Source of the DNA: Candidatus Woesearchaeota archaeon
GTDB taxonomy: Archaea > Nanobdellota > Nanobdellia > Woesearchaeales > GW2011-AR4
Length of the DNA: 64,000 nucleotides
Reading direction: 5' to 3'
Assembly (NCBI GenBank): GCA_016185945.1
Contig: JACPMR010000015.1
Coordinates: 217,543 to 281,542 of the forward strand
Positions within the stretch are counted from its first letter, which is position 1; every line of letters starts with the position of its first letter. The position numbers and the translations under genes are program-made. This document shows positions 1 to 64,000 of the stretch, piece by piece. The notes under the pieces were generated by a model that had not been told where the DNA came from, did not search any database, and saw nothing but the letters and a program-made list of their open reading frames with translations.

Positions 1-249
1 TGTTGTAGGCATCAGAATAACATCATATTTTAGCATTTCTTTTGCTATTTTTAATGGCGGCCCAGTACCATGCGATTCTGGAATTGGAACAAGAAGTAAT
101 TTCGATTTTTTGGTTATGTTTAATGAGTTTTTGTATAATGCATATCCAATTTTATACAATTTTTTGTCGGTTACAACCAAGCAGCTTTCATTTTTCTTTA
201 AATGCATGCATTGGCTGAGAATTATTTTACATGATTTGCCTATGGACAT
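1..249 (-). CDS. Aminopeptidase, M29 (aminopeptidase T-like) family, N-terminal part; runs off the window
   Basis: Hand translation from ATG at 249: MSIGKSCKIILSQCMHLKKNESCLVVTDKK...HGTGPPLKIAKEMLKYDVILMPTT. This matches the M29 N-terminal pattern (E-x-x-LVVTD, HG-x-x-PP, DVI). It abuts the stop of the upstream M29-like gene. Confidence 0.7.
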   Translation of the reverse strand, partial: MSIGKSCKIILSQCMHLKKNESCLVVTDKKLYKIGYALYKNSLNITKKSKLLLVPIPESHGTGPPLKIAKEMLKYDVILMPTT

Positions 250-250
250 T

Positions 251-2041
251 TTAAGCTACAAACTCTCCATCCTTTAAAATCCAGTGTACTTTGTCATTAT
301 CATCTTTTCCGTAAACATCAAGCTTTTGCCTTGGGGCATTGAACACAATGTCCATGTGGTATTCTGTGCTTCTGTCCGGCTCAAATCCAGAGCCAAGCGC
401 TATATGCATCATTTTTGCAATCTTTTCATTTACAATTAAATACCCACATAACCTTGCCTTTGGATTTGTGTTTATTGCAAACTCTCCAATTCTTTCAAAA
501 TTTTTCTTTTTCAAGTCAATGATTTCCTGAGGCAAGCTCTTATTTTTTCCTGCCTCAAGCAAAAGTTTCATAGCATCGCTTTTCCTTTTTTTTATTTTAT
601 CTATAATATCTTTTGGACCGTCAATTATCTTGTAACTATCTCCATAGCATTCAACAACAAGTGGATTTTTTTCATTTAATGGGTAGCTCTGGTCAACATG
701 AACGACAACATCGCCAACAAAGATTCCTTTCATGTATTCTGGAGTTGTAAATGCTTCTCCACCTGGAATGTTGCCCATGCAGCCTGCTTTTATCCCTGTC
801 ATTTTCAAGTATTCTTTGTTTATTTTCTCTTTTACATCTGTGTCTGAGCGCCTAACCCATCTTCTTGAGCCATCTGGCTTTACTAATCCAACTTCCAATT
901 TTGCAACATATTTTTCTTTTAGCTTACCTTCAGCATAGATAATATCGCACTTGTCCATAATGTCTTTTATTTTCTGGTTTCTTGCTCTTATATCAGCCCA
1001 GTCCACTAAATTGGTTTCGATAAAAATGTCTATGGGAATTGTTTCTGTAAAAGCGACCCTTGCAATCGGCTCTCTGTCGTCATATTTTGTCTGTGGATAG
1101 AAATCAAGCTTGTAAATCATCTGCCCTGGGGCAAGCCATCTGGTTTTCTTGTTTAATGATGGGTAGCCAATTACTTCTCCGAACAAATGTTTTCCAGGGT
1201 AGCCCTTTGGGCTTACTGAGAAGGACAAGTCAACTGGATTTATTCTGTCTAATTTTAATAGTTTTGACAGTCTTTTGTATTTTTTGAATGGCTCTTCATC
1301 AATTTCCTTGCAAAGTTCGCAGCCAAGCAAAGTTGCTCTCAAGTCAGATGTTATTTCGCTTTTTTCAAGCATAGAAGCTCTGAAAGTATAAGCACTCATT
1401 ATCGGCTCTGCAGTTTTCTCAGCAGTTTGTGTCATTGCCCAGATTATTGAATAGGAATCAAGGTAATCTTCCAAAGGATGCCCAAGCAAAGATTGGGCAG
1501 GTATCAGCGGAAAGCCAATACCCACCCTCTCACCTTTTTTTAGAGAATAAACATCACGCCATAGAATTTCCGCTGTTTGCATTAGTTCTTGCATTCTGTA
1601 TTCCTTGAACCATTCTGTGTGGAAAGGCAAGTTTAATGCGCCTTCGAAACTTTTTTCTTTAGCCTCTAGAACAAATTCCGGCTTTTTGAATAATTTCTTG
1701 AACTCTCCTTTTGCCTTTTTATCAGCCTCTTCAACAAAATCTTTCAAAGCATTGGTTTTTTCGCTGTCGATTCCATTTTCTAAATCTTCAAAAGCCCGCC
1801 ATACATCTTTTAATGCATCCAATCCTTCAGATCCCTTTTTTATTCCGACACAGCTTACATCCTTATCCAGCTCGTGCAAAGCCCTTGACAACGGCGCAAT
1901 GGAATAGAAGGCGTTTTTGTTGCTTATATCAAAAATAATGAAGAAGTTTTTGCCTTTTGTATTCTTTAATTGTTTTTTATAGTCTTCAGCGGCAGAATTA
2001 AATACATTTTCATTATATTTCATAAAAAATGGCAAACTCAA
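251..2041 (-). CDS. M29-like metallo-aminopeptidase with long N-terminal region
   Basis: 596 aa; C-terminal motifs NIPGGEAF, IGEFAINTN, NEKIAKMMHIALG and HMDIV resemble M29 metal-binding segments. Confidence 0.65.
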   Translation of the reverse strand: MSLPFFMKYNENVFNSAAEDYKKQLKNTKGKNFFIIFDISNKNAFYSIAPLSRALHELDKDVSCVGIKKGSEGLDALKDVWRAFEDLENGIDSEKTNALKDFVEEADKKAKGEFKKLFKKPEFVLEAKEKSFEGALNLPFHTEWFKEYRMQELMQTAEILWRDVYSLKKGERVGIGFPLIPAQSLLGHPLEDYLDSYSIIWAMTQTAEKTAEPIMSAYTFRASMLEKSEITSDLRATLLGCELCKEIDEEPFKKYKRLSKLLKLDRINPVDLSFSVSPKGYPGKHLFGEVIGYPSLNKKTRWLAPGQMIYKLDFYPQTKYDDREPIARVAFTETIPIDIFIETNLVDWADIRARNQKIKDIMDKCDIIYAEGKLKEKYVAKLEVGLVKPDGSRRWVRRSDTDVKEKINKEYLKMTGIKAGCMGNIPGGEAFTTPEYMKGIFVGDVVVHVDQSYPLNEKNPLVVECYGDSYKIIDGPKDIIDKIKKRKSDAMKLLLEAGKNKSLPQEIIDLKKKNFERIGEFAINTNPKARLCGYLIVNEKIAKMMHIALGSGFEPDRSTEYHMDIVFNAPRQKLDVYGKDDNDKVHWILKDGEFVA

Positions 2042-3108
2042 ACAATTAATAAATCTTTTGATGTTTTTGTCAATAAAATTGGCTTTTGTCTGAGTAAAAC
2101 AGTATCTTCTATCCTTATTCCGAATTTTCTTGGAAAATAAATGCCCGGCTCTATTGTAAAAACCATGCTGTCTTTTATTTTGTCCTTTGAGTTTAATGTC
2201 AAGTTCGGCATTTCGTGGATTTCAACTCCCAGGCCATGCCCAAGCCCATGGATGAAGCTGTTTTTGTATTTGCCTAGGTTTTTGACAACGTATTCATACA
2301 ATTTTGAGCATTTTTTGTTTTGTTTTGCTTGATTTATTGCATTTTTTTGTATATTTAGTAACATATTGTATATTTCTTTTTCTTTTTGGGTTGGCTTTCC
2401 AATATATATTGTTCTTGTAATATCGGAGCAGTATCCCTTGTATTTAACCCCAAAATCAATGACACAAAAGCCATGCTTAATTTTTCCATTAGACGGCTCA
2501 TGGTGAGGCATGCTCCCGTTGCTGCCAGATGCGACAATCGGGCTGAAAGCGAGCTCCAAGCCATTCTTTCTTGCTTCATGCTCAAGAAATGCAGCTGCCT
2601 CTGACTCTGTCTCGAAATGTTTGAAATTTTTTATTAATTTTTGAAGTATTTTGTCGGCATAACTGCAAGATTTTTTGATTAATTTAATCTCTTTTTCTGT
2701 CTTTATTTGCCTCAATTTAATGCAATCCAATGATATGTCTTTTGCCTTTATTTTTTTGAATTGTTTTTTGAAATGCCCGTAAGAATTCAATGTGAAATTG
2801 TTTTTGTCAATTGCAAGATTTTTTGATTTTAATTTATTTTTCTTAACAACTTTGTATATAGATGGAAAAAACCTCTTTTTTTCCATTGAATATACTTTCT
2901 TAATCATTGACCTCTTGGCTCTTTGATATTCCATTTCAGGCACAATCAGAAATGGATGATTGTTTTTTGGGATAACTAACGCCCCCATCCCTTTATAGCC
3001 GGAGAAATAAAATAAATTTGGATTGACTCTTGCAGAGTCCAAGTTGTAGAACACGGCAAAGTCGAGATTTTTTTCATCAAGAATTGCTTTAAACTCATTT
3101 ATCCTCAT
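2038..3108 (-). CDS. pepQ: Xaa-Pro aminopeptidase/prolidase (M24B)
   Basis: Motifs PHH, VIDFG, YCSDITRT, HGLGHGLGVEIHE, TIEPGIY, GIRIEDTV. ATG at 3108 preferred because the longer start overlaps the divergent gene. Confidence 0.9.
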   Translation of the reverse strand: MRINEFKAILDEKNLDFAVFYNLDSARVNPNLFYFSGYKGMGALVIPKNNHPFLIVPEMEYQRAKRSMIKKVYSMEKKRFFPSIYKVVKKNKLKSKNLAIDKNNFTLNSYGHFKKQFKKIKAKDISLDCIKLRQIKTEKEIKLIKKSCSYADKILQKLIKNFKHFETESEAAAFLEHEARKNGLELAFSPIVASGSNGSMPHHEPSNGKIKHGFCVIDFGVKYKGYCSDITRTIYIGKPTQKEKEIYNMLLNIQKNAINQAKQNKKCSKLYEYVVKNLGKYKNSFIHGLGHGLGVEIHEMPNLTLNSKDKIKDSMVFTIEPGIYFPRKFGIRIEDTVLLRQKPILLTKTSKDLLIV

Positions 3109-3153
3109 TTTATTGAAATATTTATATATATGATATAAATTTTTCTTTTTAAG

Positions 3154-4365
3154 ATGCAAAGATACACACTAAAAAATGGCGTAACCTTGATTTTTGAGAA
3201 AAATTCCTCCAAATCAGTTGCAGTTGAGGTTATGTTCAAGGTTGGCTCTAATTTTGAAAGCGGGAATATGGCTGGCATCTCGCATTTTCTTGAGCACATG
3301 CTTTTTGAGGGCACAAAGAACAGAAGAGATTCAAGAGAGATTGCAAATGAAATTGAGAAGTATGGCGGGGAGTTTAATGCCTATACTGCAGGGTATAGAA
3401 CTGCATTCTTCATTAAAATAATACATAAAAGGCTTGATGTTGCTTTGGACATTCTTTCTGATATGATTGCAAACCCGATTTTTGAAATAAAGATTATAGA
3501 AAAAGAAAAGCAAGTTATTTTGAAGGAGATAAACATGATTACTGATGACTCAAGATTGTACCAGTGGATTTTGTTCCACAAAACATTATTTGAGAGGCAT
3601 CCTGCAAAGAATCCAACAATCGGATATGCAAAGACAGTTAAAAGCTTTGACAGGAAGCATGTTGCTGACTATTATTTCTCGCATTATATCCCAAACAATA
3701 TGGTTATTTCTGTTGTTGGAAATGTGTCTAATGTGAAAGATAAAATACAGAGATATTTTGGGCATTTGAAGCCGAAAAAGTCGGTTACTAGAAAACAGAT
3801 AAAAGAGCCGCTGCAAACAAGAATTAAAAAATATGTAGAGAAGAAAAAAACCCTTAACTCTTACATGGTGCTTGGCTATAAAACTGTGCATAGATTGCAC
3901 AAAGACAGTTTTGTGTTTGATGTAATAGGTGCAATACTTGGCAGAGGGCAGTCCGGATGGATATTTGATGAAATCAGAAACAAAAGAGGACTTGCTTACC
4001 AGGTTGGAGTTAATAATGAGCATGAAATTGACTATGGTGCTTTTGCTGTTTATACAAATTTGGACAAAAAGAATATAGAAAAGGCAAAAGAGATTATATT
4101 GCGGCAGTTCAGGAGACTGGAGGATTTAAATGAAAAAGATTTGAACGAGGCAAAAACCTATATCGAGGGCAATCATGCTTTGGAAACAGAGGATAATTTC
4201 CATCATGCCGATAATCTTGCTTTCTGGGAAGCTATAAAGGATGCAAAGCTTGCTGACTCTTATCTGAAAAATATAAGGAAAGTTAGTGTTGAGGATGTTA
4301 AAAGAATTGCAAAGAAGTATTTGAACGATAAGTATACAATGGTGGTTATAGAGCAAGAGGGATAA
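3154..4365 (+). CDS. M16 family zinc peptidase (insulinase-like)
   Basis: Inverted zinc motif HFLEH (HxxEH), NAYT, and C-terminal EIRNKRGLAY. Confidence 0.92.
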   Translation: MQRYTLKNGVTLIFEKNSSKSVAVEVMFKVGSNFESGNMAGISHFLEHMLFEGTKNRRDSREIANEIEKYGGEFNAYTAGYRTAFFIKIIHKRLDVALDILSDMIANPIFEIKIIEKEKQVILKEINMITDDSRLYQWILFHKTLFERHPAKNPTIGYAKTVKSFDRKHVADYYFSHYIPNNMVISVVGNVSNVKDKIQRYFGHLKPKKSVTRKQIKEPLQTRIKKYVEKKKTLNSYMVLGYKTVHRLHKDSFVFDVIGAILGRGQSGWIFDEIRNKRGLAYQVGVNNEHEIDYGAFAVYTNLDKKNIEKAKEIILRQFRRLEDLNEKDLNEAKTYIEGNHALETEDNFHHADNLAFWEAIKDAKLADSYLKNIRKVSVEDVKRIAKKYLNDKYTMVVIEQEG

Positions 4366-4382
4366 GTTTATATAGATGTTAT

Positions 4383-4931
4383 TTGAAAGTTGTAAATGGA
4401 ATGTTTGAAGAAAGTAAAGATGAATCAGCTGTTGTTGAAGATTTTTTAAGCGCACTTAAAGATATTCCCAAAGAAAGGCATGATATACTTATTAAGATTT
4501 TTGATGGTGAATTTAAAAGACATCGCGAATGGGTAAAACAATACTTATTAGGAATTCAAAATAGTACAGAATTCAGCAATGCCATTATACATATTCTTGA
4601 TCAATCTATAACTATAGCATCAGACTTACAGTATCCGCATTCTGACACTAACAGGGCAGAAACATTGGGCAAAGTTTTAGGTTATATTGTTGGGATTGTA
4701 GAATTTGGTGTTACATCAACAAAATTTAATTTAATTGATTACTATAAAAATGAATTATTAAAGAAGTTGAGATTGATAATAACTGTTATAAGGAGGTCGC
4801 CATACGTATCTTCTATGACTTTTGGACATACATCAATAAGGATTAAAGCGTTAGCAAGCCATGTTGAGAGGGATAGTTTAACTGATATAAGAGAGCATTT
4901 TATTCATGCTATTGCTAATATTTTTTCTTAA
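4383..4931 (+). CDS. Hypothetical protein, AT-rich, no recognised family
   Basis: 182-codon ORF filling the gap between the M16 gene and the tyrS 3' end; helical-looking sequence; start uncertain (TTG 4383 or ATG 4401). Confidence 0.5.
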   Translation: MKVVNGMFEESKDESAVVEDFLSALKDIPKERHDILIKIFDGEFKRHREWVKQYLLGIQNSTEFSNAIIHILDQSITIASDLQYPHSDTNRAETLGKVLGYIVGIVEFGVTSTKFNLIDYYKNELLKKLRLIITVIRRSPYVSSMTFGHTSIRIKALASHVERDSLTDIREHFIHAIANIFS

Positions 4932-4934
4932 GCT

Positions 4935-6005
4935 TTATCTCGTCACCTCAAACCCTTTTATCGTCTCGTGCAGTTTCTTCAGTTTTTCATCTTTATTGAA
5001 TGCTTCCCTAACTGGATTTACCATTTCATTTATGTAGTAAGCAACTGCATTTTTCAAATCAGCAGGGTGAATTTTTCCTTCCCTGTAGAGTTTTTCAAGC
5101 TCAGCATAATTTTCTATCACTAAATCTCCTCCAAATTTTTCAGCTCTTTTAATTTCGATTGTATTGAATTTCTCAAAGACAAGGTATTTGGAATACTCAA
5201 GCATGGGATTCTCTTCAACAATCTTTGCCGGGCAAGGTGCTTTGCCAATTTTCCTGCTTATCTCCTCTTCTGAGTCGTTCATGAAAATAGCCCTGTCAGG
5301 ATTGGTTTTTGACATTTTCAATTTCAAAATCCTGTCTTCATCATGCTCTTTTGGCGGCTCTCCTAAGCCAACAAGCATATGGTGGCTTATAACTACTGGC
5401 TTCCAGAAGCCTAAGCTATGACCAAGCTCCCTTGCAAGAACATTAACTTTTCTCTGGTCCATGCCGAGCTGTGTGATGTCTGCTTTGAGATGAAAAATAT
5501 CAGCGCATTGCATGCAGGGATATAAAATTTGAGAAGCCTGCTGCATTTCTCCTTCTTTTCTGCCCATTATCTGTCCTGTTCTTATGATTCTTTGCACTGT
5601 TGAATGCCTTGCAACCTGCATTACCTTTTTCCAGTATTCTGGCTCCTTGACAAAATCGTTAGCCCACAGAAAATCTATATTTTTTAAGTCCATTCCGCAT
5701 TTGCGCCAGACTTCTATCAAGTATTTCCCCACTGTCTGTATTTTCTCCAAGTCGCCGCCCATCTTGTTGTTAGCCCATGCATGCCAGTCAGCAACGAGCA
5801 TCTTGAACTTGATTCCTGCCTTTATCATTTTGTTGATATTAATTGTTCTTAGAATTCCCTGTGCAATATGAATGTCGCCGCTTGGCTCGAACCCGTCATA
5901 AGCAATTGGGTGCTCTTTTGTTTTCAATAAATTGACTAGCTCTTCTTCTGTCAGAATTTCCTCTCCAACCTGCTTTATCAGCTCTAGCTTAGTTTCTATA
6001 TCCAT
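4935..6005 (-). CDS. tyrS: Tyrosine-tRNA ligase (archaeal type)
   Basis: YDGFEPSGDIHIAQG (HIGH-like), YPCMQCAD, GMDQRK, KMSKT (KMSKS-like). Confidence 0.97.
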   Translation of the reverse strand: MDIETKLELIKQVGEEILTEEELVNLLKTKEHPIAYDGFEPSGDIHIAQGILRTININKMIKAGIKFKMLVADWHAWANNKMGGDLEKIQTVGKYLIEVWRKCGMDLKNIDFLWANDFVKEPEYWKKVMQVARHSTVQRIIRTGQIMGRKEGEMQQASQILYPCMQCADIFHLKADITQLGMDQRKVNVLARELGHSLGFWKPVVISHHMLVGLGEPPKEHDEDRILKLKMSKTNPDRAIFMNDSEEEISRKIGKAPCPAKIVEENPMLEYSKYLVFEKFNTIEIKRAEKFGGDLVIENYAELEKLYREGKIHPADLKNAVAYYINEMVNPVREAFNKDEKLKKLHETIKGFEVTR

Positions 6006-6125
6006 AAAACAAGAAATTATGATGTTAATATTTAAAGTTTGTGAGAAAACAAATTCAATTTTAATTTTTTATTTCAATCAGTGACTTTCCAACAAAAACA
6101 GAGATTAAATCCTTTTAATTCAATC

Positions 6126-6257
6126 ACGTGGGCTTCCCTGTAGCTGCTTTTGTGATGAGGGAGCCACAGCCTCTTCTGCTTGCACTTGATTGTTGGCGAT
6201 AAAGTGCATCTGTAGTATGCGGGGCACCCATTTTAGTTAGTTGTGCTAATGGGTCGC
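6126..6257 (+). repeat. Three-hairpin structured intergenic element (copy A)
   Basis: Stems gcttccct/agggagc, tgcactt/aagtgca and acccatt/aatgggt. 6181-6257 aligns almost colinearly with 29563-29636. Confidence 0.7.
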
Positions 6258-6290
6258 TAGTTTTTTTGAATTATTTTATAATTAAATTGT

Positions 6291-6554
6291 TTAGGGTTTA
6301 TTCTCTTGCACTTTCTTTAAAACCATTTGGCTGGCTGCACCGACAGAAATGCCCAATATTTCCAAAGCAAAGAAAACAATCATGCTAAATGGCAAATTGC
6401 TTACATAAGTGGCAAATCCAGTAGTGCTTGAGACAGCATTTCCTGTAGGGATTATTGTGGCTGGGGCTCCATTGTCGCCATAGATAGGGAGCATGAAATA
6501 GACAAGTAAAGCAACTAGTGCTCCTATATAGGCGCCTTCTTTCATAATCTTCAT
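6291..6554 (-). CDS. Small membrane protein with two TM segments and a TGNAV motif
   Basis: Two hydrophobic segments flank IPTGNAV; TGx(A/V)V motifs are common in DPANN surface proteins. Confidence 0.55.
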   Translation of the reverse strand: MKIMKEGAYIGALVALLVYFMLPIYGDNGAPATIIPTGNAVSSTTGFATYVSNLPFSMIVFFALEILGISVGAASQMVLKKVQENKP

Positions 6555-6589
6555 CTTTTAAAGGTTATTAAAATAGTTTGCGGTTGTTG

Positions 6590-6730
6590 CTTGTGAGCGT
6601 GCTGTTGCATGCGATTGACATGGTGAGTGAGTCTCGTGACATAAGCGAGCGAAAGCGAGCTTTCGCATGCCACTCGAGCCTCACATGTCACTGCTCGCAT
6701 GCTCGCTTTCCATGTCACAAGCTCGCACGC
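6590..6730. repeat. GC-rich palindromic (REP/MITE-like) element
   Basis: Built from self-complementary words (gtgacat/atgtcac, gaaagcgagc/gctcgctttc, gcgtgc/gcacgc). 6684-6706 matches 22180-22202 at 22 of 23 nt. Confidence 0.75.
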
Positions 6731-6788
6731 ATATACCACTGGACATCTCTGGGCAAACTATATAAACATATGTCTTAATTATTTGCAT

Positions 6789-7640
6789 ATGATACTACCT
6801 GTATCTTTATTGTCAACCTATTTGTACTGCTCAAGAAAGCTGTTTCTGGAAGAGGTATTGCTTCTTGAGGAGCCGCCAAAGGAAAGCATTGTAATGGGGG
6901 CTATAAGGCATGAGACATATGACAATATAAACAAGAAAGAAGAGGAAATAGTAACTTCATTAACAAAGAGGATGCCTTTAGGAAGCATTCAAGCATTATA
7001 TAAACAAAAATACCTTCAAGTACTAAGAAAAGCTATAGCGAACAACAGGAAAAGGCTGGAAGCAGTAAATCTCAACATGCTGGATGTCTACAAGAAAAGC
7101 TTCCAGTTCATTATAGATGAATCAGATATGAGGGCAAGCCATGTATTCAGCTTTATGGAAGCTAATAAGGTATTTGGGCAGGAATTATGGCAGAGATTAA
7201 CACCAAAAATCATATCTGAATTAAGGGTAGAATCAAAGCAATTAAGGTTAAGGGGCATTATAGACCAAGTTCATATTTATGAAGAGAATTATGTGCCATT
7301 CGAGCTTAAGACAGGGAGAGTGCCTCAGGATGGAGTTTGGCCTTCCCACAGGGTTCAGATAGCTGCTTATTCCATGCTATTGCAGGAAAAATTCAATAAG
7401 AAAGTAAAAGAGGGTTATGTTGTCTACCTTGACACAAAAGAGAAAAGGCAAATAACAATAAACCCCTTCATGAGGGAAGAAGTAAATCAAATAGTTGACG
7501 AAATAATAGCTTTGCTTGAAAGCAAGGAACTGCCTGATTTCTGCAACAATGAAAACAAGTGCAGGAAATGCGGATTAAAGCAGACATGCTACAATGAAGA
7601 GGAAGTGAATAATTTATTGAAGATTAGGGCTTCAAGCTGA
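6789..7640 (+). CDS. Stand-alone Cas4-like PD-(D/E)XK nuclease with Fe-S cysteines
   Basis: N-terminal YCSRK, GIIDQV...ELKTG, QIAAY, C-terminal C-x6-CRKC-x5-C. ATG 6789 follows a tatataaa box; no array nearby. Confidence 0.85.
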   Translation: MILPVSLLSTYLYCSRKLFLEEVLLLEEPPKESIVMGAIRHETYDNINKKEEEIVTSLTKRMPLGSIQALYKQKYLQVLRKAIANNRKRLEAVNLNMLDVYKKSFQFIIDESDMRASHVFSFMEANKVFGQELWQRLTPKIISELRVESKQLRLRGIIDQVHIYEENYVPFELKTGRVPQDGVWPSHRVQIAAYSMLLQEKFNKKVKEGYVVYLDTKEKRQITINPFMREEVNQIVDEIIALLESKELPDFCNNENKCRKCGLKQTCYNEEEVNNLLKIRASS

Positions 7641-7669
7641 CAGCGTATTGGGAGTATGTTTAAGGAAAA

Positions 7670-7688
7670 TTCCGCAACATTTAAATAT
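7670..7688 (+). promoter_or_regulatory. BRE-TATA promoter of the PRC-barrel gene
   Basis: ttccgcaacatttaaatat; an identical 19-mer lies at 19788-19806. Confidence 0.7.
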
Positions 7689-7733
7689 AACTTGCCCTAC
7701 AATCTTTAAGTATTAACTGCAGAGGGAAGAAAA

Positions 7734-7997
7734 ATGCCTGAAGATGATAAGAAATTCTCAAAACAATTGATCGGAAAAACAGTTGTAAGCAAAACTGGAA
7801 AAAGATTTGGAGAGGTTGGTGATATGATATTTGAGACACGCTCTGGAGAGCTTATCCATATGGTGCTTCACAACCCAACTTCTTATACAGAAAAGCTGGA
7901 GCTTGAGAAGGACAAGGAAGGGCACATACTTATTCCTTTCAGCGCAGTGATTGCCATTGGAGATTTCATGGTTGTTGCTGAAGAAGATATTATATAA
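7734..7997 (+). CDS. PRC-barrel domain protein (CdpB-like, possibly cell division)
   Basis: LIGKTVVSKTGKRFGEVGDMIFE...IPFSAVIAIGDFMVV fits the PRC-barrel pattern. Confidence 0.85.
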   Translation: MPEDDKKFSKQLIGKTVVSKTGKRFGEVGDMIFETRSGELIHMVLHNPTSYTEKLELEKDKEGHILIPFSAVIAIGDFMVVAEEDII

Positions 7998-8040
7998 ACA
8001 TTTTTAAACGATATTTGCTTTCTCTTGAAAGGGGGTTAAA

Positions 8041-9003
8041 TTGCAAGACAATGCTCTATGGACTGAGAAGTATCGCCCAGGAGATTTCTCTGAAATCAAA
8101 GGGCAGAAGGAGATAGTAAAGAGGGTAAAGGCATTTGTAGAGCAGCAGAACTTGCCTCATTTGCTTTTTGCAGGGCCTGCGGGAGTTGGCAAAACAAGCT
8201 TGGCATTGGTAATAGCAAAAAAGCTCTTTAAGGATTTATGGAGGCAGAATTTTTTGGAGTTAAATGCAAGCGACGAAAGGGGCATTGATGTCGTCAGAAA
8301 CAAGGTAAAGGATTTTGCAAGGACAAGGGCAATTGGAGATGTGCCTTTCAAGATAATCTATCTTGATGAGTGCGATGCGCTGACCAGAGAGGCGCAGCAG
8401 GCATTGAGAAGGACAATGGAGAATTACACTCAAACATGCAGATTCATTCTTTCGGCAAATTACTCTTCAAAAATAATCGAGCCAATCCAAAGCAGATGTG
8501 TGGTTTTCAGGTTCAAGCCATTGGATAAGAAAGATGTTATGGAGATTATAGAAAAAATTGCAAAGGATGAAAAATTAAAGATAGACGAGAAAGCAAAAGA
8601 TGCATTATGGGAGATTTCTGAGGGCGACTGCAGGAGATTGGAAAACATTTTGCAAAGCTCTGCTGCAATAACAAGCCATATCACAGAAGACATAGCACAT
8701 TCAACGGCTTCAATAGCAAAGCCAAAAGAAGTGAAAGAAGTTTTGGAACTGGCGTTGAAAAACAAATTTATCGATGCAAGAAACAAATTACTGGACTTGA
8801 TGCTGAATTATGGCTTGGCAGGCATTGATGTGATAAAACAAATGCAGAAAGAGATTTTGGAATTAAATTTAGATAACAAATCCAAGATGATTCTGATGGA
8901 AAAATGCGGCGAGATAGAATTCAGGATGACAGAAGGCTCAGATGAGTTTGTGCAGTTAGAAGCTTTACTAAGCCAGTTTGCCTTGGTTGGAAACAACCAA
9001 TAA
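8041..9003 (+). CDS. rfcS: Replication factor C small subunit
   Basis: WTEKYRP, Walker A GPAGVGKT, LNASDERG, Walker B LDECD, SRC motif; no intein. Confidence 0.97.
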   Translation: MQDNALWTEKYRPGDFSEIKGQKEIVKRVKAFVEQQNLPHLLFAGPAGVGKTSLALVIAKKLFKDLWRQNFLELNASDERGIDVVRNKVKDFARTRAIGDVPFKIIYLDECDALTREAQQALRRTMENYTQTCRFILSANYSSKIIEPIQSRCVVFRFKPLDKKDVMEIIEKIAKDEKLKIDEKAKDALWEISEGDCRRLENILQSSAAITSHITEDIAHSTASIAKPKEVKEVLELALKNKFIDARNKLLDLMLNYGLAGIDVIKQMQKEILELNLDNKSKMILMEKCGEIEFRMTEGSDEFVQLEALLSQFALVGNNQ

Positions 9004-9043
9004 GCGGGTTAAGAATTTGTTTTAAAATAAATTGTAATATGAA

Positions 9044-10069
9044 TTAAGAAGTATCTGCTAGATGCTTTACAAGCACCTTTGTTTCCTTGTTGTCGAGAAT
9101 ATTGTAAGATAGTGTTATGTCAAATGGCTTTTCAAGGTCTATTCTGTTTGTGTTCAAATCAGCTGTACAAGTCAATGTTCTTTTATTGCTTACTAAAGTC
9201 ACAACTCCTGAGTTTTGTGAGTCCAAGCCGCCGCACTTTATGTTTTCAACAATTGGGTCGCCTGTTGCTGTAATCTCAACCTTAACCTTATTTTCTACTT
9301 CCCTTCTCTTTCTTGCTTCTCTTGGGCAAGCTGCATCAAAGCTGCTTGAAGGGGTAGTGTCGCTTTTGTCCCTGAAAATGTCAAGATTGCCGCTAAGGGT
9401 TATGTCAAAGCTAAATGAAAGCTTATCCTTGCCAATTACGCTTTGTCTTAGGCTTGTTACTTGAACAGGTGCTGATGAGCTATGGACTGTCCTTGATTCC
9501 GTAGGCTTACACAAACTGCCATCTCTAACATTAATCATATCCTTCAATATGCACAATTTTGCATTTGCCCTTGTTTGATAAGCATAGCATACATCTGCCC
9601 TGAATGTGAATTCTGTGTTTCCTGTAAATTTTTTTGGAACAAAATCCTTGTTTTTTGGTATTGTCACAAAAGTTGTTGTTCCTTCTATCTGGTTGCCTTC
9701 TGCATCCATTTTTTTTGGCTCTAAATCGTCGTCTGGCACTTGCTCTGTGATTTCAGAAATTGTTGCGCCAAAGTCTTCAGGGTCAAATCCGACAATGTTT
9801 ACTTTTACATTATTTTTCTCAATTTTAGTTTCGCCTTCGTTCTTCAATTGAACAATAGCTTTGAAACCAAAGCTGGAATCGTCAGTCACTTCAGGCAGTG
9901 GGCTGTCTTTCACGAAGTTTATTGTCAGCCCTGAAGTACCTCCGATAAACGGCTTTCTAGGAGCTCCAGAGGTAGTTGTGCCACTCTGCTTACAGGCTGA
10001 AACTACAAGAACCAAGCATACAAGAAGCGCCAAAACGTAATATCTTTTGCTCATTTTGCCTCTTTCCAT
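9044..10069 (-). CDS. Predicted lipoprotein, paralogue 1 of the surface cluster
   Basis: Lipoprotein-type signal ending VVSA|C; conserved blocks FVKDSPLPEV, ADVCYAYQTRANAKLCI, SAPVQVT. Confidence 0.75.
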   Translation of the reverse strand: MERGKMSKRYYVLALLVCLVLVVSACKQSGTTTSGAPRKPFIGGTSGLTINFVKDSPLPEVTDDSSFGFKAIVQLKNEGETKIEKNNVKVNIVGFDPEDFGATISEITEQVPDDDLEPKKMDAEGNQIEGTTTFVTIPKNKDFVPKKFTGNTEFTFRADVCYAYQTRANAKLCILKDMINVRDGSLCKPTESRTVHSSSAPVQVTSLRQSVIGKDKLSFSFDITLSGNLDIFRDKSDTTPSSSFDAACPREARKRREVENKVKVEITATGDPIVENIKCGGLDSQNSGVVTLVSNKRTLTCTADLNTNRIDLEKPFDITLSYNILDNKETKVLVKHLADTS

Positions 10070-10129
10070 TTATTTATTTTATTTTAATGTTTGTATATAA
10101 AGTTTTTGGTTTGGTGTTTTGATTTAGCG

Positions 10130-11242
10130 TTATGGTGTTATTTTTACTGGTCCTGTTGTTCTATCAAAGCTTTCTTCGCTGCCTACACCTCCTATTGGGC
10201 TTCCGCTTGTTGTGCCTAAAGCGCTTATTTCTTTCTTTATTTGCAGTTTTCTCTCAATTGTGCTTCTGTAACCATAGCTAAGCTGTATAACTAAAGGTGT
10301 CGTATAAGCAGAAATTTTATTGCTGTATTCGCTGCTTGAAAGTTCGCAAATTACAAATCCTTCGCCATTGATAAGTCTTATCAAGCCGCCTGTTCCCTTT
10401 ACATTGCCCTCGGCAAAAGGTCCGCATTGCAAGAGCTTGTCGGCTGCCTTCACAGACATCAGATTTACTTTGTCTATGTCTTCCCTCTCAATTTTTTGTG
10501 TCCCGTGTGGATTGCATTTTTCAAGCGCAGCATCAGCTTTTAGCGCATCTCCGCCTCCTACATTTTTTATTGTTATTCTGAACTGTGTTTTTGTTGCAAA
10601 CGCCTCTTCGTCTATTTTTGTAACTGCGATTGAAGCTCCCTGGTCTGATAAAGTTGTGTCTTGTACTGTGCATACTTTTTTTTCTTTAACCGTAGAATAT
10701 GGATTCGGGTCTATGCACACAGACGGACCTGCTATGGTAAAATAATAATAACAGACAGTAGCAAGTAATGTCGGCTCGTATTTTTCAACATTAAGATTCT
10801 CGGCATTTATTTTGCCTTTGAATGTTAATAAATCTTGCCCCCCGTTTGGATTTATCGAACTCTTCCCTTCAAGTGCTTTTTGGCTTAAATCACTGTCAGT
10901 CTTATCAAAGGTTAATATGTTTGTATCGTATCCACTCAGAAAGACTTTGCCAAATCCTGGCGCTAATCCACTTACCCCCTCATCCGGCTGCGGATAGGCG
11001 CCTTTGTTTTTTAATTCCAAAACAACGTCAAAGCTGTTATCCGCTCCTGGCTCCACATGCAATTTTTCAGGCGGGGCATTTGCCAAGAAATTCATTACAA
11101 TGCCTTCTGTGCCTGCCCTTATTTCGTCTATTGACTTTTGGGTTTTTTTCGTATCTCCTTTTCCTTTTATCTTGCAGCCAGAAGCGGCAATTAGCAGAAC
11201 AAGCACTAAAACAAATATCAGCCTTCTTTTCAAGTTTATCAT
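10130..11242 (-). CDS. Predicted lipoprotein, paralogue 2
   Basis: Signal ending ASG|C; blocks FLANAPPEKL, ATVCYYYFTIAGPSVCID, ASIAVTKI. Confidence 0.75.
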   Translation of the reverse strand: MINLKRRLIFVLVLVLLIAASGCKIKGKGDTKKTQKSIDEIRAGTEGIVMNFLANAPPEKLHVEPGADNSFDVVLELKNKGAYPQPDEGVSGLAPGFGKVFLSGYDTNILTFDKTDSDLSQKALEGKSSINPNGGQDLLTFKGKINAENLNVEKYEPTLLATVCYYYFTIAGPSVCIDPNPYSTVKEKKVCTVQDTTLSDQGASIAVTKIDEEAFATKTQFRITIKNVGGGDALKADAALEKCNPHGTQKIEREDIDKVNLMSVKAADKLLQCGPFAEGNVKGTGGLIRLINGEGFVICELSSSEYSNKISAYTTPLVIQLSYGYRSTIERKLQIKKEISALGTTSGSPIGGVGSEESFDRTTGPVKITP

Positions 11243-11281
11243 TCTTCACTCGAAACTTGAAGTTTTAGTATATAAAACTTT

Positions 11282-12277
11282 TTAATATTTTAGCGGTTTT
11301 TGGATTAGGAAGTTTGTTGTAGTGGTGTGCACATAACCATAGTCTATCTCTACCTTTAGCGGGGCAGTATAAGCATCGGAGTTTCTTGATATGTCTTTTC
11401 CTTTGTAAGTGCACCTGACATAACTTTTTTTATCCCTGAATCTTAAAAATCCTATTGACTTGTCTGCTTTGTCATCTTCATTTGGATTGCATTCAAGTTG
11501 GATTTCAGTGCCTGGCATAGTTGCCTTCAAGAATGCAACATTCCACATTCTTTCATCTTTTGTTTCGGATTGCAGGCAGGCATCCTTGTACTTCTCTGGA
11601 CGAACCGGCACTCCTATTCCTTTGTTCTCAACAAATATCAAGAATTGAGGCATTATGCTATTTTCTTCAGGCACTATAACTGTTTCTATTTTTGTGATTG
11701 CTATTGGAGCTCCCTGGCTGTTAAATATCAAATCCTTTACATTGCACACCTTTTTTCCGGGCCTTATGCCTGGCACGTCTGGGTCTATGCATGTTGTGGT
11801 GCTTAAAGTTGTTTTGTAGGGATAGCATAAGGTTGCTGTTAGTGTAGAAAGCCTTTGCTCGCTTTGCGGCTCAAGCTTCCCTGTTTTACCCTTAAAGGGA
11901 ATTACTATTTCATCACCTTTGATGTTTAGTTCTGTTTTGCCGTCAATGTCAAAACTAGCTATATTCTCTTCGATTGAAGATTTGTGCTTATTGCCCTCAA
12001 CACTTAATTTAGGCACATAATCCCTTTCCCTTATCATATTCAGGTAAGCATTTTTAACATGAAATGCTCCATTGTTTTTTACCCTTAAAACGACAGGGAA
12101 TTCGCTATCCTGCAAAATTTTTGGCGGAGGCGCTCCTTTGACAAACTCTGATGTCAATCCTTCTATGCCAACAAAAACGTCTATAGTTTTGGTTTTAGAT
12201 GAAGAAGTAAGACTAGCTTTGCCGCAGCCTAGAATGAATAATGATAATATGAGCAAAAATAAAAAATTCCTCTTCAT
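11282..12277 (-). CDS. Predicted lipoprotein, paralogue 3
   Basis: Signal ending ILG|C; blocks FVKGAPPPKI, ATLCYPYKTTLSTTTCID, APIAITKI. Confidence 0.75.
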   Translation of the reverse strand: MKRNFLFLLILSLFILGCGKASLTSSSKTKTIDVFVGIEGLTSEFVKGAPPPKILQDSEFPVVLRVKNNGAFHVKNAYLNMIRERDYVPKLSVEGNKHKSSIEENIASFDIDGKTELNIKGDEIVIPFKGKTGKLEPQSEQRLSTLTATLCYPYKTTLSTTTCIDPDVPGIRPGKKVCNVKDLIFNSQGAPIAITKIETVIVPEENSIMPQFLIFVENKGIGVPVRPEKYKDACLQSETKDERMWNVAFLKATMPGTEIQLECNPNEDDKADKSIGFLRFRDKKSYVRCTYKGKDISRNSDAYTAPLKVEIDYGYVHTTTTNFLIQKPLKY

Positions 12278-12281
12278 TTTA

Positions 12282-15227
12282 TTAACCTATTGGAGATTGT
12301 TCTTCAGTTTGTGCTACTTGTGTGCCTGTGTCTGGCTCTAATACAACATTCAATTTTCTGAGGTCGTCTCTTATGCTGTTCATAACGTCAATTACTTTTC
12401 CCGGCCAGTCAGGGTTTGGGTTATATCCTGCTTGCCCAATCTTTCTGATCATTTCTTCTGGAGTATCTTTATATTTCAGTGTACCACTATATCTATCAGT
12501 TTTTGAGATAAGATTACCAAAATCTATTATTGAGTTGCAGTAGTTTGGATATGCTCTATAGCTCCATTCTTTACCGTTTTTATCTTTATATTTCACACAA
12601 CATTTTTCTTTATCAGTAAATGGACAGCGGTTTACGTAATCTTGAGAACATGTAATCCCAAATAGGGCATAATTAACTCTTGCTAAAGCAGATAACTTCC
12701 CAAAGTCTCCACTTTCCAGACGTCCGATTGAAAGTATTACAATAGCAGGAACACCTGTTTGCTGCTCAACATCCTTGAAGCATTGGCCATAACCATACAA
12801 TTCGCTGTTCTTGCTTTTAAAATAATTATCCAAGTCTATTTTAGATGGAAAGTTTGTTGGGAGCAGAGAAGGTGCCTGCCGTGCATATTTATTGCCTTCT
12901 TCATCAGTTATAGTTTCTTTTTCAGAAGCTAGTGCAAAAGGTTGCAAAACAACAATGCTGTAAGATTTATCAAGCAGATAATCATACTTAGCTTTTACTC
13001 TTATAAACTTTGTTGTAATTGGAGCTTTCTCAAGAATTTCTTGTGTCGGCTTTATTCTGCAAAGGAAATCTCTGTTCTTATCAATATCCTTATACCTGTT
13101 TCTAATGCTTGGATTCTCTTTTGAATACAACTTTTTTGTATCTAGTGCATATCCAACATAATCTTCTGCTCCTGTCTCGCCTTTGAACAGAACATTGCAG
13201 TCTTCAACACACTCTTCTTTGGATTTTTTGGCTTGCGGCTTTATCAATTGCTCCTTGCATTGTTTTTCGCAGTCAGTTCCAGACTGACATTCTTGTATGC
13301 AAAACTCATATACCCTATCATTAGTAACATCCACTATTTTATCGCATGACTTTATGCAGTCGTTTACGCCAATCTCTGTGAATGCCACTGGCTTGCAATT
13401 CTCTCCGTCAATTTTAATCTTGTTTGGGACTATAATCCAGAGCTCATTAATCCATAATATCTTGCCCTGCCATTCTCCAACTGGCTTGCCGTCTTTATCT
13501 GTTATCTTGTCCCTGTTCGCCAATCTTATTCCTATAGCAGGGCTTATTGGATCATCGGCTATCGGATCGGCGGATATTGGTATTGGGTGCTGAACATCTA
13601 CGCCAATTTCAACAGGGCCATTTGTAAATACTGTACGCGGGTTTCTATCCGCGATTCCAAATTCTTTTAATGGATCAAGCTCTTCCCTAATCATGGCTCG
13701 CTGTCTTGCCTTGTCTATAAAATATACTTTTTGATAAGCGCTTGTCTCAAAATTATATTCTGCAGACAATGTTAGGGTTTGCGTCCCTACATTAAAAGTG
13801 TCTTTATTGAATGTGCATTCAACGTCCTTGTCCTCAAGGGTAAATACTTCAAATGGCTTGTCTGGGATAATTTTGCCGTCTTTGGCAGTGCCGTCGTTCA
13901 ATAATAATGGTATTCTTTCATTGTTCTTGCTATATCTAAAACAATTAAAACGCACAATGACTGGGTCGCTTAGAGTTCTTGATTTGATAGTGGCCCATAT
14001 AGTAGCTTCTTCATCTTTATAGTATCTTGGTTGCGCTTGCCTCACCCTGTCAAAATAAACCCCTAACGGCTCGAACTGGTTCTTTTCAACAGAACTGAGA
14101 TATAATCCGCCAGTAGCATACTCCAGTTGGCGCTCAATATATTGCCCCAGTGTTTTAACCAGCGCTTGGCTCCTCTCTTTAAGTGCTGGCGACTTCTCAG
14201 CTGGCAGCCAGTCATACCCCAAATAAGCTGATACAGTACCTAGCGAGAATATCAAGAATACTGCAAATATTATAACAGCTGTCCAATTGGCAAAATCATT
14301 AGGAACTTTGCTTCTTACGTAAAATGCAACAGCAAATGTAAGAAATGAGACGTACTTAAAGCCTACCAATAAGTTTTTGAAAAAGTTGTAACCAAAGAAA
14401 TCTGCCATTAATATGCCAATTGTCCAAAGGTACCAGCTTGGTTTTCCTTCTTCTTTCTCCCTTATAAAAAGCACTCCAAAAAGGGTTATAAATCCAAAGT
14501 GCAATATTGCTTTCCATTGGTATATCCAACCGGTGTTAAGCAAAAAAAATGAGTAAACAAAAGTGAATATCAAGAATGCTATGTCGTCAAACGACACAAA
14601 TCCTTCCTTATTCATATTAAATTTGAATACATAAAATAAAACAAATACAATGACCAAACCAATAATCACAAAATAAAGATTAAAGGTGCCAAAATTAAAT
14701 GACTGCCCAAAGATTCTTCCGCCATAATTTATGACAAAAAAAAGTATTAACAGCAGCGCAAAATCAAATTTTTGATTGAAAAACCTGATGATGATGTTAA
14801 AAAATAAAAATGCAACGAAGACAGGTGAAGTAATGATTAAAAGCGCCCAGTTAAATGACACTCCCCACCATGCAAATGTAAACCCGGAGTATGTGCCCCC
14901 TAGCCATTCTTGAGTATCCAGTAAGAAGAATATCAATAGAGAGACTATAACCCAAAAAGTGCCGTCATCCCCCTGTCCTCCAATGTTTATTCCGCCGATT
15001 TTTATGTTTACGGGATTAATTGAACTTCCCCCTCTGCCAGTAGCTTGTTCTTGTTGTGGTGCTTCTTGTTGTGGAGATAACTCCTGCGTTCTTTCATGCA
15101 CTCGCCGCTCTCTTTCTGCAGTTGCAATTCTAGCTCTCGCTTCATCCTCTATAAGAGCTTCTCTCTCCGCTTCTTCAGAGTCTTCAATTCTACCTCTATT
15201 TCTAATCCTATCTAATACCGATGCCAT
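12282..15227 (-). CDS. Polytopic membrane protein with the cluster paralogue domain, a Cys-rich insert and a C-terminal GH73-like glucosaminidase/muramidase domain
   Basis: Roughly 9-10 hydrophobic segments in aa 90-340; AEYNFETSAYQKVYFID resembles the paralogue block. The C-terminus has LESG (Glu838), ALFGIT, YRAYPNYCNSIIDF...DRY and AGYNPNPDW, as in FlgJ/GH73 enzymes. Confidence 0.75.
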   Translation of the reverse strand: MASVLDRIRNRGRIEDSEEAEREALIEDEARARIATAERERRVHERTQELSPQQEAPQQEQATGRGGSSINPVNIKIGGINIGGQGDDGTFWVIVSLLIFFLLDTQEWLGGTYSGFTFAWWGVSFNWALLIITSPVFVAFLFFNIIIRFFNQKFDFALLLILFFVINYGGRIFGQSFNFGTFNLYFVIIGLVIVFVLFYVFKFNMNKEGFVSFDDIAFLIFTFVYSFFLLNTGWIYQWKAILHFGFITLFGVLFIREKEEGKPSWYLWTIGILMADFFGYNFFKNLLVGFKYVSFLTFAVAFYVRSKVPNDFANWTAVIIFAVFLIFSLGTVSAYLGYDWLPAEKSPALKERSQALVKTLGQYIERQLEYATGGLYLSSVEKNQFEPLGVYFDRVRQAQPRYYKDEEATIWATIKSRTLSDPVIVRFNCFRYSKNNERIPLLLNDGTAKDGKIIPDKPFEVFTLEDKDVECTFNKDTFNVGTQTLTLSAEYNFETSAYQKVYFIDKARQRAMIREELDPLKEFGIADRNPRTVFTNGPVEIGVDVQHPIPISADPIADDPISPAIGIRLANRDKITDKDGKPVGEWQGKILWINELWIIVPNKIKIDGENCKPVAFTEIGVNDCIKSCDKIVDVTNDRVYEFCIQECQSGTDCEKQCKEQLIKPQAKKSKEECVEDCNVLFKGETGAEDYVGYALDTKKLYSKENPSIRNRYKDIDKNRDFLCRIKPTQEILEKAPITTKFIRVKAKYDYLLDKSYSIVVLQPFALASEKETITDEEGNKYARQAPSLLPTNFPSKIDLDNYFKSKNSELYGYGQCFKDVEQQTGVPAIVILSIGRLESGDFGKLSALARVNYALFGITCSQDYVNRCPFTDKEKCCVKYKDKNGKEWSYRAYPNYCNSIIDFGNLISKTDRYSGTLKYKDTPEEMIRKIGQAGYNPNPDWPGKVIDVMNSIRDDLRKLNVVLEPDTGTQVAQTEEQSPIG

Positions 15228-15331
15228 TTTTCAATTGCTGGATTTCTTATTTTAGTGAAATATCTAAAAGAACTCTTCCAGTTCACCTCTTCTTTTTGAA
15301 CAAGCTGAAACAAATAAAGTAAGCATTATAA

Positions 15332-16504
15332 TTATGTTAATTCCACTTTTAATTCCACTACTTCCATGTCTTCAAGCGGCTCGAGCCTTACAAAATTGTT
15401 GCCTTCTGATATTTTGTTGCCTATATTTTTTGAAAAAGATGACTTGTCAGTCTCAATTGTTTCTATATGTCCATTCACATCAAGCTTGGCTCTTTTCTGC
15501 TTTTTGTCGTCAGCAAACTTAATTGTCAGGACTATATCCTCATTGTCATTTCTTATCTGCTTGAAGGCGTCTGAACTTATTTCAAAGTAATATGTTTTTA
15601 CAGCGGGCTCTTTGAATTCAAGCGATATTCTTATCTGCTCCACGCTGTAGCTTCCCTTATTTGTCTTAAAAACAATATTGTTTTCACCTTCATTCAAAGC
15701 GCTTTTTGGTACGCTCTGCCTATAGGAGTTATCGCAAACGGGAACCGAGGAAAACATTTTTTTATTATTCACAAATATGTTTAGAGCTCCCAGATCGTTG
15801 ACATTGCCGCAGTACGGAATAAATCTAAGCGTTGCTTTGTCCATGCTTGCAAACTCCGAATCGCTTAATGTGAAAATATTGGAGCTTTCCTGCCTGCTTG
15901 TGTCAGTTATATCGCCTATGATTTTTATATTCTCAAAGCTGTACTCGTTTGTTGTCCAGAATTTAAGTCCTATAGAGGAGACGCTGAACTCGAGGGAGTT
16001 TGCCTTTTGAAGCAATTTTTTATCAAGTTTTACCGGCTCTGTAATGTCGCTTGCAACTTCATTCTCAAAAATTACAACGCCGTTCATCTTTATGGCCAGA
16101 ATGCCTTGTCTTTTTTTTGCTGTGAATGTAAGAACAACATTGTCTGTGTTATCTGGATCTTCAAGATTAAAGTCAACCTTTTTGCTCTTTTTGTCAAACC
16201 ATCCGTTCCTTGCAATAAAGGGGTTGATATTTTCCAGTTCCTTTGCATTAGTTGTCTCAACAAGGAACACATTGGAGATGATTTTTTCATTTTCCAGATT
16301 TTTTGAGATGCTTAGCGTTCCAGGGGCAGCTCTCAGCAAAACATTTGACTTTTCCTCGCCAGTTATTGTCTTTGCCGGTTTTTCCTCTATCAATCTTTCC
16401 CTTTCAGATGTTGGCAAAAATATGATATAAAGGATTATCAAGCCTGCTATTATGGCTATCAAAACAGCGGCGTTTAAGCCGCCTTGGGACTTTTTTTGCA
16501 TCAT
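15332..16504 (-). CDS. Surface protein with class III (prepilin-like) signal peptide and repeated beta-rich domains
   Basis: MMQKKSQ followed by GGLNAAVLIAIIAGLIILYIIFLP; the remainder is beta-strand rich with internal similarity. Confidence 0.65.
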   Translation of the reverse strand: MMQKKSQGGLNAAVLIAIIAGLIILYIIFLPTSERERLIEEKPAKTITGEEKSNVLLRAAPGTLSISKNLENEKIISNVFLVETTNAKELENINPFIARNGWFDKKSKKVDFNLEDPDNTDNVVLTFTAKKRQGILAIKMNGVVIFENEVASDITEPVKLDKKLLQKANSLEFSVSSIGLKFWTTNEYSFENIKIIGDITDTSRQESSNIFTLSDSEFASMDKATLRFIPYCGNVNDLGALNIFVNNKKMFSSVPVCDNSYRQSVPKSALNEGENNIVFKTNKGSYSVEQIRISLEFKEPAVKTYYFEISSDAFKQIRNDNEDIVLTIKFADDKKQKRAKLDVNGHIETIETDKSSFSKNIGNKISEGNNFVRLEPLEDMEVVELKVELT

Positions 16505-16580
16505 GATACCTTTTTTAACTACAATTGTGTAAAGAAATTAACATAAACATATTTAAATGTTTTTATTTTAGTGTTTAGCT

Positions 16581-17645
16581 ATGAAATTATTGCATTCCAA
16601 CCTGAAAAAAGGCGAGATTAAAGTACTTACCCAGAACCTTGACGATTTGTGGTATTTAAGCACGTTGATTGAGCCAAATGACATAGCGCAGGGAAAAACC
16701 TTGAGAAAGATCAAAGCTGGCTCTAGCGAAGAAAGGGCAAAAGAAGCCATAAAAAAACCTGTTTTTATCAAGATTCAAGTTGAAAAGGTTGAGTTCAGCA
16801 AGCACACAAATGTGTTGAGAGTTTCTGGAGTCATAAAGGAAGCCCCTGAGGAAGTGCCTCTTGGAGAGCACCATACCTTTAGCATTGACGAGAATACAGC
16901 AATAGCCATAATAAAAGAAAATTGGCTTAAATATCAATTAGACAAATTAAAGGAAGCGTGTGCTGAAAAAAGATCGGCTTTGCTGATATGCGTGCATGAC
17001 AGGGAAGAAGCGTATTTTGCACTGTTCAAGAAGTATGGCTATGAAATCTTAACGCATATCCAGGGAGAAGTCCAAAAAAAGCGGGAAGAAAACATAAAGA
17101 AAGAAAATTTCTACTTGATTATTATAAACAAACTGAAAGAATATGTTGAGAGGTACAGAATAAAACAAATAATTCTGGCAAGCCCAGCCTTCTGGAAGGA
17201 AGATTTGATGAAGGAATTGAAAGATAATGAACTGAAGCAAAAAATACTACTTGCAACCTGCTCATCAGCAACAAAAAACGGAATTGAGGAAGTTATAAAA
17301 AGGCCTGAGGTTAGAGAAGCACTGAAGCAGGAGAGAACAGCAAAGGAAATCAACAAAGTTGAGGAACTATTAGTAGAAATTGCAAAAAGCAATCTTGCGG
17401 TGTATGGATTGAAAGAGACTCAAAATGCTGCATTAATGGGTGCTGTGAAAGAATTGCTGATAACCGACAATTTTATACAAAAATCAAGAATGAAAAATTT
17501 TTATATGGAAGTTGAAAATATGATGAAATCAGTTGACAAGACAAAAGGCGAGGTCGAGGTTATAAGCTCGGAGCACGAAGGCGGCAAAAAGCTTGATGGA
17601 TTGGGAGGAATTGCTGCCATATTGAGGTTTAAGTTGAACTATTGA
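16581..17645 (+). CDS. pelA: Pelota/Dom34 mRNA surveillance protein
   Basis: DDLWYL, GEHHTF, eRF1-like domains, C-terminal LDGLGGIAAILRF. Confidence 0.95.
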   Translation: MKLLHSNLKKGEIKVLTQNLDDLWYLSTLIEPNDIAQGKTLRKIKAGSSEERAKEAIKKPVFIKIQVEKVEFSKHTNVLRVSGVIKEAPEEVPLGEHHTFSIDENTAIAIIKENWLKYQLDKLKEACAEKRSALLICVHDREEAYFALFKKYGYEILTHIQGEVQKKREENIKKENFYLIIINKLKEYVERYRIKQIILASPAFWKEDLMKELKDNELKQKILLATCSSATKNGIEEVIKRPEVREALKQERTAKEINKVEELLVEIAKSNLAVYGLKETQNAALMGAVKELLITDNFIQKSRMKNFYMEVENMMKSVDKTKGEVEVISSEHEGGKKLDGLGGIAAILRFKLNY

Positions 17646-17688
17646 GATACTTTAAAATAACGAAATTAATGATAAAAGAGGTGCATAG

Positions 17689-19641
17689 ATGGCAGAATTT
17701 ATTGACTCTATTCTAAAAGAGCACAGAATATTCTATCCAAGCGACGAGTTCAGCAGAAAATCATATATCAAGCATATGAAAGAGTATTCTAAGATTTACA
17801 AAAAATCCATTGAAAATCCTGAGGCGTTCTGGGCGGATAAGGCAAATGGACTTGAGTGGATTAAGAAATGGGATATTGTATTAAGAAATGACATGGGATT
17901 TTTCAAGTGGTTTGAAGGCGGCTATCTTAATGTTAGTTATAATTGCCTTGACAGAATTGTTAAAGCCGGCAAAAAGGACAAAATAGCATTAATCTGGGAG
18001 CCAGAGTCAGGAGAGGAAAAAACTTATACTTATGGGCAATTGCTAAAAGAGGTCTGTAAATTTACAAATGTGCTGAAGAAATTCGGGGTAAAAAGAGGGC
18101 ATATTGTTGAGATATACTTGCCAATGATTCCTGAGCTGCCCATTGCGATGCTTGCATGCGCAAGAATTGGAGCCATACATTCTGTTGTGTTTGCTGGGTT
18201 CAGTTCTGATGCATTGAAAGACAGGATACAGGATTCAAAAGCAGAGTTATTGATCACAGCAGACGGCAGTTTTAGGAACGGCAAGATATTTCCGCTAAAA
18301 GACAATGCTGACGCTGCCTTGAAGGAATGCCCAACGATACAGAAAGTTGTTGTGGTAAAAAGGGCAGATAACAGCATTTACATGCAAGAAGGCAGAGATT
18401 TTTGGTGGCATGACTTAATGAATAAAAAAAATATAGCAGATTTTTGCGAGCCTGAAAGCATGCATGCTGAAGAGTCATTGTTTATTCTTTATACAAGCGG
18501 AACAACAGGCAAGCCAAAGGGAATACTGCACACGCAAGCTGGTTATCTGCTTTTTTCTTACTTGACGTTCAAATGGGTTTTTGACATTAAAGATAATGAT
18601 ATTTACTTCTGCACAGCAGATATTGGATGGATTACAGGACATAGCTATATTGTTTATGGACCTTTGTCAAATGGCGCGACTGTTGTGATGTATGAAGGGA
18701 GTCCTACTTACCCAAATCCTGACAGGTTCTGGAGGATTATTGAGAAATACAGAGTAACAATTTTTTACACAGCACCAACTGCAATAAGGGCATTGGCAAA
18801 AGAAGGTGATAGTTGGCCAAACAATTGCAATCTGAAAAGTTTACGATTGCTCGGCACTGTTGGAGAGCCAATAAATCCAGAAGCTTGGATGTGGTATTAC
18901 AATGCTATAGGAAAGGGGAGATGTCCTATTGTGGACACGTGGTGGCAGACAGAGACTGGTGGAATTTTGATAACTCCGCTGCCGGGGGCAACTCCATTGA
19001 AGCCAGGCTCTGCCACAAAACCATTTTTTGGCATAATAGCTGATGTCCTTAGAGAAGATGGAAGCAAAGCAAATGTAAATGAAGGCGGCTATTTGGTAAT
19101 CAGAAATGCTTGGCCTGGGATGCTAAGAACAATTTGGAATGATCCGCAAAGATACAAGGAAGCGTATTTTGAAAAATTTGGAGTTTATCTGACTGGGGAC
19201 AGCGCAAGAATTGATGAAGATGGCTATTTTTGGATTATGGGCAGGGTTGACGATGTGATTAAAGTTGCGGGGCACAGGATTGGAAGCGCAGAGGTTGAAA
19301 GCTCTCTGGTAAGCCATAAAGCTGTTGCAGAGGCTGCTGTTGTGCCGTTCCCGCATGAAATAAAAGGGCAGGCGATATATGCATTTGTTGTTTTGAAGAA
19401 AGGAGTAAAAAACAATGAGAATCTAAAAGAAGAGCTAAGACAGCATGTCGCCAATAGCGTAGGGCCGATTGCAAAACCCGACAAGATACAGTTTGCAGAT
19501 GACTTGCCAAAGACAAGAAGCGGCAAGATAATGAGAAGAATTCTGAAGGCGATAGCAGAAGGAGGTAAAGATTATGGCAACATAGCTACATTGGCTGATC
19601 CAGGCATTGTTGAGGTTCTTGTAAGGAGTAGGGTGAAATGA
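17689..19641 (+). CDS. acs: Acetyl-CoA synthetase (AMP-forming)
   Basis: [39 protein letters not shown]. Confidence 0.96.
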
Positions 19642-19787
19642 TAAGAATCACAACATACAAAATAAATTTTAAATAAATCAAAAATAAAACACTATGTGAC
19701 TCAATAAGAGCAATAGTTATATGGATCAGAATGATTGTATTGTTGGCTGAGTTTTTAAATTATAAATGTAATAATATACCTATATTT

Positions 19788-19806
19788 TTCCGCAACATTT
19801 AAATAT
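19788..19806 (+). promoter_or_regulatory. BRE-TATA promoter upstream of trmB
   Basis: Identical 19-mer to 7670-7688. Confidence 0.65.
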
Positions 19807-19954
19807 TAGCCCTATATATATTGTAATAACTATCCAGTTAGTATAAGTCATTACCATTTTATAATGAAATTACTACTGACTGGGCAAAAATAATAACATT
19901 TTAATAGTAGTGGTTTTTATCCCCTTACCAATAACAAAAGGGGGGTGTGTTTAA

Positions 19955-20773
19955 ATGATAGTTAAAGAAGAATTTTTGAGCAAACTGAGAAGGTTTTTCA
20001 GCCTCAATTTGTACGAGGTTAAAATATGGACGGCTCTGCTCAGCAGAGGGGTTTCCACAGCAGGAGAGCTTTCTGATATTGCAAATGTGCCGAGAAGCAG
20101 AAGCTACGATGTTCTCGAGTCATTGGAAAAGAAGGGCTTTGTCATAATGAAGCTTGGCAAGCCGATAAAGTACATTGCTGTTCCTCCAAAGGAGGTTGTT
20201 GAGAGAGTTAAAAAGAATGTTGAATCATATGCGAAAGAGGAAGTCAAAAAGCTTAGCGACTTGAAGAATACCGATGTTATCAATGAGCTGAGCGCATTGC
20301 ACACTCAGGGAGTTGAGCTTATCGAGCCAGCTGACTTGAGCGGTTCTTTGAGAGGAAGGCACAACTTATATAATCATCTTGAATTAACAATAAGAAATGC
20401 TGAGGAAAGCGTTACCTTGATGACAACAGCTCAGGGATTTATTAGAAAAATGGAGGGACTTAAGCCTACATTTGAAAAACTAAAGAAAAGGGGAGTGAAG
20501 ATAAGGGTTGCTGCCCCAATCACAAAAGAGGCATTGCCTGCTTTGAAAGAGATACAGGGGCTTGCAGAAATCAGGTATACTGACAATAAGGCAAGGTTCT
20601 GTGTTGTAGACAGCAAGGAGATAATCTTCATGATTCTGGACGACAATGAAGTTCATCCAACTTATGATGTTGGCATATGGGTTAACACGCCGTTCTTCGC
20701 AAATGCGCTGGAGAACTTATTTGACCTTGCGTGGAAGAACATGAAGCCGGCTGCAGAAGTTGTGAAGAGATAG
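19955..20773 (+). CDS. TrmB family transcriptional regulator (TrmBL2-like)
   Basis: LNLYEVKIW...TAGELSDIANVPRSRSYDVLESLEKKGFV winged HTH plus C-terminal PLD-like domain. Confidence 0.92.
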   Translation: MIVKEEFLSKLRRFFSLNLYEVKIWTALLSRGVSTAGELSDIANVPRSRSYDVLESLEKKGFVIMKLGKPIKYIAVPPKEVVERVKKNVESYAKEEVKKLSDLKNTDVINELSALHTQGVELIEPADLSGSLRGRHNLYNHLELTIRNAEESVTLMTTAQGFIRKMEGLKPTFEKLKKRGVKIRVAAPITKEALPALKEIQGLAEIRYTDNKARFCVVDSKEIIFMILDDNEVHPTYDVGIWVNTPFFANALENLFDLAWKNMKPAAEVVKR

Positions 20774-20844
20774 GATTTTTCTTTTTATTACTCCCTTCTT
20801 TATAATGCAAAAATATAAAAGAAGATATTGTTTCTAGTGATAGT

Positions 20845-21099
20845 ATGGATAAACTGAAACGTTACAGAAAGAGCATTGACTATACAGATAAAAAAATTGT
20901 TAAGTTGTTGCTATTAAGGTTTGATTTAGCTAAAAAGGTTTCGAAAGAAAAAAAATTGAATAGGGTAAAAATCATAGACAAAAAAAGGGAGTCTGAAATT
21001 ATGAAAAACATAAAAAAATATTCTAATAAAAAACATCAGCAATTTGTAAAAGATATTTTTAAAAATATTATAAATTATTCCAGAAAACTGCAAAGGTAA
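20845..21099 (+). CDS. aroQ: Chorismate mutase (AroQ type)
   Basis: LKRYRKSIDYTDKKIVKLLLLRF...K...IIDKKRE...Q pattern of AroQ. Confidence 0.85.
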   Translation: MDKLKRYRKSIDYTDKKIVKLLLLRFDLAKKVSKEKKLNRVKIIDKKRESEIMKNIKKYSNKKHQQFVKDIFKNIINYSRKLQR

Positions 21100-21945
21100 A
21101 TGGCAAAACAAAAATTGATTTTAAGCTTAAAGCAAAAAGCGAAAGAATTGCGCAAAGAAATTCTTGCAATAATTTACAATGCACAGTCCGGGCATCCTGG
21201 GGGCTCTTTAAGCGCAATAGATATGTTAGTTGGATTGTATTATTACAAGCTAAAAGTTGAGCCAAAAAATCCTATGTGGGAAGACAGAGATAGGTTTGTA
21301 TTGAGCAAAGGGCATTGCAGTCCTGCAATTTATGCTGTTTTGGCTGACAAGGGATATTTTCCAAAATCCGAGCTTGAAGGATACAGAAAAATCAACAGTA
21401 TGCTGCAGGGGCATCCAGAGCTAAGCATACCCGGAATAGATTTTGCAGGAGGCGCTCTTGGGCAGGGAATCTGCTTTGCGCTTGGAATTGCATTGGCGTG
21501 TAGGCTTGACAAAAGAAAATGCAATGTCTATGCAATGATTGGAGACGGAGAAGCGCAAGAAGGCGCTGTTTGGGAGGCCTCAATGGCTGCTGCCTTTTAC
21601 AAGATGGACAATTTGATTGCTGTTCTTGACAAAAACCAAGTGCAGCAAACAGGGAAAACAAAAGATATTATGGACATTGGCGATGCTGCTGCGAAATGGA
21701 AGGCATTTGGATGGAATGCTGTTGAGATCAACGGGCATGACATGGAGCAAATAGTCAAGGCATTAGATAGGGCATCTAAAATGAAAAACAAAAAGCCGAC
21801 AATGATAATTTCAAATACAATCAAAGGCAAAGGAGTTTCGTTCATGGAATTAAATCATAAGTTTCATGGAAAAGCCCCGAATGAGGAAGAATTCAAGAAG
21901 GCATTGATGGAAATAGACAAGATTAATGTTAAGACGTTTAAATAA
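21100..21945 (+). CDS. tktA: Transketolase, N-terminal (TPP-binding) subunit
   Basis: GHPGGSLS, DRFVLSKGH, LQGHP, GDGE...EG...N TPP motif. Confidence 0.95.
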   Translation: MAKQKLILSLKQKAKELRKEILAIIYNAQSGHPGGSLSAIDMLVGLYYYKLKVEPKNPMWEDRDRFVLSKGHCSPAIYAVLADKGYFPKSELEGYRKINSMLQGHPELSIPGIDFAGGALGQGICFALGIALACRLDKRKCNVYAMIGDGEAQEGAVWEASMAAAFYKMDNLIAVLDKNQVQQTGKTKDIMDIGDAAAKWKAFGWNAVEINGHDMEQIVKALDRASKMKNKKPTMIISNTIKGKGVSFMELNHKFHGKAPNEEEFKKALMEIDKINVKTFK

Positions 21946-22018
21946 AAATAATTAATTCAATAAATAAAAACCACATTAAGATAATAAAACATTAACAAAA
22001 AATAAATCAAACAAAAAC

Positions 22019-22263
22019 GAGAGCGACTTTTAGCTTCCATAGGCTAAGAAAGTAATCCGCTTTTGATTGAATTTGTGCATGCATAGGCGAGGCTTGAGCG
22101 ATTGGCAGAGAAGAGTGTGACATGCGAGTGAGCTCGACCTGCTTGCGTCCGACTTGTGAGCGAGTGATTCGCTCACTCGCATGTCACTGCTCGCAAGCTC
22201 GCATTCAACAGCGAACTCGCTCACAAGTCACCCGAGCTGTAAATATTGTTGCCGAAGGCAACA
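22019..22263. repeat. Composite structured insertion between the transketolase halves (copy B)
   Basis: 22019-22064 matches 29511-29556 at 36 of 46 nt. Perfect inverted repeats at 22117-33/22171-87 (17 bp) and 22151-65/22215-29 (15 bp); tgttgcc-gaa-ggcaaca hairpin at 22247-63. Confidence 0.75.
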
Positions 22264-22296
22264 GATTGAAGATAGAAATAATTAAATCAACTAAAA

Positions 22297-23232
22297 ATGG
22301 AAAAGATAGCCACTCGAGACGGTTATGGAAGGGCATTGGTTGAGTTAGGGAAGCAAAATCCGAATGTTGTTGCTTTAGATGCTGACCTGAGCGACAGCAC
22401 AAGGAGCGAGTATTTTGCAAAACAATTCCCCGAAAGATTTTTCTCAATGGGCATTGCAGAGCAGAACATGATAGGGGCTGCTGCCGGACTGGCTTTTTCA
22501 GGCAAGATTGTATATGCAAGCACTTTTGCAATTTTCAGCGAAAGGGCTTATGAGTTCGTGAGAAATGTTGTGTCAAGGAATAAACTGAATGTAAAGATTG
22601 CTGGAAGCCATGCAGGGATTTTTACAGGGGAAGATGGGAAGTCAGCACAGGCAATTGAGGACATTGCTGCTTATCGCGCATTGCCAAACATGATTGTGCT
22701 GCAGCCCTGCGATGCGGTTGAGACAGAGAAGATTGTTTTTGCGCTTGCTGGCTATAAAGGGCCTTCTTACATGAGAATGCACAGGAATCCTGTGCCTGTG
22801 ATTCACGATGCTAATTATAGATTTGAAATTGGAAAGGCAGAAGTTTTGAGGCAGGGCAAGGATGCTGTCATTTTTGCAACAGGCACTTTGGTTCATGAGG
22901 CGTTGAAAGCAGCTGAAATTTTAAAAAATGAGGGAATTGATGTTTTTGTTGTGAATATCCACACTATAAAGCCAATTGATGAGAAATTAATAATTGATTT
23001 GGCGAAGAAGACAAATTGCGTGATTACAGCAGAGGATCATAATGTGATTGGGGGCCTAGGAAGCGCTGTTGCAGAGGTTTTAGGTGAGAATTATCCTTGC
23101 ATTATGAAAAGGATTGGATTGAAGGATATGTATGCAGAGTCAGGCAAGCCGGATGAATTGTATAAGAAATATGGCTTGGATTCACAATCGATTGCTGAGG
23201 AAGTTATTAAGTTTGTAAGTAAGAAGAGATAA
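22297..23232 (+). CDS. tktB: Transketolase, C-terminal subunit
   Basis: ATRDGYG, GIAEQNM, GEDGKSAQAIED, TIKPID, EDHNVIGGLG. Confidence 0.95.
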   Translation: MEKIATRDGYGRALVELGKQNPNVVALDADLSDSTRSEYFAKQFPERFFSMGIAEQNMIGAAAGLAFSGKIVYASTFAIFSERAYEFVRNVVSRNKLNVKIAGSHAGIFTGEDGKSAQAIEDIAAYRALPNMIVLQPCDAVETEKIVFALAGYKGPSYMRMHRNPVPVIHDANYRFEIGKAEVLRQGKDAVIFATGTLVHEALKAAEILKNEGIDVFVVNIHTIKPIDEKLIIDLAKKTNCVITAEDHNVIGGLGSAVAEVLGENYPCIMKRIGLKDMYAESGKPDELYKKYGLDSQSIAEEVIKFVSKKR

Positions 23233-23269
23233 AATTTTAATAATGATATTATAAATATCAATTACAAAA

Positions 23270-23701
23270 ATGGTTAGCTGGATAGTTTATGGGCTGATTG
23301 CATTTGTTTGTTTTGCAGTTAATACCATAGTTTACAAAGTTGCGCAGCAGAAAGGAAATTTTTCTCCTTATTATGGTGCTTTGTTGTTCGGGCTTGGTGC
23401 TATATTGCTGTTTGGCTTTTTTCTTTTGTTTAACAAGCCTGATTTTAAGTTTGAATGGAAATCTGGCAGCTTGGCTTTGATTGCAGGAGTGATATGGGCA
23501 TTTGGCTTTCTTTCAATCGCGATAGCCATCGCGCAGAAAGCAGATGTTGCAAGATTGGCGCCAATTTATAATGCAAACACATTGCTTGCTGTTTTTCTGG
23601 GAATTGTGTTTCTGAAGGAAATTCCGGATGTCACACAAATATTCAGGGTGGTTGCTGGGGCTGTTTTGATTGTTATAGGCGCGATTTTGGTGAGTGTTTA
23701 A
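23270..23701 (+). CDS. EamA/DMT family transporter (single repeat)
   Basis: 143 aa with five hydrophobic segments; API...LAVFLGIVFLKE motif. Confidence 0.85.
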   Translation: MVSWIVYGLIAFVCFAVNTIVYKVAQQKGNFSPYYGALLFGLGAILLFGFFLLFNKPDFKFEWKSGSLALIAGVIWAFGFLSIAIAIAQKADVARLAPIYNANTLLAVFLGIVFLKEIPDVTQIFRVVAGAVLIVIGAILVSV

Positions 23702-23731
23702 TTTAATTAAAGGAAAATTAAACTATAGTCA

Positions 23732-23956
23732 ATGGAAAAATTAAAATCAAGTGAAATTGCATCTTATACCTTCTGTCCAGTATGTTGGTGGACTGAAAGG
23801 GTTAGAGGAGTTGTCATAACACAAGCAATAAGCAAAGGCGAGCAGTATCATAATACTATTGCTAAAAATCGATCAACTGCTAAATTTCTATACAATTCAG
23901 TTATAATTTTAACTTTTATTATTTTGATTCTTATTGTATACAGGGTTTTAGCATGA
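23732..23956 (+). CDS. N-terminal half of a split Cas4-like protein with C-terminal TM helix
   Basis: KSSEIASYTFCPVCWW...KGEQYH resembles the Cas4 N-terminus; ends in a hydrophobic helix; overlaps the next gene by 4 nt (ATGA). Confidence 0.7.
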   Translation: MEKLKSSEIASYTFCPVCWWTERVRGVVITQAISKGEQYHNTIAKNRSTAKFLYNSVIILTFIILILIVYRVLA

Positions 23957-24456
23957 TAGCTTTGGATATATTAATCATAGGGGCAATTGTCGTACTCTTT
24001 GCCTTGATTATATTATTAAAATTAACAAATGTTCCGGCAGAAATTTATAAGGGCAGATCAATCTACATTGACCATAAGGAAAAACCCATTGAAGCGCTTT
24101 TTTCTCCAAAGTACGGGTTGGTTGGGAAACCTGATTATATTTTGCATACAAAAGATGGATTGTTGCCCTTGGAAATAAAGCATTCGAAGAAGCCTATACA
24201 ACCTTATTTTTCACACGTAATACAATTAATTTCATATTGTTTGTTAATAGAAGAAACCAAAGGTGCAAAACCAAAGTATGGGTTTATCCAATACAAAGAG
24301 GGTAAGCCATTTTCAATTCCTTATACGGTTAATATGAAATTGCTTTTGATAAAAACAATGGAGGAGATGCGGAAGCAGATTGATTCAGGCCAATGCTCAA
24401 ATCCATCTGCAAGGCGTATTTGCAAAAAATGCAGAGAAAAGCTAATCAAAGAGTAA
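23953..24456 (+). CDS. Membrane-anchored Cas4-like PD-(D/E)XK nuclease (C-terminal half)
   Basis: N-terminal TM, GKPDYI...LEIKHS, QLISY, C-terminal C-x8-CKKC. Confidence 0.8.
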   Translation: MIALDILIIGAIVVLFALIILLKLTNVPAEIYKGRSIYIDHKEKPIEALFSPKYGLVGKPDYILHTKDGLLPLEIKHSKKPIQPYFSHVIQLISYCLLIEETKGAKPKYGFIQYKEGKPFSIPYTVNMKLLLIKTMEEMRKQIDSGQCSNPSARRICKKCREKLIKE

Positions 24457-24499
24457 ATATTATAAAGTTTAATCAATATCCTACATAAGGTGAATCGAA

Positions 24500-25150
24500 A
24501 TGGATTTATTCCTTGACACAGCTTCTGTCCAAGAAGTAAGACAAGGTGCTGAGACTGGATTGATTTCGGGTGTTACTACAAATCCCAGTTTGGCTTTAAA
24601 AGCAGGCGGAGACTACAACGATGTTCTAAAAGAAATCTGCTCTATTGTAAAAGGTCCAGTCAGCGCTGAGACTGTTTCCTTGGATGCAGATGGCATGGTA
24701 AAAGAAGGTGTTGCTTTCTCCAAGATTGCAAAGAACATTGTTGTAAAAGTGCCGATGACTGTTGAGGGGATGAAAGCCTGCCAGAGATTGACGAGAAAAG
24801 ACATAAAAGTCAATGTTACACTGTGCTTTTCCCCTAATCAAGCATTATTGGCAGCAAAATCAGGCGCTTTCATTGTAAGCCCGTTTGTCGGAAGATTGGA
24901 TGATATTGGAGAAGTCGGAATGAATTTGATCAAGGACATAAGATTAATCTATAATAATTACAAATTTACAACACAGATATTAGTTGCTTCCATCAGAAAC
25001 CCTATCCATGTGCTTGAGGCAGCAAAGATAGGGGCAGACATTGCAACAATGCCTTACTCTGTATTTGAGCAGTTGTTCAAGCACTCCTTGACTGATGTCG
25101 GGATTAAGAGATTTCTGGAAGACTGGGAGAAAGTGCTGAAGAGGAAATGA
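24500..25150 (+). CDS. tal: Transaldolase (FSA/TalC family)
   Basis: [19 protein letters not shown] Schiff-base Lys, [20 protein letters not shown]. Confidence 0.93.
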
Positions 25151-25152
25151 GT

Positions 25153-25887
25153 TTAGTTTAAATTTAATTTTTTTAAAATTTCTTCTTTACATTCTGCATA
25201 TGCTCTATTTATAGATTTTCTTTTTGAATTAATCAAAAATTGGTGCATTTCGTTATTAAAAATATAAATATGGTTATTTTTGGGGTCAGTCCCTTCATCC
25301 ATTCTAAATGGTGGATTTATATATCCCGCTTTTTCCCCAATTAATACAAATTCTTGATTAGTCTCTGATGGGTTTGAATAATGAAAATTGCACTTTATTT
25401 CGTCATATGTATCCCAATCTTTTCTCAATTTTGGGCTATCTTTAAGTTTCATATAAGCGAAAATGTAATATTGCTTTTTGTTCTTCTGTAATTCTTTGAT
25501 TTTATTAAAGGTGTAATCAGAATTATGAAGATCCTTAGGACATCGAAAGAATCCCGAATAAAATAATATAAAATCTCCTTTATTAAAATTCTTTAATATG
25601 TTATAATTTTTAATATCTCCATAAGTAAAACATTCAGAATTATATAAGAATGCTGGATCTTGATGAAATTCTAATTGATAGTATTTATTGGATGTAATGG
25701 CTGTCCCTTTAATTATTATTTTATCTTTAGGAAGATAGTTGGATATTTGAGAATAATAATCGGATTTATTTCTAATTTTAGGGAATGGTATAATTTTATA
25801 GTCATTGCTATCTAAATCTGACATAGGAGATACAAAACCGCCATTTGTAGTATCAATTCCTATTCTAATTAAAAATACTCTTGACAT
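25153..25887 (-). CDS. Nmad3-like (nucleotide modification-associated domain 3) protein
   Basis: IRIGIDTTNGGFVSP...IIPFP...HQDP...TYGD...KGDFILFYSG matches the Nmad3 pattern as I recall it; very AT-rich. Confidence 0.65.
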   Translation of the reverse strand: MSRVFLIRIGIDTTNGGFVSPMSDLDSNDYKIIPFPKIRNKSDYYSQISNYLPKDKIIIKGTAITSNKYYQLEFHQDPAFLYNSECFTYGDIKNYNILKNFNKGDFILFYSGFFRCPKDLHNSDYTFNKIKELQKNKKQYYIFAYMKLKDSPKLRKDWDTYDEIKCNFHYSNPSETNQEFVLIGEKAGYINPPFRMDEGTDPKNNHIYIFNNEMHQFLINSKRKSINRAYAECKEEILKKLNLN

Positions 25888-25958
25888 TTTATAAACATAA
25901 ATATTGTAGATTCAGCATGTAATTTAATAACCTTTTTATACCATTTTCTTTAACTTTA

Positions 25959-26522
25959 CTATAACTCTTCTAAAATATTTTTTTTATTGTAATTGATTTT
26001 ATTTCTTTTAAGTATTTCTTCAAATTCAAGTGAATGCTCAATAGGAATTTTAACAACTCCACTCATTAATCTTGTTCCATTCAAAAGTTCTATAATGCCT
26101 TTTTGGTTTCTGCCGGCAAGGATATAATTAAATTTGATTTTTTGCGTATGGCTAAGTCCTTTTAAATTGTACCAGAAAATTGTGTAAGAATTAAATCCCA
26201 AGATTTGGCAGAATTTTTTATTATGGAAAATACTGAATCCCTCCAGTAAAATTCCTGTTCTTGCCAAGAACTCAGTTGAAAACAAATCTTTCAGAAGACA
26301 TTGCTGCATATCAAGATTTATATCAATTATTCTTTTTACATTATTTTTAATGTCTTGAATTATACCTAGTCTCTCGCGCAAACTTCCTTCTAGAAAGATA
26401 ACCATTATATCTATATCTCTAGAGAACATCTTGCCTTTAACAGAAGAGCCGAAAACAATGATGTCAAAAATTGGCTCTTTTTTTTCATCCTTCAAGCATT
26501 TCTTTAATTTTTCCAATGTCAT
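25959..26522 (-). CDS. Minimal nucleotidyltransferase (MNT) antitoxin with C-terminal extension
   Basis: IIVFGSSVKG...DIDIMV (GS...DxD). ATG at 26522 overlaps the HEPN 3' end. Confidence 0.8.
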   Translation of the reverse strand: MTLEKLKKCLKDEKKEPIFDIIVFGSSVKGKMFSRDIDIMVIFLEGSLRERLGIIQDIKNNVKRIIDINLDMQQCLLKDLFSTEFLARTGILLEGFSIFHNKKFCQILGFNSYTIFWYNLKGLSHTQKIKFNYILAGRNQKGIIELLNGTRLMSGVVKIPIEHSLEFEEILKRNKINYNKKNILEEL

Positions 26523-26823
26523 CTTTAAGCAACTCTGCAGATTCTTTGTCCATCTTCTTGGTGTACGAATCCTGATAAAAAGGAAAATCCCTATCAAGGA
26601 TTTTGTAGATTGGAGAATATTTCTCTTCTATAGTTCTGAATCTGTCAGAATGTGAAGATGGAATTCTTCCTTCTTTTTTTAATAAAAATAAATCACATAA
26701 AGCGACAATTGCTTTAAAGAACAGCGTTGTTGCGCTGTTATATTTTTGCTCATTAAATGCTATTAAACCTAACTGGAAATATTCCTCAAAATTATCTATC
26801 AATATTTTCGCTCTTTCATCCAT
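26485..26823 (-). CDS. HEPN domain protein (toxin partner of MNT)
   Basis: Helical 112 aa with KYNSATTLFFKA and GRIPSSH (Rx4H); adjacent to MNT. Confidence 0.75.
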   Translation of the reverse strand: MDERAKILIDNFEEYFQLGLIAFNEQKYNSATTLFFKAIVALCDLFLLKKEGRIPSSHSDRFRTIEEKYSPIYKILDRDFPFYQDSYTKKMDKESAELLKDDIGKIKEMLEG

Positions 26824-26936
26824 GTTATATGGTACAACAAAAGCAGACTATTTAAATTTTTCTGTTGTATAGTATAACAAGGTTGTATAATGTAACAAAT
26901 AAAGCTAAATTAATGATTTAGGTTGTATAATACAAC
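26824..26936. promoter_or_regulatory. Array of four 15-bp palindromic operators GTTRTA-N3-TRYAAC
   Basis: gttatatggtacaac 26824-38, gttgtatagtataac 26864-78, gttgtataatgtaac 26882-96, gttgtataatacaac 26922-36; they flank the TATA tttaaat at 26851-57. Confidence 0.8.
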
Positions 26937-27020
26937 ATAGAGTGTTAAGATTTTGAAGAATAGATAAACATTTTACTTATTGTGCAAATATTTTTATATC
27001 GTCTATTTAATCTTTATCCT

Positions 27021-28157
27021 ATGGCACAGCAATACAGCGTGAAAGGGGCAAAGCACCATGAATCTTCGTATGAAAGGAAGGTAAAGGAGCTAGAGGAAGA
27101 GCTTTCAACCACGAAGTACAATAAAAAAACACAAGGACATATAGGGCTAGTCAAGGCAAAGCTTGCAAATATTAGGAAAGAATATCAAAGAAAGGCAGCA
27201 GCAAAAGGCAAGGGAGAAGGCTTCTCTGTCAAAAGAACAGGGGATGCAACTGCAATTCTTGTTGGGTTTCCTTCTGTCGGCAAGTCAACTTTGCTGAATG
27301 CAATAACAAATGCAAATTCTCCAGTAGGGGCTTATGCTTTCACGACATTAACCTGCATTCCCGGCTTGCTTGAGTACAATCATGCAAAAATACAAGTTTT
27401 AGACGTGCCTGGAGTTGTTGAAGGCGCTGCAACCGGCAGGGGAAGAGGAAGAGAAGTTCTTGCATGCGCGCAAAGCGCTGATTTTGTGATTATTCTGCTT
27501 GATGTGTTTCATCCAGAGCATTTGGAAGTTGTGAAAAAAGAAATCTATGAAACCGGGCTGAGGATAAATGAAAAGCCGCCATTGGTTAGGATAACAAAAA
27601 AGCCAAGAGGCGGCATAGATATTGGGTATACAGTAAGGTTGACGAAGCTGAATCAAGAAACAATCAAGGCAATATTAAAGGAATTCAGGCTGGAGAACAG
27701 CAGCATTGTAATAAGGGAAGACATTACAGACGATCAGCTGATAGATGCAATTGAAGGTAATAAAAAGTATGTGTCTGGAATAGTTGTTTTGAACAAAATA
27801 GACATGGTTGATGAAAAAGAATTGGAAAGAATAAAGAAGATTGTAAAGCCGGACATCTGCGTTTCTGCTGAGAGAAAAATAAACACAGTGGAATTGAAGG
27901 AATTGATTTTTAAGAGACTGGATTTCATAAGGGTTTACTGCAAGGAAGTTGGCAAAAAAGCAGACACGAATGTTCCTTTAATAATGAGAAAAGGAAACAC
28001 ATTAAGGGATGTTTGCCTGAAACTGCATAAAGATTTCATTTCGAAATTCAGGTTTGCAAGGATTTGGGGTAAGTCAGTAAAATTCGACGGCATGGTTTTA
28101 AGAAGATTGGAGCATATTGTTCAAGATAACGATATTGTGGAGATACATTTGAGTTGA
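27021..28157 (+). CDS. DRG/OBG-family GTPase with TGS domain
   Basis: GFPSVGKST, YAFTTL, DVPG, NKID, C-terminal TGS domain. Confidence 0.93.
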   Translation: MAQQYSVKGAKHHESSYERKVKELEEELSTTKYNKKTQGHIGLVKAKLANIRKEYQRKAAAKGKGEGFSVKRTGDATAILVGFPSVGKSTLLNAITNANSPVGAYAFTTLTCIPGLLEYNHAKIQVLDVPGVVEGAATGRGRGREVLACAQSADFVIILLDVFHPEHLEVVKKEIYETGLRINEKPPLVRITKKPRGGIDIGYTVRLTKLNQETIKAILKEFRLENSSIVIREDITDDQLIDAIEGNKKYVSGIVVLNKIDMVDEKELERIKKIVKPDICVSAERKINTVELKELIFKRLDFIRVYCKEVGKKADTNVPLIMRKGNTLRDVCLKLHKDFISKFRFARIWGKSVKFDGMVLRRLEHIVQDNDIVEIHLS

Positions 28158-28209
28158 AAAACCAGTAACCTTTAAATACTACTTATTCTTACTAAACCGC
28201 TTAAATCAA

Positions 28210-28305
28210 ATGAAAAAACTAGAAAACTTAATGGCAAACATTGGATTTGCTTTCTACAGGTTGTTTTCCGGCTTCAAGTATTTCTTTTTTTACTTTAAGT
28301 ACTGA
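28210..28305 (+). CDS. Putative Phe/Tyr-rich leader peptide MKKLENLMANIGFAFYRLFSGFKYFFFYFKY
   Basis: Hand-translated 31-aa ORF, below the ORF-track cutoff; 8 Phe and 4 Tyr in the last 19 codons. It lies downstream of TATA tttaaata (28171-78) and directly upstream of DAHP synthase. Confidence 0.75.
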   Translation: MKKLENLMANIGFAFYRLFSGFKYFFFYFKY

Positions 28306-28349
28306 TTAGCTTCTTTATATTTCTGAAGAAGAAAGCTAATCTCATTTTC
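28304..28349 (+). terminator. Hairpin after the leader peptide (attenuator-like)
   Basis: gattagctt (28304-12) pairs with aagctaatc (28333-41) and extends past a bulge; followed by tcattttct. Confidence 0.55.
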
Positions 28350-28400
28350 TAAACATTTTAAAACTCTAGAATGTTACAAACAATATCCAAAGGTGAGAAC

Positions 28401-29414
28401 ATGATTGTGGTGATGAAGAAGGGCGCAGGCGAAAAACAGCTTGCCAAGGTAATTGAAAAAATAAAGGAAAATGGGTTGAAGGCACATATCTCGAAAGGAG
28501 ATTTTGTGACAGTAATAGGGATTTTAGGAGATGAAAGCAAAGTTCCTGAAGCGCAGATAAGGGCATTGGAGGGAGTAGAAAAGCTGATGCCTGTTTTGTC
28601 TCCTTACAAGCTTGTAAGCAAGGATTTTCATCCTGAAAAGACTGTTGTGACTGTTGATGGTGTTAAAATAGGAGGCAATGAAGCTGTTGTGATGGCAGGG
28701 CCTTGCACTGTTGAAAGCAAAGAGCAGATACTTGAGACAGCAAGGGCTGTGAAGAAAGCAGGAGCAAGAATACTAAGAGGAGGCGCTTTCAAGCCAAGAA
28801 CATCTCCTTATTCTTTCCAAGGACTGGGGGAGGAAGGTTTAAAGCTGTTAAAACTTGCAAAAGAAGAAACCGGACTGCCAATCATAACAGAGGTTATGGA
28901 CACTAGAAATGTCCCATTAGTTTGCAAGTATGCTGATATTTTGCAGGTTGGAGCGAGAAACATGCAAAACTTTGATTTGCTGAAGGAAGTTGGCAAATGC
29001 AGTCATCCTGTTCTGCTGAAAAGAGGAATTTCAGCAACAATTACGGAATGGTTTATGAGCGCAGAATACATAATGGCAGAAGGCAATCATAACATCATCT
29101 TATGTGAAAGAGGGATAAGAACTTTTGAGACATACACAAGAAATACTCTTGACTTGAATGCTGTGCCTGCTGTCAAGGAATTGACACATCTACCGATTAT
29201 TGTAGATCCGAGTCATGGTACTGGGAGATACAGCTTAGTCAGCCCAATGAGCAAGGCGGCAATTGCAGCAGGCGCAGATGGATTATTAATTGAGGTTCAT
29301 CCAAGCCCTGAAAAATCAGTGAGCGACGCAGACCAGACAATAAGCACGAAAAGGTTTGAGAAATTGATGGAAGAATTAAAGTTAATAGCGCATGCAATAG
29401 GAAGGAAAATATAA
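28401..29414 (+). CDS. aroF: DAHP synthase type I-beta with N-terminal regulatory domain
   Basis: [51 protein letters not shown]; SD aggtga precedes ATG 28401. Confidence 0.95.
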
Positions 29415-29510
29415 GAAAATTGATTAGGTTGAAGACGATTAACAAATTCAATCAACAAACACGAGAGCTTCCTTTAAATAAAAGCAATATTGTAAAAATT
29501 AATCAATCCA

Positions 29511-29636
29511 GAGAGCGACTTTTGGAAGTCAAAGGAGAAGAAAGTGAACCGCTTTTACATAATGCACTTAAAGTCAAACAATATAGTGCAACAGCAATTG
29601 CGGGGCGCCCATTTTAACTAGCAGTGCTTGGGTCGC
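29511..29636 (+). repeat. Three-hairpin structured element (copy C) between aroF and aroB
   Basis: The 5' part matches 22019-22064 and the 3' part matches 6181-6257. Confidence 0.7.
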
Positions 29637-29671
29637 CTGATTGTTTTAAAAAATAGTATATTATATCAGAA

Positions 29672-30751
29672 ATGGAAACTATTAGAGTAAATTTGAAAGA
29701 AGAGATTGACAATTCTTATGTCATTTTAATAGATGAGGGGTTATTTGATAATCTGGCAAATGAGTTAAAACAAAAGCCGCTTGGAAATTATTATGCAATA
29801 ATAACTGACACTAATGTTGGGAAAGTTTACGGTAAAAAGTTGTTGGAAAATTTGCAAAGCAAAAATATCAATGCACATTTGATAACATCCCAAGCAGGAG
29901 AAAAAGGCAAAACAAGAAAGACAAAGGAAAAAATCGAGGATGAGATGCTTGAGCTCGGCTTGGGCAGAGACTCCTGCATCATTGCTCTTGGCGGCGGTGT
30001 TGTTGGCGACTTGGCGGGGTTTGTTGCTGCAACATACATGAGGGGAATTCCATACATTCAAGTTCCCACAAGCTTGCTTGCAATGGGTGACAGTTCAATA
30101 GGTGGCAAAGTTGCAGTAGATACACTGCATGCAAAGAATGTGATTGGCGCTTTCTACCAGCCGAAAAAAGTGATTATTGACTTGAATTTTCTGAGAACAT
30201 TACCAAAAAGCGAATTGGCGAATGGAATGGCTGAAGTAATCAAGCACGCTCTAATTAAAGACAAGGATTTCTTCCATTTTCTAGAAAAAAACATTGACAA
30301 GATTATGGATTTGGAGATATTAAAAAAAACAATTAAAAGGAGCTGCGAGATTAAGGCGGATATTATAATGCAAGATGAAAAGGAAAAAGGGCTTAGGAGA
30401 ATTCTCAATTATGGGCATACAATCGGGCATGCAATCGAAGCAGCATTGAGCTACAAAATAAGCCATGGAAATGCAATTGCGATTGGCATGAGCTATGCTG
30501 CAAAATTATCCGCAAAGAAGGGCTTTCTGCATGAAGGTTCTGTTATAAGGCAGAATAATCTGATGGAGTATATTGGCTTGCCGCACAGATTAAGCCATCA
30601 TAAATTGAAACCAAGAAAAATTCTGGGAAATATACAATATGACAAGAAAATCGTGGATGGAAAGATAAATTTTGTATTGTTGAATTCAATTGGAGATGCC
30701 TTTGTTTCTGATGAAATAACTTTGGACGATATTAAGCAAATATTGGAATAA
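29672..30751 (+). CDS. aroB: 3-dehydroquinate synthase
   Basis: ALGGGVVGDLAGF, RGIPYIQVPTSL, DSSIGGK, EVIKH, LNYGHTIGHAIE. Confidence 0.96.
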   Translation: METIRVNLKEEIDNSYVILIDEGLFDNLANELKQKPLGNYYAIITDTNVGKVYGKKLLENLQSKNINAHLITSQAGEKGKTRKTKEKIEDEMLELGLGRDSCIIALGGGVVGDLAGFVAATYMRGIPYIQVPTSLLAMGDSSIGGKVAVDTLHAKNVIGAFYQPKKVIIDLNFLRTLPKSELANGMAEVIKHALIKDKDFFHFLEKNIDKIMDLEILKKTIKRSCEIKADIIMQDEKEKGLRRILNYGHTIGHAIEAALSYKISHGNAIAIGMSYAAKLSAKKGFLHEGSVIRQNNLMEYIGLPHRLSHHKLKPRKILGNIQYDKKIVDGKINFVLLNSIGDAFVSDEITLDDIKQILE

Positions 30752-30758
30752 AAATAAA

Positions 30759-32234
30759 ATGATTGCTGCTGTTATAACTGAAAGAGATGAAAAAGACGCA
30801 CTTAATGCTATTAAGAAAATCAAAGACGCTGATTTGATTGAATTAAGACTGGATTATATCAAAAATTTAGATGATAAAAAATTAAAAAATCTAATCAAAA
30901 ATTGCAGAAAACCGGTTATTGCAACCTGCAGAAAGAAAAGCGAAGGTGGATTTTTTAGTGGAAGTGAAAATGAAAGAATTAATATATTAAAAAATGCTGT
31001 AAAATTAGGAGCGGATTATGTTGACATTGAATATTCTTCTGATAAAAATGTAATAAAAGATATTATAAAAAATAAAACTAAAGCAATTGTTTCCTGCCAT
31101 GATTTCAAACAAACTCCAAGCAATCTAGGAGATATTTACAATAACATAAAAAAATTAAATCCGGATTTAATCAAAATAGTCACGTATGCCAATTCTGTAA
31201 CAGATAACTTCAAGATTTTTGATTTGATAAAAACCGCAAACGAAGAAAACAAAAAAATAATTGCATTCTGCATGGGCTCTTATGGGCAGTTCAGCAGGAT
31301 TTTAAGCGCGATTCTTGGTTCACAAATAACATATAGCTCGATAGAAGAAGGTAAGGAATCAGCAGATTGTCAATTAACGATGAATGAAATGGTAAATTAT
31401 TACAGAATTAAAAAATTAAACAAAAATACAAAAGTTGTTGGATTGATTGGAAATCCAGTAGAGCATTCTTGGTCACATATAATACATAATTCTGCATTTG
31501 ACAAATTAAACATTAATGCTGTTTATTTAAAGTTTCAAGTGGATAAATTGAAAAAATTTATTGAGTATATGAAACCCCTGAATCTTATTGGATTTAGCGT
31601 CACAATCCCGCACAAAGTCGAGATTATGATGTATATTGATGGATTAGATAAGCAGGCAAAGGGGATTGGTGCTGTAAATACTCTTGTTGTTAAAAATGGT
31701 AAATTAATCGGATATAATACAGATTGCCCAGGAGCTATAAGAGCATTGAAGCAAAAAACAGAATTAAAAAACAAGAATGCTGTTGTTTTAGGAGCAGGCG
31801 GGGCAGCAAGGGCAATGGTTTATGGCTTAATAGAGAATAAATCAAATGTTACAATATTGAACAGGACTGTTGAAAAGGCAAAACTGCTTGCTGATTATTT
31901 TAAATGTGATTATGGCTCTTTGGATGATTTAAAAGATATTGATTATGATATTCTAATCAACACAACATCTGTTGGGATGTATCCAAAAGCTAATGAATTA
32001 CCTATTGGCAAAAATTCAATAAAAAATAACAAAATTGTTTTTGATATGGTTTTCAATCCCTTCAAGACAAAACTTCTTGTTGAGGCTGAAAAAAGAAACT
32101 GCACAATAATTAATGGTTTTGAGATGCTGATTTATGGAGCTTTGCTGCAGTTTAAATTATGGACTGGAAAAGATGCTCCGGAACAACTAATGAGGCAAAA
32201 AGTTATGGAATTTTTGAAAAATGCTAGCCATTAA
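30759..32234 (+). CDS. aroDE: Fused type I 3-dehydroquinase and shikimate dehydrogenase
   Basis: IELRLD, IVSCHDF and IKIV (AroD), then GNPVEHSWS, SVTIPHK, GAVNT, NTD and GAGGAA (AroE). Confidence 0.92.
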   Translation: MIAAVITERDEKDALNAIKKIKDADLIELRLDYIKNLDDKKLKNLIKNCRKPVIATCRKKSEGGFFSGSENERINILKNAVKLGADYVDIEYSSDKNVIKDIIKNKTKAIVSCHDFKQTPSNLGDIYNNIKKLNPDLIKIVTYANSVTDNFKIFDLIKTANEENKKIIAFCMGSYGQFSRILSAILGSQITYSSIEEGKESADCQLTMNEMVNYYRIKKLNKNTKVVGLIGNPVEHSWSHIIHNSAFDKLNINAVYLKFQVDKLKKFIEYMKPLNLIGFSVTIPHKVEIMMYIDGLDKQAKGIGAVNTLVVKNGKLIGYNTDCPGAIRALKQKTELKNKNAVVLGAGGAARAMVYGLIENKSNVTILNRTVEKAKLLADYFKCDYGSLDDLKDIDYDILINTTSVGMYPKANELPIGKNSIKNNKIVFDMVFNPFKTKLLVEAEKRNCTIINGFEMLIYGALLQFKLWTGKDAPEQLMRQKVMEFLKNASH

Positions 32235-33477
32235 AACAAAAAAATACATTAATGCAGTAATTGAAGCTCCGCCATCAAAAAGCTATACACAAAGGGCTTT
32301 GATAGTTGCAGCTTTGGCTAATGGAAAGTCAATAATAAAAAATCCTTTATTTAGTGATGACACTAATTACATGGTTTCTGCGCTGAAGCAATTCGGAGTT
32401 GAAATCAAGAAAAAAGGGAAAAATCTTGTTGTTTATGGAATAAATGGAAGGTTAAAAACCCCTGATAAGAATGTCTTTGTAGGAAATGCAGGCACTGCGA
32501 TGAGGTTTCTTGCTACATTTGCATCGCTTGCTGATGGTGATACTATAATAACAGGAGACAAGCGAATGCAGCAAAGACCCATACAGGACTTGCTTTATGC
32601 ACTGCAGCAGATTGGGGTGAACAGCAAAAGCAGTGATGGGTTTCCTCCTGTGAAGATTTTTGGCGGCTCTTTTAACGGAGGCAATATAAGGTTAAAGGGA
32701 GATTTAAGCAGCCAGTACTTGACATCAATTTTATTATGCGCTCCTTATGCAAAAAATAGTATTACAATGAACATAACGGAAAATCTAACTTCAAAGCCAT
32801 ATGTCGATATCACGCTTGATGTGATGAAAAAATTTGGAGTTGATGTCAAAAATATCAACTACAAAAAATTCATGATAAAAAATAATCAGAAATACAAGGC
32901 AAGAAACTATGCAATTGAAGGGGATGCTTCCAGCGCAAGCTATTTCTTTGCAGCAGCTGCAATTGCAAAGGGAAAGGTAATGGTAAAGAATATAAATCCA
33001 GCCTCAAAACAAGGTGATATTAAGTTTGTTGATATATTGAAGAAGATGGGGTGTGGCGTGAAGAAAGGCAAGAACTACATACAAATAGAAGGATATAGCT
33101 TGAAAAGCGTTGATGTTGACATGAATGAAATGCCCGATGTCGTACCTACGCTTGCTGTCACAAGCGTTTTTGCTGAAGGTACTACAACTATAAGAGATGT
33201 TCCTAATTTAAGATTAAAGGAGACTGATAGATTAAAGGCATTGGCCTTTGAATTAAGAAAGATTGGCGCTAATGTAGAAGAAATGCAGGACGGCTTGAAA
33301 ATAAAAAGAAGGAGGGTGCAGAAAGCGATAATTGAAACTTACAATGATCATAGAATGTCTATGAGCTTTGCAGTTGCTGGATTGGGAATAAATGGTATAA
33401 GGATAAAAAATCCTGCTTGTGTTAAAAAGTCATTTCCTGATTTTTGGGAAAAATTCAATGAGCTGTATAAAAAATGA
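32221..33477 (+). CDS. aroA: EPSP synthase
   Basis: PPSKSYTQR, GNAGTAMR, SSQY, EGDASSA, KETDR, DHRMSM. Confidence 0.96.
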   Translation: MLAIKTKKYINAVIEAPPSKSYTQRALIVAALANGKSIIKNPLFSDDTNYMVSALKQFGVEIKKKGKNLVVYGINGRLKTPDKNVFVGNAGTAMRFLATFASLADGDTIITGDKRMQQRPIQDLLYALQQIGVNSKSSDGFPPVKIFGGSFNGGNIRLKGDLSSQYLTSILLCAPYAKNSITMNITENLTSKPYVDITLDVMKKFGVDVKNINYKKFMIKNNQKYKARNYAIEGDASSASYFFAAAAIAKGKVMVKNINPASKQGDIKFVDILKKMGCGVKKGKNYIQIEGYSLKSVDVDMNEMPDVVPTLAVTSVFAEGTTTIRDVPNLRLKETDRLKALAFELRKIGANVEEMQDGLKIKRRRVQKAIIETYNDHRMSMSFAVAGLGINGIRIKNPACVKKSFPDFWEKFNELYKK

Positions 33478-33989
33478 ATATTGCTCTTATCGGCTTTAGG
33501 GGGGCTGGAAAGACAACTATTGCAAAATTGCTTTCAAGAAAATTGGGCAAAAAATTGATTTCAACAGATGGGGAAATTGAAAAAAGGACGAGAATGAGCA
33601 TTGCGAAGTTTGTTAAAAAATACGGCTGGGACAAATTCAGGGAAGTTGAATCAGATGTGATAGAATATATAAGTGATTTTGATGATTGCGTTTTTGACAC
33701 TGGCGGCGGCATAGTTATGAGAAATGAAAATGTAATTAATTTAAAGAAAAATGGGTTGGTGGTCCTGCTGACAGCAGATATAAAGACAACCACAAACAGG
33801 CTGAAGGCAGGCAAAGGCAGGCCTGCATTGACAAAAAAAGGAAATTTTCTTGAGGAAATAAAGGATGTTCTGAAAGAAAGAGAGGAAAGATACAAGAGGG
33901 CTGCTGATTACACAATCGATACTTCGAGATTAAAGCCAGAAGAGGCATGCGACTTGATAATGCATTATGTTCAGATGGAGATGCAGTAA
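33474..33989 (+). CDS. aroK: Shikimate kinase (bacterial AroK type)
   Basis: GFRGAGKTT, STD, FREVE, TGGGIV, RP...R; not the archaeal GHMP-type enzyme. Confidence 0.93.
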   Translation: MNIALIGFRGAGKTTIAKLLSRKLGKKLISTDGEIEKRTRMSIAKFVKKYGWDKFREVESDVIEYISDFDDCVFDTGGGIVMRNENVINLKKNGLVVLLTADIKTTTNRLKAGKGRPALTKKGNFLEEIKDVLKEREERYKRAADYTIDTSRLKPEEACDLIMHYVQMEMQ

Positions 33990-33990
33990 A

Positions 33991-35070
33991 ATGAATTCAT
34001 TCGGAACCTTGCTCAGGATAACAACATGGGGGGAAAGCCATGGCAAGGCAATTGGAGTTGTTGTAGATGGATGTCCTGCAGGGCTTGAGCTTAATGAAGA
34101 AGATGTGCAACAAGAGCTTGACAAAAGAGCGCCTGGGCAGAGCGAAGTAATGAGTCCAAGAAAAGAAGCTGACAAGGTAGAGATTCTTTCAGGAGTTTTT
34201 GAAGGCAAGACGACCGGAATGCCAATCTCAATGACTATCTACAACAAGGATGCTGATTCCTCAAAATATGAGAAAATAAAGCACTTGCTAAGGCCAGGGC
34301 ATGCTGATTTTACTTACCAGATTAAATACAAGCATCGAGATTACAGAGGCGGTGGCAGAAGCTCTGCTAGGGAAACAGCTGCAAGGGTTGCAGCAGGAGC
34401 AATTGCAAAGAAATTATTGGCAAAATATGAAATTAAAATAATCGCTTATGTAAAAGAAATTGCTGGAATAAAGGCTAATAAGATTAATTACAATGAAATT
34501 TACAAAAATAATGTAAGATGTCCTGACAAGACTGCTGCAAAGAAAATGGAAAAGGTAATTTTGAAAGCAAAAAATGAAGGTGATTCTGTAGGGGGCATAT
34601 GCGAGATTGTTGCATTGAACGTGCCTGCTGGACTTGGCAAGCCAATCTACAACAAGCTGGAATCGGATTTGGGCTCTGCAATTCTTGGCATTAATGCTGT
34701 AAAGGGGGTTGAATTTGGAGCTGGCTTTGGATTAGCTAATATGAAGGGCAGCCAATCAAATGATGAGTTTATATTAAAAAACAATAAAATTGTTACAAAA
34801 ACAAACAATCATGGAGGAATTTTGGGAGGAATATCAACAGGAATGCCTATTGTAATGCGGGCAGTTGTGAAGCCGGCATCCAGCATCTTAAAGAAACAAA
34901 AAACGATAAACTACAAGACAATGAAGCAGGAAACAATATCTGTTGAAGGAAGGCATGATCCTGCAACTATAGTGAGATTCCCGCCAATTGCAGAGGCAAT
35001 GACAGCTATTGTGCTTGCAGACCACATGCTTATGGCTGGCAAAATAAATCCTGATACATTATTGAAGTGA
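33991..35070 (+). CDS. aroC: Chorismate synthase
   Basis: GESHG, RPGHAD, GGGRSSARET, NNHGGILGGISTG, GRHDP. Confidence 0.96.
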   Translation: MNSFGTLLRITTWGESHGKAIGVVVDGCPAGLELNEEDVQQELDKRAPGQSEVMSPRKEADKVEILSGVFEGKTTGMPISMTIYNKDADSSKYEKIKHLLRPGHADFTYQIKYKHRDYRGGGRSSARETAARVAAGAIAKKLLAKYEIKIIAYVKEIAGIKANKINYNEIYKNNVRCPDKTAAKKMEKVILKAKNEGDSVGGICEIVALNVPAGLGKPIYNKLESDLGSAILGINAVKGVEFGAGFGLANMKGSQSNDEFILKNNKIVTKTNNHGGILGGISTGMPIVMRAVVKPASSILKKQKTINYKTMKQETISVEGRHDPATIVRFPPIAEAMTAIVLADHMLMAGKINPDTLLK

Positions 35071-35906
35071 GTTCTATGGTGAAAGTCGGCATTATTGGAG
35101 GAACAGGGCAAATTGGACAGTTTTTCAGGAAAATTTTTGAAAAAAATAATTGTGAAGTTTTGGTTTCATCAAGGACAACAAAATTAAAGCCAGAAGATTG
35201 CGCAAGGCAAAGCGACATAGTATTGGTTTCAGTGCCGATTGAGGTTACTGTTGATGTAATCAAAAGACTCTCTCCTTATATCAACAAAAATTCTTTGCTG
35301 ATGGACACAACATCAATAAAAAAAGAGCCAGTTGATGCTATGCTTCGCTATTCAAAATGTGAAGTAATTGGCATGCATCCGGTTTTCGGGCCTGGGGTTG
35401 AGTCATTAAAGAATCAAACAATTGTTTTGTGCCCAGCAAGAACAAAAAAATGGCTTAAATGGATTGTTGATATTTTTGAGAAAGATGGTGCAAAAATCAA
35501 GATAACAACTCCGGAAAAGCATGATGAGATGATGTCTGTAATACAAGGGTTAAACCATTTCAGCACTTTAAGCGTGGCGCATGCAATGAAAAATTTAGGA
35601 GTAAGCTTGAAAGAAAGCTTGGAATACACTAGCCCTATTTACAAGTTGAGGATGATTATGGTCGGAAGAATTTTGAATCAGGATGCAAACTTGTATGCAA
35701 GCATTGAGATAAAAAATTCTGAAAATAAAAAAATTTTGAAGATTTATGAAAAATCATCAAAAAAACTGCAAAGAATTATCGAGACAAAAAACACAAAAGA
35801 GTTTGTAAAATACTTCAATGAATGTGCTGAGTTTTTTGGCGGCTTCAAGAAAGAGGCTGAGGAGGTAAGCAATTATCTTATTAAGCAAATGGTTGATATG
35901 AAATGA
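35067..35906 (+). CDS. tyrA: Prephenate dehydrogenase
   Basis: GGTGQIG, DTTSIK, GMHPVFGP, HDEMMSVIQGLNH. Confidence 0.93.
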   Translation: MSSMVKVGIIGGTGQIGQFFRKIFEKNNCEVLVSSRTTKLKPEDCARQSDIVLVSVPIEVTVDVIKRLSPYINKNSLLMDTTSIKKEPVDAMLRYSKCEVIGMHPVFGPGVESLKNQTIVLCPARTKKWLKWIVDIFEKDGAKIKITTPEKHDEMMSVIQGLNHFSTLSVAHAMKNLGVSLKESLEYTSPIYKLRMIMVGRILNQDANLYASIEIKNSENKKILKIYEKSSKKLQRIIETKNTKEFVKYFNECAEFFGGFKKEAEEVSNYLIKQMVDMK

Positions 35907-36712
35907 AAATAGCGACTTTAGGCCCGGAAGGAACTTTCAGCCATGAAGCTGTGCTCAGATACAACAGCAAAGCAGGCATTTTGTTTACAGAGACTGTGAT
36001 GGATGCTTTTGAGGAAGTTGCTGACGGCAAGGCAGATTTTGGGATTGTGCCGATTGAGAATTCAATTGCAGGCACTGTTGGGCAGACTCTTGACTATTTG
36101 ATGAAGTTTGAGCTGAAAATTAAAGCTGAAGAGTTGGTTCCGATAAGCCATAATCTTTCTGGGTTTGGGAAGATAAGTGACATTAAAGTGCTGTATCTGC
36201 ATCCGCAAACCTATGAGCAATGCGAGTTATTTATTAAAGAAAATCTTCCAAAAGCTGAGATAATACAGACATCAAGCAACGGCAAGTCAGCAGAGATAAT
36301 TGCAAAATCAAAAGACAAGGCAAAGGCATCAATTATTCCGAAAATTGCAGCTGATATTTACAAGTTGAAGATACTTAAAAAAGATGTGCAGGACAACAGA
36401 TTCAATATAACAAGGTTTTTTGTAATAGGGCATGAAGACAGCAAGAAAACCGGGTATGACAGGACAAGCATTGCTGTATATCCGCAAGTTGACAGGCCTG
36501 GATTATTGCATGAAATGCTTGGCGAGTTTGCAAATAGAAAGATAAATTTGACCAAAATTGAGTCAAGGCCTTCAAAAGGAAAGCTTGGCGATTATATTTT
36601 TTACATTGATTTTCAGGGCCATAAATCAGAGAAGCATGTTGCAGAAGCATTAAAGAAATTAGAAGAGACTGCTTTTGTGACAGTGCTTGGGAGTTATCCG
36701 AGGAAATACTAA
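35903..36712 (+). CDS. pheA: Prephenate dehydratase with ACT domain
   Basis: LGPEGTFS, PIENS, NITRF, LTKIESRP. Confidence 0.94.
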   Translation: MKIATLGPEGTFSHEAVLRYNSKAGILFTETVMDAFEEVADGKADFGIVPIENSIAGTVGQTLDYLMKFELKIKAEELVPISHNLSGFGKISDIKVLYLHPQTYEQCELFIKENLPKAEIIQTSSNGKSAEIIAKSKDKAKASIIPKIAADIYKLKILKKDVQDNRFNITRFFVIGHEDSKKTGYDRTSIAVYPQVDRPGLLHEMLGEFANRKINLTKIESRPSKGKLGDYIFYIDFQGHKSEKHVAEALKKLEETAFVTVLGSYPRKY

Positions 36713-36713
36713 C

Positions 36714-38234
36714 ATGGATATCAAAAAATTAGCAGAAAGCCTTAATCCATTTGAAAGAAAGGTATTGAAAGTTTTGGATAATTTCAGCTCTTTTAATGAC
36801 ATTATGAAAGTAACTGGATTGAAGGATGTTGAAGTCATGCGGGCATTGCAATGGCTGCAGAATAAGAATGTTGTAAAGCTGAAAGAAGAACAGAAAGAGC
36901 TTGTTTATCTTGATGAAAATGGGCAGAAGTATTTGAAGTATGGCTTGCCTGAAAGAAGGTTTTTAGAAGTGATTGAAAAGCCTGCAAGAATAAGCGATGT
37001 TGCCAAAAAGACAGGGTTAAGCAATGATGAGATAACAATATCGCTTGGCGCTTTAAAATCAAAAGCAGCCATTGACATAACAAAAGAAAAGGAATTAATT
37101 ATTTCAATAACAGAGCAGGGAAAAAATATTCTAAAGCGGGGATTGCTTGAAGAGCAGTTCCTAAAAGAGCATTTTCCAAAAGAGGCTGCAAGCTTAAATG
37201 AAGAGGAAAAGTTTGTTTTTGAAAGCTTAAGAAAAAGAAAGAAAATAATCAAAGTTGAAAGAGCAAAGGTTATCAGCGCAGAGATTACAGAAATTGGAAA
37301 AAAATTATTTAAGGAAAAGATTGAAGAGGATTTGATAGAAAGGGTGACTCCTAGTTTAATCAAGACTGGCTCTTGGAAAGGAAAAAAATTCAGAAGATTT
37401 GATGTAAAGATCAATGTCCCTCCCATATTTGCAGGAAGAAAACAGCATTACAGAAAATTTCTTGAAGAAGTGAGGCAGAAATTTGTTGCTCTTGGCTTTA
37501 AGGAGATGGACGGCCCAATAATTGAGAGCGATTTCTGGGATATGGATGCTTTGTTCATGCCCCAGTTTCATTCTGCAAGGGACATACACCAAGGTTATTA
37601 CATAAAAGAGCCGAAGTATTCCAAAGATATCCCTGAAAATGTCTTGAAAAATGTAAAGGCAGCGCATGAAAATGGTTTTGATACAGGCTCGAAGGGCTGG
37701 AGATATGATTTTGACGTCAAAAGGACTCAAAGGCATATTTTAAGGACACATGACACTTCAATTTCAGCAAGGACACTTGCTTCCAAGGAATTGAAAATTC
37801 CAGGCAAGTATTTCCAGATTTCAAGATGCTTCAGGTATGATGTGGTTGATGCAACACATTTGCCTGACTTCAACCAAGTTGGAGGGTTTGTCATTGAAGA
37901 AGGCATTCATTTCGGGCATTTGAAAGCGCTACTAAGAATGTTTGCAGAGGAGTTTGCGGATGCCGAAGAAGTGAGGATAAAGCCGAGCTATTTTCCATTC
38001 ACAGAGCCAAGCGCTGAGCTGCAGGCAAAGCACCCGGAGTTTGGATGGATTGAGTTGGCGGGCTCTGGAATTTTCAGGCCTGAATTGGTTAAGCCCCTTG
38101 TTGGAAGAGAAGTGCCTGTTATTGCATGGGGTGTTGGCTTGGACAGACTGGCAATGTTCAAGCTTGGCATTAAGGATATAAGGCAATTGTTCAGCCATGA
38201 CTTGAAAGTGTTGAGGAATGCAAGGGCAATATGA
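36714..38234 (+). CDS. pheS: Phenylalanine-tRNA ligase alpha subunit
   Basis: FWDMDALF..QFHSARD, LRTH, FRYD...H..F.Q, FPFTEPS, G.GIFRPE, GLDRLAM. Confidence 0.96.
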   Translation: MDIKKLAESLNPFERKVLKVLDNFSSFNDIMKVTGLKDVEVMRALQWLQNKNVVKLKEEQKELVYLDENGQKYLKYGLPERRFLEVIEKPARISDVAKKTGLSNDEITISLGALKSKAAIDITKEKELIISITEQGKNILKRGLLEEQFLKEHFPKEAASLNEEEKFVFESLRKRKKIIKVERAKVISAEITEIGKKLFKEKIEEDLIERVTPSLIKTGSWKGKKFRRFDVKINVPPIFAGRKQHYRKFLEEVRQKFVALGFKEMDGPIIESDFWDMDALFMPQFHSARDIHQGYYIKEPKYSKDIPENVLKNVKAAHENGFDTGSKGWRYDFDVKRTQRHILRTHDTSISARTLASKELKIPGKYFQISRCFRYDVVDATHLPDFNQVGGFVIEEGIHFGHLKALLRMFAEEFADAEEVRIKPSYFPFTEPSAELQAKHPEFGWIELAGSGIFRPELVKPLVGREVPVIAWGVGLDRLAMFKLGIKDIRQLFSHDLKVLRNARAI

Positions 38235-38419
38235 AAGGGAAAAAACAATTCATAAAGATATGCCCGAAATGTGGGAATATAGACATTCCAGTAAAGACTG
38301 GATTTATCGAAATGCTTGCCCCAGTGCCGGAAAAATGCAGGAAATGCAGCTACACTGGGTTGTTTCCTGAGATAGATATAAGCGAGGTTGAAGAATTTAG
38401 GAGAGATTTGAAAAGATAA
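38231..38419 (+). CDS. Small zinc-ribbon protein
   Basis: CPKC and CRKC pairs; tightly packed between pheS and pheT. Confidence 0.65.
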   Translation: MKGKKQFIKICPKCGNIDIPVKTGFIEMLAPVPEKCRKCSYTGLFPEIDISEVEEFRRDLKR

Positions 38420-38420
38420 A

Positions 38421-40079
38421 ATGCCTACAATAACCTTTTCACTGAAAGATTTGCAGCATTTGGTCGGAAAGAAATTAAGCATTGAAGGAGTTAACGAGCT
38501 TGCTCACTATGGGAAAGGTGACTTGGAAGGCTATGATAAGGAAGCTGATGAAGTAAAAATAGATTTTGGCGACACTAATTTACCTTATCTATGGAGTGTT
38601 GAGGGTTTTGCAAGGCTGATTAAGGGAATTTTGGGATTGCAGAAAGGAGTTCCTGAGATAAAAGTGCATAAAAGAGATTATCAAGTTGTGGTCGATAAAT
38701 CTGTTATCAAATATCGTCCTTATATTGCATGCTTTGCTGCAAAGGGGAAGAGAGTTGACGATTATTTGATAAAGCAGATTGTGCAGTTGCAGGAGAAGTT
38801 TTGCGAGGGCTATGGCAGGAGAAGGCAGAAAGTTTCTATTGGTTTATATTCCTACAAAAGGTTAAAATTTCCTGTGCATTACAAGGCAGTTGAGCCATTG
38901 TCGGTTGAATTTGTACCGCTTGAGTTTAAAGCCAAGATGAATTTGAAAGAAATATTGGCAGAGCACCCCAAAGGCAAAGACTATTCATTGGTTCTTGAGG
39001 GCTTTGACAAATACCCCTTGCTTATGGACGACAAGAATGAGGTGATGAGCTTAGTGCCGATTATAAACTCTAACTTTACAGGCAAGATTGAGATTGGGGA
39101 TGAAAACATATTTTTTGAAGCAACAGGCACTGATGAAGAGGCTGTTAATCTTGCAGCAGTCATATTTGCATACGCGCTATTTGAGAGGGGGTTTGAGGTT
39201 TTTTCTGTTGAAATCAAGTATCCAAACAAAAAAGTTACGAGTCCTGATTTAAGCATTGAGACAGTTGCAATAAAAAACGAGCAGATAAAACATTTGTTTG
39301 GATTGGAATTAAAAGAAAGTGAAGTGAAGCACTTGCTTGAGAAAGCCCAGTTTGAATTTGGTGATTGGAAAGTTAAAGTGCCTCCTTACAGGAAGGATAT
39401 ATTGCATCCTTATGACATAATTGAAGACATAGGCATTATGTATGGATTTGATAAAACTCCAGAAGCTCCTTTGAAAACTTATACAATCGGCTCGGCATTA
39501 AGGATAAATGATTTCATTGACAAAGTAAGGGAGATAGTTATTGGATTGGGCTATCAGGAAGTTATGAGCGCGGTATTGACAAATAAGGAATTCTTGTACA
39601 AAAAAATGAATATTGAGGACGTTGGGACAATTGAAATAGAGGATTTCATGTCAGAAACTTATTCTGTTGTGAGAAGCTGGGTTTTGCCGAATATTATGGA
39701 AGTTTTTTCCAAGAACAAGCATGTAGAGTTTCCGCAGAAAATTTTTGAGGAAGGCTTGATTAATATCAGGAAGGGTAATTATATCCTAGAGCATAGCAGG
39801 ATTGCAATTGCAAGCTCCCATGACGAAGCAAACTACACAGAAATGAGGCAGGTGCTTGATTTAATAATGAAATGCTTTGGATTAAGCTATGACATTGAAG
39901 AAGCGGAGCATGGTTCTTTCATTGAAGGCAGATGCGCAAGGGCGATTGTAAAAGGAAAGAAGATTGCTTATTTGGGGGAAATAAATCCTGAAGTTTTACA
40001 GAATTGGGGGCTTGAAATGCCAGTTGCTGCTTTGGAGCTGAATTTGACGGAGTTGTTTGAAGTAATTGAAAAGAAATGA
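38421..40079 (+). CDS. pheT: Phenylalanine-tRNA ligase beta subunit (archaeal)
   Basis: DTNLPYLWSVEG, RKDILHPYDIIEDI, IFEEG, ELNL. Confidence 0.95.
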   Translation: MPTITFSLKDLQHLVGKKLSIEGVNELAHYGKGDLEGYDKEADEVKIDFGDTNLPYLWSVEGFARLIKGILGLQKGVPEIKVHKRDYQVVVDKSVIKYRPYIACFAAKGKRVDDYLIKQIVQLQEKFCEGYGRRRQKVSIGLYSYKRLKFPVHYKAVEPLSVEFVPLEFKAKMNLKEILAEHPKGKDYSLVLEGFDKYPLLMDDKNEVMSLVPIINSNFTGKIEIGDENIFFEATGTDEEAVNLAAVIFAYALFERGFEVFSVEIKYPNKKVTSPDLSIETVAIKNEQIKHLFGLELKESEVKHLLEKAQFEFGDWKVKVPPYRKDILHPYDIIEDIGIMYGFDKTPEAPLKTYTIGSALRINDFIDKVREIVIGLGYQEVMSAVLTNKEFLYKKMNIEDVGTIEIEDFMSETYSVVRSWVLPNIMEVFSKNKHVEFPQKIFEEGLINIRKGNYILEHSRIAIASSHDEANYTEMRQVLDLIMKCFGLSYDIEEAEHGSFIEGRCARAIVKGKKIAYLGEINPEVLQNWGLEMPVAALELNLTELFEVIEKK

Positions 40080-40327
40080 AACCGAAAAATGATTTTAGAA
40101 ATCCTTATTTATGGTTGATTATGTTTATATCAGTTATACCTTCTATTCCTGCCCATTACCTATTCTATTATTTTAACATTGATGATTTTTTGCGCCAAAA
40201 TTTTGGTTGGTTTATTTGGAGCAGTAAATTCTGTTATGTTACCAATAGCTATTACATTTTGGATATTTTGGAATAAGTACAAAAAATCTGAAGATTACAA
40301 AAAAGATATAAAATTAAAAAATAAAAA

Positions 40328-40840
40328 TCACTCTTTTTTCTTAGCTGTTTTCTTCGTCCCAGTTTTCTTTTCCTTTTGTTTTACTTCCTCTGCCTTTTCT
40401 TTTGCCTCTGCTTTCTCTTCTGCTTTTATTTCTTCCTTCCCCTCTTCAGCCAACCCAGCCTTTTCCTCCAAAGTCACTTCTTTTTCTTCCTTTTTCTTTG
40501 GCTTGAATATGTCTCTGAACTTTCTTTTTTCTTCTTTTTGCACCCTTAACTGCTCGGGTGTTTTTCTTTTTGCCTTTGGTTTCTGAGTTTTGGGCTTTGG
40601 CTTTGTAAATCTTGCCTTTATCCCTAATTCGTCAAGTGCTTTTGCAACAACTTCATGAGAAGCATTTTTTCCTATCTTTATAACCTGATTTAATGGCTCA
40701 ATGTGAAGAATATTGACTTTTCTCCTTCTTGTTTCGCCGTCAATCAAAACATATTTGTCATCAAGAATTTCTACAATAACTCCCTTTTTGCCAGCGTCTC
40801 TGCCTGCTATTTTGACACATAATCTCCCAATCTCTATCAT
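40328..40840 (-). CDS. rpl14e: Ribosomal protein L14e with long K/E-rich C-terminal tail
   Basis: IEIGRLCVKIAGRDAGKKGVIV...RRKVNILHIEP. Confidence 0.93.
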   Translation of the reverse strand: MIEIGRLCVKIAGRDAGKKGVIVEILDDKYVLIDGETRRRKVNILHIEPLNQVIKIGKNASHEVVAKALDELGIKARFTKPKPKTQKPKAKRKTPEQLRVQKEEKRKFRDIFKPKKKEEKEVTLEEKAGLAEEGKEEIKAEEKAEAKEKAEEVKQKEKKTGTKKTAKKKE

Positions 40841-40939
40841 TTTATTCCTCCAATCACTTTCAAAAGTGCTGTGTCACCATCAGCCCAAGTGATTTTATTG
40901 TTGTTTTTTAATTTATTGAACTTGAATTATTATTTAAAT

Positions 40940-41092
40940 CCGTCTGCGACGCACTATAGTGCGCGTCGGCATTCTGCTGTAGAGGTAGCATTCCTTTGTG
41001 CTCCTCCTCCGCACCAATTTATTTACCACTGCTCGGCAAACTTTCCTGAGCTGGGTTCCCATATGATGCTTACAGATTCTGGGAAGCGACGT
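40940..41092 (-). ncRNA. Candidate structured RNA or repeat (copy D) between rpl34e and rpl14e
   Basis: GC-rich island in an AT-rich spacer with several hairpins and the perfect palindrome cgcactatagtgcg (40950-63). Its first hairpin resembles copy A. No family recognised. Confidence 0.45.
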
Positions 41093-41221
41093 TGTTTGAA
41101 AATTTTAATTATATTTTAAAATTTAATGTTTTAGTTAAAGTTACTTTAGTTAATGTTTTTGTGCTTCTTGCCTTTTAAATTAGGGCAATTTCAATGAAAT
41201 AATTATTTTTTCAAAAACGAA

Positions 41222-41488
41222 TTATTGCCTAACTTTATTGATAATCTCTTGTCTCATACACTTACTGCATAAAACACCGCCAAATGGACGTTCTGGTCTT
41301 TTCTTTGTCTTTGCCATGCTCCTCATCTTATAAGGCAGTTCCCTTGGCACACCTTTTAATACAGCGCCGCAATTACCGCAATGTGCAGCTTTGGGTTTTC
41401 TTTTCTTATAGTGTATGCTAACCCTGCCTCCCGAGACTTTCCTGTAAACTTTTCTTAAGCTTCTTGACCTTAATCTTGGCGCTGGCAT
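41222..41488 (-). CDS. rpl34e: Ribosomal protein L34e
   Basis: PAPRLRSRS...CGNC...RPERPFGGVLC. Confidence 0.95.
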   Translation of the reverse strand: MPAPRLRSRSLRKVYRKVSGGRVSIHYKKRKPKAAHCGNCGAVLKGVPRELPYKMRSMAKTKKRPERPFGGVLCSKCMRQEIINKVRQ

Positions 41489-41565
41489 GCTTTCTGGAAA
41501 AGTATGTCAATTTATAAACCTTAGCATAATCTTTAAATACAAATACTTTGAAACAAATATCAACT

Positions 41566-42057
41566 ATGCTTAGAGTTTTCCGTTCAAAAAAAGGGGTTTC
41601 GCCATTAATAGCTACTATTCTATTGATTGCCTTTGCTGTTGCGCTTGGCTCTGTTGTGATGAACTGGGGCTTAAGCTTGAACTTAGGCAAATCGACAGAC
41701 AAGTGCAGGAATGTAGAAATTAAAATAAGAAACATAGATGTTGCTGAAATTTGCTATGGCGGATTTGGAACAAATGGTTACATTAACTTTATCATTGACA
41801 ATGTCGGTGCTGCTGACATTAATGGATTAGCAATATGGATTGTTGGCGACAAAGGCACAAGACTTTTTGACATAGACGACATATTGATTAAGAAGGGCAC
41901 TTTGTATGATAAAAAGGACAAGGAAGTGGGTTATGATTTTACAAAATACGGCAACATAAAGCAAGTCCAGTTTATACCAAAGATAAAGCCAGAGCAAACA
42001 ACTGAAATATGCCCAAAGAATGCCATAAAAGCAGAGAAGATTGGGATTTGCGCTTAA
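41566..42057 (+). CDS. Archaeal type IV pilin/archaellin-like protein
   Basis: Class III signal KKG|VSPLIATILLIAFAVALGSVV. Confidence 0.88.
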   Translation: MLRVFRSKKGVSPLIATILLIAFAVALGSVVMNWGLSLNLGKSTDKCRNVEIKIRNIDVAEICYGGFGTNGYINFIIDNVGAADINGLAIWIVGDKGTRLFDIDDILIKKGTLYDKKDKEVGYDFTKYGNIKQVQFIPKIKPEQTTEICPKNAIKAEKIGICA

Positions 42058-42824
42058 TAAACCTTCATGAATTTTCTCAGAACAGAAGTAAACAATATTG
42101 AAAATATTATATAAGTCCCAAGCCAGCCGATTTTCCATCCGAATATATTAAGTATTTTCTTTGGCTTGTATTCAATCTGTACATTCCTTACCATTCCATT
42201 ATAATTCCTGCTTGGCTCGATATATTTTGCATTGTCAATCAAAACGCTTTTCTGCTGTTTTTCATCATTGTACAATATTTCAATAATATGCTCGCCTTCT
42301 TGCCCCTTCAATGTCCACATAGCTGCCCTATCAAAATTCTTTTTATTAATAGCGGCTGGAGCTAAATTCACTTTTTTATCACCTATAATTTCTAATCCTT
42401 CAGGCACAATAATATCCGCTTCTCCATTAGCTGCTTTGTCGAATATGGCATAGACATTAAATTCCTGCTGAGGTGCGATGCCTTCATGTGCAAAGTTTGC
42501 ATTCATCCATCCAAAAATGAGGATAATAGGAAGAAGGGTTATTAGCGTTGGCTTAAGCGAATGGGACATATATTTCATGTTGGCTTCCATTGCTTTTTTC
42601 TGCACCTCCATCGCTTTTGCAGGATTATTCTTAAGCTCCTTGATTTGCTTTTGCTGCTCGTTTATTTCCTCTTTTAATGTCTTCATCAATTCTTGATTAG
42701 TGGTGTATTTTGTGATTAGAATTACTATAAGAGATATGATTAGTGATATTACAATGACTGCCAATAAAGGTGGCATCTTTAATAAAGGCGATAATACAAA
42801 ATTCAAAACGTCAAAGTAAGCCAT
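42054..42824 (-). CDS. DUF106 / EMC3-TMCO1 family membrane insertase with inserted soluble domain
   Basis: TM1, coiled coil (MKTLKEE...QKKAME), KPTLIT.LPI, C-terminal GWLGTYIIFS; located after secY. Confidence 0.88.
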   Translation of the reverse strand: MAYFDVLNFVLSPLLKMPPLLAVIVISLIISLIVILITKYTTNQELMKTLKEEINEQQKQIKELKNNPAKAMEVQKKAMEANMKYMSHSLKPTLITLLPIILIFGWMNANFAHEGIAPQQEFNVYAIFDKAANGEADIIVPEGLEIIGDKKVNLAPAAINKKNFDRAAMWTLKGQEGEHIIEILYNDEKQQKSVLIDNAKYIEPSRNYNGMVRNVQIEYKPKKILNIFGWKIGWLGTYIIFSILFTSVLRKFMKVY

Positions 42825-44240
42825 CTAGCCACCCATAAATTTTCTTAACATTGGATTCATGTCCATCATATGCTGTCTTGCTATATCTTCATAAAGCCTG
42901 TAAACAATCATCACCGCAAGCAATATTCCTGTTCCGCTGCCTAATGCTCCTGTTATGTCTGCAAACGCTGCAAGAAAACCGACTGTGATTGCCCCCATTA
43001 TCGTCAATGGCCAGATGTATCTGTTGAGCAGTCTTTCAAGCACTCTTTCGTCTTTCCTGAAGCCTGGAATCTGCAATCCGCTTGAAATCATCTGCTGCGC
43101 TTGGCTTCTTGCGTCCATGCCAGCTGTCTGCACCCAAAAAATACTGAAAACCACACTGCCAAAAATGAAAAATAGGATATAGAAAAACGCTTGAAGATAA
43201 GGCTTCCATCCGATAAGCAAAGTGTGCTGCTGTATTATACTTCTGACGATGTCAGGACCTTGAAGCCAATACACAAAGCCAGAAAGTGGTTGTCCTGTTG
43301 ATGCGCTGAAAACTCCAAGCAAAGGGAAGCCGGCATTCTGCAGCAGTCTTCCCCATAATTGGAAATTTGCAATCAGAGCAGCAACCAGAATGACCGGGAT
43401 GTTTGATGTGTAAATGAAAGACAAAGGCCATCTTATGCCATGCCCTCTTATCATCCCAAAGGAGAGCGGAATTTCAATCTTCATTGACTGGGCATAAACC
43501 GCTATAACAAAAACAAGCACAGTGGCAAGCACAGCAGATATCATCACCAGCGCTGTAGTGACATCACCGTTGACCAAGCTTTGAAAAAATGCAGGTATGG
43601 CTCCTGCTGAATATGTAACTCCGGCTAGTCCGCTTGGGCCAGGAAGCCAGTTGAATGCCTGTATAAACAAACTTTTGCTTACGCCTGCTGCTATGAACAG
43701 GCTTATCCCAGAGCCAAAGCCCCACTTGCTTACAACTTCGTCCAAAAACAAAATCAGCAAGCCGCCTAAAAATAATTGAAAGATTAGAATAAGCTGCAAT
43801 TGAAAATAAAATCCACTTCCTTTGAATTGCTCAGCAGGGGCTAATCCTCCTAAAAATACGTAGACTGCACTCTCAAACAGAATGAAAAACAAGGATAAGA
43901 ATTTTTGAGTGCCCTGAAAGCTTCTCTTGCCTTCTGGCGTAGTCAAATCAAATTTCCATATGCCTGAGCCGTTAAGCAATTGCAAAACTATAGAAGCAGT
44001 TACAATCGGACCTATGCCAAGCGATATCAATGAGCCGAATTCTGCACCCAAAATAATAGACAATGTTTCAAATCTTTGCAGCGCGTTTATGCCTAGCCCG
44101 AATAAGGGCATCAAACCCAATACAAAGAATATGATTAGCGTTATGCTTGTCCATTTAAGTTTCTCCCGGAAAGAAAGCGTTTTTTGTGTTGGGCCCTCTA
44201 CTTCTGGAAGATTTGAGATTATGCTTTGCCAAATTGACAT
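42825..44240 (-). CDS. secY: Preprotein translocase SecY
   Basis: LGIGPIVTASIVLQLL, SKWGFGSGISLFI, YTSNIPVIL, IPGFR, SGTGILL. Confidence 0.98.
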   Translation of the reverse strand: MSIWQSIISNLPEVEGPTQKTLSFREKLKWTSITLIIFFVLGLMPLFGLGINALQRFETLSIILGAEFGSLISLGIGPIVTASIVLQLLNGSGIWKFDLTTPEGKRSFQGTQKFLSLFFILFESAVYVFLGGLAPAEQFKGSGFYFQLQLILIFQLFLGGLLILFLDEVVSKWGFGSGISLFIAAGVSKSLFIQAFNWLPGPSGLAGVTYSAGAIPAFFQSLVNGDVTTALVMISAVLATVLVFVIAVYAQSMKIEIPLSFGMIRGHGIRWPLSFIYTSNIPVILVAALIANFQLWGRLLQNAGFPLLGVFSASTGQPLSGFVYWLQGPDIVRSIIQQHTLLIGWKPYLQAFFYILFFIFGSVVFSIFWVQTAGMDARSQAQQMISSGLQIPGFRKDERVLERLLNRYIWPLTIMGAITVGFLAAFADITGALGSGTGILLAVMIVYRLYEDIARQHMMDMNPMLRKFMGG

Positions 44241-44282
44241 TTTAGTAAAAGAAAACCTGACAATTTTTAAATTTATTGAAGA

Positions 44283-44741
44283 TTATTCCTTAACCTCAAT
44301 CAAGCCGGTTACTTCGCCGCCTGCTTCCTTGACTTTCTCGACAGCTGTTTTTGAAGCATAGGGTGTTGTTATTTTAAACTTCATAGAAACGCCACCATCA
44401 CCAAGCAATTTATTAAACCCCAGTTTCTTTAATTCAACAGAATAAACATTGTTCTCTTTCTTTGCCAAACCCTCCAAGACAAATTTATTTATATGCTCTT
44501 CAATGTAACTTATATTGACTGGATTTATTTTTACTTTTGGCGTCTTGCTTACAAATCCAAACTTGCCAAAATATCTCTCCTTCCACAAGCTTGGCTTTTT
44601 GCTGTCAGCCCTTTTGCCAGAGCCTGCCATGCCTGCCCCGCCTTGGTGTCCTTTGCCTCGATGCTTTTTCTTGGCGCCCCAGCCGTGTGTTTTGCTGCCT
44701 CGCTGTCTTGTGTTTTTCTTTCTTCGGTTGAATGCCATCAT
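44283..44741 (-). CDS. rpl15: Ribosomal protein uL15
   Basis: RGSKTHGWG...GGAGMAG...KLLG.G. Confidence 0.95.
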   Translation of the reverse strand: MMAFNRRKKNTRQRGSKTHGWGAKKKHRGKGHQGGAGMAGSGKRADSKKPSLWKERYFGKFGFVSKTPKVKINPVNISYIEEHINKFVLEGLAKKENNVYSVELKKLGFNKLLGDGGVSMKFKITTPYASKTAVEKVKEAGGEVTGLIEVKE

Positions 44742-45169
44742 ACCATCCTCTTAATCAAATCATTTATTGCGCTGCCCCTATAGCCAAGTGCGCCGCCTTG
44801 CTTGAAAGAATGCTTTATGCCCTTTCTTCCAAAACCTTTCTTAGGGGCATTCAGTCTAAAGTACTCTTTTATTTTTTTGTCGCCAATAATCATGAATCCT
44901 TTGTACTTTATTTTTCCTTTTGAATCAGTTTCCCTGCCTTTGAACTCTTCTCCCCTCTTATCAACGAGTATTTTAAATGTGTCTTCACTAATTTCCCCCC
45001 AGGTTAAGTAGTCCTTTGCCTCCTTCAACATTCCTTCGTAAATCTTGTTGCTTGGAAGTACGCAGCAATAATTTTTTTTATAAAGTCTTAACATTCTCAA
45101 AGTGCTTTCAACTTGCGACTTTATTCCTACTATTCCCCTTACACGTATTGCCGCTAGTCTTTGTTCCAT
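44738..45169 (-). CDS. rpl30: Ribosomal protein uL30
   Basis: AAIRVRG...TLRMLRL...FRLNAPKKGF...GGALGYRG. Confidence 0.95.
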   Translation of the reverse strand: MEQRLAAIRVRGIVGIKSQVESTLRMLRLYKKNYCCVLPSNKIYEGMLKEAKDYLTWGEISEDTFKILVDKRGEEFKGRETDSKGKIKYKGFMIIGDKKIKEYFRLNAPKKGFGRKGIKHSFKQGGALGYRGSAINDLIKRMV

Positions 45170-45170
45170 A

Positions 45171-46052
45171 TTACACCGCTATTTTAGATGAGCCCTCAAT
45201 TACACTTAGTGTTTCTGCAGCTCTTTGGTTTACCTTGAACTGCATTAATTCCTTTAAAGCGTCAAAGCATGCATACAAAACATTCAGCTTGCTTCTTGTT
45301 TGCCCCTCTGTTCTTGACCATATGTCCTTGATGCCTGCCAGCCTCAAAATTTTTTGGCATTCTTTCTCCACTATAAGTCCTGTCCCTTTCGGCGCAGGCA
45401 TTAATGTTATCACCACTGAGCCTGCTTTCCCGCTTACTTTGAAAGGAACCGTGTGGATATCACCGCAACCGCAGCGCCAATGCCCGCAGCCCCTTCTTAT
45501 CTTTATTATATTCAGCTTTGCCTGCCTTATCGCCTTTTCTCTTGCTGGAACTGTTTCCTTTGATTTACCATACCCAACGCCAACATAGCCGTCTTCGTTG
45601 CCTACGACTGCGAAAGTTGCAAATTTTGGTTTATTGCCTTCTTGGGTTTTTTTCTGTGTTTGCTTGAATATTCTTTTCTGTCCGCCGCCAAATTTTCCTT
45701 TTGCCTGCCCTACCATCAATAGCTCTGTGGCGAGATTCGGGAGCAAAGCGTCTACTATCTCTGGCTCCAGTATCTTTATTCTCCCGTCTAGGATGTTATC
45801 AATCGAATTGATTCCGCTATTTTTAACCTTCATGCCAAGGGACGTTTTTGGCTTCCATGTTCCTTTTTCGAAAGCTCCTTTCTTTTTTATTTCTTCGACT
45901 ATTTCTTCTTCGAGCTCTTTTACCTCGCCTAGCTCTACAGCCAAGCCTTCTTTTGGCTTCTCAATCAAAGCCTCTTCGTCTGGGAGGGCTTCTGCTTCTA
46001 AAGACTCTGGCTTTTCCTCTATTTGTTTTTTTTCTTCCTTTTTCTTAGCCAT
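45171..46052 (-). CDS. rps5: Ribosomal protein uS5 with acidic N-terminal extension
   Basis: WKPKTSLG, VVGNEDGYVG, PAPKGTG; ATG 46052 follows an SD-like ggagg. Confidence 0.95.
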   Translation of the reverse strand: MAKKKEEKKQIEEKPESLEAEALPDEEALIEKPKEGLAVELGEVKELEEEIVEEIKKKGAFEKGTWKPKTSLGMKVKNSGINSIDNILDGRIKILEPEIVDALLPNLATELLMVGQAKGKFGGGQKRIFKQTQKKTQEGNKPKFATFAVVGNEDGYVGVGYGKSKETVPAREKAIRQAKLNIIKIRRGCGHWRCGCGDIHTVPFKVSGKAGSVVITLMPAPKGTGLIVEKECQKILRLAGIKDIWSRTEGQTRSKLNVLYACFDALKELMQFKVNQRAAETLSVIEGSSKIAV

Positions 46053-46623
46053 ATATCCTCCCTTTGATTTCATTAAAGTGCTCTATTATATTTTCAGGAT
46101 TAAGTCCTTTTTTTATGTAACTGGAAAACCGTGCTTCGTATCCAGCTTTGTCTGTCTTCAAAATTAGCGCATATTTCGCTATATGCTCGCCCGATATTCT
46201 TTCTTTTGAAGGTAGAATTTCTTGATTGAATGGTATTTTTAATCCTGCGTCTATTGCGCCTGCAAGTGCCGCATACAGTCTTGAGCCTTTTACAGATTCA
46301 TTAAAACCCAAGTCTAAAATTGCTTCTGTTATTCCTTTTTCCATGGCTTTTTTACCGGCAAGCAATCCAGTCAAGTAAGCGCTTGGCAAATTTCCGTTGC
46401 CTGCTTTCCACCCAAGCTTGGAAAGCGCCTTTGAATCTAACGTAAATAATACCTTGTCGCCTTTTTCATCATACTCCACAACAGATATTCTTAGGTTACT
46501 CAAAGATTTTCTGACAACGAATCTGAATTTGTTTGAAAGTAGCATCTTTAATCTCTTTTTGTAATATGTTTTACCTTCTCTTTTCCTTCTGAACGGCACT
46601 GTATAAATTTTACCTTTTTTCAT
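46045..46623 (-). CDS. rpl18: Ribosomal protein uL18
   Basis: RRKREGKTYY...NLPSAYLTG...GAIDAGL. Confidence 0.95.
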   Translation of the reverse strand: MKKGKIYTVPFRRKREGKTYYKKRLKMLLSNKFRFVVRKSLSNLRISVVEYDEKGDKVLFTLDSKALSKLGWKAGNGNLPSAYLTGLLAGKKAMEKGITEAILDLGFNESVKGSRLYAALAGAIDAGLKIPFNQEILPSKERISGEHIAKYALILKTDKAGYEARFSSYIKKGLNPENIIEHFNEIKGRIYG

Positions 46624-47065
46624 CTTTTACTAATCCCCTCTCATTTAGATATAACTTTAAATGCCTCAGGCTTCTGAAGAACCCGCCTTTGCTTTTCATG
46701 TAAAGTTCGTGATAAGAATGAGTAGCTATCGCATTTGAGTCCCTTAATGATTTTAAATATCTTCTCTGGAGTCTTATTTTATTGATCCATGTTCTTTTTG
46801 AGTTTAGTCTTGCTGTCCTTTTCCCTTTTCTTGAGCCATGACCTTTTTGCTTGTTGTAGCTTTTCTGCTCTTTCCTCAGTCTAGCCCAAAATCTTGATGC
46901 ATTTAACCCTCTTCCCTTGGATATCGCTCCGCTACTGATAAGCGACTTTACATCGCGTTTAGTGATGGCTTCTTTTATGTCATCCATCCTAGACGAATCA
47001 AACTTTACCCTGTTTATTCCGCATTTCATGATTTGCGCAGCCAGTCTTCTTTGCACTTTGAGCAT
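46610..47065 (-). CDS. rpl19e: Ribosomal protein L19e
   Basis: QRRLAA..MKCG...AITKRDV...GSRKGK..AR...KGGFF. Confidence 0.95.
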   Translation of the reverse strand: MLKVQRRLAAQIMKCGINRVKFDSSRMDDIKEAITKRDVKSLISSGAISKGRGLNASRFWARLRKEQKSYNKQKGHGSRKGKRTARLNSKRTWINKIRLQRRYLKSLRDSNAIATHSYHELYMKSKGGFFRSLRHLKLYLNERGLVKDEKR

Positions 47066-47066
47066 T

Positions 47067-47627
47067 TTACACCCTCTTTATCAATACCCTGTCTTTTTCT
47101 TTTTTATCCGCTTCCTTTTTTTGCTCGTCAGTCATTTCCGTTTCTTTTTGTTCTTTTTTTGATTCTTTGTCTTCTTTTGGTTTTTCTTTTCTATCTTCTG
47201 CGATTTTTCCTTTTTTTGATTTAAGGAACTCCTCAATTTTTTTGATTTGCTCGTCAATATTCAGGTTCAGGACGTTAATTTCGAGCTCTTTCGCCTTTTT
47301 CATTATCAAATACCTTTTTTTGTTTCCTACTGTCTTGGATATTACAACGCCTTGATTCTCCTTTTTTATTTTTGACAAATCTTCAACTGAATTGACTTTA
47401 ACCATTTTTAGCCCTAAAGAGTGAAGTCCTCTGGCTTTTAGGGGTGATTTATAGCCTGGCGAAGGCATTTTTCTTCTTCCCTTGAAGTGATGCCTTATCT
47501 TTGAGTGTATTCCTTTCGGCTTTCTCCATTTCATGCTGAGCTTTTTTCTTTTGCCATAGTCTTGCCTGATGAATTCTGGCTTTCTGCCCTTTAACTCTTT
47601 CCTTAACTCCAATAGTTTTGCCATCAT
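47067..47627 (-). CDS. rpl32e: Ribosomal protein L32e with charged C-terminal tail
   Basis: KPEFIRQD...WRKPKGIHSKIR...PSPGY.SP...GLH. Confidence 0.95.
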   Translation of the reverse strand: MMAKLLELRKELKGRKPEFIRQDYGKRKKLSMKWRKPKGIHSKIRHHFKGRRKMPSPGYKSPLKARGLHSLGLKMVKVNSVEDLSKIKKENQGVVISKTVGNKKRYLIMKKAKELEINVLNLNIDEQIKKIEEFLKSKKGKIAEDRKEKPKEDKESKKEQKETEMTDEQKKEADKKEKDRVLIKRV

Positions 47628-48175
47628 TTCAGTTCCTTGCCGTCCTTGTTTATTATATGAATGCCGTCTTGGAATATTCTTGTGTCGTATCCCGGTCTTC
47701 TTGTCATCTGTTCTATATCTGCGCTGGCTTGTCCTGCAATTTCTTTATTTAGGCTTGTGACACGTATCATATCGCCCTCTACCTTTACATCAACACCCTC
47801 CTTTAAGTCTAGGACTCTTGGGACTTTCTCCCCGAGAAAATTCTTGACAACCAGCTTTTTGCCAGATACGCTTACGTTCATTGGAAAGTGTCCTGAGCAT
47901 ATCTTTAAAATATAAGTATGGCCTTGCGCGCTTCCCTTCACCATATTTTTAAGATGCGCTGCCAAGGAGCCGATTGTTTTTTTGTTTTCTTTAGTATGTC
48001 CCTTTGATTCAAAAATTATTTTTTTTTCATAAATTTTTATGAAGATGTTGTGGTGTTTGATTTGTCTTTTCACTTCGCCTTTCGGACCTTTAATTACCAA
48101 TAGTTGCCCATTGAAGGATGCTGCGATGTTTTCGGGCAGTTCTATCTCTTTGGTTATTTTTTCTTTTGCTTTCAT
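47624..48175 (-). CDS. rpl6: Ribosomal protein uL6
   Basis: KGPKG, HFPM, NFLGEK, DTRIFQDGI. Confidence 0.95.
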   Translation of the reverse strand: MKAKEKITKEIELPENIAASFNGQLLVIKGPKGEVKRQIKHHNIFIKIYEKKIIFESKGHTKENKKTIGSLAAHLKNMVKGSAQGHTYILKICSGHFPMNVSVSGKKLVVKNFLGEKVPRVLDLKEGVDVKVEGDMIRVTSLNKEIAGQASADIEQMTRRPGYDTRIFQDGIHIINKDGKELK

Positions 48176-48180
48176 TCTTG

Positions 48181-48570
48181 TCAATAGCAATAAGCTAAAA
48201 GCTTCCCCCCTGTCTTTTTCGCTTTAGCATTGTAATGTGTTATGATGCCTCTCGGGGTTGAAACAAATAATATGCCTATATCCTTGGCAGGCAGGTATCT
48301 TCTTTCAAACTTTTCAAATTCGTTGCTTTTTACGCTGTATCTTGGCTTTATAACCCCGCATTTGTTTATACCCCCAATCAAGCTGAGCTTGATGTAGTTT
48401 CCTCTGCTGTCTTCGACTTCTGTGAAGTCGCCTACATATCCGTTTTCTTTCATTACCTTCAGCAATTCTTTGATTACCTTTGATGAAGGCTTTATCAAAC
48501 ATTCTGCTCTGCCAATTAGCTCGTTGTTCAATATCATCGACATGACGTTTGCTAATGGGTCGTTCAGCAT
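48181..48570 (-). CDS. rps8: Ribosomal protein uS8
   Basis: DPLAN, INKCGVIKPR, VSTPRG, GKLLAY. Confidence 0.96.
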   Translation of the reverse strand: MLNDPLANVMSMILNNELIGRAECLIKPSSKVIKELLKVMKENGYVGDFTEVEDSRGNYIKLSLIGGINKCGVIKPRYSVKSNEFEKFERRYLPAKDIGILFVSTPRGIITHYNAKAKKTGGKLLAYCY

Positions 48571-48578
48571 TTTTTATC

Positions 48579-48809
48579 TCAACTGTATTTCTTGAAACCT
48601 AAATTTGTCGCAATTTCCCTGAAGCATGTTCTGCAGAGTCCCAAGCCGTATTTGCTTATATACCCACCAGGCCTTCCGCATCGCCTGCATTTTTTGGTTG
48701 CTCTGCCATATTTTCTCTGTTTAGGGGAATTATGCCTGATATATTTCTGCATCTTAACCGGCTTTGCTTTCAGCTGTTTGAAAACTTTCCTGTAATCGCT
48801 GTAAGTCAT
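48579..48809 (-). CDS. rps14: Ribosomal protein uS14
   Basis: CRRCG...LCRTCFRE...GFKKY. Confidence 0.94.
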
Positions 48810-49322
48810 TTACTCCCCACCGATTTTTATTTTGAAATTGTTAGCCATGAAGTCTATCGCTTCCTGCTTTGATATTCTGTGTCTTGCAGGTATTTTCCTT
48901 GACAATAGCTTTCTTCTCTTAATTCTGTAGCCAGGCCTCTCAAGAGTGATGCATACCTCTAACCCCATGATGCCTATTTTTGGATCATATTTCACTCCTG
49001 AAATTTCTATGTATTCGTGTATACCGAATGCTATGTTGCCGCTGTTGTCAAACTGCTTTTCCTGCAGGCTATTGTCTATGGCGCCAAGCAGCCTAGGGAG
49101 TATCTTAATTGCCTTGTCTTTTCTCAAAGTTAGCTTGCATCCTATAGGCAACCCCGGCCTTAAACCCCACTCCTGGATTCTTTTATTTGTTACAGTCTTT
49201 ATCGGGGTTGCGTTTCCAATCGAACTAAGCAAGGATATTCCTTTCTCTAATCTGTTCTGGTCTTTTCCAGCGCCGATATTCAATGTTACTTTTTCTATCC
49301 TTATGTTTTTCATGGTATCCAT
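48810..49322 (-). CDS. rpl5: Ribosomal protein uL5
   Basis: KVTLNIG, PIGCKLTLR, FGI.E, YDPKIGIMG, RPGYR. Confidence 0.96.
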   Translation of the reverse strand: MDTMKNIRIEKVTLNIGAGKDQNRLEKGISLLSSIGNATPIKTVTNKRIQEWGLRPGLPIGCKLTLRKDKAIKILPRLLGAIDNSLQEKQFDNSGNIAFGIHEYIEISGVKYDPKIGIMGLEVCITLERPGYRIKRRKLLSRKIPARHRISKQEAIDFMANNFKIKIGGE

Positions 49323-49327
49323 CTTTG

Positions 49328-50014
49328 TTAAAGTGTGATCAGCGGTTTGCTATCGCCTATCACAAAAGCATATTTTTTTGATGTTTCAACCAAATCTCCT
49401 TTGGAGTCCTTATAGATTATCTTGTTCTCTATAATGTCTTCAACATTACCCACTTCCCCCATGTGTTTGCCTCCTGTCAGGAATATCACGGATTTTTTAT
49501 CGAGTTTCAGGTGTTTGTTTATTTCTTGTTCAGGCAGCGATAAAACAATAGTGTCTCCTACCCTGTAGTTATTTTTGTCAACAAATATGTTTTTCCCGTC
49601 ATAAAGGTTTACCTGCAACTTTCCGTTTACTATTGTTTTTCCAACAATCTTGCATGGCTTTAGACTTGATTCCTCTTTCTTTATCCTGATTACATCTATC
49701 TTTCCCTTTTTGTTTAGTATCACCCTAAAGTGTTCTCCAGTGCTTGTGAATTCTATTGTATCAAAAAGCCCGACTGGAAGTTTGGAGTTCTTCCTGGCTT
49801 TGCCGTCGACTTTTATTTCATTTGACTGCAATAATTTTTTAACTTCCCTAGTTGTTACGGCGTAGCTAAGCACTTCCTTAATCAACACGCTAAAAGCGAC
49901 ACTTTTGTCCAGGCTGTGGGAGCCTGGAGTTGGCTTTGTAACAAACTTTATTCCCTTTCTCCTCACGTTCCAAGTCTTTGGCGCTGCCAGCCTTTTAAGA
50001 TGGTCTTTACCCAT
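49328..50014 (-). CDS. rps4e: Ribosomal protein S4e
   Basis: HLKRLAAP, PGSH, VDGKAR, TGGKHMG. Confidence 0.96.
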   Translation of the reverse strand: MGKDHLKRLAAPKTWNVRRKGIKFVTKPTPGSHSLDKSVAFSVLIKEVLSYAVTTREVKKLLQSNEIKVDGKARKNSKLPVGLFDTIEFTSTGEHFRVILNKKGKIDVIRIKKEESSLKPCKIVGKTIVNGKLQVNLYDGKNIFVDKNNYRVGDTIVLSLPEQEINKHLKLDKKSVIFLTGGKHMGEVGNVEDIIENKIIYKDSKGDLVETSKKYAFVIGDSKPLITL

Positions 50015-50390
50015 TTTTCTTCTCCAATATTTCCTGCCTGAATTTATCGTCGAGGTTTAATTCGATTATCATGAGGTTAGAAGGGTGTAATGCTATTGAT
50101 TTTTTGGTTCCGTCTTTTTTAGTGATTTCCACGCCACTTACAAATACTTTCGCTCTCCTAAGGTTAACCATCTCAATTTTTCCTTCCTGTTTCCTGAATT
50201 GCCCCCTCATAATTTTTACTTTGTCTCCTTTTCTCAGGCCAGTGCTTCTCTTTTTGTATTTCTTTCTTAATTCCTTTGAAAGGTGCGAGTGCACAAATTT
50301 CTGTTTCACGTGCAGAGGAGCCTTTAGCATATATTTTCTCTGCTTTCTTGGCTTACTGCTGCCCTTCCACGAACTTGAAAAATCTTTCAT
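50007..50390 (-). CDS. rpl24: Ribosomal protein uL24
   Basis: PRKQRK...APLH...GDKVKIMRG...HPSNLMI. Confidence 0.95.
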   Translation of the reverse strand: MKDFSSSWKGSSKPRKQRKYMLKAPLHVKQKFVHSHLSKELRKKYKKRSTGLRKGDKVKIMRGQFRKQEGKIEMVNLRRAKVFVSGVEITKKDGTKKSIALHPSNLMIIELNLDDKFRQEILEKKNG

Positions 50391-50395
50391 GTTAA

Positions 50396-50797
50396 TCAAA
50401 CTACAATGCTTGCTATCTTAGCTATGCCAGGCCATCTTTCGCACGCCTCTTTTGCAATTGCTCCCTTGAAGATTGTTCCTTTTGGATTGCCTTTGTCATC
50501 TTTTAAAACAACAGCTGAATTGTCCTCAAATTTTATTCTCATGCCGTCTGGCCTCCTGTATTCTTTTTTCTGCCTTACAATGACTGCAAACACCACCTGC
50601 TTCCTCATATCGGGCTTTCCGCTGACAACAGAAGCCTGAACCAAATCCCCGACACCGCAGCTTCCGATTCTCCCCTTTGTTGTTTTTAACCCTACAACTG
50701 TGAATATCTTGATTATTTTTGCCCCTGAATTGTCGCATGTTTCAATTTTGCATCCAACCGGGAGCGCCCTTGTAATTCTGGCTTTAAGCGGTTGCAT
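50396..50797 (-). CDS. rpl14: Ribosomal protein uL14
   Basis: CDNSGAK, VGD, FEDNSAV, PKGT. Confidence 0.96.
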   Translation of the reverse strand: MQPLKARITRALPVGCKIETCDNSGAKIIKIFTVVGLKTTKGRIGSCGVGDLVQASVVSGKPDMRKQVVFAVIVRQKKEYRRPDGMRIKFEDNSAVVLKDDKGNPKGTIFKGAIAKEACERWPGIAKIASIVV

Positions 50798-50799
50798 TC

Positions 50800-51225
50800 T
50801 TATCCTGCCTCTGCTGCTTCGTCTTCTTTTTTCGGCTTCTCTATTTTTGCTGCTTCCCTCGCTTGCATTTTTTCCTTAAACCCTTTCTCTGCACCCAGGT
50901 TTTGGACTGCCACAAAATTTTTTGTCTTGCTCAATGGCCTGCACTCAACTACATTAACAATGTCGCCGTCTTTTGCATCTATGCATTCTGGATTGTGAAC
51001 CTTTAATTTTGTCCTTCTTTTCTCGTATCTTCCGTATTTTTTCAAAAAATAGAGTCTTTCGAATTCCACTACGGCTGTCTTTCTCATTTTTGTTGAAACT
51101 ACTGTGCCAATAAATTGCCTTCCTCTTACACTTAATGCCCCGTGGAACGGGCATTTGACATCATTGCATCTGCCTTTTGGCAATTCTACTGCCACTCCGA
51201 TGTTTGTTGCACTTGATTTTGCCAT
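50800..51225 (-). CDS. rps17: Ribosomal protein uS17
   Basis: CNDVKCPFHG.LSVRG...HNPEC...ECRPLSKTK.F. Confidence 0.96.
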   Translation of the reverse strand: MAKSSATNIGVAVELPKGRCNDVKCPFHGALSVRGRQFIGTVVSTKMRKTAVVEFERLYFLKKYGRYEKRRTKLKVHNPECIDAKDGDIVNVVECRPLSKTKNFVAVQNLGAEKGFKEKMQAREAAKIEKPKKEDEAAEAG

Positions 51226-51270
51226 TTTACTTATTTATGATGTGTTATATATTCTGGAATAATATACTCA

Positions 51271-51353
51271 CGGGCAAATATAATTGAGCAATTGTTGCCC
51301 GTTCGTAATAAGTAAAGGCAATAATTTATGCTCAATTATTTGTTGCCTTTACT
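51271..51353. other. Paired hairpins with complementary loops in the slot normally holding rnp1
   Basis: Stems cgggcaa/ttgcccg and agtaaaggcaa/ttgcctttact; loop segments ataattgagca (51280-90) and tgctcaattat (51329-39) are perfect complements. Confidence 0.6.
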
Positions 51354-51383
51354 ATATTTTGGTGTTTATTTCTCATTTTGTGC

Positions 51384-51692
51384 TTATCTTATATCTATAC
51401 TGCTTGGCGCAAACCCGTTATCAATCAAAATCTTCTTGACTTTTTGCTTGTGTTCGCCCTGCAATTCTATTTTGCCGTCTTTAATTGTGCCGCCGCATGC
51501 AAGCTGGGACTTAAGCCTTTTCGCCAATTCCTTAAGGTCTATTTCCTTCTCGTCTATGCCTTCAACAATTGTGTAGTTCTTGTTGAATTTCTTCCTCTCA
51601 ATGTAAACCAAAATCTTTTGGCTTTCTTTTGCTATTATCTCACAAACGCATAGCTCCTTCACCAAGCCGCATACTGTGCAAATTTCGCTCAT
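51384..51692 (-). CDS. sui1: Translation initiation factor SUI1/aIF1
   Basis: CTVCGL..ELC.CE, LKSQLACGGT, IELQGEH. Confidence 0.95.
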   Translation of the reverse strand: MSEICTVCGLVKELCVCEIIAKESQKILVYIERKKFNKNYTIVEGIDEKEIDLKELAKRLKSQLACGGTIKDGKIELQGEHKQKVKKILIDNGFAPSSIDIR

Positions 51693-51892
51693 TCCTTTTT
51701 GCTTCCTCCTTTTTGCCTTTTTATGGTGAATATTTTTGCGATTGTTTGTTTGATTTGTTTGACTTTGCCCGGGCTTTTGGGAATCGTCCCTATTGCTATC
51801 TGAGAATTTATTTTCATCAGTTCCTTTTTCAGCTCGATTGTCTTGTTTTCTAAATCCAGATTACTCATTACCTTCAATTCTTTCGCTTTCAT
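51689..51892 (-). CDS. rpl29: Ribosomal protein uL29
   Basis: ELKVMS...ELKKEL...PGKVKQIKQTIAKIFT; conserved operon position. Confidence 0.92.
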   Translation of the reverse strand: MKAKELKVMSNLDLENKTIELKKELMKINSQIAIGTIPKSPGKVKQIKQTIAKIFTIKRQKGGSKKE

Positions 51893-52565
51893 CTTTCTTT
51901 TTTCTTTTCCGCTTTGGTTTTTCCCGTGTTTCCTTTTGCTCCTCTTTTATTTCCTCTATCTTTGTTTCTCTCTGCTCGACTATTTCTATGTCGTCTGGGA
52001 GCTTTATGTCGGGAGGCATTATGCTCACTTTAACCCCTATGATTCCCGTTTTTAATTGGGCTTGGGCGTTTGCTTTTCTCACGCTTAAGGCAATATCGCC
52101 GCATTTTTTGAGGTAGCCCGAGTAAAAGCGCCATGATTTGGCTCTTGCGCTTGGCACTTTGCCGCTTATGACTATTTCTATGCCGAGTGCGTCTGATTTC
52201 CTAACATCAGTCATTATTTTGTGTCCTATGGCTTTGAACTTTTCAGAGCCAAACTTCTCAAGAGCGTCTACAATCTTTTCCGCCACTATGCTTGCGTCTA
52301 AATTTGGGTTTTCAACTTCGCTGATTTCTATTTGCGGGTTTTCCATCTCGAATTTTTTCTTCAATGTTCTTGTAAGTTGCTTGATATTGTGACCCTTTCT
52401 TCCGACGATAAGTCCGGGCCTTGAGGCGTATATGATGATTTTTTCGCCTAGCGGGGTTTTTACCATCTTGGTATGGCTATGCCCTACATTTTCCAGGTTT
52501 TGTGTTATGTATTCCTGTATCTGGAATTCCTTGATTTTTTGAGCGACAAATTTTCTTTCTATCAA
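51861..52565 (-). CDS. rps3: Ribosomal protein uS3 with charged C-terminal tail
   Basis: TTG start 52565 after SD GGAGGTGA; IERKFV, RPGLIVGRKG, ISGK, GIIGVKV. Confidence 0.94.
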   Translation of the reverse strand: MIERKFVAQKIKEFQIQEYITQNLENVGHSHTKMVKTPLGEKIIIYASRPGLIVGRKGHNIKQLTRTLKKKFEMENPQIEISEVENPNLDASIVAEKIVDALEKFGSEKFKAIGHKIMTDVRKSDALGIEIVISGKVPSARAKSWRFYSGYLKKCGDIALSVRKANAQAQLKTGIIGVKVSIMPPDIKLPDDIEIVEQRETKIEEIKEEQKETREKPKRKRKKKDESERIEGNE

Positions 52566-52671
52566 AATTTCACCTCCGTGAAATCTTGGGAGTTCCAAAT
52601 ACCAAAAATTTTGATTTTTTTGAACAACTGAAAATCCGAGATTTTCGATGAACTGGAGATTTTTGCGGCAA

Positions 52672-53148
52672 TCATTTTTCCATCTGTTGTTTTGTTTTTG
52701 ATTCCACGTTCTTGACTGCTTTCTCTTCAACAACAACCTCTATGCTTGTCCTTTTCATTTTTCTTCTCTGTTTTCTGCCAAAATGCCATGCTTTCCCCGA
52801 TTTATGCGAGCTGATGTGTGTGATAACCAAATTTGAGGTGTTCAATCCTTTGAATTGGGCATTAGCCTCTACAGCTTCAATCAATTTCAGTATCTGCATT
52901 GATGCTTTCTGCGGGTATCTTGCCGGACCTATCTTTGTTTTATGTCCTAAATCTCTGTTGTATTTTTTAAATGGTATTGCTGCTTTTCCTTCTATTACGT
53001 TGTGCAAAATTTTTTTTGTTTCCCTTACATTCTTATCTTTGATATAACTGCATATCTCTACGCTCTGCTTAAGCGATATCGGCAAATCTATTCCAATTGC
53101 CCTTGCCATGTGCCCCTTATTGTAATTCCCAAAGGCATATCCTTTCAT
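52672..53148 (-). CDS. rpl22: Ribosomal protein uL22
   Basis: ISLKQSVEIC, ARYPQKA, EANAQFKGL. Confidence 0.95.
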   Translation of the reverse strand: MKGYAFGNYNKGHMARAIGIDLPISLKQSVEICSYIKDKNVRETKKILHNVIEGKAAIPFKKYNRDLGHKTKIGPARYPQKASMQILKLIEAVEANAQFKGLNTSNLVITHISSHKSGKAWHFGRKQRRKMKRTSIEVVVEEKAVKNVESKTKQQMEK

Positions 53149-53150
53149 TT

Positions 53151-53534
53151 TTATTTCACCGATAGGCTGGCGCTTGACCTTGTGGCACCTATACCCGGGG
53201 CACTATGCGCAACCTTCTTTCTTGTCAAAACAAACTCACCAAGATAGTGCCCTACCATATCCAGCTCTATAACAACAGGCACAAATTCCTTGCCGCGGTG
53301 AACCTTTATTGTTGTTCCAGTCATCTCCGGTAGGATTATCATATCCCTGCAATGTGTCTCTATGTTTTTCTGATTGGACTTTATTTTTTTAAGCAGGATT
53401 TTTTGCTGCTCTGTGAATCCCCTTTTTATCGTTCTTCTCTGCCTAGCTGTCAGGATTTTTGCTAACTCGTTCAGGCTCATTTTATTCAATTCTTCTATTG
53501 TTTTCCCCTTGAAAGTAAATTCTTTTTTAGCCAT
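53151..53534 (-). CDS. rps19: Ribosomal protein uS19
   Basis: FTFKG, ETHCRDMIILPEM, GHYLGEF, PGIGATRSS; the longer ORF start overlaps rpl2. Confidence 0.95.
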   Translation of the reverse strand: MAKKEFTFKGKTIEELNKMSLNELAKILTARQRRTIKRGFTEQQKILLKKIKSNQKNIETHCRDMIILPEMTGTTIKVHRGKEFVPVVIELDMVGHYLGEFVLTRKKVAHSAPGIGATRSSASLSVK

Positions 53535-53536
53535 AT

Positions 53537-54256
53537 TTACCTCTTGTGCCTTCCTGTTCTTTTCGGTGCTATTTTTCCTACTTTTCTTCCCGGAGGAGCG
53601 TTTCTTGATGCCTGCGTTGGAATTCCTTTTGCGTGCGAGCTTGAACCCCCAAACGGGTGGCTTACCGAGTTCATTGATGTCCCACTTACATTCGGCCATA
53701 ATTTGTTCTTCATTTTCATTGCGTAAAATCTGCTGCCTGCCTTCAAAAACGGCTTTTCAGTTCTGCCAGAGCCCGCTATAGTTCCTATAGTTGCTTTGCA
53801 TTCGGGTAAAAACGTCCTTCTTTTGTAAGAGGGAAGCTGCACAACTATGCCTTCTTGTGTTTTTGTTATTATTTTAGCGAAAGCCCCGCACGTCCTCACG
53901 AACTTGCCCCCATCTCCCGGATTTGATTCTATATTGTAAATCGAAGTCCCTTCAGGGATGTTTTTTAATGGTAGAATATTCCCGGCTTTTATTTCAACAT
54001 CTGTTCCTATTTCTATCTTGTCGCCTATTTTTATTCCTTCAGGCGCTTGCAGCAAACCAACTTCTCCATTGCTGTATTTTAATTCCATTAAAGGGGCGGT
54101 ATGCCCTCTGCTATGCACTATATCGGCAACATTAGCTGTTATCACTTTGCCTTCTTCGTATCTGGAGAAGCTTGCCTTTCCTTTATACCTAAAGCTTGGT
54201 GCCCTGTATCTCGGGCTTCCTTTTCCCCTTTTCTGTTGAATTAAGCTTTTTCCCAT
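53537..54256 (-). CDS. rpl2: Ribosomal protein uL2
   Basis: QQKRGKG, GDGGKFVR, LPS, MNSVSHPFGG, GRKVG.IA. Confidence 0.96.
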   Translation of the reverse strand: MGKSLIQQKRGKGSPRYRAPSFRYKGKASFSRYEEGKVITANVADIVHSRGHTAPLMELKYSNGEVGLLQAPEGIKIGDKIEIGTDVEIKAGNILPLKNIPEGTSIYNIESNPGDGGKFVRTCGAFAKIITKTQEGIVVQLPSYKRRTFLPECKATIGTIAGSGRTEKPFLKAGSRFYAMKMKNKLWPNVSGTSMNSVSHPFGGSSSHAKGIPTQASRNAPPGRKVGKIAPKRTGRHKR

Positions 54257-54268
54257 TTTGCATCACTT

Positions 54269-54529
54269 TTACATTAAACCCAGCTGGGTTGCAATATCAA
54301 TAGCCGGATTTTTTGCAGAGAACCTGACATATGCCCTTTTCTCCCCGTTTTGATTGATAAATGTATTGACTTCATCAACCTCTGCCTTAAACATTTCCTC
54401 CAGGGCTTTTTTTATCTCTTTCTTTGTTGCTGTTTTATTCACTACAAAAATCAGCTTGTTCTCTGCTTCCATTAACCTTATTGACTTTTCTGTTGACAGC
54501 GGGTATTTTATTATATTATAAGTGTCCAT
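54269..54529 (-). CDS. rpl23: Ribosomal protein uL23
   Basis: PLSTEK, ENKLIF, VNT, KRAYV. Confidence 0.95.
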   Translation of the reverse strand: MDTYNIIKYPLSTEKSIRLMEAENKLIFVVNKTATKKEIKKALEEMFKAEVDEVNTFINQNGEKRAYVRFSAKNPAIDIATQLGLM

Positions 54530-54530
54530 T

Positions 54531-55337
54531 TTAATTGAATAAATTCTCCTTTTCTAAAATTTTTATGGCCGTATTTGTCCATAATGTTGGCCTGCCTGCC
54601 TTTCCGCCGGGTGCCAGCATTTCTGCGTTTAAGTTTTTGACTTCGACGATGTCTATTCCGGGTATATTCCTAACTGCCCTGAACAGCCTGTCTTTTTTTG
54701 AAACTACCAACAAGATGCCTTTTTTCTTTTTGTATTTTCTTCCTCTTGATTTTCCTTTGCCCGCCCTTACTTTTTTATTTTCGGTTCTAACTAGCTCATT
54801 TTCAAATCCTAATTTGCTAAGCGCTTCTAATGCTTCATTTGTTTTTTCTATTGATTCAAACTTGTCGTCCAATGCAAAAGGATAGTTGCTTGGAATCCTA
54901 TGCCCACTCCCCGTAACGATGTCTTTCAAAATTGTTGCGGCAATTGCGCTTCTAATTGCTTTTGCTCTTTCCTTTTCGTTTATCTTTTTTCTCCATTTCT
55001 TTTCTGTTTTTGGCGGATGCGCCCTCCTGCCACCGACTGTGCCTGGTGCAAATGCCCCAACCCAATTCATTCTTGCCCCTCTTCTAGACAATATCTTTCT
55101 TGGAACCCTCGATATTCCATAACCATAAGCCCCCTTGTAGTCCCTTCTTCTTCTCGACAATTTTGCTGACACTCTTTTTCCTGCTTCCTCCTTAGATGCG
55201 TAGGCTTGTCTTTTGCTGCTTTGTATGACTAATACTGCCCTTTGTATCAGATCCGGCCTGAACTCTTCTTCAAACTGGGGCGGCAGCTTGATTTCCCCAA
55301 CTTTGTTTTTTGCAACATCTAAAATGTCTATCTTCAT
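54531..55337 (-). CDS. rpl4: Ribosomal protein uL4
   Basis: RPDLI.RAV, GGRRAHPP, RAGKGK.RGR, LAPGG.AGR.T.W. Confidence 0.96.
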   Translation of the reverse strand: MKIDILDVAKNKVGEIKLPPQFEEEFRPDLIQRAVLVIQSSKRQAYASKEEAGKRVSAKLSRRRRDYKGAYGYGISRVPRKILSRRGARMNWVGAFAPGTVGGRRAHPPKTEKKWRKKINEKERAKAIRSAIAATILKDIVTGSGHRIPSNYPFALDDKFESIEKTNEALEALSKLGFENELVRTENKKVRAGKGKSRGRKYKKKKGILLVVSKKDRLFRAVRNIPGIDIVEVKNLNAEMLAPGGKAGRPTLWTNTAIKILEKENLFN

Positions 55338-55338
55338 C

Positions 55339-56316
55339 TTACTTTCCCTGCTTCGACTCCAGACTGGTATAGGTTATCTGCGGGGCTTCGATTGTTTTTT
55401 TCTGTCTTGTTGGCTCTGTGAGCCTTATCAATCTTTTTTGCGTCCCTACGATTGTTCCTTTAAGGATAATGTATTGATTTTTAACATTGCCGTAATGCAA
55501 AAATCCGCCTTTTGGGATTATTTCCTCTGGCTTGTTTCCTATTTTTATCAGCCATTTGTTGTACTCCGTCCTTAAGTGATGCCCTGTTTTGCCAGCATGG
55601 GCAGTCCTCCACATTATATGCCCTTGCGCATTCCATGCTCCTAAAGAGCCTGGGTTTCTCCTGCTTTTTTCTGACTTGTGCTGCCTCAATTGTATTCCAA
55701 ATCTTCTTACAGGCCCCTGAAGTCCTTTTTCTCTTGTCAGAGAGTGCACATCGAGCATCTGTCCTTCTTTAAATGATTCATTCACGTTGATTTCCTTTCC
55801 GAGTTTTTCTTTTGCATATGCAAGTTGCTGCTCTTTTCCGCCGCCTATTGCTATTTCAAATATGTCTGCTTTCTTTTTGCCGATTGTCGTCAACTTTGGT
55901 TGAGTGCAGCACAACAACCTTACATAGTCAAAGTTTTCTGATTGTGGGAATTCTTTTCGTTTCTTTTTTGGGATTGTAATCTTCCTTTCCAATTCCTTAT
56001 CGAGAGAATCGGCGAAAATTTCATCAACAATCTTTGAAATGTTTTGTGTTTTTTTGTAAAATCTTATAGAAAAAGTTTTGAGCGGGGGGCACTCCAAAAT
56101 TGTAACTGGGCAGAAAATTTCTGTGCCTTTTGTTAAAGAGTGTTGGCGGTTGTCGCTAATCAGCAGATGTGTCATTCCGACCTTGTAACCTGCAAACCCA
56201 AGGGGCTTTGCTTCGCTGCTTGATGACCAATTCCTTATCCTCGCATAACTATACCTAGCTCTAACTCTTGGCCAAAACTGCATGCTTCCTGCTCTTGGTT
56301 TTCTTGTCCTTGGCAT
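55339..56316 (-). CDS. rpl3: Ribosomal protein uL3
   Basis: PRAGSMQFWPR, GYKVGMTH, KGLQGPVRRFG, G.HLRTEYNK. Confidence 0.97.
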   Translation of the reverse strand: MPRTRKPRAGSMQFWPRVRARYSYARIRNWSSSSEAKPLGFAGYKVGMTHLLISDNRQHSLTKGTEIFCPVTILECPPLKTFSIRFYKKTQNISKIVDEIFADSLDKELERKITIPKKKRKEFPQSENFDYVRLLCCTQPKLTTIGKKKADIFEIAIGGGKEQQLAYAKEKLGKEINVNESFKEGQMLDVHSLTREKGLQGPVRRFGIQLRQHKSEKSRRNPGSLGAWNAQGHIMWRTAHAGKTGHHLRTEYNKWLIKIGNKPEEIIPKGGFLHYGNVKNQYIILKGTIVGTQKRLIRLTEPTRQKKTIEAPQITYTSLESKQGK

Positions 56317-56505
56317 TTGGCTGCTGCTACCACCTCAATAGTCCATTCATAGACTGCTCTGTCTATGCTTGGGTTGTGCAAAATAAGCCTTTTGTTGAAT
56401 GCCTTTTGTAGAAAACAGTTTAAACAACTGTACTGAAAAGGCAATCTTTTCAGGCTCGTTATGCTTCGTGTTTAATTGAACGAACACGTGTTTGATAGGG
56501 TATAT
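56317..56505 (-). promoter_or_regulatory. Structured 5' leader of the rpl3 operon (candidate r-leader)
   Basis: TATA on the minus strand at 56531-40. Four hairpins: 56348-67, 56415-31, 56433-53 and 56467-88; SD gaggtg near the start. Confidence 0.5.
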
Positions 56506-56585
56506 GATATGCTCCAAGAAATTGTGTGAGATTTATAAAGGTTGTGGTGGGGTGGAGAAATAATTTTTCGCTGAATGTTGTTGTT

Positions 56586-56760
56586 TAGACTCACCTTCCC
56601 ACGTCTTTTGATAAAGGGGGATCAATCCAAATGCAAGCGTCATAAGATGGGGAATGACTTTCTCATCCATAATCATAAATAACAACAACTCGCCGCTCGT
56701 GGCTAACTGCACCCTAAAGGTGAGGTATTACGCCTCTCTCCAATAATAGGCGAGTTGTCG
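56586..56760. mobile_element. Possible IS200/IS605-family end remnant or structured RNA
   Basis: 10-bp stem acaactcgcc/ggcgagttgt encloses caccctaaaggtgagg, which recalls CCC-TAAA-GGG subterminal hairpins; no transposase present. Confidence 0.3.
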
Positions 56761-57184
56761 GGATTGAAAATTCAAGCTAAAGCATGAGGTGTCAAAACCG
56801 CAATTTACTATAATTTATTAACGGTTTTTGAGCATGCTCGGAAATCATAATGAATTATGTTAAGTTTGTGATTTCCGACATATTAAACCTTGAATTTTCA
56901 ATAATAATCTTTTGTCATCCACTATGCTAAGCCTCGCTTTGTTGTTTGAGTGCGATTTCTGTAAATTCTTCCCTTTCGTCTTAAAATCCTTTGCCATATA
57001 ATCAAACCTTGGAGTGGTTGTTGATATGACCACCTTTCCTTTTGCCCCTTTTAAGACCACTCCAAGCTGATTGTAACGGGGTTTTGGGTTGTTTTTCTAT
57101 TGCTAATGTAGGTATTTGAGGGAGGTAGTTGTATAATTTAAACACCCTGTGTTTTTATTATTATTGGGTAATAAATTTAGTGTA

Positions 57185-57380
57185 CCCTACACCATGTTTT
57201 CTACTGGAACTTCTTTTTTCTTATTATGGGTGTATAATATTTATTATTATATTTCTATATAGAAAAATAATAAAATAAATAAAAAAACAATAACAAACAA
57301 TAAACAACAGACATTTCCACACGAAACGAAGGGGTTGCACGAATAAAGCAAAACCTTAAATACCAGCATTTCGTTTGGAA
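57185..57380. other. Replication origin (oriC) with ORB elements and AT-rich unwinding element
   Basis: Minus-strand GTTCCAGTAGAAAACATGGTGTAGGG (57185-210), plus-strand TTTCCACACGAAACGAAGGGGT (57314-35) and minus-strand TTCCAAACGAAAT (57368-80). AT-rich spacer 57215-57305; immediately upstream of cdc6. Confidence 0.8.
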
Positions 57381-57384
57381 TCTT

Positions 57385-58593
57385 ATGATAGAAGGGGGTT
57401 TGGACGTGTTTTTTGAGGCGTTTTTGAGAAAAGATAGTGTTTTTTTTGAGAAAAGAACACTCCAAACCCCCTATATTCCCGAAATAATTCTTTACAGGGA
57501 AGAACAGACAAAACAGATAGCAAATATACTCGCACCCTCATTGAAGGGAGACAAACCCTCTAATATCTTTATTTACGGAAAGACGGGCACAGGCAAGACT
57601 TTGACAGTTAAGCACACCACAAAAAAATTAATGGAGGCGGCAGAAAGGGAAAACACACCACTAAAAATAATTTATGTTAACTGCAAACTGAAAAGAAGCG
57701 CAGACACGGAATACAGGCTGATTGCACATCTTGCAACAGAACTTGGTAAATCAATACCGCCCACGGGGCTGCCGACAGAAGAAGTGTACAAGGCTTTTCT
57801 AAGAGCACTAAACACACAAAAACAAAACTATATATTTGTTTTAGATGAAATAGACCAGCTAATCAACAAAACCGGCGACAACGTACTCTACAACCTGACA
57901 CGCATAAATGAAGAAGCCGCAGATTCGCAAATATCCATAATAGGAATATCAAACGACATCATGTTTGTCGACAACCTTGACCCAAGAGTCAGGTCCTCAC
58001 TTTCAGAAGAAGAGGTTGTTTTTCCGCCGTACAATGCTTTGCAAATTCAGGCAATACTAAGGCAAAGAGCAGAGATAGCATTCAACAAAGACGTTTTAGA
58101 GCAAGGAGTGATAGAGAAGTGCGCAGCTTATGCAGCCCGGGACCATGGCGATGCAAGAAGGGCGTTAGAGCTTTTAAGAGTTGCAGGCGAAGTTGCTGAC
58201 AGGAAAAATTCAAAAAAAATAACAATAGGGCATATAGACGAAGCAGAGGAAAAAATTGACAGGGACAGGATAATAGACATCATAACCACACAACCAAAGC
58301 AGTATCAACTTGTCTTATATTCAATACTTTCACTTAACCCCAACAGAAACAAAAATATGTTTACTGGGGAGGTTTACGAAGTGTATAAATCTTTATGCAG
58401 GAAAACAAACACGAGCATCTTAACACAGCGCCGCATTTCTGACATACTCTCTGAGTTTGATATGCTCGGCATAGTCAACGCAAAAGTAATATCAAAAGGA
58501 AGATACGGGAGGACAAGGGACATATCCCTGGGAATTTCAGAAGCAATTTTGCCAAAAATAAAAACCCTGCTAGAAGAGAACATGCGTGTTTAA
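57385..58593 (+). CDS. cdc6: Orc1/Cdc6 replication initiator
   Basis: GKTGTGKT, LDEID, LDPRVRSSL, FPPY, GDARRAL, winged-helix GRYGRTR. Confidence 0.97.
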   Translation: MIEGGLDVFFEAFLRKDSVFFEKRTLQTPYIPEIILYREEQTKQIANILAPSLKGDKPSNIFIYGKTGTGKTLTVKHTTKKLMEAAERENTPLKIIYVNCKLKRSADTEYRLIAHLATELGKSIPPTGLPTEEVYKAFLRALNTQKQNYIFVLDEIDQLINKTGDNVLYNLTRINEEAADSQISIIGISNDIMFVDNLDPRVRSSLSEEEVVFPPYNALQIQAILRQRAEIAFNKDVLEQGVIEKCAAYAARDHGDARRALELLRVAGEVADRKNSKKITIGHIDEAEEKIDRDRIIDIITTQPKQYQLVLYSILSLNPNRNKNMFTGEVYEVYKSLCRKTNTSILTQRRISDILSEFDMLGIVNAKVISKGRYGRTRDISLGISEAILPKIKTLLEENMRV

Positions 58594-58594
58594 C

Positions 58595-60097
58595 ATGCAA
58601 CAGGAAATTATTAAAAAGAAATTAGAAATTGTTGATATTTTTCTAAAGAGGGGGATTTTAGTAAGCTCAGATTTATTGAGCAAAATCAGCGACGAGAGCA
58701 TCACTAAGATAACAGATACATTAGAATCAAAACAAGTCAACTACGAGGCAATAGCGGATTTAGACATATATGGGCTAATCAGCGGACGGGAGAAACCAAA
58801 GACGGAAAATAAAGACACACAACAAAAAAACAACGAAAACGCCGTTAAGGTTGTAAGCTTATACAAAGAAGAGCCAAAAAAAAGAGAACCACAAGATTTT
58901 GTTGATTATTTCAACAACAGATACAAATCAGTGGAAAAAATTCTGAAGCAACATCAAGAACTCAAAAACACGGTTTCAATCAACAAGATACAAAACAAAC
59001 AAGAAAGAGAAAACCTCTCAATAATAGGAATAGTCAGCGACAAACAAACAACAAAAAATGGAAACTTGATACTCACACTTGAAGACCCAACCGGACAAAA
59101 AAGGATTATCATCAATAAAAACAAACCACAGCTGTTTAATGAAGCCAAAGACATAGTTCTGGATGAAGTGATAGGTGTTACAGGAGTGAACTCAGATACA
59201 ATAATGTTCATAAACAACATCATTTGGCCAGACATACCAACAAACAAAGAGCTGAAGAAATCAGATAATGAAAAATATGCCCTCTTCTTATCAGATATGC
59301 ACGTAGGCTCTTCAAAATTCTTGCCAGACGACTTTGAAAGATTCCTGAAATGGATAAACGGCGAAATCGGAAATGAGCAGCAAAAACACATTGCGAAAAA
59401 TATCGGCTACATTTTTATTGCAGGAGATTTAGTTGATGGGTGCGGCATATACCCAGAGCAGGATAAAGAACTTTTGATAAAGGATATTTACAAACAATAT
59501 AAAGAATGCGCAGAGCTCCTAAAACAAATCCCAAATCATATCCCTTTGATAATCTGCCCAGGGAATCACGACGCTTTACGCATATCAGAGCCACAGCCGC
59601 CTTTGTCAAAAGAATTTGCCAAGCCATTGCACGAAATGAACAACGTAGTTATGGTTTCAAACCCCTCTATAGTCAACATAGATTCCACAAACAACTTTAG
59701 CGGCTTTGACGTTTTAATGTACCACGGCTATTCTTTTGATTATTTTGTAGCAGAAGTTGATTCACTGAGAAATCAAGGGGGATATGACAGGGCAGATTCG
59801 ATAATGAAATTTTTATTAAAAAGAAGACATCTGGCACCCACACATTTGTCAACCTTATATGTACCAGATGCACTAAGAGACCCGCTAGTTATAGAGAAAG
59901 TACCAGACTTCTTTCTGAGCGGGCACATCCATAAGACAGCAACAGCAAACTATAGAAATATTACCTTAATATGTGGAAGCTGCTGGCAGAGCAAAACGGC
60001 ATTTCAAGAGAAAGTAGGGCACAACCCAGAGCCAAGCAGGGTGCCTATAGTAAACCTGCAAACGAGGGATGTTAAAATATTAAAATTTGAGCAATAA
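58595..60097 (+). CDS. polB: DNA polymerase D small subunit (DP1)
   Basis: OB fold (LEDPTG), SDMHVGS, AGDLVDG, PGNHD, YHG, GHIH. Confidence 0.96.
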   Translation: MQQEIIKKKLEIVDIFLKRGILVSSDLLSKISDESITKITDTLESKQVNYEAIADLDIYGLISGREKPKTENKDTQQKNNENAVKVVSLYKEEPKKREPQDFVDYFNNRYKSVEKILKQHQELKNTVSINKIQNKQERENLSIIGIVSDKQTTKNGNLILTLEDPTGQKRIIINKNKPQLFNEAKDIVLDEVIGVTGVNSDTIMFINNIIWPDIPTNKELKKSDNEKYALFLSDMHVGSSKFLPDDFERFLKWINGEIGNEQQKHIAKNIGYIFIAGDLVDGCGIYPEQDKELLIKDIYKQYKECAELLKQIPNHIPLIICPGNHDALRISEPQPPLSKEFAKPLHEMNNVVMVSNPSIVNIDSTNNFSGFDVLMYHGYSFDYFVAEVDSLRNQGGYDRADSIMKFLLKRRHLAPTHLSTLYVPDALRDPLVIEKVPDFFLSGHIHKTATANYRNITLICGSCWQSKTAFQEKVGHNPEPSRVPIVNLQTRDVKILKFEQ

Positions 60098-60107
60098 AAT
60101 CAATAAA

Positions 60108-63100
60108 ATGACGGAAGAAAACCACACAAAAGACACACAAGAAAAAGTGGACTACGCTTATAAAATTGCAAATGAAGCAAGAGCAAAAGGTTACGACCCA
60201 GAGGACACAGTCAGCATACTTCTTGCAAAAAATCTGGCAGAACGTGTAGAAGGATTGGTTAGCGTGGCAGCGCCACAAATAATGAACACAGGCATACCGC
60301 AAAGGATAAAAGAACTGGAAGGGGTTTACGGGAAGTTAGACTGGAGGGTTGCGCTTAGGATATCTTTAGAAACAGCGCAGGAAAAATTCTGCAAATTTGA
60401 AACTCAAAAAGAAGCTATTGAAACCGGAATAAGAATTGGGTTAGCATACCTGACGCTGGGTATTGTGGCATCACCGTTGGAGGGTTTTGTAGGATTAAAA
60501 CTTAAAAAAAGAATGGATGGAAAAGAGTATTTTGCTTTGATGTACTCCGGACCAATAAGGAGCGCAGGCGGAACAGCTGGAACAGTCAGCGTCATTATTG
60601 CAGATTATATACGCAAGTGCATGGGTTATGACGTCTACGATGCAACTGAGAGGGAGAGAAGAAGAATGGTTGCCGAGCTTTACGATTATCATGAAAGAGT
60701 CACCAATTTGCAATACTTGCCGAACGAAAGCGAGATCATGTTTCTTGTCAGCAATCTGCCAGTCCAAATAGATGGTGACGCATCCGAAGAAATGGAAGTT
60801 TCGAACTATAAGGATATAGAAAGAATAGAGACAAACAGGATAAGAAGCGGGCCCTGCCTTGTGCTCGGGGAATGCATAGCGCAAAAAGCAGCAAAAGTCT
60901 TGCCGCAGATTAAAAAATGGGGGAAAGAATTTGATTTAGAGCATTGGTTGTTCCTGCAGGAATTTGTACAGTTGCAAAAAGAAACAAAAACAAGAGAAAA
61001 ACGAGAAAAGAAAAAAATCACACCTAACTACACTTTTATACAGGATCTTGTTGCAGGCAGGCCTGTACTGACACACCCGCTGGCCGCTGGCGGCTTTCGC
61101 TTGAGATACGGAAGATGCAGAACATCAGGGTACTCGGCATCAGCAATACATCCGGCAACCATGATAATTCTCAACAAATACATAGCAATAGGCACTCAAC
61201 TAAAAGTTGAAAGGCCAGGGAAGGCAACAGCAGTTACATTGTGCGACTCAATAGAAGGACCAATTGTAAAATTAAATGATGAAAGCGTTGTTAAAGTTGA
61301 TACAGAACAAAAAGCAAGGGACGTAGCGCATTCTATCAAAGAAATTTTGTTTTTAGGCGACATACTAATAAATTATGGGGATTTTTTTAACAGAGCACAT
61401 GCATTGGCACCAGCAGGCTACTGCGAAGAATGGTGGGCACTTGAAGCGACAAAATCAATAATAAATCTGCTTGGCTCATTAGATTACGATAAATTATCAC
61501 AACTGACAGATATCGATGCAAACCATCTGGAAAAATTGACAAAAGACTTTTTTTTTGAGAAGCCGGACGGGAAAACAGCAATTACCCTAAGCAAGCTTCT
61601 CCAGATACCTTTGCACCCATACTACACATATCACTGGAGAACAATATCCAAAGAAGATTTTCTTGAGATGCTGAAATGGTTCAAAACAGCAAGAATAGAA
61701 TCTGACAAAAGTGGCGTAAACAAAATTGTACTGCCAAAAAACGAAGCTGCAAAAAGAGTTCTCGAATTGCTCGGGGTGCCACATATGTTTGTAAATAATG
61801 AATTTACAATAATAGAAAAGAATGATGCACTCGTGTTACACACATTGCTAAACCCCGACAAAGAGGATTCCCACAAACTATACGAGAAAATTGAAATAGA
61901 AAACCCATTAGACCTCATAAATCATTTTTCTGATGTAAAGATGAGAGACAAATCAGGCACATTTATCGGTGCAAGAATGGGCAGACCCGAAAAAGCCAAA
62001 GTCAGAAAGCTCGAAGGAGAGCCACATACATTATTCCCAATAGGCAAAGAAGGCGGCAAGCTGAGATCATTCCAAAGCGCAATGGATATAGGCTATGTTG
62101 AAGCAGAATTCCCGACATACTATTGCAAGCAATGCAAAAAAGAAACGATTTTTGGAGTATGCGAACAATGCAATGCAAGAACGCAAAAAATTGGAAATTG
62201 CAGCATATGCGGCTCAGTGGAGGGCGCTAAATGCAAACATGGCGAAGCTCCCCAGTATAAAGCACAAAGAATAGACATTAATTATTATTTTAAGAACATA
62301 TTAAAAAAAATTGCTATGCAGCAATACCCGGATTTAATAAAAGGAGTCAGAGGAACATCCAACAAGAGCCACATACCAGAGCATTTTGCAAAGGGCGTAT
62401 TGAGGGCTAAACACGACATACCAGTAAACAGAGACGGCACTACAAGGTACGATATGACTCAGCTTCCTATAACCCACTTTAAGCCCAAAGAGATAGAAAC
62501 TTCAGTTGAGGAGTTGCATAATCTCGGTTATCATAAAGACATGAATGGGGAAGATTTGACAAACCCTGAGCAAATTTTGGAGTTAAAGCCGCAAGACATC
62601 ATACTCCCAAAGTGCGAAGATGCACCAGAACCGGGCGCCCACAAAATACTTTTTAGTTTGAGCCTATTTATTGATGAACTTCTAACTTTATTATACGGCT
62701 TAAAAAAATTTTATAATTTAAGCTCAGAGAAAGACTTGGTTGGGCACTTGGTTGTTGCATTAGCGCCACACACATCAGCAGGCATAGTCGGCAGAATAAT
62801 AGGGTTTTCCAAAACACAGGCGTTGTATGCGCACCCAATGTTCCACGCAGCAACAAGAAGGGACTGTGATGGAGATGAAGCATCAGTCACATTATTGATG
62901 GATGTTTTGCTGAACTTTTCTAGACAATTTTTGCCTGACTCAAGGGGCTCAACGCAAGACGCACCTTTAGTTTTGACATCCAGGCTAATACCAACAGAAA
63001 TAGATGATATGGTATTTGACTTGGACGTAGTCAAGAATTACCCTCTTGAATTTTATGATGCCTCACAACAATACGAGATGCCGTGGAGCATAAAAATAGA

Positions 63101-63617
63101 AAGACTAGCTAACATACTGCTGGGCACAGAGCCCAACAATACACCAATAAAATATACACATCCGGTCGGCAATATCAACTCAGGCGTTAAGTGCTCATCT
63201 TATAAAACAATTCCCTCCATGGAAGACAAGCTGAAAGGACAGATGGAACTCGCTGACAAGATAAGGGCTGTCGATGCAGCAGACGTGGCTAGACTCGTCA
63301 TAGAAAAGCACCTTTTAAGGGACATCAGAGGCAACCTGAGAAAATTTTCAATGCAGCAGTTCAGATGCAGCAAATGTCCTGGGAAATACAGAAGACCACC
63401 ATTAACCGGAAAATGCCTAGCGTGCGGCGGCAGGCTAATCTTCACAGTCTCAGAGGGCACAATAACAAAGTACCTAGAGCCGGCAATTTCGCTATCAGAC
63501 AAATACAATCTTCCATCTTACTTGAGGCAAGTTCTAGAACTAACCAAAGACAGGGTCGAAGGTGTTTTTGGAAAAGAAAAAGACAAGCAGGAAGGACTGA
63601 ACAGGTGGTTTGGATAG
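60108..63617 (+). CDS. polC: DNA polymerase D large subunit (DP2)
   Basis: GPIRSAGGT, GGFRLRYGR, GARMGRPEK, RRDCDGDE, C-terminal Zn fingers; no intein apparent. Confidence 0.97.
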   Translation: MTEENHTKDTQEKVDYAYKIANEARAKGYDPEDTVSILLAKNLAERVEGLVSVAAPQIMNTGIPQRIKELEGVYGKLDWRVALRISLETAQEKFCKFETQKEAIETGIRIGLAYLTLGIVASPLEGFVGLKLKKRMDGKEYFALMYSGPIRSAGGTAGTVSVIIADYIRKCMGYDVYDATERERRRMVAELYDYHERVTNLQYLPNESEIMFLVSNLPVQIDGDASEEMEVSNYKDIERIETNRIRSGPCLVLGECIAQKAAKVLPQIKKWGKEFDLEHWLFLQEFVQLQKETKTREKREKKKITPNYTFIQDLVAGRPVLTHPLAAGGFRLRYGRCRTSGYSASAIHPATMIILNKYIAIGTQLKVERPGKATAVTLCDSIEGPIVKLNDESVVKVDTEQKARDVAHSIKEILFLGDILINYGDFFNRAHALAPAGYCEEWWALEATKSIINLLGSLDYDKLSQLTDIDANHLEKLTKDFFFEKPDGKTAITLSKLLQIPLHPYYTYHWRTISKEDFLEMLKWFKTARIESDKSGVNKIVLPKNEAAKRVLELLGVPHMFVNNEFTIIEKNDALVLHTLLNPDKEDSHKLYEKIEIENPLDLINHFSDVKMRDKSGTFIGARMGRPEKAKVRKLEGEPHTLFPIGKEGGKLRSFQSAMDIGYVEAEFPTYYCKQCKKETIFGVCEQCNARTQKIGNCSICGSVEGAKCKHGEAPQYKAQRIDINYYFKNILKKIAMQQYPDLIKGVRGTSNKSHIPEHFAKGVLRAKHDIPVNRDGTTRYDMTQLPITHFKPKEIETSVEELHNLGYHKDMNGEDLTNPEQILELKPQDIILPKCEDAPEPGAHKILFSLSLFIDELLTLLYGLKKFYNLSSEKDLVGHLVVALAPHTSAGIVGRIIGFSKTQALYAHPMFHAATRRDCDGDEASVTLLMDVLLNFSRQFLPDSRGSTQDAPLVLTSRLIPTEIDDMVFDLDVVKNYPLEFYDASQQYEMPWSIKIERLANILLGTEPNNTPIKYTHPVGNINSGVKCSSYKTIPSMEDKLKGQMELADKIRAVDAADVARLVIEKHLLRDIRGNLRKFSMQQFRCSKCPGKYRRPPLTGKCLACGGRLIFTVSEGTITKYLEPAISLSDKYNLPSYLRQVLELTKDRVEGVFGKEKDKQEGLNRWFG

Positions 63618-63754
63618 AAATTACATAACACAAAACAAAAAATTATTTTTCAATAAAAACAACTCTATAATAGAACCCAAAAAAACAAATAAGTCGTCAG
63701 ATAATTGCTTATTTTAATTAAATAGAATCAACAAAATAAACTAAATAACAAATC

Positions 63755-64000
63755 CTATATTTTCACCTTTACGACATTCTTTGCACCGCAGGCAGTGCAT
63801 TTCATGTAAGTCAAGCCCTCTTCTTTCATTATTGTCGTGTCGGGCTTGCCGCACTCAAAACAAAGCACAAATTCGTTCGCATACAACCTTATTTTTTCAT
63901 TAACTCTTGACGCAGAAACTTTTGTTCCTAAGATCAACGCACCGCTTTTCTTTATCTCGCCGGGCGTTGCCAATTCCTTAAGAACGTACTTGAGCAAATG
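63755..64000 (-). CDS. eif2b: Translation initiation factor aIF2 beta, C-terminal part (starts beyond the window)
   Basis: KELATPG, YANEFVLCFECGKPDT, CTACGA. Confidence 0.92.
   Translation of the reverse strand, partial: HLLKYVLKELATPGEIKKSGALILGTKVSASRVNEKIRLYANEFVLCFECGKPDTTIMKEEGLTYMKCTACGAKNVVKVKI

Follow-up and report, generated by a model that had tools for sequence, protein, structure and literature searches.

Bacterial interspersed mosaic elements (BIMEs) of enterobacteria are built of REP hairpins, and the BOX elements of Streptococcus pneumoniae are modular boxA-boxB-boxC repeats. Here we describe a repeat family from a small groundwater Woesearchaeota (DPANN) archaeon (assembly of 1.5 Mb, 36.8% G+C) that most resembles, in architecture and genomic behaviour, BIME/REP mosaics and MITEs, and that fails the defining tests of each. 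As in BIME/REP elements, its units are short, imperfect, bulged hairpins whose subtypes are joined in alternating or inverted orientation with linker modules; they occur in hundreds of copies, lie after stop codons and between the genes of operons, and may affect transcript ends. BIME/REP elements are strictly extragenic, and 113 of 120 loci are intergenic here. The differences lie in the archaeal host, in the lack of a GTAG-type 5′ tetranucleotide, in the inverted TTCAATCNCG boxes that serve as bounds, and in the RAYT/Y1 transposase, which this genome lacks and whose occurrence across the genus bears no relation to copy number. With MITEs such as the Correia elements of Neisseria the family shares a length of ~150 nt, a non-coding and intergenic nature, terminal inverted repeats, high copy number, a patchy occurrence among related genomes with polymorphism at orthologous sites, and ends that may be promoter- or terminator-like. 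Unlike MITEs, it showed no detectable target-site duplication and no related autonomous IS in the genome, its arms are exchangeable modules of five subfamilies, and many of its copies are single arms.

Three further systems offer narrower parallels. BOX elements have a modular grammar with optional, repeated middle modules, form hairpins, are intergenic and have no known transposase, but they are unrelated in sequence, reside in a bacterial host and lack a pair of inverted arms flanking a palindrome in the middle. Integron attC sites are imperfect palindromes of variable sequence with a conserved fold and extrahelical bases, and they lie just 3′ of ORFs and co-oriented with them; the boxes ATTCAAT/ATTGAAT found here resemble attC RYYYAAC/GTTRRRY except at one base. 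That base leaves RYYYAAC/GTTRRRY unmatched, however, the core site's key G/C has not been kept, no integron integrase was found in 26 genus genomes, and the sites here are spread among housekeeping genes without cassette arrays; since there is no IntI, attC identity was rejected. Palindrome-associated elements (PATEs), derived from IS200/IS605, likewise place bulged hairpins subterminally at a fixed distance from the element end, and single-strand recognition is a plausible mechanism, whereas the Y1 transposase is absent here and does not follow copy number in the genus, and our elements, unlike IS200/IS605 ends, do carry terminal inverted repeats. A census of prokaryotic MITEs placed a Woesearchaea genome among the MITE-richest archaea, at 105 per Mb, with the elements not described (PMC11602168). 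Our literature search found no paper joining Woesearchaeota and intergenic hairpin repeats.

Two copies of a modular repeat family

The window analysed here is a 64,000-nt stretch of this genome whose gene content is archaeal (RFC small subunit, Drg-type GTPase, class I TyrRS). Two of its spacers hold copies of the element, A (6119-6271) and C (29499-29648), which have a central palindrome and a 3′ hairpin in common (Table 1). A sequence-only reading of the window had aligned 6181-6257 with 29563-29636, with stems and spacing kept and loops diverged, and this was confirmed by reading the sequence, by pattern searches and by pairwise alignment of hairpins 2 and 3. The stems of hairpin 3 differ at a single position, an A to G change that turns an A:T pair into G:T. 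The pattern TGCACTT-N(10-16)-ANAGTGCA had two matches in the 64-kb window (6181-6208 and 29563-29590, both N13) and none in shuffles, and GCGGGGCRCCCATTTTA occurred at exactly two sites, 6219 and 29600 (0.14 expected). The upstream, 5′ hairpins (6130-6165 and 29510-29556), which had been said to share a bulged-stem architecture, proved homologous: a covariance model (R1) assigned both to the same module family (6116-6175, +, 55.7 bits, E 5.6e-13; 29499-29558, +, 60.5 bits, E 2.8e-14). In both copies arm 1 is followed by the H palindrome and an inverted G arm; arm 1 is of type K in copy A and of type T in copy C, where a truncated U arm precedes it. The G arm of copy A can be aligned with other module types. 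The gene setting was also as first described. Copy A lies between orf87, a conserved 87-aa ORF, and tyrS, upstream of tyrS and antisense to it; copy C lies between the DAHP synthase gene and aroB, in sense before aroB.

Table 1. Repeat features and neighbouring genes in the window
Feature	Position	Strand	Basis
tyrS	4935-6005	-	
Inserted block at the tyrS site (copy A and repeat remnants)	6046-6290		Spacer comparison, same-genus genomes
Limits of the tyrS-site block: orf87 stop codon; tyrS promoter CTTTAAATA	6291-6293; about 6030-6045	-	
Remnants left of copy A: K-arm extension attaaatccttttaa... and truncated module start tttcaatcagtgactttcc (~6071-6091)	6047-6118		
Copy A, left terminal box TTCAATCACG	6119-6128	+	Identical box, as inverted repeat, flanks at least 18 composites
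Copy A, arm 1, subfamily K: hairpin GGGCTTCCCT..AGGGAGCC, then ACAGCC	6130-6171	+	R1 match 6116-6175
Copy A, central palindrome H, TGCACTT-N13-AAAGTGCA	6181-6208		Pattern search
Copy A, arm 2, subfamily G: hairpin GCGGGGCACCCA..TGGGTCGC and degenerate right box gctagtttttttgaa	6213-6273	-	R1, E 1.3e-6
orf87	6291-6554	-	
Other family member: solo T module, then L module to ~22270	22007-22066	+	R1, E 1e-13
DAHP synthase gene	28371-29414	+	
257-nt inserted block, DAHP synthase stop codon (29412-29414) to aroB ATG (29672)	29415-29671		
Truncated extra arm, subfamily U: TTCAATCAACAAACACGAGAGCTTCCTTTAAAT	29447-29479	+	Weak R1 match 29451-29478; nhmmer module match C9:246998-247020
Copy C, arm 1, subfamily T: box TCAATCCAG, hairpin AGAGCGACTTT..AAAGTGAACCGCTT	29499-29558	+	R1, 60.5 bits
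Copy C, central palindrome H, TGCACTT-N13-ATAGTGCA	29563-29590		Pattern search
Copy C, arm 2, subfamily G: GCGGGGCGCCCA..TGGGTCGC and box CCTGATTG	29594-29648	-	R1, E 2.2e-4
T/A-rich TATA-box-like sequence TTTTAAAAAATAG, centre ~27 nt before aroB ATG	29644-29656	+	Not in relatives' empty sites
aroB	29672-30751	+	
Other family member: W-type module, then L module (~40950-41040, -)	41044-41103	-	R1, E 8.8e-10

Five hairpin subfamilies, K, G, T, U and W, align together as variants of one module. An arm spans ~60 nt and runs, from the outside, through a box (TTCAATCNCG), a lower stem of 3-4 bp, an upper stem of 5 bp, a loop of ~20 nt that terminates in GTGAT(G/A)A, the returning upper stem, a bulge of 4-5 nt on this one strand, and the returning lower stem. 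K arms, of which the genome has about 22, are followed by a conserved T5-6 run, and ahead of most of them stands an extension, GGCTTCC-TAAAAAACAATGATTAAATCTTTTTAT, that is also present in the remnants left of copy A. Across 76 distinct copies the upper helix was 99.7% paired, and double changes were found at four of its five pairs (UA46/AU30, CG53/UA21, UA47/CG29, UA57/AU17). The covariation score was 0.471 against 0.196 +/- 0.014 in shuffles (0 of 500 as high) and at most 0.255 in slid-partner controls; loci from the T-type pattern scan of other MAGs were kept out of this set, since that pattern fixes both stem arms. The upper stem is maintained by compensatory changes, and because the covarying changes divide the subfamilies, they represent few independent events. 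Wobble pairs were near-absent and without strand asymmetry, at counts too low to be decisive (6 GT and 4 AC in ~730 upper-stem cells). Their scarcity would fit a hairpin formed on both DNA strands better than a one-strand RNA, and the counts lend no support to RNA on either strand.

Copies A and C are two of about 25 composites in the genome. Each composite joins two arms of unlike subfamilies, inverted around a GCACT..AGTGC palindrome, so that the whole is bounded by inverted boxes, TTCAATCNCG and CGNGATTGAA. These terminal inverted repeats flank 18 composites, and the right box of copy A and the boxes of copy C are degenerate. From box to box, the 18 composites with clear boxes measured 143-151 nt, ~148 nt being typical. 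T or U arms were paired with K, G or W, and G arms with K; no type was ever paired with itself. In 25 composites the central GCACT..AGTGC stem was nearly invariant and did not covary, its 13-17-nt loop was free in sequence, and the linkers beside it were often complementary to one another. The earlier proposal of selection for structure thus holds for the hairpin stem, with its compensatory changes, and does not extend to the invariant central palindrome.

Solo arms accounted for 98 modules, many of them trailed by a different module, L (ATAGGCGAGGC..UGGCAG..GCCGAGCA..mini-hairpin..CGGATTGAA), a unit that is bounded by TTCAATC and GATTGAA boxes too and whose end fell 24-56 nt ahead of the next start codon in 20 of 35 cases. 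There are 54 L modules in the genome, including those at 22084-22270 (+) and 40950-41040 (-) of the window. Their fold comprises a helix with tandem G.A pairs (GGCGAGGC/GCCGAGCA) and a UGGCAG-type loop, and the mini-hairpin has a variable, compensating stem followed by CGGATTGAA. Nested within L modules, K arms and G arms was a GC-rich hairpin repeat with a long perfect stem, AGTGACATGCGAGTGAGC...GCTCACTCGCATGTCACT (window 22117-22229; C9:20464-20542, C3:300848-300921, C3:122558-122728, C5:21532-21723), which is a second repeat family targeting the first.

Searching the genome with copies A and C by blastn returned dozens of partial matches at 82-100% identity, most of them at 85-95%. An nhmmer profile gave 169 matches, which merged into 120 loci covering 15.3 kb, or ~1% of the genome, and the intergenic share of these loci was judged against the calls of a simple codon-usage gene caller (1556 genes, 87% coding). 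The loci occupied tandem, convergent and divergent spacers roughly as often as each spacer type occurs, and the genes beside the other ~120 were unrelated ones. Modules numbered 153 by nhmmer and 132 by R1. R1 detected the family in 18 of 24 further genomes from this GTDB genus, with 1-39 modules in each (0-39 over the genus, against 132 here, the highest number), and 16 genomes from other families of the order held none. The dispersed repeat family supposed from the window's letters is thereby borne out, both within the genome and among its relatives.

Among the matches listed, the exact T-type pattern was found in more than 25 further MAGs, mostly of groundwater Woesearchaeota/Nanoarchaeota. 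Exact T-type modules were also seen, among the matches listed, in some TPA MAGs named 'uncultured Methanosarcinales' or 'Gammaproteobacteria' (L100, L103, L106, L114 and others), which are probably mislabelled or contaminated bins holding Woesearchaeota contigs. IMG/VR viral contigs gave no exact match to the T-type or K-type pattern, and a viral origin of the repeats was rejected on that ground. In the present assembly, the small contigs C10, C12, C16, C19 and C23 are 70-82% identical duplicates of parts of the large contigs C5, C1 and C3, which points to a second, related population mixed into the bin. Such duplicates (C16 against C3) were dropped as an empty-site comparison because the site carries an extra gene and is uninformative.

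The aro and tyrS spacers in related genomes

In most of 11 same-genus genomes, ~0-9 nt separate the DAHP synthase stop codon from the aroB ATG (e.g. ...aaaatatGAaaaATGgaa), the exceptions being one spacer of ~33 nt and one with an extra 600-nt ORF; here the junction measures 257 nt and consists wholly of repeat material. The 600-nt ORF lies in relative L012 (G011:C16), and since it stands where this genome has the repeat, the aroF-aroB junction seems to be a recurrent insertion point. At the other site, the order cas4-like gene, orf87, tyrS is kept across 19-20 same-genus genomes. A promoter box, AAAC(C)TTTAAATA, is conserved ~33 nt before the tyrS ATG in 19 same-genus genomes (loci L033-L053; 6030-6045, -, in the window), a position that implies a tyrS mRNA with little or no leader. 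In three same-genus genomes the spacer between orf87 and tyrS measures 35-42 nt, the stop codon leading directly into the promoter. About seven genomes have an L module there (reversed and beside a T-like arm in one of them, L051), one has T+L and another T with an inverted G arm, and this genome has G-H-K plus remnants, in 285 nt. At this site the cassettes always lie upstream of the conserved tyrS promoter.

Since the relatives' sites are empty or hold other cassettes, copies A and C are lineage-specific secondary insertions. At the level of sequence, the comparison shows both to have been inserted into the spacer that runs from a stop codon to the start or promoter of the next gene, and it shows that elements are gained, lost and exchanged between species. 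One permissive slot has been filled repeatedly and differently, so that the aromatic amino-acid neighbourhood is coincidental; the sequence-only reading had allowed that this link may be chance, and the empty sites in relatives and the unrelated genes beside other copies agree with it.

The sequence TTTTAAAAAATAG ahead of aroB is a candidate promoter element, TATA-box-like in sequence. Its GTTTT(T)AAAAAA string also trails the closest G arms, at C24:83770 and C4:57380; because TTTTAAAAAATAG is absent from empty sites and the same string follows other G arms, it arrived with the element. At both sites the inserted blocks reach 21-73 nt past the terminal boxes, in A/T-rich or remnant sequence, and therefore the mobile unit need not end at the boxes; the elements may also have spread through recombination or gene conversion.

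Orientation to genes and the search for a mobilising enzyme

A module was taken to point inwards from its box. Where the flanking genes are in tandem, solo modules were co-directional with them in 62 cases and opposite in 11 (binomial p ~9e-10), and those without a downstream L module were divided 44 to 9. T modules in other MAGs, at 80 loci among the matches listed, were co-directional in 42 cases against 10 (p ~9e-6), and in 28 of those 42 the GAGAGCG core started 26-70 nt past the upstream stop codon. The orientation of composites to genes was not significantly biased (7 co-oriented, 4 anti). The bias may stem from selection against the reverse orientation, given directional promoter- or terminator-like ends, or from an RNA-level role in the upstream transcript; a purely selfish DNA model does not predict co-orientation, so that an RNA-level function could be at work. 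In composition the two flanks of a composite are inverted relative to each other, with A-rich sequence ahead of the left box and T-rich sequence beyond the right one, and their sequence is not conserved.

Around 18 well-bounded composites, direct repeats of 2-8 nt at all offsets were no commoner than in re-paired flanks, and the comparison of empty and filled aroB sites gave no target-site duplication. Self-comparison of the genome, ~91% complete and thus with room for a single-copy enzyme, found at most two copies of any repeat above 400 bp, and hence no multi-copy IS. The family showed several MITE traits, being small, non-coding, multi-copy, polymorphic between relatives and bounded by terminal inverted repeats; a target-site duplication and a related autonomous IS with the same ends were not found. 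What remains of the MITE family first proposed is accordingly the repeat family, its inverted boxes and its insertion polymorphism, shorn of duplication and parent IS.

The Y1 (IS200/RAYT-type) transposase, PF01797, had no match in this genome. It occurred in 14 of 26 genus genomes, being present in some with 0-2 modules and absent from several with 25-39, and a Y1/RAYT partner was rejected on account of its absence here and of a presence that does not follow module number in the genus. The integron integrase model TIGR02249 never scored above cut-off in the 26 genus genomes; its matches skip the IntI-specific segment and are therefore ordinary Xer-like recombinases. Three Xer-like tyrosine recombinase genes are present in the genome (C3:301356-302165, C8:467-1264, C11:41752-42498), the C3 gene standing ~370 nt from the repeat locus C3:300733-300985. 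No correlation between Xer-like recombinase genes and repeat number was seen in the genus.

Mobile DNA, RNA-level and protein-site readings

We think it likely that A and C represent the composite form of a mobile, MITE/BIME-like repeat, a large non-coding family of modules that has spread through the intergenic DNA of one Woesearchaeota genus-level group. The elements would be non-autonomous mobile DNA, and the arm, a box with a bulged subterminal hairpin, is probably recognised in folded form, single-stranded or cruciform, by a trans-acting recombinase or transposase. Selection would retain only insertions in stop-to-promoter spacers that are oriented without disturbing neighbouring transcription, and each element, A-rich at its entry, T-rich at its exit and with hairpins between, could end transcripts by hairpin and U-tract. 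Insertion into the aro operon would have parted DAHP synthase from aroB and brought in a TATA-like box at the right distance from the aroB start. More tentatively, and with the odds against it, an undescribed archaeal system of mobilisation (non-Y1, non-integron, non-classical DDE IS) may act on the arms, and the cassettes may be portable transcript-end/promoter units that rewire DPANN operons; such units would explain both the co-orientation with genes and the fixed stop-to-promoter position.

The same co-orientation (62:11 for solo modules, 44:9 without an L module, 42:10 in other MAGs among the matches listed) also points to another reading, in which the repeats are or became functional RNA-level elements, with repeat spread secondary: 3′-UTR or intercistronic hairpins, co-transcribed with the adjoining genes, at which the upstream transcript ends or gains stability, or independent small RNAs driven from a promoter of their own in the A-rich flank ahead. 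The narrow placement after upstream stops (26-70 nt in 28 of 42, other MAGs, matches listed), a sense strand that runs from A-rich flank through hairpin to GCTTTTGATGTTTT, the conserved T5-6 run after K arms and the compensatory changes that preserve the hairpin are consistent with such a role. We nevertheless regard it as doubtful, since G:U pairs are near-absent without strand asymmetry, elements also lie in divergent spacers, where a terminator is needless, no Rfam family matched, and the orthologous spacer is empty in some species and differently occupied in others, a turnover by which no particular gene depends on the elements. Multiplicity could itself be functional if the modules were binding sites of a host DNA-binding protein (for chromosome organisation, a replication/repair factor or a global regulator) that recognises the GCACT..AGTGC palindrome and the TTCAATC boxes. 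The central palindrome and terminal boxes are conserved in sequence beyond mere pairing, composite length is highly uniform (143-151 nt) and no transposase was found, all of which suits protein sites; a copy number of 0 to 132 within one genus, turnover at orthologous sites, upper stems that covary rather than hold one sequence, and other repeats nested inside the elements make them improbable.

Least probable of all, by a wide measure, is a dedicated cis-regulatory RNA (riboswitch, T-box-like leader or attenuator) or sRNA tying tyrS and the aro operon to aromatic amino-acid supply. One copy adjoins tyrS and the other sits inside the aro operon, and conserved stems with diverged loops do look like structured RNA, but ~120 other loci bear the same modules beside unrelated genes, relatives that keep tyrS and the aro operon are missing the element at both sites, copy A runs antisense to tyrS and lies ahead of the conserved, leaderless tyrS promoter, and with the E threshold relaxed to 10 neither a T-box nor any other Rfam model matched above chance level. 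An RNA specific to aromatic amino-acid genes can in effect be dismissed. Across the whole window, Rfam 15 (T-box, riboswitches, C/D and H/ACA sRNAs included) gave no match to a curated model at gathering score, and the two regions gave only chance-level matches (E 2.9 or higher). With Rfam negative, there is no evidence for a dedicated or riboswitch-like RNA, and the structured ncRNA under selection that the sequence-only reading had offered beside a MITE family is unproven.

Individual RNA and recombination motifs were likewise tried and set aside. The 3′ hairpin is loosely T-box- or terminator-like, and a T-box, riboswitch or attenuator was rejected because Rfam was negative and relatives have empty sites. 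In the K arm there is a GUGAUGA and, after the stem, an ACA, as an H/ACA or C/D sRNA might have, but there is no pseudouridylation pocket, the 5′ strand is without the K-turn GA and the motif is inconsistent across subfamilies. A helix of 5 bp with a single 4-5-nt bulge is unlike the 3-4-3 geometry of a bulge-helix-bulge splice site, and a pseudoknot between box AUCAC and loop GUGAU was discarded since the box variants (CCCG or CACG) do not covary with the loop sequence.

The mobile repeat that we favour takes up ~1% of a very compact DPANN genome, with 132 modules in one species against 0-39 in its congeners, and it keeps a bulged hairpin by compensatory change and yet is without every usual mobilising enzyme tested. 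Its grammar is clear, with five interchangeable arm types, unlike arms always paired and uniform composites of ~148 nt, and its orientation bias is replicated in independent MAGs. For annotation, the family carries a warning that conserved gene-adjacent hairpins in Woesearchaeota are usually repeat modules, not gene-specific regulators. In these genomes, such insertions disrupt the close junctions between operon genes; if an undescribed mobilisation system is indeed behind them, a single cassette would have split aroF from aroB and supplied a TATA-like box.

Follow-up and report, generated by a model that had tools for sequence, protein, structure and literature searches.

Cas4-family nucleases that are encoded outside of CRISPR-cas loci, known as solo-Cas4, have been described as monophyletic in many Chloroflexi and as present in DPANN archaea without CRISPR-Cas (Hudaiberdiev et al. 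2017, PMC5704561). The characterised enzymes SSO0001, Pcal_0546 (PDB 4R5Q) and M. mazei Solo-Cas4 each consist of one soluble chain, occurring as a monomer, a decamer or a higher oligomer, and carry RecB motifs I-III, the QhxxY motif and both N-terminal and C-terminal Fe-S cysteines. In the related iron-staple domains of AddB, Dna2 and ACE1, a PD-(D/E)XK core is likewise stapled by an Fe-S cluster held between N-terminal and C-terminal cysteines; these domains belong to large soluble helicase-nuclease complexes or to Argonaute partners, and are neither membrane-anchored nor split. Membrane-tethered nucleases of a different fold are known from B. subtilis (NucA) and S. pneumoniae (EndA), which are thought to act on envelope-crossing DNA and which are single chains with an extracellular catalytic domain and without an Fe-S cluster.

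The gene pair described here lies in a stretch of 64,000 nucleotides (the window) of a Candidatus Woesearchaeota genome. As for solo-Cas4 in general (PMC5704561), the pair encodes a Cas4-family nuclease outside of CRISPR-cas loci, and its genome holds a second, canonical solo-Cas4, as that study noted for DPANN archaea; indeed, we found two further single-chain Cas4-like genes, one of them at positions 6699-7640 of the window and with the canonical CX2CX5C motif. Unlike these enzymes, however, the Cas4 protein studied here is encoded by two genes, with a transmembrane (TM) anchor on each product and with a predicted active site and Fe-S cluster that would both be composite. The pair shares RecB motifs I-III, the QhxxY motif and the placement of cysteines at both ends with the characterised soluble enzymes, whose fold is also matched by the predicted model of a fused homologue (P0097, see below), but it lacks the third canonical C-terminal cysteine and has a CxxC motif in its N-terminal half. 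Its likeness to NucA and EndA is limited to the membrane tether, as its soluble parts are predicted to be cytoplasmic. A literature search for transmembrane or split Cas4 proteins yielded no description, and neither word is used in the main text of PMC5704561. The one paper retrieved that contains 'membrane-anchored' deals with an unrelated lipoprotein. While the solo-Cas4 branches of Chloroflexi and DPANN archaea are already known, the membrane-anchored two-gene form appears to be new.

The gene pair and its assignment to the Cas4 family

The first gene, ORF1 (positions 23732-23956, + strand), encodes a protein of 74 aa (the N-half), in which a Cas4 N-terminal segment, predicted to be cytoplasmic, is followed by a C-terminal TM anchor. 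The second gene, ORF2 (23953-24456, + strand), encodes a protein of 167 aa (the C-half), which starts with a TM anchor and continues into the Cas4 nuclease core, again predicted to be cytoplasmic. The frame of ORF2 is -1 relative to that of ORF1, and the two genes overlap by the four nucleotides ATGA (23953..23956, + strand), which combine the start codon ATG of ORF2 with the stop codon TGA of ORF1. The pair is flanked by the gene for the C-terminal half of a transketolase (tktC, 22297-23232) and by a transaldolase gene (tal, 24500-25150); a gene for a small EamA-type membrane protein of 143 aa (23270..23701, + strand) belongs to the same inserted block between tktC and tal.

Profile searches placed both products in the Cas4 family. 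ORF2 matched the Pfam family PF01930 (Cas_Cas4, DUF83) with 39.5 bits (gathering cut-off 22.7) over model positions 53-152 of 160, and NCBIfam TIGR00372 with 59.9 bits over positions 56-173 of 180, which is below the equivalog cut-off of 65. ORF1 alone gave no match in a Pfam search, a weak one to TIGR00372 (positions 3-44, E 0.058, 13.2 bits) and a clearer one to the PADLOC Cas4 model PDLC01447 (positions 5-48, E 4e-4), which ORF2 matched over positions 31-152. The two proteins therefore match successive segments, and together span consecutive parts, of one Cas4 model. Between the Cas4-matching parts of ORF1 and ORF2 lie two hydrophobic helices, one on each side of the cut.

We next compared the pair with the features that define the family. 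ORF2 carries motif II (D61, within G58-K-P-D61), motif III (E74-I-K76) and the QhxxY motif (Q91xxxY95), all encoded at 24133..24237 (+ strand). The histidine of motif I, which in Cas4 proteins stands on the same chain as the core, is present as H40 but on the separate polypeptide ORF1, where it ends the motif G36-E-Q-Y-H40 (23837..23851, + strand). ORF1 also carries S7-E8 and C15-P-V-C18-W-W, the former preceding the cysteines. The usual four cysteines (one N-terminal, plus CX2CX5C) were not found in that form; instead, C15 and C18 are located on ORF1 and C148, C157 and C160 on ORF2. With regard to genomic setting, the pair lies outside of any CRISPR-cas or mobile-element context, in the block between tktC and tal, as is typical of solo-Cas4 (Hudaiberdiev 2017). 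The hallmarks of CRISPR-associated Cas4 were absent: the equivalog cut-off was not reached, and the neighbours are tkt, EamA and tal rather than cas1 or cas2. A search for Cas1 (PF01867) across all 24 contigs of the 1.5-Mb genome gave no match.

The initial annotation had described the locus as two overlapping genes of 74 and 167 aa with an ATGA overlap, one TM helix per ORF, a Cas4 N-terminal segment on ORF1, a PD-(D/E)XK core on ORF2 and no CRISPR. Each of these points was borne out: the coordinates agree, hydrophobic helices were found at ORF1 ~F52-Y70 and ORF2 ~L4-L22, the matches to the Cas4 models are consecutive, and the genome has no CRISPR-Cas, with Cas1 absent.

Conservation of the split

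Genes that overlap in this manner can also arise by an assembly or sequencing frameshift, or by recent pseudogenisation, in a single-chain Cas4 with a TM hairpin. Such fused forms do exist (P0097 and the Thermoplasmata proteins discussed below), and the -1 frame of ORF2 relative to ORF1 would fit this explanation. Nevertheless, the distribution of the pair leaves it with next to no credibility. A protein search with ORF2 retrieved 96 homologues, mostly from Woesearchaeota and Nanoarchaeota MAGs, almost all of which (~95) are 150-175 aa long and open with a methionine and a TM helix. The contigs that encode two of these homologues have a 74-aa ORF directly upstream with a 4-nt overlap, one of them with the same tkt-EamA-pair-tal synteny as here and the other with a different neighbourhood, and the pair was found in loci L001-L003. 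Scanning the GTDB species genomes gave 80 loci, in Woesearchaeota, many Chloroflexota, Thermoplasmata, Methanotrichaceae and Gemmatimonadaceae, most of which are split; nearly all have a TM helix opening the Cas4 core and a small TM-ending ORF1 homologue upstream, and complete N-half and C-half sequences were extracted for 56 pairs from these loci. A scan of metagenomes added 80 loci, 42 of them split and 28 fused.

In total, the pair occurs in more than 100 independent loci with varied junctions. Depending on the lineage, the halves are joined by ATGA, TGATG or TAATG, are separated by gaps of 1-80 nt or by an intervening gene, or are unlinked. The ATGA junction is found in at least 12 DPANN loci, as well as in some Chloroflexota and Gemmatimonadota loci; several Anaerolineae carry an L,D-transpeptidase (YkuD) gene of ~800 nt between the halves, and in one Chloroflexia clade the halves are fully unlinked. 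In genomes without an adjacent N-half, exactly one N-half was found elsewhere in 10 out of 10 cases, with E-values from 1e-21 to 1e-27 and reading frames of 86-133 aa. A profile built from 50 N-halves and searched against 1.84 billion representative proteins matched 1575 clusters at E<=1e-3, of which 640 remained at E<=1e-10, and the best 150 matches were all 72-133 aa long with alignments reaching their C-terminus, as expected for a stand-alone family. A word-based protein search with ORF1 had returned 6 relatives only, a limit of sensitivity that the profile search overcame.

An assembly frameshift or a pseudogene is ruled out by this conservation and by the diversity of the junctions: many independent assemblies, at 50-80% identity, share both the ATGA junction and the lengths, the halves of other lineages are set apart by a gap, interrupted by a gene or unlinked, every catalytic residue is conserved, and 640 clusters of stand-alone N-halves exist at E<=1e-10. 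The initial annotation had named a frameshift in the assembly, or single-chain homologues without TM helices, as outcomes that would speak against a split enzyme, and had proposed a search for conserved two-gene pairs. Such pairs are abundant, the many assemblies differ in their junction types, and the nearest homologues are likewise split and equipped with TM helices. Judging by these comparisons of sequences, the two-gene layout is a real variant of Cas4.

The overlap could also serve as a site of programmed -1 ribosomal frameshifting, so that a single fused TM-hairpin protein would be made and the two ORFs would merely reflect a decoding feature. The overlap does run in the -1 direction, and a G/T-rich run, GGGTTTT, precedes the ATGA. 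The register of this run is wrong, however, as its zero frame is the frame of ORF2 and its -1 frame ends at a TAG. Furthermore, in every DPANN locus an ATG of ORF2 itself immediately precedes the TM helix, and members of the family manage with gaps, in-frame stops, an intervening gene or halves that are unlinked. We rejected programmed frameshifting on account of the unsuitable register and of the tolerance of gapped and unlinked halves, and regard it as very improbable.

The predicted membrane hairpin and the division of the active-site residues

In contrast to the window's pair, the closest single-chain relatives are one polypeptide. The TM-hairpin Cas4 proteins of Thermoplasmata (P0097, L031, L034, L038, L059 and L082) belong to the same subfamily (33-40% identity) and have their TM insertion at the same position, but they are fused, contain 2 to 8 TM helices and keep the canonical 1+3 cysteines. 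Indeed, the fused Thermoplasmata proteins and P0097 have 2, 4 or 8 TM helices exactly at the site where the window's protein is cut, and the Thermoplasmata protein L085 is single-chain and soluble, without TM insert. A Pfam search of the inserts with several TM helices in fused Thermoplasmata proteins recognised no known membrane domain above threshold, and our literature search found no description of these single-chain TM-hairpin proteins.

We modelled the fused homologue P0097, which is 33% identical to the window's pair, with AlphaFold2, on the basis of an alignment that combined fused proteins with N-halves and C-halves. In the model (pLDDT 94.3, pTM 0.87), the N-terminal segment is separated from the beta-strand core by a long hairpin of two helices (residues 34-86 and 91-129). 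In a Foldseek search against the PDB, its top matches were Cas4 in Cas4-Cas1-Cas2 complexes (8d3l, E 8e-7, TM-score 0.62-0.66 by target), followed by Dna2, ACE1, MGME1, AdnAB and Pcal_0546. A maximum-likelihood tree of the core places the fused-TM forms in one clade (97/97), with the DPANN split forms as their sister group. The two clades belong to an archaeal clade (95/93), which stands among several unresolved, all-split Chloroflexota lineages. The split may thus be older and the fusion secondary, on a tree whose root depends on one very long outgroup branch.

For the window's pair, the TM helices were scored by Kyte-Doolittle hydrophobicity, and their orientation was deduced from the positive-inside charge bias. 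The N-half helix (ORF1 ~F52-Y70, 23885..23941, + strand) scores 2.74 and leaves 4 residues after it, and the C-half helix (ORF2 ~L4-L22, 23962..24018, + strand) scores 3.19. Averaged over 56 pairs, the N-half has 2.7 lysines and arginines among the 12 residues that precede its TM helix versus 0.5 after it, while the C-half has 0.04 before versus 3.2 after the helix; the external tails comprise on average 3.3 and 1.7 residues. This charge bias puts both soluble parts in the cytoplasm, so that the predicted topology is N-in/C-out for the N-half and N-out/C-in for the C-half. The cytoplasm is the expected place for an Fe-S protein. The cut would accordingly be placed within the tight outer turn of a TM hairpin. 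The anchors would hold both halves in one membrane plane, which suggests why the fission of the gene was tolerated.

The residues of the active site are divided in the same way. In the profile of 50 N-halves, G36 and H40 are invariant, and S7, E8, C15, W19 and W20 are conserved to at least 90%; across 21 diverse C-halves, D61 (of GKPD), E74, K76, Q91 and Y95 are invariant. In a phmmer alignment, the 'G..LH' motif of the fused P0097 aligns with His94 of Pcal_0546 (PDB 4R5Q), and H40 of ORF1 shares its column with this P0097 histidine in our alignment of fused and split forms (A2). His94 has been proposed as the fourth metal ligand of Pcal_0546, equivalent to SSO0001 His62 (Lemak et al., PMC4176176). 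In SSO0001, His62 binds the metal along with Asp99, Glu113 and Ile114 (PMC4176176). With the motif I histidine and the first cluster cysteine on the N-half, and with motifs II and III, QhxxY and the other cysteines on the C-half, the Fe-S site and the active site would both be composite. As far as can be read from the aligned residues, each half lacks what the other supplies, and the residues that serve catalysis and the cluster in a single Cas4 fold are divided between them.

The cysteines deserve particular attention. C15 (of C15-P-V-C18, 23774..23785, + strand) corresponds to the canonical first Fe-S ligand, and C18 is an extra, subclade-specific cysteine. On ORF2 (C148, C157 and C160, 24394..24432, + strand), C157 and C160 form the canonical CX2C, while the canonical third cysteine is missing. 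The three C-terminal cysteines listed in the initial annotation are thus all present, but only C157 and C160 align with CX2CX5C, and its scheme of one N-terminal plus three C-terminal cysteines, taken literally, does not hold for this subclade, in which the N-half has a CxxC and the third canonical cysteine is absent from the C-terminus. We analysed the co-variation of cysteines in a non-redundant set of 104 complete cases, of which 76 are split pairs and 28 are fused proteins. A single cysteine in the N-terminal segment goes with a C-terminal CX2CX(3-5)C in 89 of 92 cases (61 split pairs and 28 fused proteins), and most other split pairs thus keep the 1+3 cysteines, spread over two chains. 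Conversely, all 12 pairs with a CxxC in the N-half, including that of the window, lack the third C-terminal cysteine in the partner, and none of the 104 cases combines CxxC with the full CX2CXnC. One pair (L109) has exactly 2+2 cysteines, and in another (L030) the N-half cysteine is replaced by Asp and the C-terminal cysteine motif is lost as well; the exception is the L123-L126 clade with 1+2 cysteines. On the tree of DPANN pairs, the CxxC swap needs 1-3 changes. We do not assume independent origins of the swap, since the tree is compatible with a single event; the co-variation across the chains may stem from such an event, and is hence supportive rather than statistically independent. For the window's subclade, the ligands of the predicted cluster are probably two cysteines from each chain. 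The proposal that the cluster is shared in trans by two membrane-tethered halves is upheld by this comparative evidence, and may be extended to the active site.

Alternatively, the two proteins could act independently, the C-half as an autonomous membrane nuclease and the N-half as an unrelated small membrane protein or regulator. Cysteine mutants of Pcal_0546, SSO1391 and M. mazei solo-Cas4 that lack the cluster keep their nuclease activity (PMC4176176, PMC12501428), by which the predicted cluster may be structural only; this activity in some homologues (PMC12501428), and the unlinked halves of one Chloroflexia clade, would be in line with independent action. The N-half, however, is a homologue of the Cas4 N-terminus in which the motif I histidine and the cluster cysteine are retained, both halves co-occur in 10 out of 10 genomes even when unlinked, the changes in cysteines are matched across the chains, and in fused relatives, as modelled for P0097, the N-segment appears to belong to one Cas4 fold. 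Independent action is in our view improbable.

We consider it likely that ORF1 and ORF2 are instead two subunits of one Cas4-family nuclease (RecB-like, of the 'iron-staple' type) at the cytoplasmic face of the membrane. Such an enzyme could have arisen if a helical TM hairpin connected the helix of motif I with the first strand of the core and the gene was cut in the very short external turn of this hairpin, which would yield a tail-anchored N-half and a signal-anchored C-half. Neither half would be complete alone. Joined in the membrane plane by their two TM helices, the halves could re-form a single active site and a single Fe-S cluster from their cytoplasmic parts, giving a heterodimer with a shared cluster and a shared metal site. 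Translational coupling through the ATGA overlap may favour equal amounts of both halves. By analogy with characterised Cas4 proteins (PMC4176176, PMC12501428), the heterodimer would act as a Mn2+/Mg2+-dependent DNA exo- or endonuclease near the membrane.

Possible roles and significance

The genomic context of the pair differs between lineages. The N-half was detected in 41 out of 201 sampled Chloroflexota genomes (20%), almost always as a single copy, and in 2 out of 201 sampled genomes (1%) of the window's own phylum. In a genome of the same family (G191), tal directly follows tktC, without the EamA gene and the pair; the block is therefore an insertion that stands outside of pentose-phosphate metabolism. 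A functional link to the pentose-phosphate genes tkt and tal was rejected on these grounds, and because other DPANN loci have other neighbours. The EamA-type gene accompanies the pair in 4 DPANN loci only, and a functional association is not evident. In Chloroflexales, the pair is located behind pyrH-frr-uppS-cdsA-rseP, and in 17 Anaerolineae loci the gene immediately upstream of it has a profile match to archaeal TRAX/C3PO nucleases (AfTRAX 3zc1, E 6.5e-34; also NEQ131); in the window's genome, the TRAX/C3PO-like gene lies on a different contig. No defence island was evident around the pair, whose gene context is housekeeping or neutral, and an assignment to a defence system was discarded, as PADLOC yields Cas4 models only. 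None of the neighbourhoods indicates a role, be it the housekeeping one in Chloroflexales or the neutral insertion between tkt and tal seen here. The function suggested in the initial annotation, processing of DNA taken up by the cell or defence at its boundary, is speculative.

Our best guess for the role of the enzyme, and the weakest step of the proposal, is that it might degrade DNA at the membrane or process its ends, be it incoming foreign DNA or DNA for salvage, and that it would do so independently of CRISPR. We lean slightly towards this because of the anchor and because of the patchy, insertion-like distribution in DPANN archaea. Housekeeping repair or turnover of nucleic acids is almost as likely, given that in Chloroflexota the pattern is vertical and single-copy and the neighbours are housekeeping genes. 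That the same architecture serves DNA repair, recombination or nucleic-acid turnover, rather than incoming DNA, is a serious possibility, even if we would not bet on it. It is in line with the single copy, with a tree that is largely consistent with taxonomy, with the neighbouring genes in Chloroflexales and the TRAX/C3PO-like gene directly upstream in Anaerolineae, with the report that solo-Cas4 genes evolve like ordinary cellular genes (PMC5704561), and with the fact that PADLOC assigns no defence system beyond Cas4 itself. On the other hand, the patchy occurrence in Chloroflexota and in the window's own phylum, and the presence or absence of the block within a single family, are easier to reconcile with an accessory function, and a membrane anchor on a repair nuclease would be left unexplained.

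Going one step further than degradation of DNA at the membrane, the split itself might be functional rather than neutral: two inactive halves could associate in the membrane in a regulated manner, for instance upon membrane perturbation, phage injection or conjugation, and thereby form a membrane-gated innate defence nuclease or one that surveys DNA entry, perhaps with the adjacent TRAX/C3PO-like nuclease as a partner in Anaerolineae. Such a nuclease would then occur in about a fifth of Chloroflexota species as well as in scattered archaea. We regard this idea as rather unlikely.

These results bear on how the family is understood. Cas4, AddB, Dna2 and ACE1 are known as soluble, single-chain nucleases, while a large conserved subfamily appears, from its sequences, to be membrane-anchored and encoded by two genes. 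The catalytic histidine and one cluster ligand are predicted to reside on an 8-kDa subunit that is unnamed in current annotation. The annotation of the C-half, which commonly bears the label 'CRISPR-associated protein Cas4' even where the genome lacks CRISPR, should be corrected accordingly, as it misses what would be an obligatory partner. Solo-Cas4 would gain a defined and testable cellular location. The pair would also represent a natural split enzyme that is held together by a severed TM hairpin, which may be useful for understanding gene fission and for the design of engineered split nucleases.

Surroundings of the split pair and other Cas4-like genes in the genome

Directly downstream of the transaldolase gene tal, which follows the split Cas4 pair in the window, a gene for an Nmad3-domain protein is found on the minus strand (25153–25887). 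On the same strand lie a Pol-beta-type nucleotidyltransferase gene with weak PADLOC PDC-S09 matches (25959–26597) and an overlapping 112-aa ORF (26485–26823), which together (25959–26823) look like an NTase/HEPN-type pair. Given that locus L001 carries an OLD-like AAA/TOPRIM gene at the position matching 25153–26823, this region may be a variable spot.

The window also encodes a second solo-Cas4, canonical and single-chain, as a 313-aa ORF on the plus strand (6699–7640) whose C-terminus contains CRKCGLKQTC and whose true start is probably an internal Met. It is flanked by a tyrosyl-tRNA synthetase gene (4935–6005, minus strand) and an RFC small-subunit-like gene (8041–9003), and a third Cas4-like ORF is present on contig C11 of the same genome (49994–50359).

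Aberrant, repeated and fused homologues

The sole 'long' DPANN homologue, P0067 (248 aa; L004, 3989–4747), owes its length to an artefact of gene calling: the extra N-terminal residues come from reading the N-half gene out of frame, and that gene is present at the locus as its own ORF (4017–4268). As the C-terminal Cys motif of P0067 is degraded, the L004 copy may be decaying. At L057, matches to the N-half (4577–4869) were split over two different frames, indicating a frameshift within this gene of that MAG; either sequencing has introduced an error or the gene is a pseudogene.

On the 406,522-bp metagenome contig JGI1356J14229_10000009, one and the same split-Cas4 locus recurs as L126, L127 and L128, each exactly 108,817 bp from the next. 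The contig resembles a concatemer built from a ~109-kb circular element or genome fragment. Here, the pair is preceded by a polytopic membrane protein gene, rhomboid-like in appearance by eye, and the clade has only one N-terminal and two C-terminal Cys.

Two Thermoplasmata loci encode fused forms (L034, 3849–5507; L038, 653–2314), in which the Cas4 N-segment is joined to the core through eight TM helices, seemingly repeated hairpins; this membrane part matched no Pfam family.

Neighbouring genes in Anaerolineae

In several Anaerolineae (L077, L036, L058, L061 and L062), the two halves are separated by an L,D-transpeptidase (YkuD) gene (about 4122–4870 in L077), whose product combines a signal anchor with a Pro/Thr-rich linker.

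Immediately upstream of the N-half, L029 (3921–4619) and 16 further Anaerolineae loci carry a gene for a TRAX/C3PO-like nuclease, the profile of which matched AfTRAX 3zc1 (E 6.5e-34). The window's genome has a TRAX-like gene as well, unlinked to its split pair (contig C4, 40176–40664). At the 17 Anaerolineae loci the gene is co-directional with the N-half and partially overlaps it, and together with the split Cas4 genes it may form a two-nuclease operon.

What the first reader, a model, noticed from the sequence alone, without database searches (positions are those of the whole stretch)
28171..28400. Candidate archaeal leader-peptide attenuator sensing Phe and Tyr
Seen: a TATA box (28171-78), then an unannotated ORF 28210-28305 encoding MKKLENLMANIGFAFYRLFSGFKYFFFYFKY, with 12 of its last 19 codons Phe (8) or Tyr (4). 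A 9-bp+ hairpin (28304-12/28333-41) overlaps the stop codon, and aroF, the first gene of a Phe/Tyr biosynthesis plus pheST operon, follows. The Phe-codon tract 28281-90 (tttctttttt) can alternatively pair with the hairpin's 3' arm (28325-34), giving mutually exclusive structures. Established: this layout defines bacterial attenuators (pheL, pheM); archaea couple transcription and translation and terminate at U-tracts via aCPSF1/FttA. I know of no described archaeal amino-acid leader-peptide attenuator. Inference: ribosome stalling controls read-through. The UUU/UUC run could itself be the U-tract terminator, masked by a stalled ribosome, which would be a mechanism specific to archaea.
Basis: partly seen in the sequence, partly recalled or inferred. 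Interest (0 to 1): 0.92.

Follow-up and report, generated by a model that had tools for sequence, protein, structure and literature searches.

The report
Archaeal Phe/Tyr leader-peptide attenuator candidate
A tiny, conserved and evidently translated gene packed with phenylalanine and tyrosine codons sits at the very start of the aromatic amino-acid operon in many Woesearchaeota, which looks like the first leader-peptide (ribosome-stalling) amino-acid sensor in Archaea, although how it switches the operon is still unknown.

Summary
ORF 28210-28305 encodes MKKLENLMANIGFAFYRLFSGFKYFFFYFKY, preceded by a TATA box and abutted by a hairpin at its stop codon. It lies upstream of aroF and an aro/tyrA/pheA/pheST cluster.

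It is not chance. The same 31-codon ORF stands upstream of aroF in 19 distinct Woesearchaeota/Nanoarchaeota sequences. Synonymous sites are near saturation (pS 0.63) while aromatic codons barely change (pN/pS 0.047; other codons 0.33).

Nine more divergent lineages carry different short ORFs ending in FFYFYF or FFFYF. Each stands before whichever gene heads the aro operon: transketolase, chorismate mutase, GNAT, DAHP synthase, or the non-homologous archaeal ADH synthase/DHQS-II.

A canonical TATA box lies 28-44 nt before the start in 25 of 28 loci. A hairpin begins 1-8 nt into or after the stop codon in 25 of 28, against 1 of 29 control gene stops, and its stems differ in sequence between lineages.

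The best reading is a cis-acting leader peptide sensing Phe/Tyr-tRNA supply. The switching mechanism is unresolved. In the window's type I found no conserved terminator/antiterminator pair, no conserved downstream T-tract and no SD masking. No RNA data exist. I found no published archaeal precedent.

The parts
28163..28178 (+). Promoter P1: BRE-like purine/C-rich stretch plus TATA box TTTAAATA (28171-28178). It is placed 39 nt (5' edge) before the leader ATG. That predicts a transcript starting about 5-10 nt before the leader ORF.
   Evidence: Sequence. The block CGCAAC[AC]TTTAAATA is nearly invariant in the alignment of 10 relatives. A canonical TATA lies 28-44 nt before the leader start in 25 of 28 leader loci. 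Its promoter function is inferred, not shown.
28210..28305 (+). Leader ORF: 31 codons plus TGA, encoding MKKLENLMANIGFAFYRLFSGFKYFFFYFKY. The aromatic sensor codons are F13, F15, Y16, F19, F22, Y24, F25, F26, F27, Y28, F29 and Y31.
   Evidence: The length is an invariant 31 codons (32-34 with alternative upstream starts) in 19 distinct sequences. pS is 0.625 and pN 0.137. F/Y codons give pN/pS 0.047 and other codons 0.33; aroF itself gives 0.16.
28279..28296 (+). C-terminal aromatic run YFFFYF. It contains a T7 run at 28285-28291. The string TTC TTT TTT TAY TTT is invariant at nucleotide level in 18 type-1 sequences. It could be an RNA-polymerase pause or termination signal, or an FttA/aCPSF1 U-tract (inferred).
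   Evidence: Per-codon table. Only L011 breaks the T7 (TTC TTT TAT TTC TTT) while keeping the F/Y content. T runs of 7 or more are rare in sense coding sequence here: 5 in 56 kb.
28304..28341 (+). Stop-codon-abutting hairpin with arms 28304-12 and 28333-41 plus an inner extension. It lies within the footprint of a ribosome sitting on the stop codon.
   Evidence: -12.5 kcal/mol, z = -3.2. It is the only consensus helix RNAalifold finds. Cells paired: 91%, with GC<->AU exchange at the closing pair tied to TGA<->TAA. Unrelated stems occupy the same place in L010, L082, L087, L091 and the type-2 loci. 25 of 28 leaders against 1 of 29 control stops have such a hairpin.
28341..28369 (+). Post-hairpin motif. 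The window's copy, CTCATTTTCTAAACATTTTAAAACTCTAG, is a diverged version of the family consensus C[TC]CATTGT-N4-ACATGATAAAA[CT]TATAA. Its function is unknown: a small second hairpin, a TATA-like box or a 4-codon mini-ORF.
   Evidence: Alignments. [CT]CATTGT also follows the hairpin in type-2 leaders. The helix TCATTGT/ACATGA is 90% paired with only wobble changes. The motif lies too close (19-25 nt) to the aroF ATG in six relatives to be its promoter (my counting).
28392..28403 (+). Conserved Shine-Dalgarno GGTGAG (28392-97) and the aroF start codon ATG (28401-03).
   Evidence: AAAGGTGAGAAAATGATTGT is conserved in the alignment. Pfam places the FXD domain from residue 11 of the longer ORF.
28401..29414 (+). 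aroF: DAHP synthase with an N-terminal ferredoxin-like regulatory domain. It is the first structural gene after the leader.
   Evidence: Pfam PF00793 and PF18152.
29672..40079 (+). The remaining genes: aroB, aroD-aroE fusion, aroA, aroK, aroC, tyrA, pheA (PDT+ACT), pheS, a 62-aa zinc-ribbon ORF, and pheT. In this window they are separated from aroF by a lineage-specific 257-nt spacer.
   Evidence: Pfam. Relatives have aroB directly after aroF. Zinc-ribbon ORF translated.

Best explanation
The 31-codon ORF is a cis-acting leader peptide. It reports the supply of charged tRNA-Phe and tRNA-Tyr to the aromatic amino-acid operon that follows it.

Proposed sequence of events:
1. Transcription starts at the conserved TATA promoter a few bases before the ORF.
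2. The first ribosome translates the ORF while RNA polymerase is still nearby.
3. Twelve Phe/Tyr codons spread over the last 19 codons act as a delay line.
4. With plenty of charged tRNA, the ribosome reaches the stop codon. It then covers the 5' arm of the hairpin that begins inside the stop codon.
5. With scarce Phe or Tyr, the ribosome lags or stalls upstream, and the hairpin forms as soon as it is made.

By this geometry the hairpin is the starvation, read-through state, equivalent to the 2:3 antiterminator of bacterial attenuators. The ribosome-at-stop state leads to premature loss of the transcript before aroF. In an archaeon that loss most likely runs through U-tract/FttA(aCPSF1)-type termination, not through a bacterial hairpin-plus-U terminator. 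The invariant T7 inside the Phe codons is a candidate pause or termination signal that synchronises or executes the decision.

Shown: the existence, conservation and coding signature of the ORF; its specific association with aro operons; the promoter position; the conservation and position of the hairpin.

Inferred: co-transcription with aroF, ribosome stalling, the direction of the switch, and the termination machinery.

My confidence is about 0.6 for 'Phe/Tyr-sensing cis-regulatory leader peptide'. It is about 0.3 for the specific hairpin-ON, factor-dependent-termination scheme.
For: **Conservation**
- The 31-codon ORF occurs in 19 distinct type-1 sequences whose AroF proteins are only 73-85% identical to the window's.

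**Coding signature**
- pS is 0.625 against pN 0.137.
- Aromatic codons give pN/pS 0.047 against 0.33 for the rest.
- In the divergent type-2 family, aromatic codons give 0.145 and the rest 0.65. Essentially only the F/Y/W codons are kept there.

**The leader follows the pathway, not one gene.** F/Y-run ORFs precede:
- tktN-tktC-aroF (L013, L014, L016, L018, L172, L173);
- chorismate mutase-aroF (L032);
- GNAT-aroF (L007, L011);
- aroF (type 1, L161);
- the non-homologous archaeal ADH-synthase/DHQS-II pair (L169).

They are absent where the same TrmB-family neighbour gene is followed by tkt alone, pheS, DUF134 or LTD genes.

**Specificity**
- 30 of 41 F/Y-tailed ORFs in 846 kb of six-frame sequence are these leaders.

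**Promoter**
- A TATA box lies 28-44 nt before the ORF start in 25 of 28 loci.
- aroF keeps a conserved SD, and no well-placed conserved promoter of its own was found.

**Hairpin**
- It starts 1-8 nt from the first base of the stop in 25 of 28 loci against 1 of 29 control stops.
- Its stems are unrelated in sequence between lineages.

**Competing helix in some lineages**
- L010, L016 and L018 also show a 3:4 helix of 10-14 bp competing with the hairpin. L016 and L018 keep it with different sequences.

**Bacterial analogue**
- E. coli pheM is [14 protein letters not shown]. It shares the string TTC TTT TTT TAC TTT A, then two codons, then TGA.
Against: - No transcript data exist for this organism or its relatives. 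Co-transcription, 3' ends and regulation are therefore unobserved.
- In the window's lineage there is no conserved alternative helix. Duplex z-scores are about 0 and RNAalifold finds only the hairpin.
- No conserved T-run follows the hairpin.
- Simple uncoupling or polarity logic predicts less read-through on starvation, which is the wrong sign. The hairpin-ON reading needs an unproven protective effect.
- The T7 inside the ORF could terminate transcription regardless of translation.
- The motif after the hairpin resembles genuine local TATA boxes (compare L165). aroF might therefore have its own promoter in some lineages.
- Non-aromatic residues of the type-1 peptide are moderately constrained (pN/pS 0.33). 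This hints that the peptide itself may matter.
Confidence: 0.6

Rival explanations
1. Independent small gene. P1, the 31-codon ORF and the hairpin form a self-contained transcription unit. It makes an aromatic-rich micropeptide or a small RNA that acts in trans. aroF is then transcribed from its own promoter in the TATA-like motif downstream of the hairpin.
For: - The ORF has its own TATA box and a hairpin at its end.
- The motif ACATGATAAAACTATAA resembles a bona fide leaderless-gene promoter in L165, AAAACTATAAAAAAGG, which lies 30 nt before the tkt ATG.
- Type-1 non-aromatic residues are under some constraint (pN/pS 0.33).
- The leader-to-aroF distance varies from 70 to 521 nt.
Against: - In type 2 the non-aromatic residues are nearly free to change (0.65) while the aromatic codons are kept. 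That is the signature of regulatory codons, not of a folded peptide.
- The ORF is never found away from an aro operon.
- It tracks the first gene of the operon, whatever that gene is.
- The TATA-like motif is only 19-25 nt from the aroF ATG in L004, L005, L012, L028, L084 and L086. A transcript from it would lack the conserved SD and start codon.
Confidence: 0.14
2. Same sensor, different output. Ribosome stalling on the leader controls translation of aroF or the stability of the mRNA, not transcription termination. Known models are the erm/cat leaders, the mycobacterial poly-Cys leaderless sORFs, and protection from a 5'-to-3' exonuclease.
For: - The window's MFE fold pairs UUUUUACUUU of the F/Y run with AAGGUGAGAA, the aroF SD.
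- aroF keeps a strong conserved SD.
- The mycobacterial Cys sORFs work this way (bioRxiv 10.1101/834739).
- The leader is at the extreme 5' end, where a stalled ribosome could shield the message.
Against: - Masking the stalled or terminating ribosome footprint does not change SD accessibility across 17 relatives. The means are 0.43, 0.46 and 0.47.
- The leader-to-aroF distance varies up to 521 nt with a whole gene inserted (L007, L011). That is hard to reconcile with a specific long-range pairing.
- L016 and L018 have no SD before the first gene.
Confidence: 0.1
3. Arrest peptide of the TnaC or SpeFL type. The nascent peptide, together with free Phe or Tyr in the exit tunnel, stalls the ribosome. 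High amino acid rather than low charged tRNA would then set the state of the leader.
For: - The whole type-1 peptide, including the N-terminal ENLMAQIG, and its exact length are conserved.
- This would solve the sign problem. Stalling at high Phe/Tyr uncouples the polymerase and causes termination.
Against: - The type-2, L014 and L032 leaders share nothing with type 1 except the aromatic codons and their position.
- A run of 12 cognate codons is the hallmark of tRNA-charging sensors, not of known arrest peptides.
Confidence: 0.07
4. Bacterial-type four-segment attenuator. The hairpin or a later helix is an intrinsic terminator, and an overlapping antiterminator is selected by the stalled ribosome.
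For: - The window can form the 28281-90 / 28325-34 pairing.
- L010, L082, L087 and L091 have T5-T8 at the 3' end of the hairpin.
- L010, L016 and L018 have clear 2:3 / 3:4 alternatives.
Against: - In type 1 the alternative pairing has a median of about -3.4 kcal/mol against -9 for the hairpin, and it is not conserved.
- There is no 3:4 partner.
- No U-tract follows the hairpin in most type-1 sequences.
- If the hairpin were the terminator, stalling at the upstream F/Y codons would increase termination on starvation.
- Archaeal polymerases are not known to need hairpins to terminate. This rests on established knowledge of oligo-T termination, not on a test here.
Confidence: 0.07
5. No function. 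The ORF is a chance reading of T-rich intergenic or terminator DNA.
For: T-rich terminators after the TrmB-family gene do read as F-rich frames without start codons (L164-L168). The genome is AT-rich (38% GC).
Against: The frame, length and aromatic codons are conserved while synonymous sites are near saturation. The ORF has its own TATA box. It recurs in nine divergent lineages.
Confidence: 0.02

Closest known systems
E. coli pheM, leader peptide of the pheST-ihfA operon (ribosome-mediated transcription attenuator)
   Same: - It is a short ORF at the 5' end of an operon containing pheS and pheT.
- Its peptide [14 protein letters not shown] ends in FFFYF, two more residues, then stop.
- Its DNA has the same string TTC TTT TTT TAC TTT A, then two codons, then TGA, as window 28282-28305.
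- It senses charged tRNA-Phe by ribosome stalling (established knowledge).
   Different: - pheM is 14 codons with 5 Phe. The archaeal ORF is 31 codons with 8 Phe and 4 Tyr.
- pheM is followed by a classical GC-rich terminator hairpin plus a T7 run, visible. The window has a single AU-rich hairpin at the stop and no U-tract after it.
- The promoter here is an archaeal TATA/BRE.
- The operon here also carries the whole shikimate, Tyr and Phe pathway.
- The resemblance is most simply convergence. No homology was shown.
E. coli pheL-pheA, trpL, hisL and other classical amino-acid attenuators
   Same: - A leader ORF enriched in the cognate codons stands before the biosynthetic operon.
- The stop codon is placed so that a terminating ribosome occludes the next RNA helix (region 2 logic).
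- Only the regulatory codons are strongly conserved (type 2).
   Different: - The defining terminator/antiterminator pair and the hairpin-plus-U intrinsic terminator are not found in the window's lineage.
- The host is an archaeon. Its polymerase terminates at oligo-T and through FttA, and no attenuation has been reported there (PMC8448881).
Mycobacterial poly-Cys leaderless sORF attenuators (Ms5788A; bioRxiv 10.1101/834739)
   Same: - A leaderless or near-leaderless sensory sORF is the first cistron.
- The cognate codons are clustered at the 3' end of the sORF.
- There is no canonical terminator.
   Different: There the Cys tract pairs with the SD of the next gene, and control is translational. 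Here SD accessibility is not affected by ribosome masks, and the spacer length is highly variable.
Factor-dependent leader-peptide switches (tnaC, speFL, mgtL with Rho)
   Same: A ribosome parked at the end of a leader ORF hides or exposes the entry site of a termination factor. In Archaea, FttA/aCPSF1 is proposed to play Rho's role in monitoring transcription-translation coupling (PMC11616081). The U-rich F/Y run would be a natural FttA site.
   Different: Those are bacterial and Rho-dependent. tnaC and speFL sense the free metabolite through an arrest peptide. Nothing here has been tested for FttA.

Membership tests
Ribosome-mediated (leader-peptide) transcription attenuators of amino-acid operons | Short ORF in the 5' leader of an amino-acid biosynthesis or aminoacyl-tRNA synthetase operon | tested here: met
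   ORF 28210-28305 lies between the TATA box (28171) and aroF (28401). Downstream are aro, tyrA, pheA and pheST. The arrangement is the same in 28 distinct loci.
Ribosome-mediated (leader-peptide) transcription attenuators of amino-acid operons | [quoted passage not shown] | tested here: met
   12 of the last 19 codons are F or Y. It ranks top of 394 short ORFs in the window. Aromatic codons give pN/pS 0.047 (type 1) and 0.145 (type 2), against 0.33 and 0.65 for other codons.
Ribosome-mediated (leader-peptide) transcription attenuators of amino-acid operons | Mutually exclusive terminator and antiterminator helices overlapping or following the ORF end | tested here: not met
   In the window's lineage only one helix is conserved. 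No significant pairing links its 3' arm to downstream sequence (z about 0). The F/Y-run:3'-arm pairing is weak and not conserved. Competing 3:4 helices are seen only in L010, L016 and L018.
Ribosome-mediated (leader-peptide) transcription attenuators of amino-acid operons | Intrinsic terminator (GC-rich hairpin followed directly by a U-tract) before the first structural gene | tested here: not met
   The terminator scan finds none in 28158-28400. The hairpin is AU-rich and is followed by CTCATTTTC in the window and CTCATTGTC in relatives. T5-T8 follows the hairpin only in L010, L082, L087 and L091.
Ribosome-mediated (leader-peptide) transcription attenuators of amino-acid operons | Leader and structural genes are co-transcribed, and short terminated transcripts accumulate under amino-acid excess | not testable with these tools
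   No RNA run holds the window or a relative.
Ribosome-mediated (leader-peptide) transcription attenuators of amino-acid operons | Stop codon positioned so that a terminating ribosome occludes the adjacent helix | tested here: met
   The hairpin begins 1-8 nt from the first base of the stop in 25 of 28 leaders, against 1 of 29 control gene stops.
Translational attenuators (erm/cat leaders, mycobacterial Cys sORFs) | The stall site, or a helix it controls, sequesters the Shine-Dalgarno or start codon of the downstream gene | tested here: not met
   The unpaired probability of the aroF SD/AUG is 0.43 free, 0.46 with a stalled ribosome and 0.47 with a ribosome at the stop, as means over 17 loci. 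The spacer varies from 70 to 521 nt.
Factor-dependent leader switches (tnaC, speFL or mgtL type, with FttA in place of Rho) | The stalled ribosome masks, or an alternative fold hides, the termination-factor entry site | not testable with these tools
   Only circumstantial evidence exists. The sole conserved U-tract is inside the F/Y run, and the region after it is structured or A-rich.

The most novel reading that the evidence does not exclude
This is the first transcription attenuator in Archaea, and it works in a way specific to the archaeal machinery. Poly-U is both the Phe-codon sensor and the archaeal pause/termination (FttA/aCPSF1) signal. The position of the lead ribosome on or behind that tract, together with a hairpin locked to the stop codon, decides whether the polymerase is released before the aromatic amino-acid operon. 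The element is widespread in Woesearchaeota and has been re-used in front of both bacterial-type and archaeal-type shikimate entry enzymes.
Probability: 0.3. Interest if true: 0.95.

Novelty: new variant of a known kind. Interest (0 to 1): 0.87.

Why it matters
Leader-peptide attenuation is a textbook bacterial mechanism that depends on coupled transcription and translation and on hairpin-dependent intrinsic terminators.

Archaea couple the two processes, but they use a Pol II-like polymerase that terminates at oligo-T and through the CPSF73 homologue FttA. A 2021 survey states that no attenuation or antitermination mechanism is known in archaea (PMC8448881).

A conserved, evidently translated Phe/Tyr leader ORF at the head of aro operons in many uncultured DPANN archaea offers three things:
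- a concrete natural test case for whether and how ribosome position feeds back on archaeal transcription or mRNA fate;
- evidence that amino-acid sensing by codon runs evolved outside Bacteria, with a near-identical FFFYF solution to E. coli pheM;
- a compact cassette of about 200 nt that could be moved into Thermococcus, Methanococcus or Haloferax to probe FttA-dependent quality control of coupling.

It also shows that small unannotated ORFs in MAGs carry regulatory information that gene callers miss. Only one of these ORFs is in a 5.8-billion-protein database.

Tried and rejected
- **Rfam and tRNA scans of the window:** nothing found.
- **Protein search with the peptide itself:** A 50-aa extended version found only itself, so the family had to be built from DNA loci.
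- **RNA evidence:** two RNA-run searches on the window and two on relatives found no run holding the sequence. Laying four groundwater metatranscriptome runs on L005 gave zero coverage.
- **SD-sequestration model:** tested with ribosome-footprint constraints on 17 loci and rejected.
- **Search for a 3:4 helix in type 1:** RNAduplex against shuffles gave z about 0. RNAalifold found only the hairpin.
present in the window but weak and not conserved.
- **Frameshift signal (slippery run plus hairpin):** rejected. The heptamer is out of register and the spacer is 12 nt (reading).
- **Motif after the hairpin as the aroF promoter:** rejected for six relatives on distance (19-25 nt to the ATG) and because of the conserved SD. 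Not excluded elsewhere.
- **Inheritance of the leader from bacteria along with aroF:** none of about 60 bacterial aroF loci has an F/Y leader within 500 nt, apart from two weak AT-rich chance hits.
- **Leaders for other amino acids in the window:** none found. The window holds no other biosynthetic operon.
- **T-run avoidance in coding strands as evidence for oligo-T termination:** the depletion is explained by base composition alone.
Full report
**1. What is in the window**

The interval between a DRG-type GTPase gene (26982-28157) and aroF is 243 nt and only 28% G+C. In order it holds:
- a TATA box, TTTAAATA, at 28171-78;
- an ATG at 28210 opening a 31-codon ORF that ends at TGA 28303-05;
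- a hairpin whose first paired base is the G of that TGA (28304-12 with 28333-41, plus an inner extension; -12.5 kcal/mol, z = -3.2);
- an A/T-rich stretch;
- a GGTGAG Shine-Dalgarno (28392-97);
- the aroF start at 28401.

The start is not the 28371 ATG that the ORF list gives. The alignment of relatives fixes it.

The peptide is MKKLENLMANIGFAFYRLFSGFKYFFFYFKY, with 8 Phe and 4 Tyr in the last 19 residues.

Downstream lie DAHP synthase with a ferredoxin-like regulatory domain, aroB, an aroD-aroE fusion, aroA, aroK, aroC, tyrA, pheA (PDT+ACT), pheS and pheT.

The window is archaeal. It carries the archaeal ribosomal-protein/SecY cluster. Its closest AroF relatives are MAGs titled Woesearchaeota or Nanoarchaeota.

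**2. Is it more than chance?**

Within the window the ORF has the most F/Y-rich tail of 394 short ATG ORFs. It scores 12; the next scores 10 and is an antisense frame. That alone would be suggestive only. The comparative data are decisive.

A genome-collection scan and a metagenome scan with AroF returned 160 loci.
- Every close archaeal relative with enough upstream sequence has the same ORF: 19 distinct sequences, with AroF 73-85% identical to the window's.
- The consensus is [MV][RK]K[IL]ENLMAQIGFAFYRLFS[SG]F[KR]YFFFYFK[YFH]*.
- From the conserved core the ORF is always 31 codons, although the flanking non-coding DNA is full of indels.

The codon alignment shows free third-position change.
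- Nei-Gojobori proportions are pS 0.625 and pN 0.137.
- For aroF in the same genomes they are 0.70 and 0.11.
- The twelve aromatic codons give pN/pS 0.047 and the other codons 0.33.

This is a translated ORF, and its aromatic codons are the most protected part.

**3. The family is wider than one peptide**

In more distant Woesearchaeota aroF is not the first gene of the operon. There, a short F/Y-run ORF stands before whichever gene is first.

| First gene(s) after the leader | Loci | Leader peptide |
|---|---|---|
| tktN-tktC-aroF | L013 | MNILEGINVVLNEFFLDRQFFYFYFW |
| tktN-tktC-aroF | L016 | MNLEKAPGKANEFFLDKSFFYFYFR |
| tktN-tktC-aroF | L018 | MSLGKNSGKQKEFLLGSTFFYYYFM |
| tktN-tktC-aroF | L014 | MPKHQSWFVFKEFFMFLFFYFIY |
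| tktN | L172, L173 | type-2 leaders |
| chorismate mutase-aroF | L032 | MVMNTAKNTGSWDFFSYSFFFYF |
| GNAT gene inserted before aroF | L007, L011 | type-1 peptide |
| aroF | L161 | MSNLERSNTKLNKFSLDENTFYFYFW |
| DeoC-family ADH synthase + type-II dehydroquinate synthase | L169 | MAMAGKINSILNEFFLGQNFFYFYFW |

The last row is the most telling. Those are the archaeal entry enzymes of the shikimate pathway, unrelated to DAHP synthase and aroB.

In this type-2 group the aromatic codons have pN/pS 0.145 and the rest 0.65. Practically only the F/Y/W codons are kept, which is the classical signature of a leader peptide rather than a functional protein.

Negative controls behave as expected.
- Where the same conserved TrmB-family neighbour gene is followed by tkt alone, pheS, DUF134 or an LTD gene, there is only a T-rich terminator and no ATG-initiated F/Y ORF.
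- About 60 bacterial aroF loci lack the ORF.
- In 846 kb of six-frame sequence, 30 of the 41 ORFs with at least 6 F/Y in the last 9 codons are these leaders.

**4. Conserved non-coding anatomy**

*(a) Promoter.* A canonical TATA box (TTTAAATA, TTTATAAA or TTTATATA) lies 28-44 nt (5' edge) before the leader start in 25 of 28 loci. In type 1 it sits in an almost invariant CGCAAC[AC]TTTAAATA block. That spacing predicts a leaderless or very short-leader mRNA whose first cistron is the leader ORF. The three exceptions (L014, L016, L018) have the ORF starting 5-22 nt after the TrmB-family gene's stop.

*(b) Hairpin.* A hairpin of 9-16 bp (median -9 kcal/mol) starts 1-8 nt from the first base of the stop codon in 25 of 28 leaders, with a median offset of 1. 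Only 1 of 29 ordinary gene stops in the window has one.
- RNAalifold finds it as the only consensus helix in type 1.
- On the type-1 alignment 91% of cells pair. The closing G-C becomes A-U exactly where TGA becomes TAA (L012, L091), and several positions show wobble changes.
- L010, L082, L087, L091 and all type-2 loci have stems of unrelated sequence at the same place.

*(c) Post-hairpin motif.* After the hairpin comes [CT]CATTGT in both types. In type 1 this is followed by ACATGATAAAA[CT]TATAA. The window's copy is degenerate (CTCATTTTCTAAACATTTTAAAACTCTAG, 28341-69).

*(d) Nucleotide-level invariance.* The aromatic run TTC TTT TTT TAY TTT is invariant in 18 type-1 sequences, giving a T7 (28285-91). 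Other Phe codons in the same ORF vary between TTT and TTC. Only L011 breaks the run.

**5. How it probably works**

The sensor part is well supported: a leader ORF translated at the very 5' end of the message, with 12 Phe/Tyr codons under the strongest constraint.

The output is not resolved, and I tested the obvious candidates.
- A bacterial four-segment attenuator is not present in the window's lineage. There is no helix competing with the hairpin. There is no U-tract after it.
- Masking of the aroF Shine-Dalgarno is not supported. It is also hard to reconcile with spacers of 70 to 521 nt.

The geometry does say one thing. A ribosome on the stop codon must cover the 5' arm of the hairpin. 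A ribosome delayed anywhere on codons 13-27 leaves the arm free.

All twelve aromatic codons are conserved, including those far upstream of the hairpin. The simplest reading is therefore that any delay lets the hairpin form. The hairpin would then be the starvation, read-through state, the counterpart of the bacterial 2:3 antiterminator. L010, L016 and L018 fit this: the hairpin's 3' arm can instead form a 10-14 bp helix with a downstream segment, and L016 and L018 keep that alternative with different sequences.

What constitutes the OFF state in the window's type is inference. I favour premature termination of the uncoupled polymerase by the archaeal U-tract/FttA route. The T7 inside the Phe codons may act as a pause that synchronises ribosome and polymerase.

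A caveat is the sign problem. Plain uncoupling logic predicts more termination on starvation, so a protective role of the hairpin or of the stalled ribosome has to be assumed.

Translational control, mRNA-stability control, a TnaC-like arrest peptide and an independent micropeptide gene remain possible. They are listed as rivals.

**6. Comparison with the known**

The nearest known element is E. coli pheM. I read it from the K-12 record.
- Its peptide is [14 protein letters not shown].
- It carries the identical 16-nt string TTC TTT TTT TAC TTT A, then two codons, then TGA.
- It heads an operon with pheS and pheT.

pheM is followed by a GC-rich hairpin plus T7 terminator. The archaeal element is not, and its promoter is archaeal. 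I treat the likeness as convergence.

Membership in the classical attenuator family fails on two defining features that I tested: the terminator/antiterminator pair and the intrinsic terminator. It passes on the leader ORF, the codon enrichment and the stop-codon geometry. So it works like an attenuator sensor, but it is not a member of the bacterial structural class.

Searches of 8 million papers found no archaeal leader-peptide attenuator. Blombach et al. 2021 state that none is known. The FttA structure paper proposes, but has not tested, that FttA monitors transcription-translation coupling as Rho does.

**7. Verdict**

- It is a new variant of a known kind, in a domain where the kind has not been described.
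- Interest is high because the element is conserved, compact and directly testable.

The main weaknesses are the complete absence of transcript or expression data and the unresolved output mechanism.

Noticed in passing
window 19955-20773 (+): This TrmB-family regulator is unusually conserved: more than 120 database clusters at 74-93% identity among Woese-, Pace- and Nanoarchaeia. In many genomes it sits directly upstream of the F/Y leader and the aro/tkt genes. In others it precedes pheS, DUF134 or LTD genes. It may be a protein-level regulator of the same pathway.
   Followed up: partly
window 20774-23232 (+): This is a second aromatic-pathway unit without a leader: chorismate mutase (20845-21099), tktN and tktC. 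After the TrmB-family gene comes a T5CT5 terminator-like run. An AAAAATATAAAAG box lies 32 nt before the chorismate mutase ATG, which suggests a leaderless mRNA. In relatives (L013-L018) tkt and aroF form one operon behind the leader, so the window's lineage has split the operon.
   Followed up: partly
window 22117-22229: Two perfect, interleaved inverted repeats (17 nt: 22117-33 / 22171-87; 15 nt: 22151-65 / 22215-29) lie in a GC-rich 351-nt spacer between tktN and tktC, in an otherwise AT-rich genome. It could be a structured RNA, a mobile-element remnant or a pair of alternative helices. There is no Rfam hit.
   Followed up: no
window 29415-29671: A 257-nt spacer lies between aroF and aroB. 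Relatives lack it; there aroB or a histidine-phosphatase-like gene abuts aroF. It contains a P1-like TTTAAATA at 29473-80 and a TATA-like stretch just before aroB. In this genome the leader may therefore control only aroF.
   Followed up: partly
window 38231-38419 (+): An unannotated 62-aa ORF with two CxxC pairs (CPKC...CRKC), like a zinc ribbon, fills the pheS-pheT gap. It overlaps the pheS stop by 4 nt.
   Followed up: no
window 28341-28369; consensus in L001-L088: The motif conserved after the hairpin is C[TC]CATTGT-N4-ACATGATAAAA[CT]TATAA. It can be read three ways: a 6-bp hairpin, a TATA-like box, or a 4-codon mini-ORF (ATG ATA AAA CTA TAA; M-I-K/N/R-L/N-stop in 13 of 15 sequences by my reading of the and 35 sequences). 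The window's copy has lost the ATG. [CT]CATTGT also follows the hairpin in type-2 leaders.
   Followed up: partly
L169-L171, 2166-3404: The same type of F/Y leader precedes the archaeal-type shikimate entry genes (DeoC-family ADH synthase plus DHQS-II). Woesearchaeota therefore carry either the bacterial-type or the archaeal-type entry enzymes behind one kind of leader.
   Followed up: yes
L017-L080 versus window 28401-29414: Beyond Woesearchaeota, the nearest AroF relatives are bacterial (Chloroflexota, Omnitrophota, Armatimonadota, Verrucomicrobiota; 55-63% identity). This suggests the DAHP-synthase-type pathway was acquired from bacteria. None of those bacterial loci has the leader.
   Followed up: partly
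L007 1622-2239; L011 730-1336: A GNAT acetyltransferase gene is inserted between the leader module and aroF. The leader, hairpin and CATTGT motif stay with the promoter, not with aroF. L011 is also the only type-1 leader that breaks the T7 run (YFFYFF).
   Followed up: partly
L009 2834-2897: This looks like a degenerate leader variant, MKNIVSILDFISFGFIYFWQ*, behind a TTTAAAAA box. A 5-bp hairpin holds the stop codon in its loop, and the CATGATAAAAAACTAA motif is retained. It may be a decaying or re-tuned copy.
   Followed up: no
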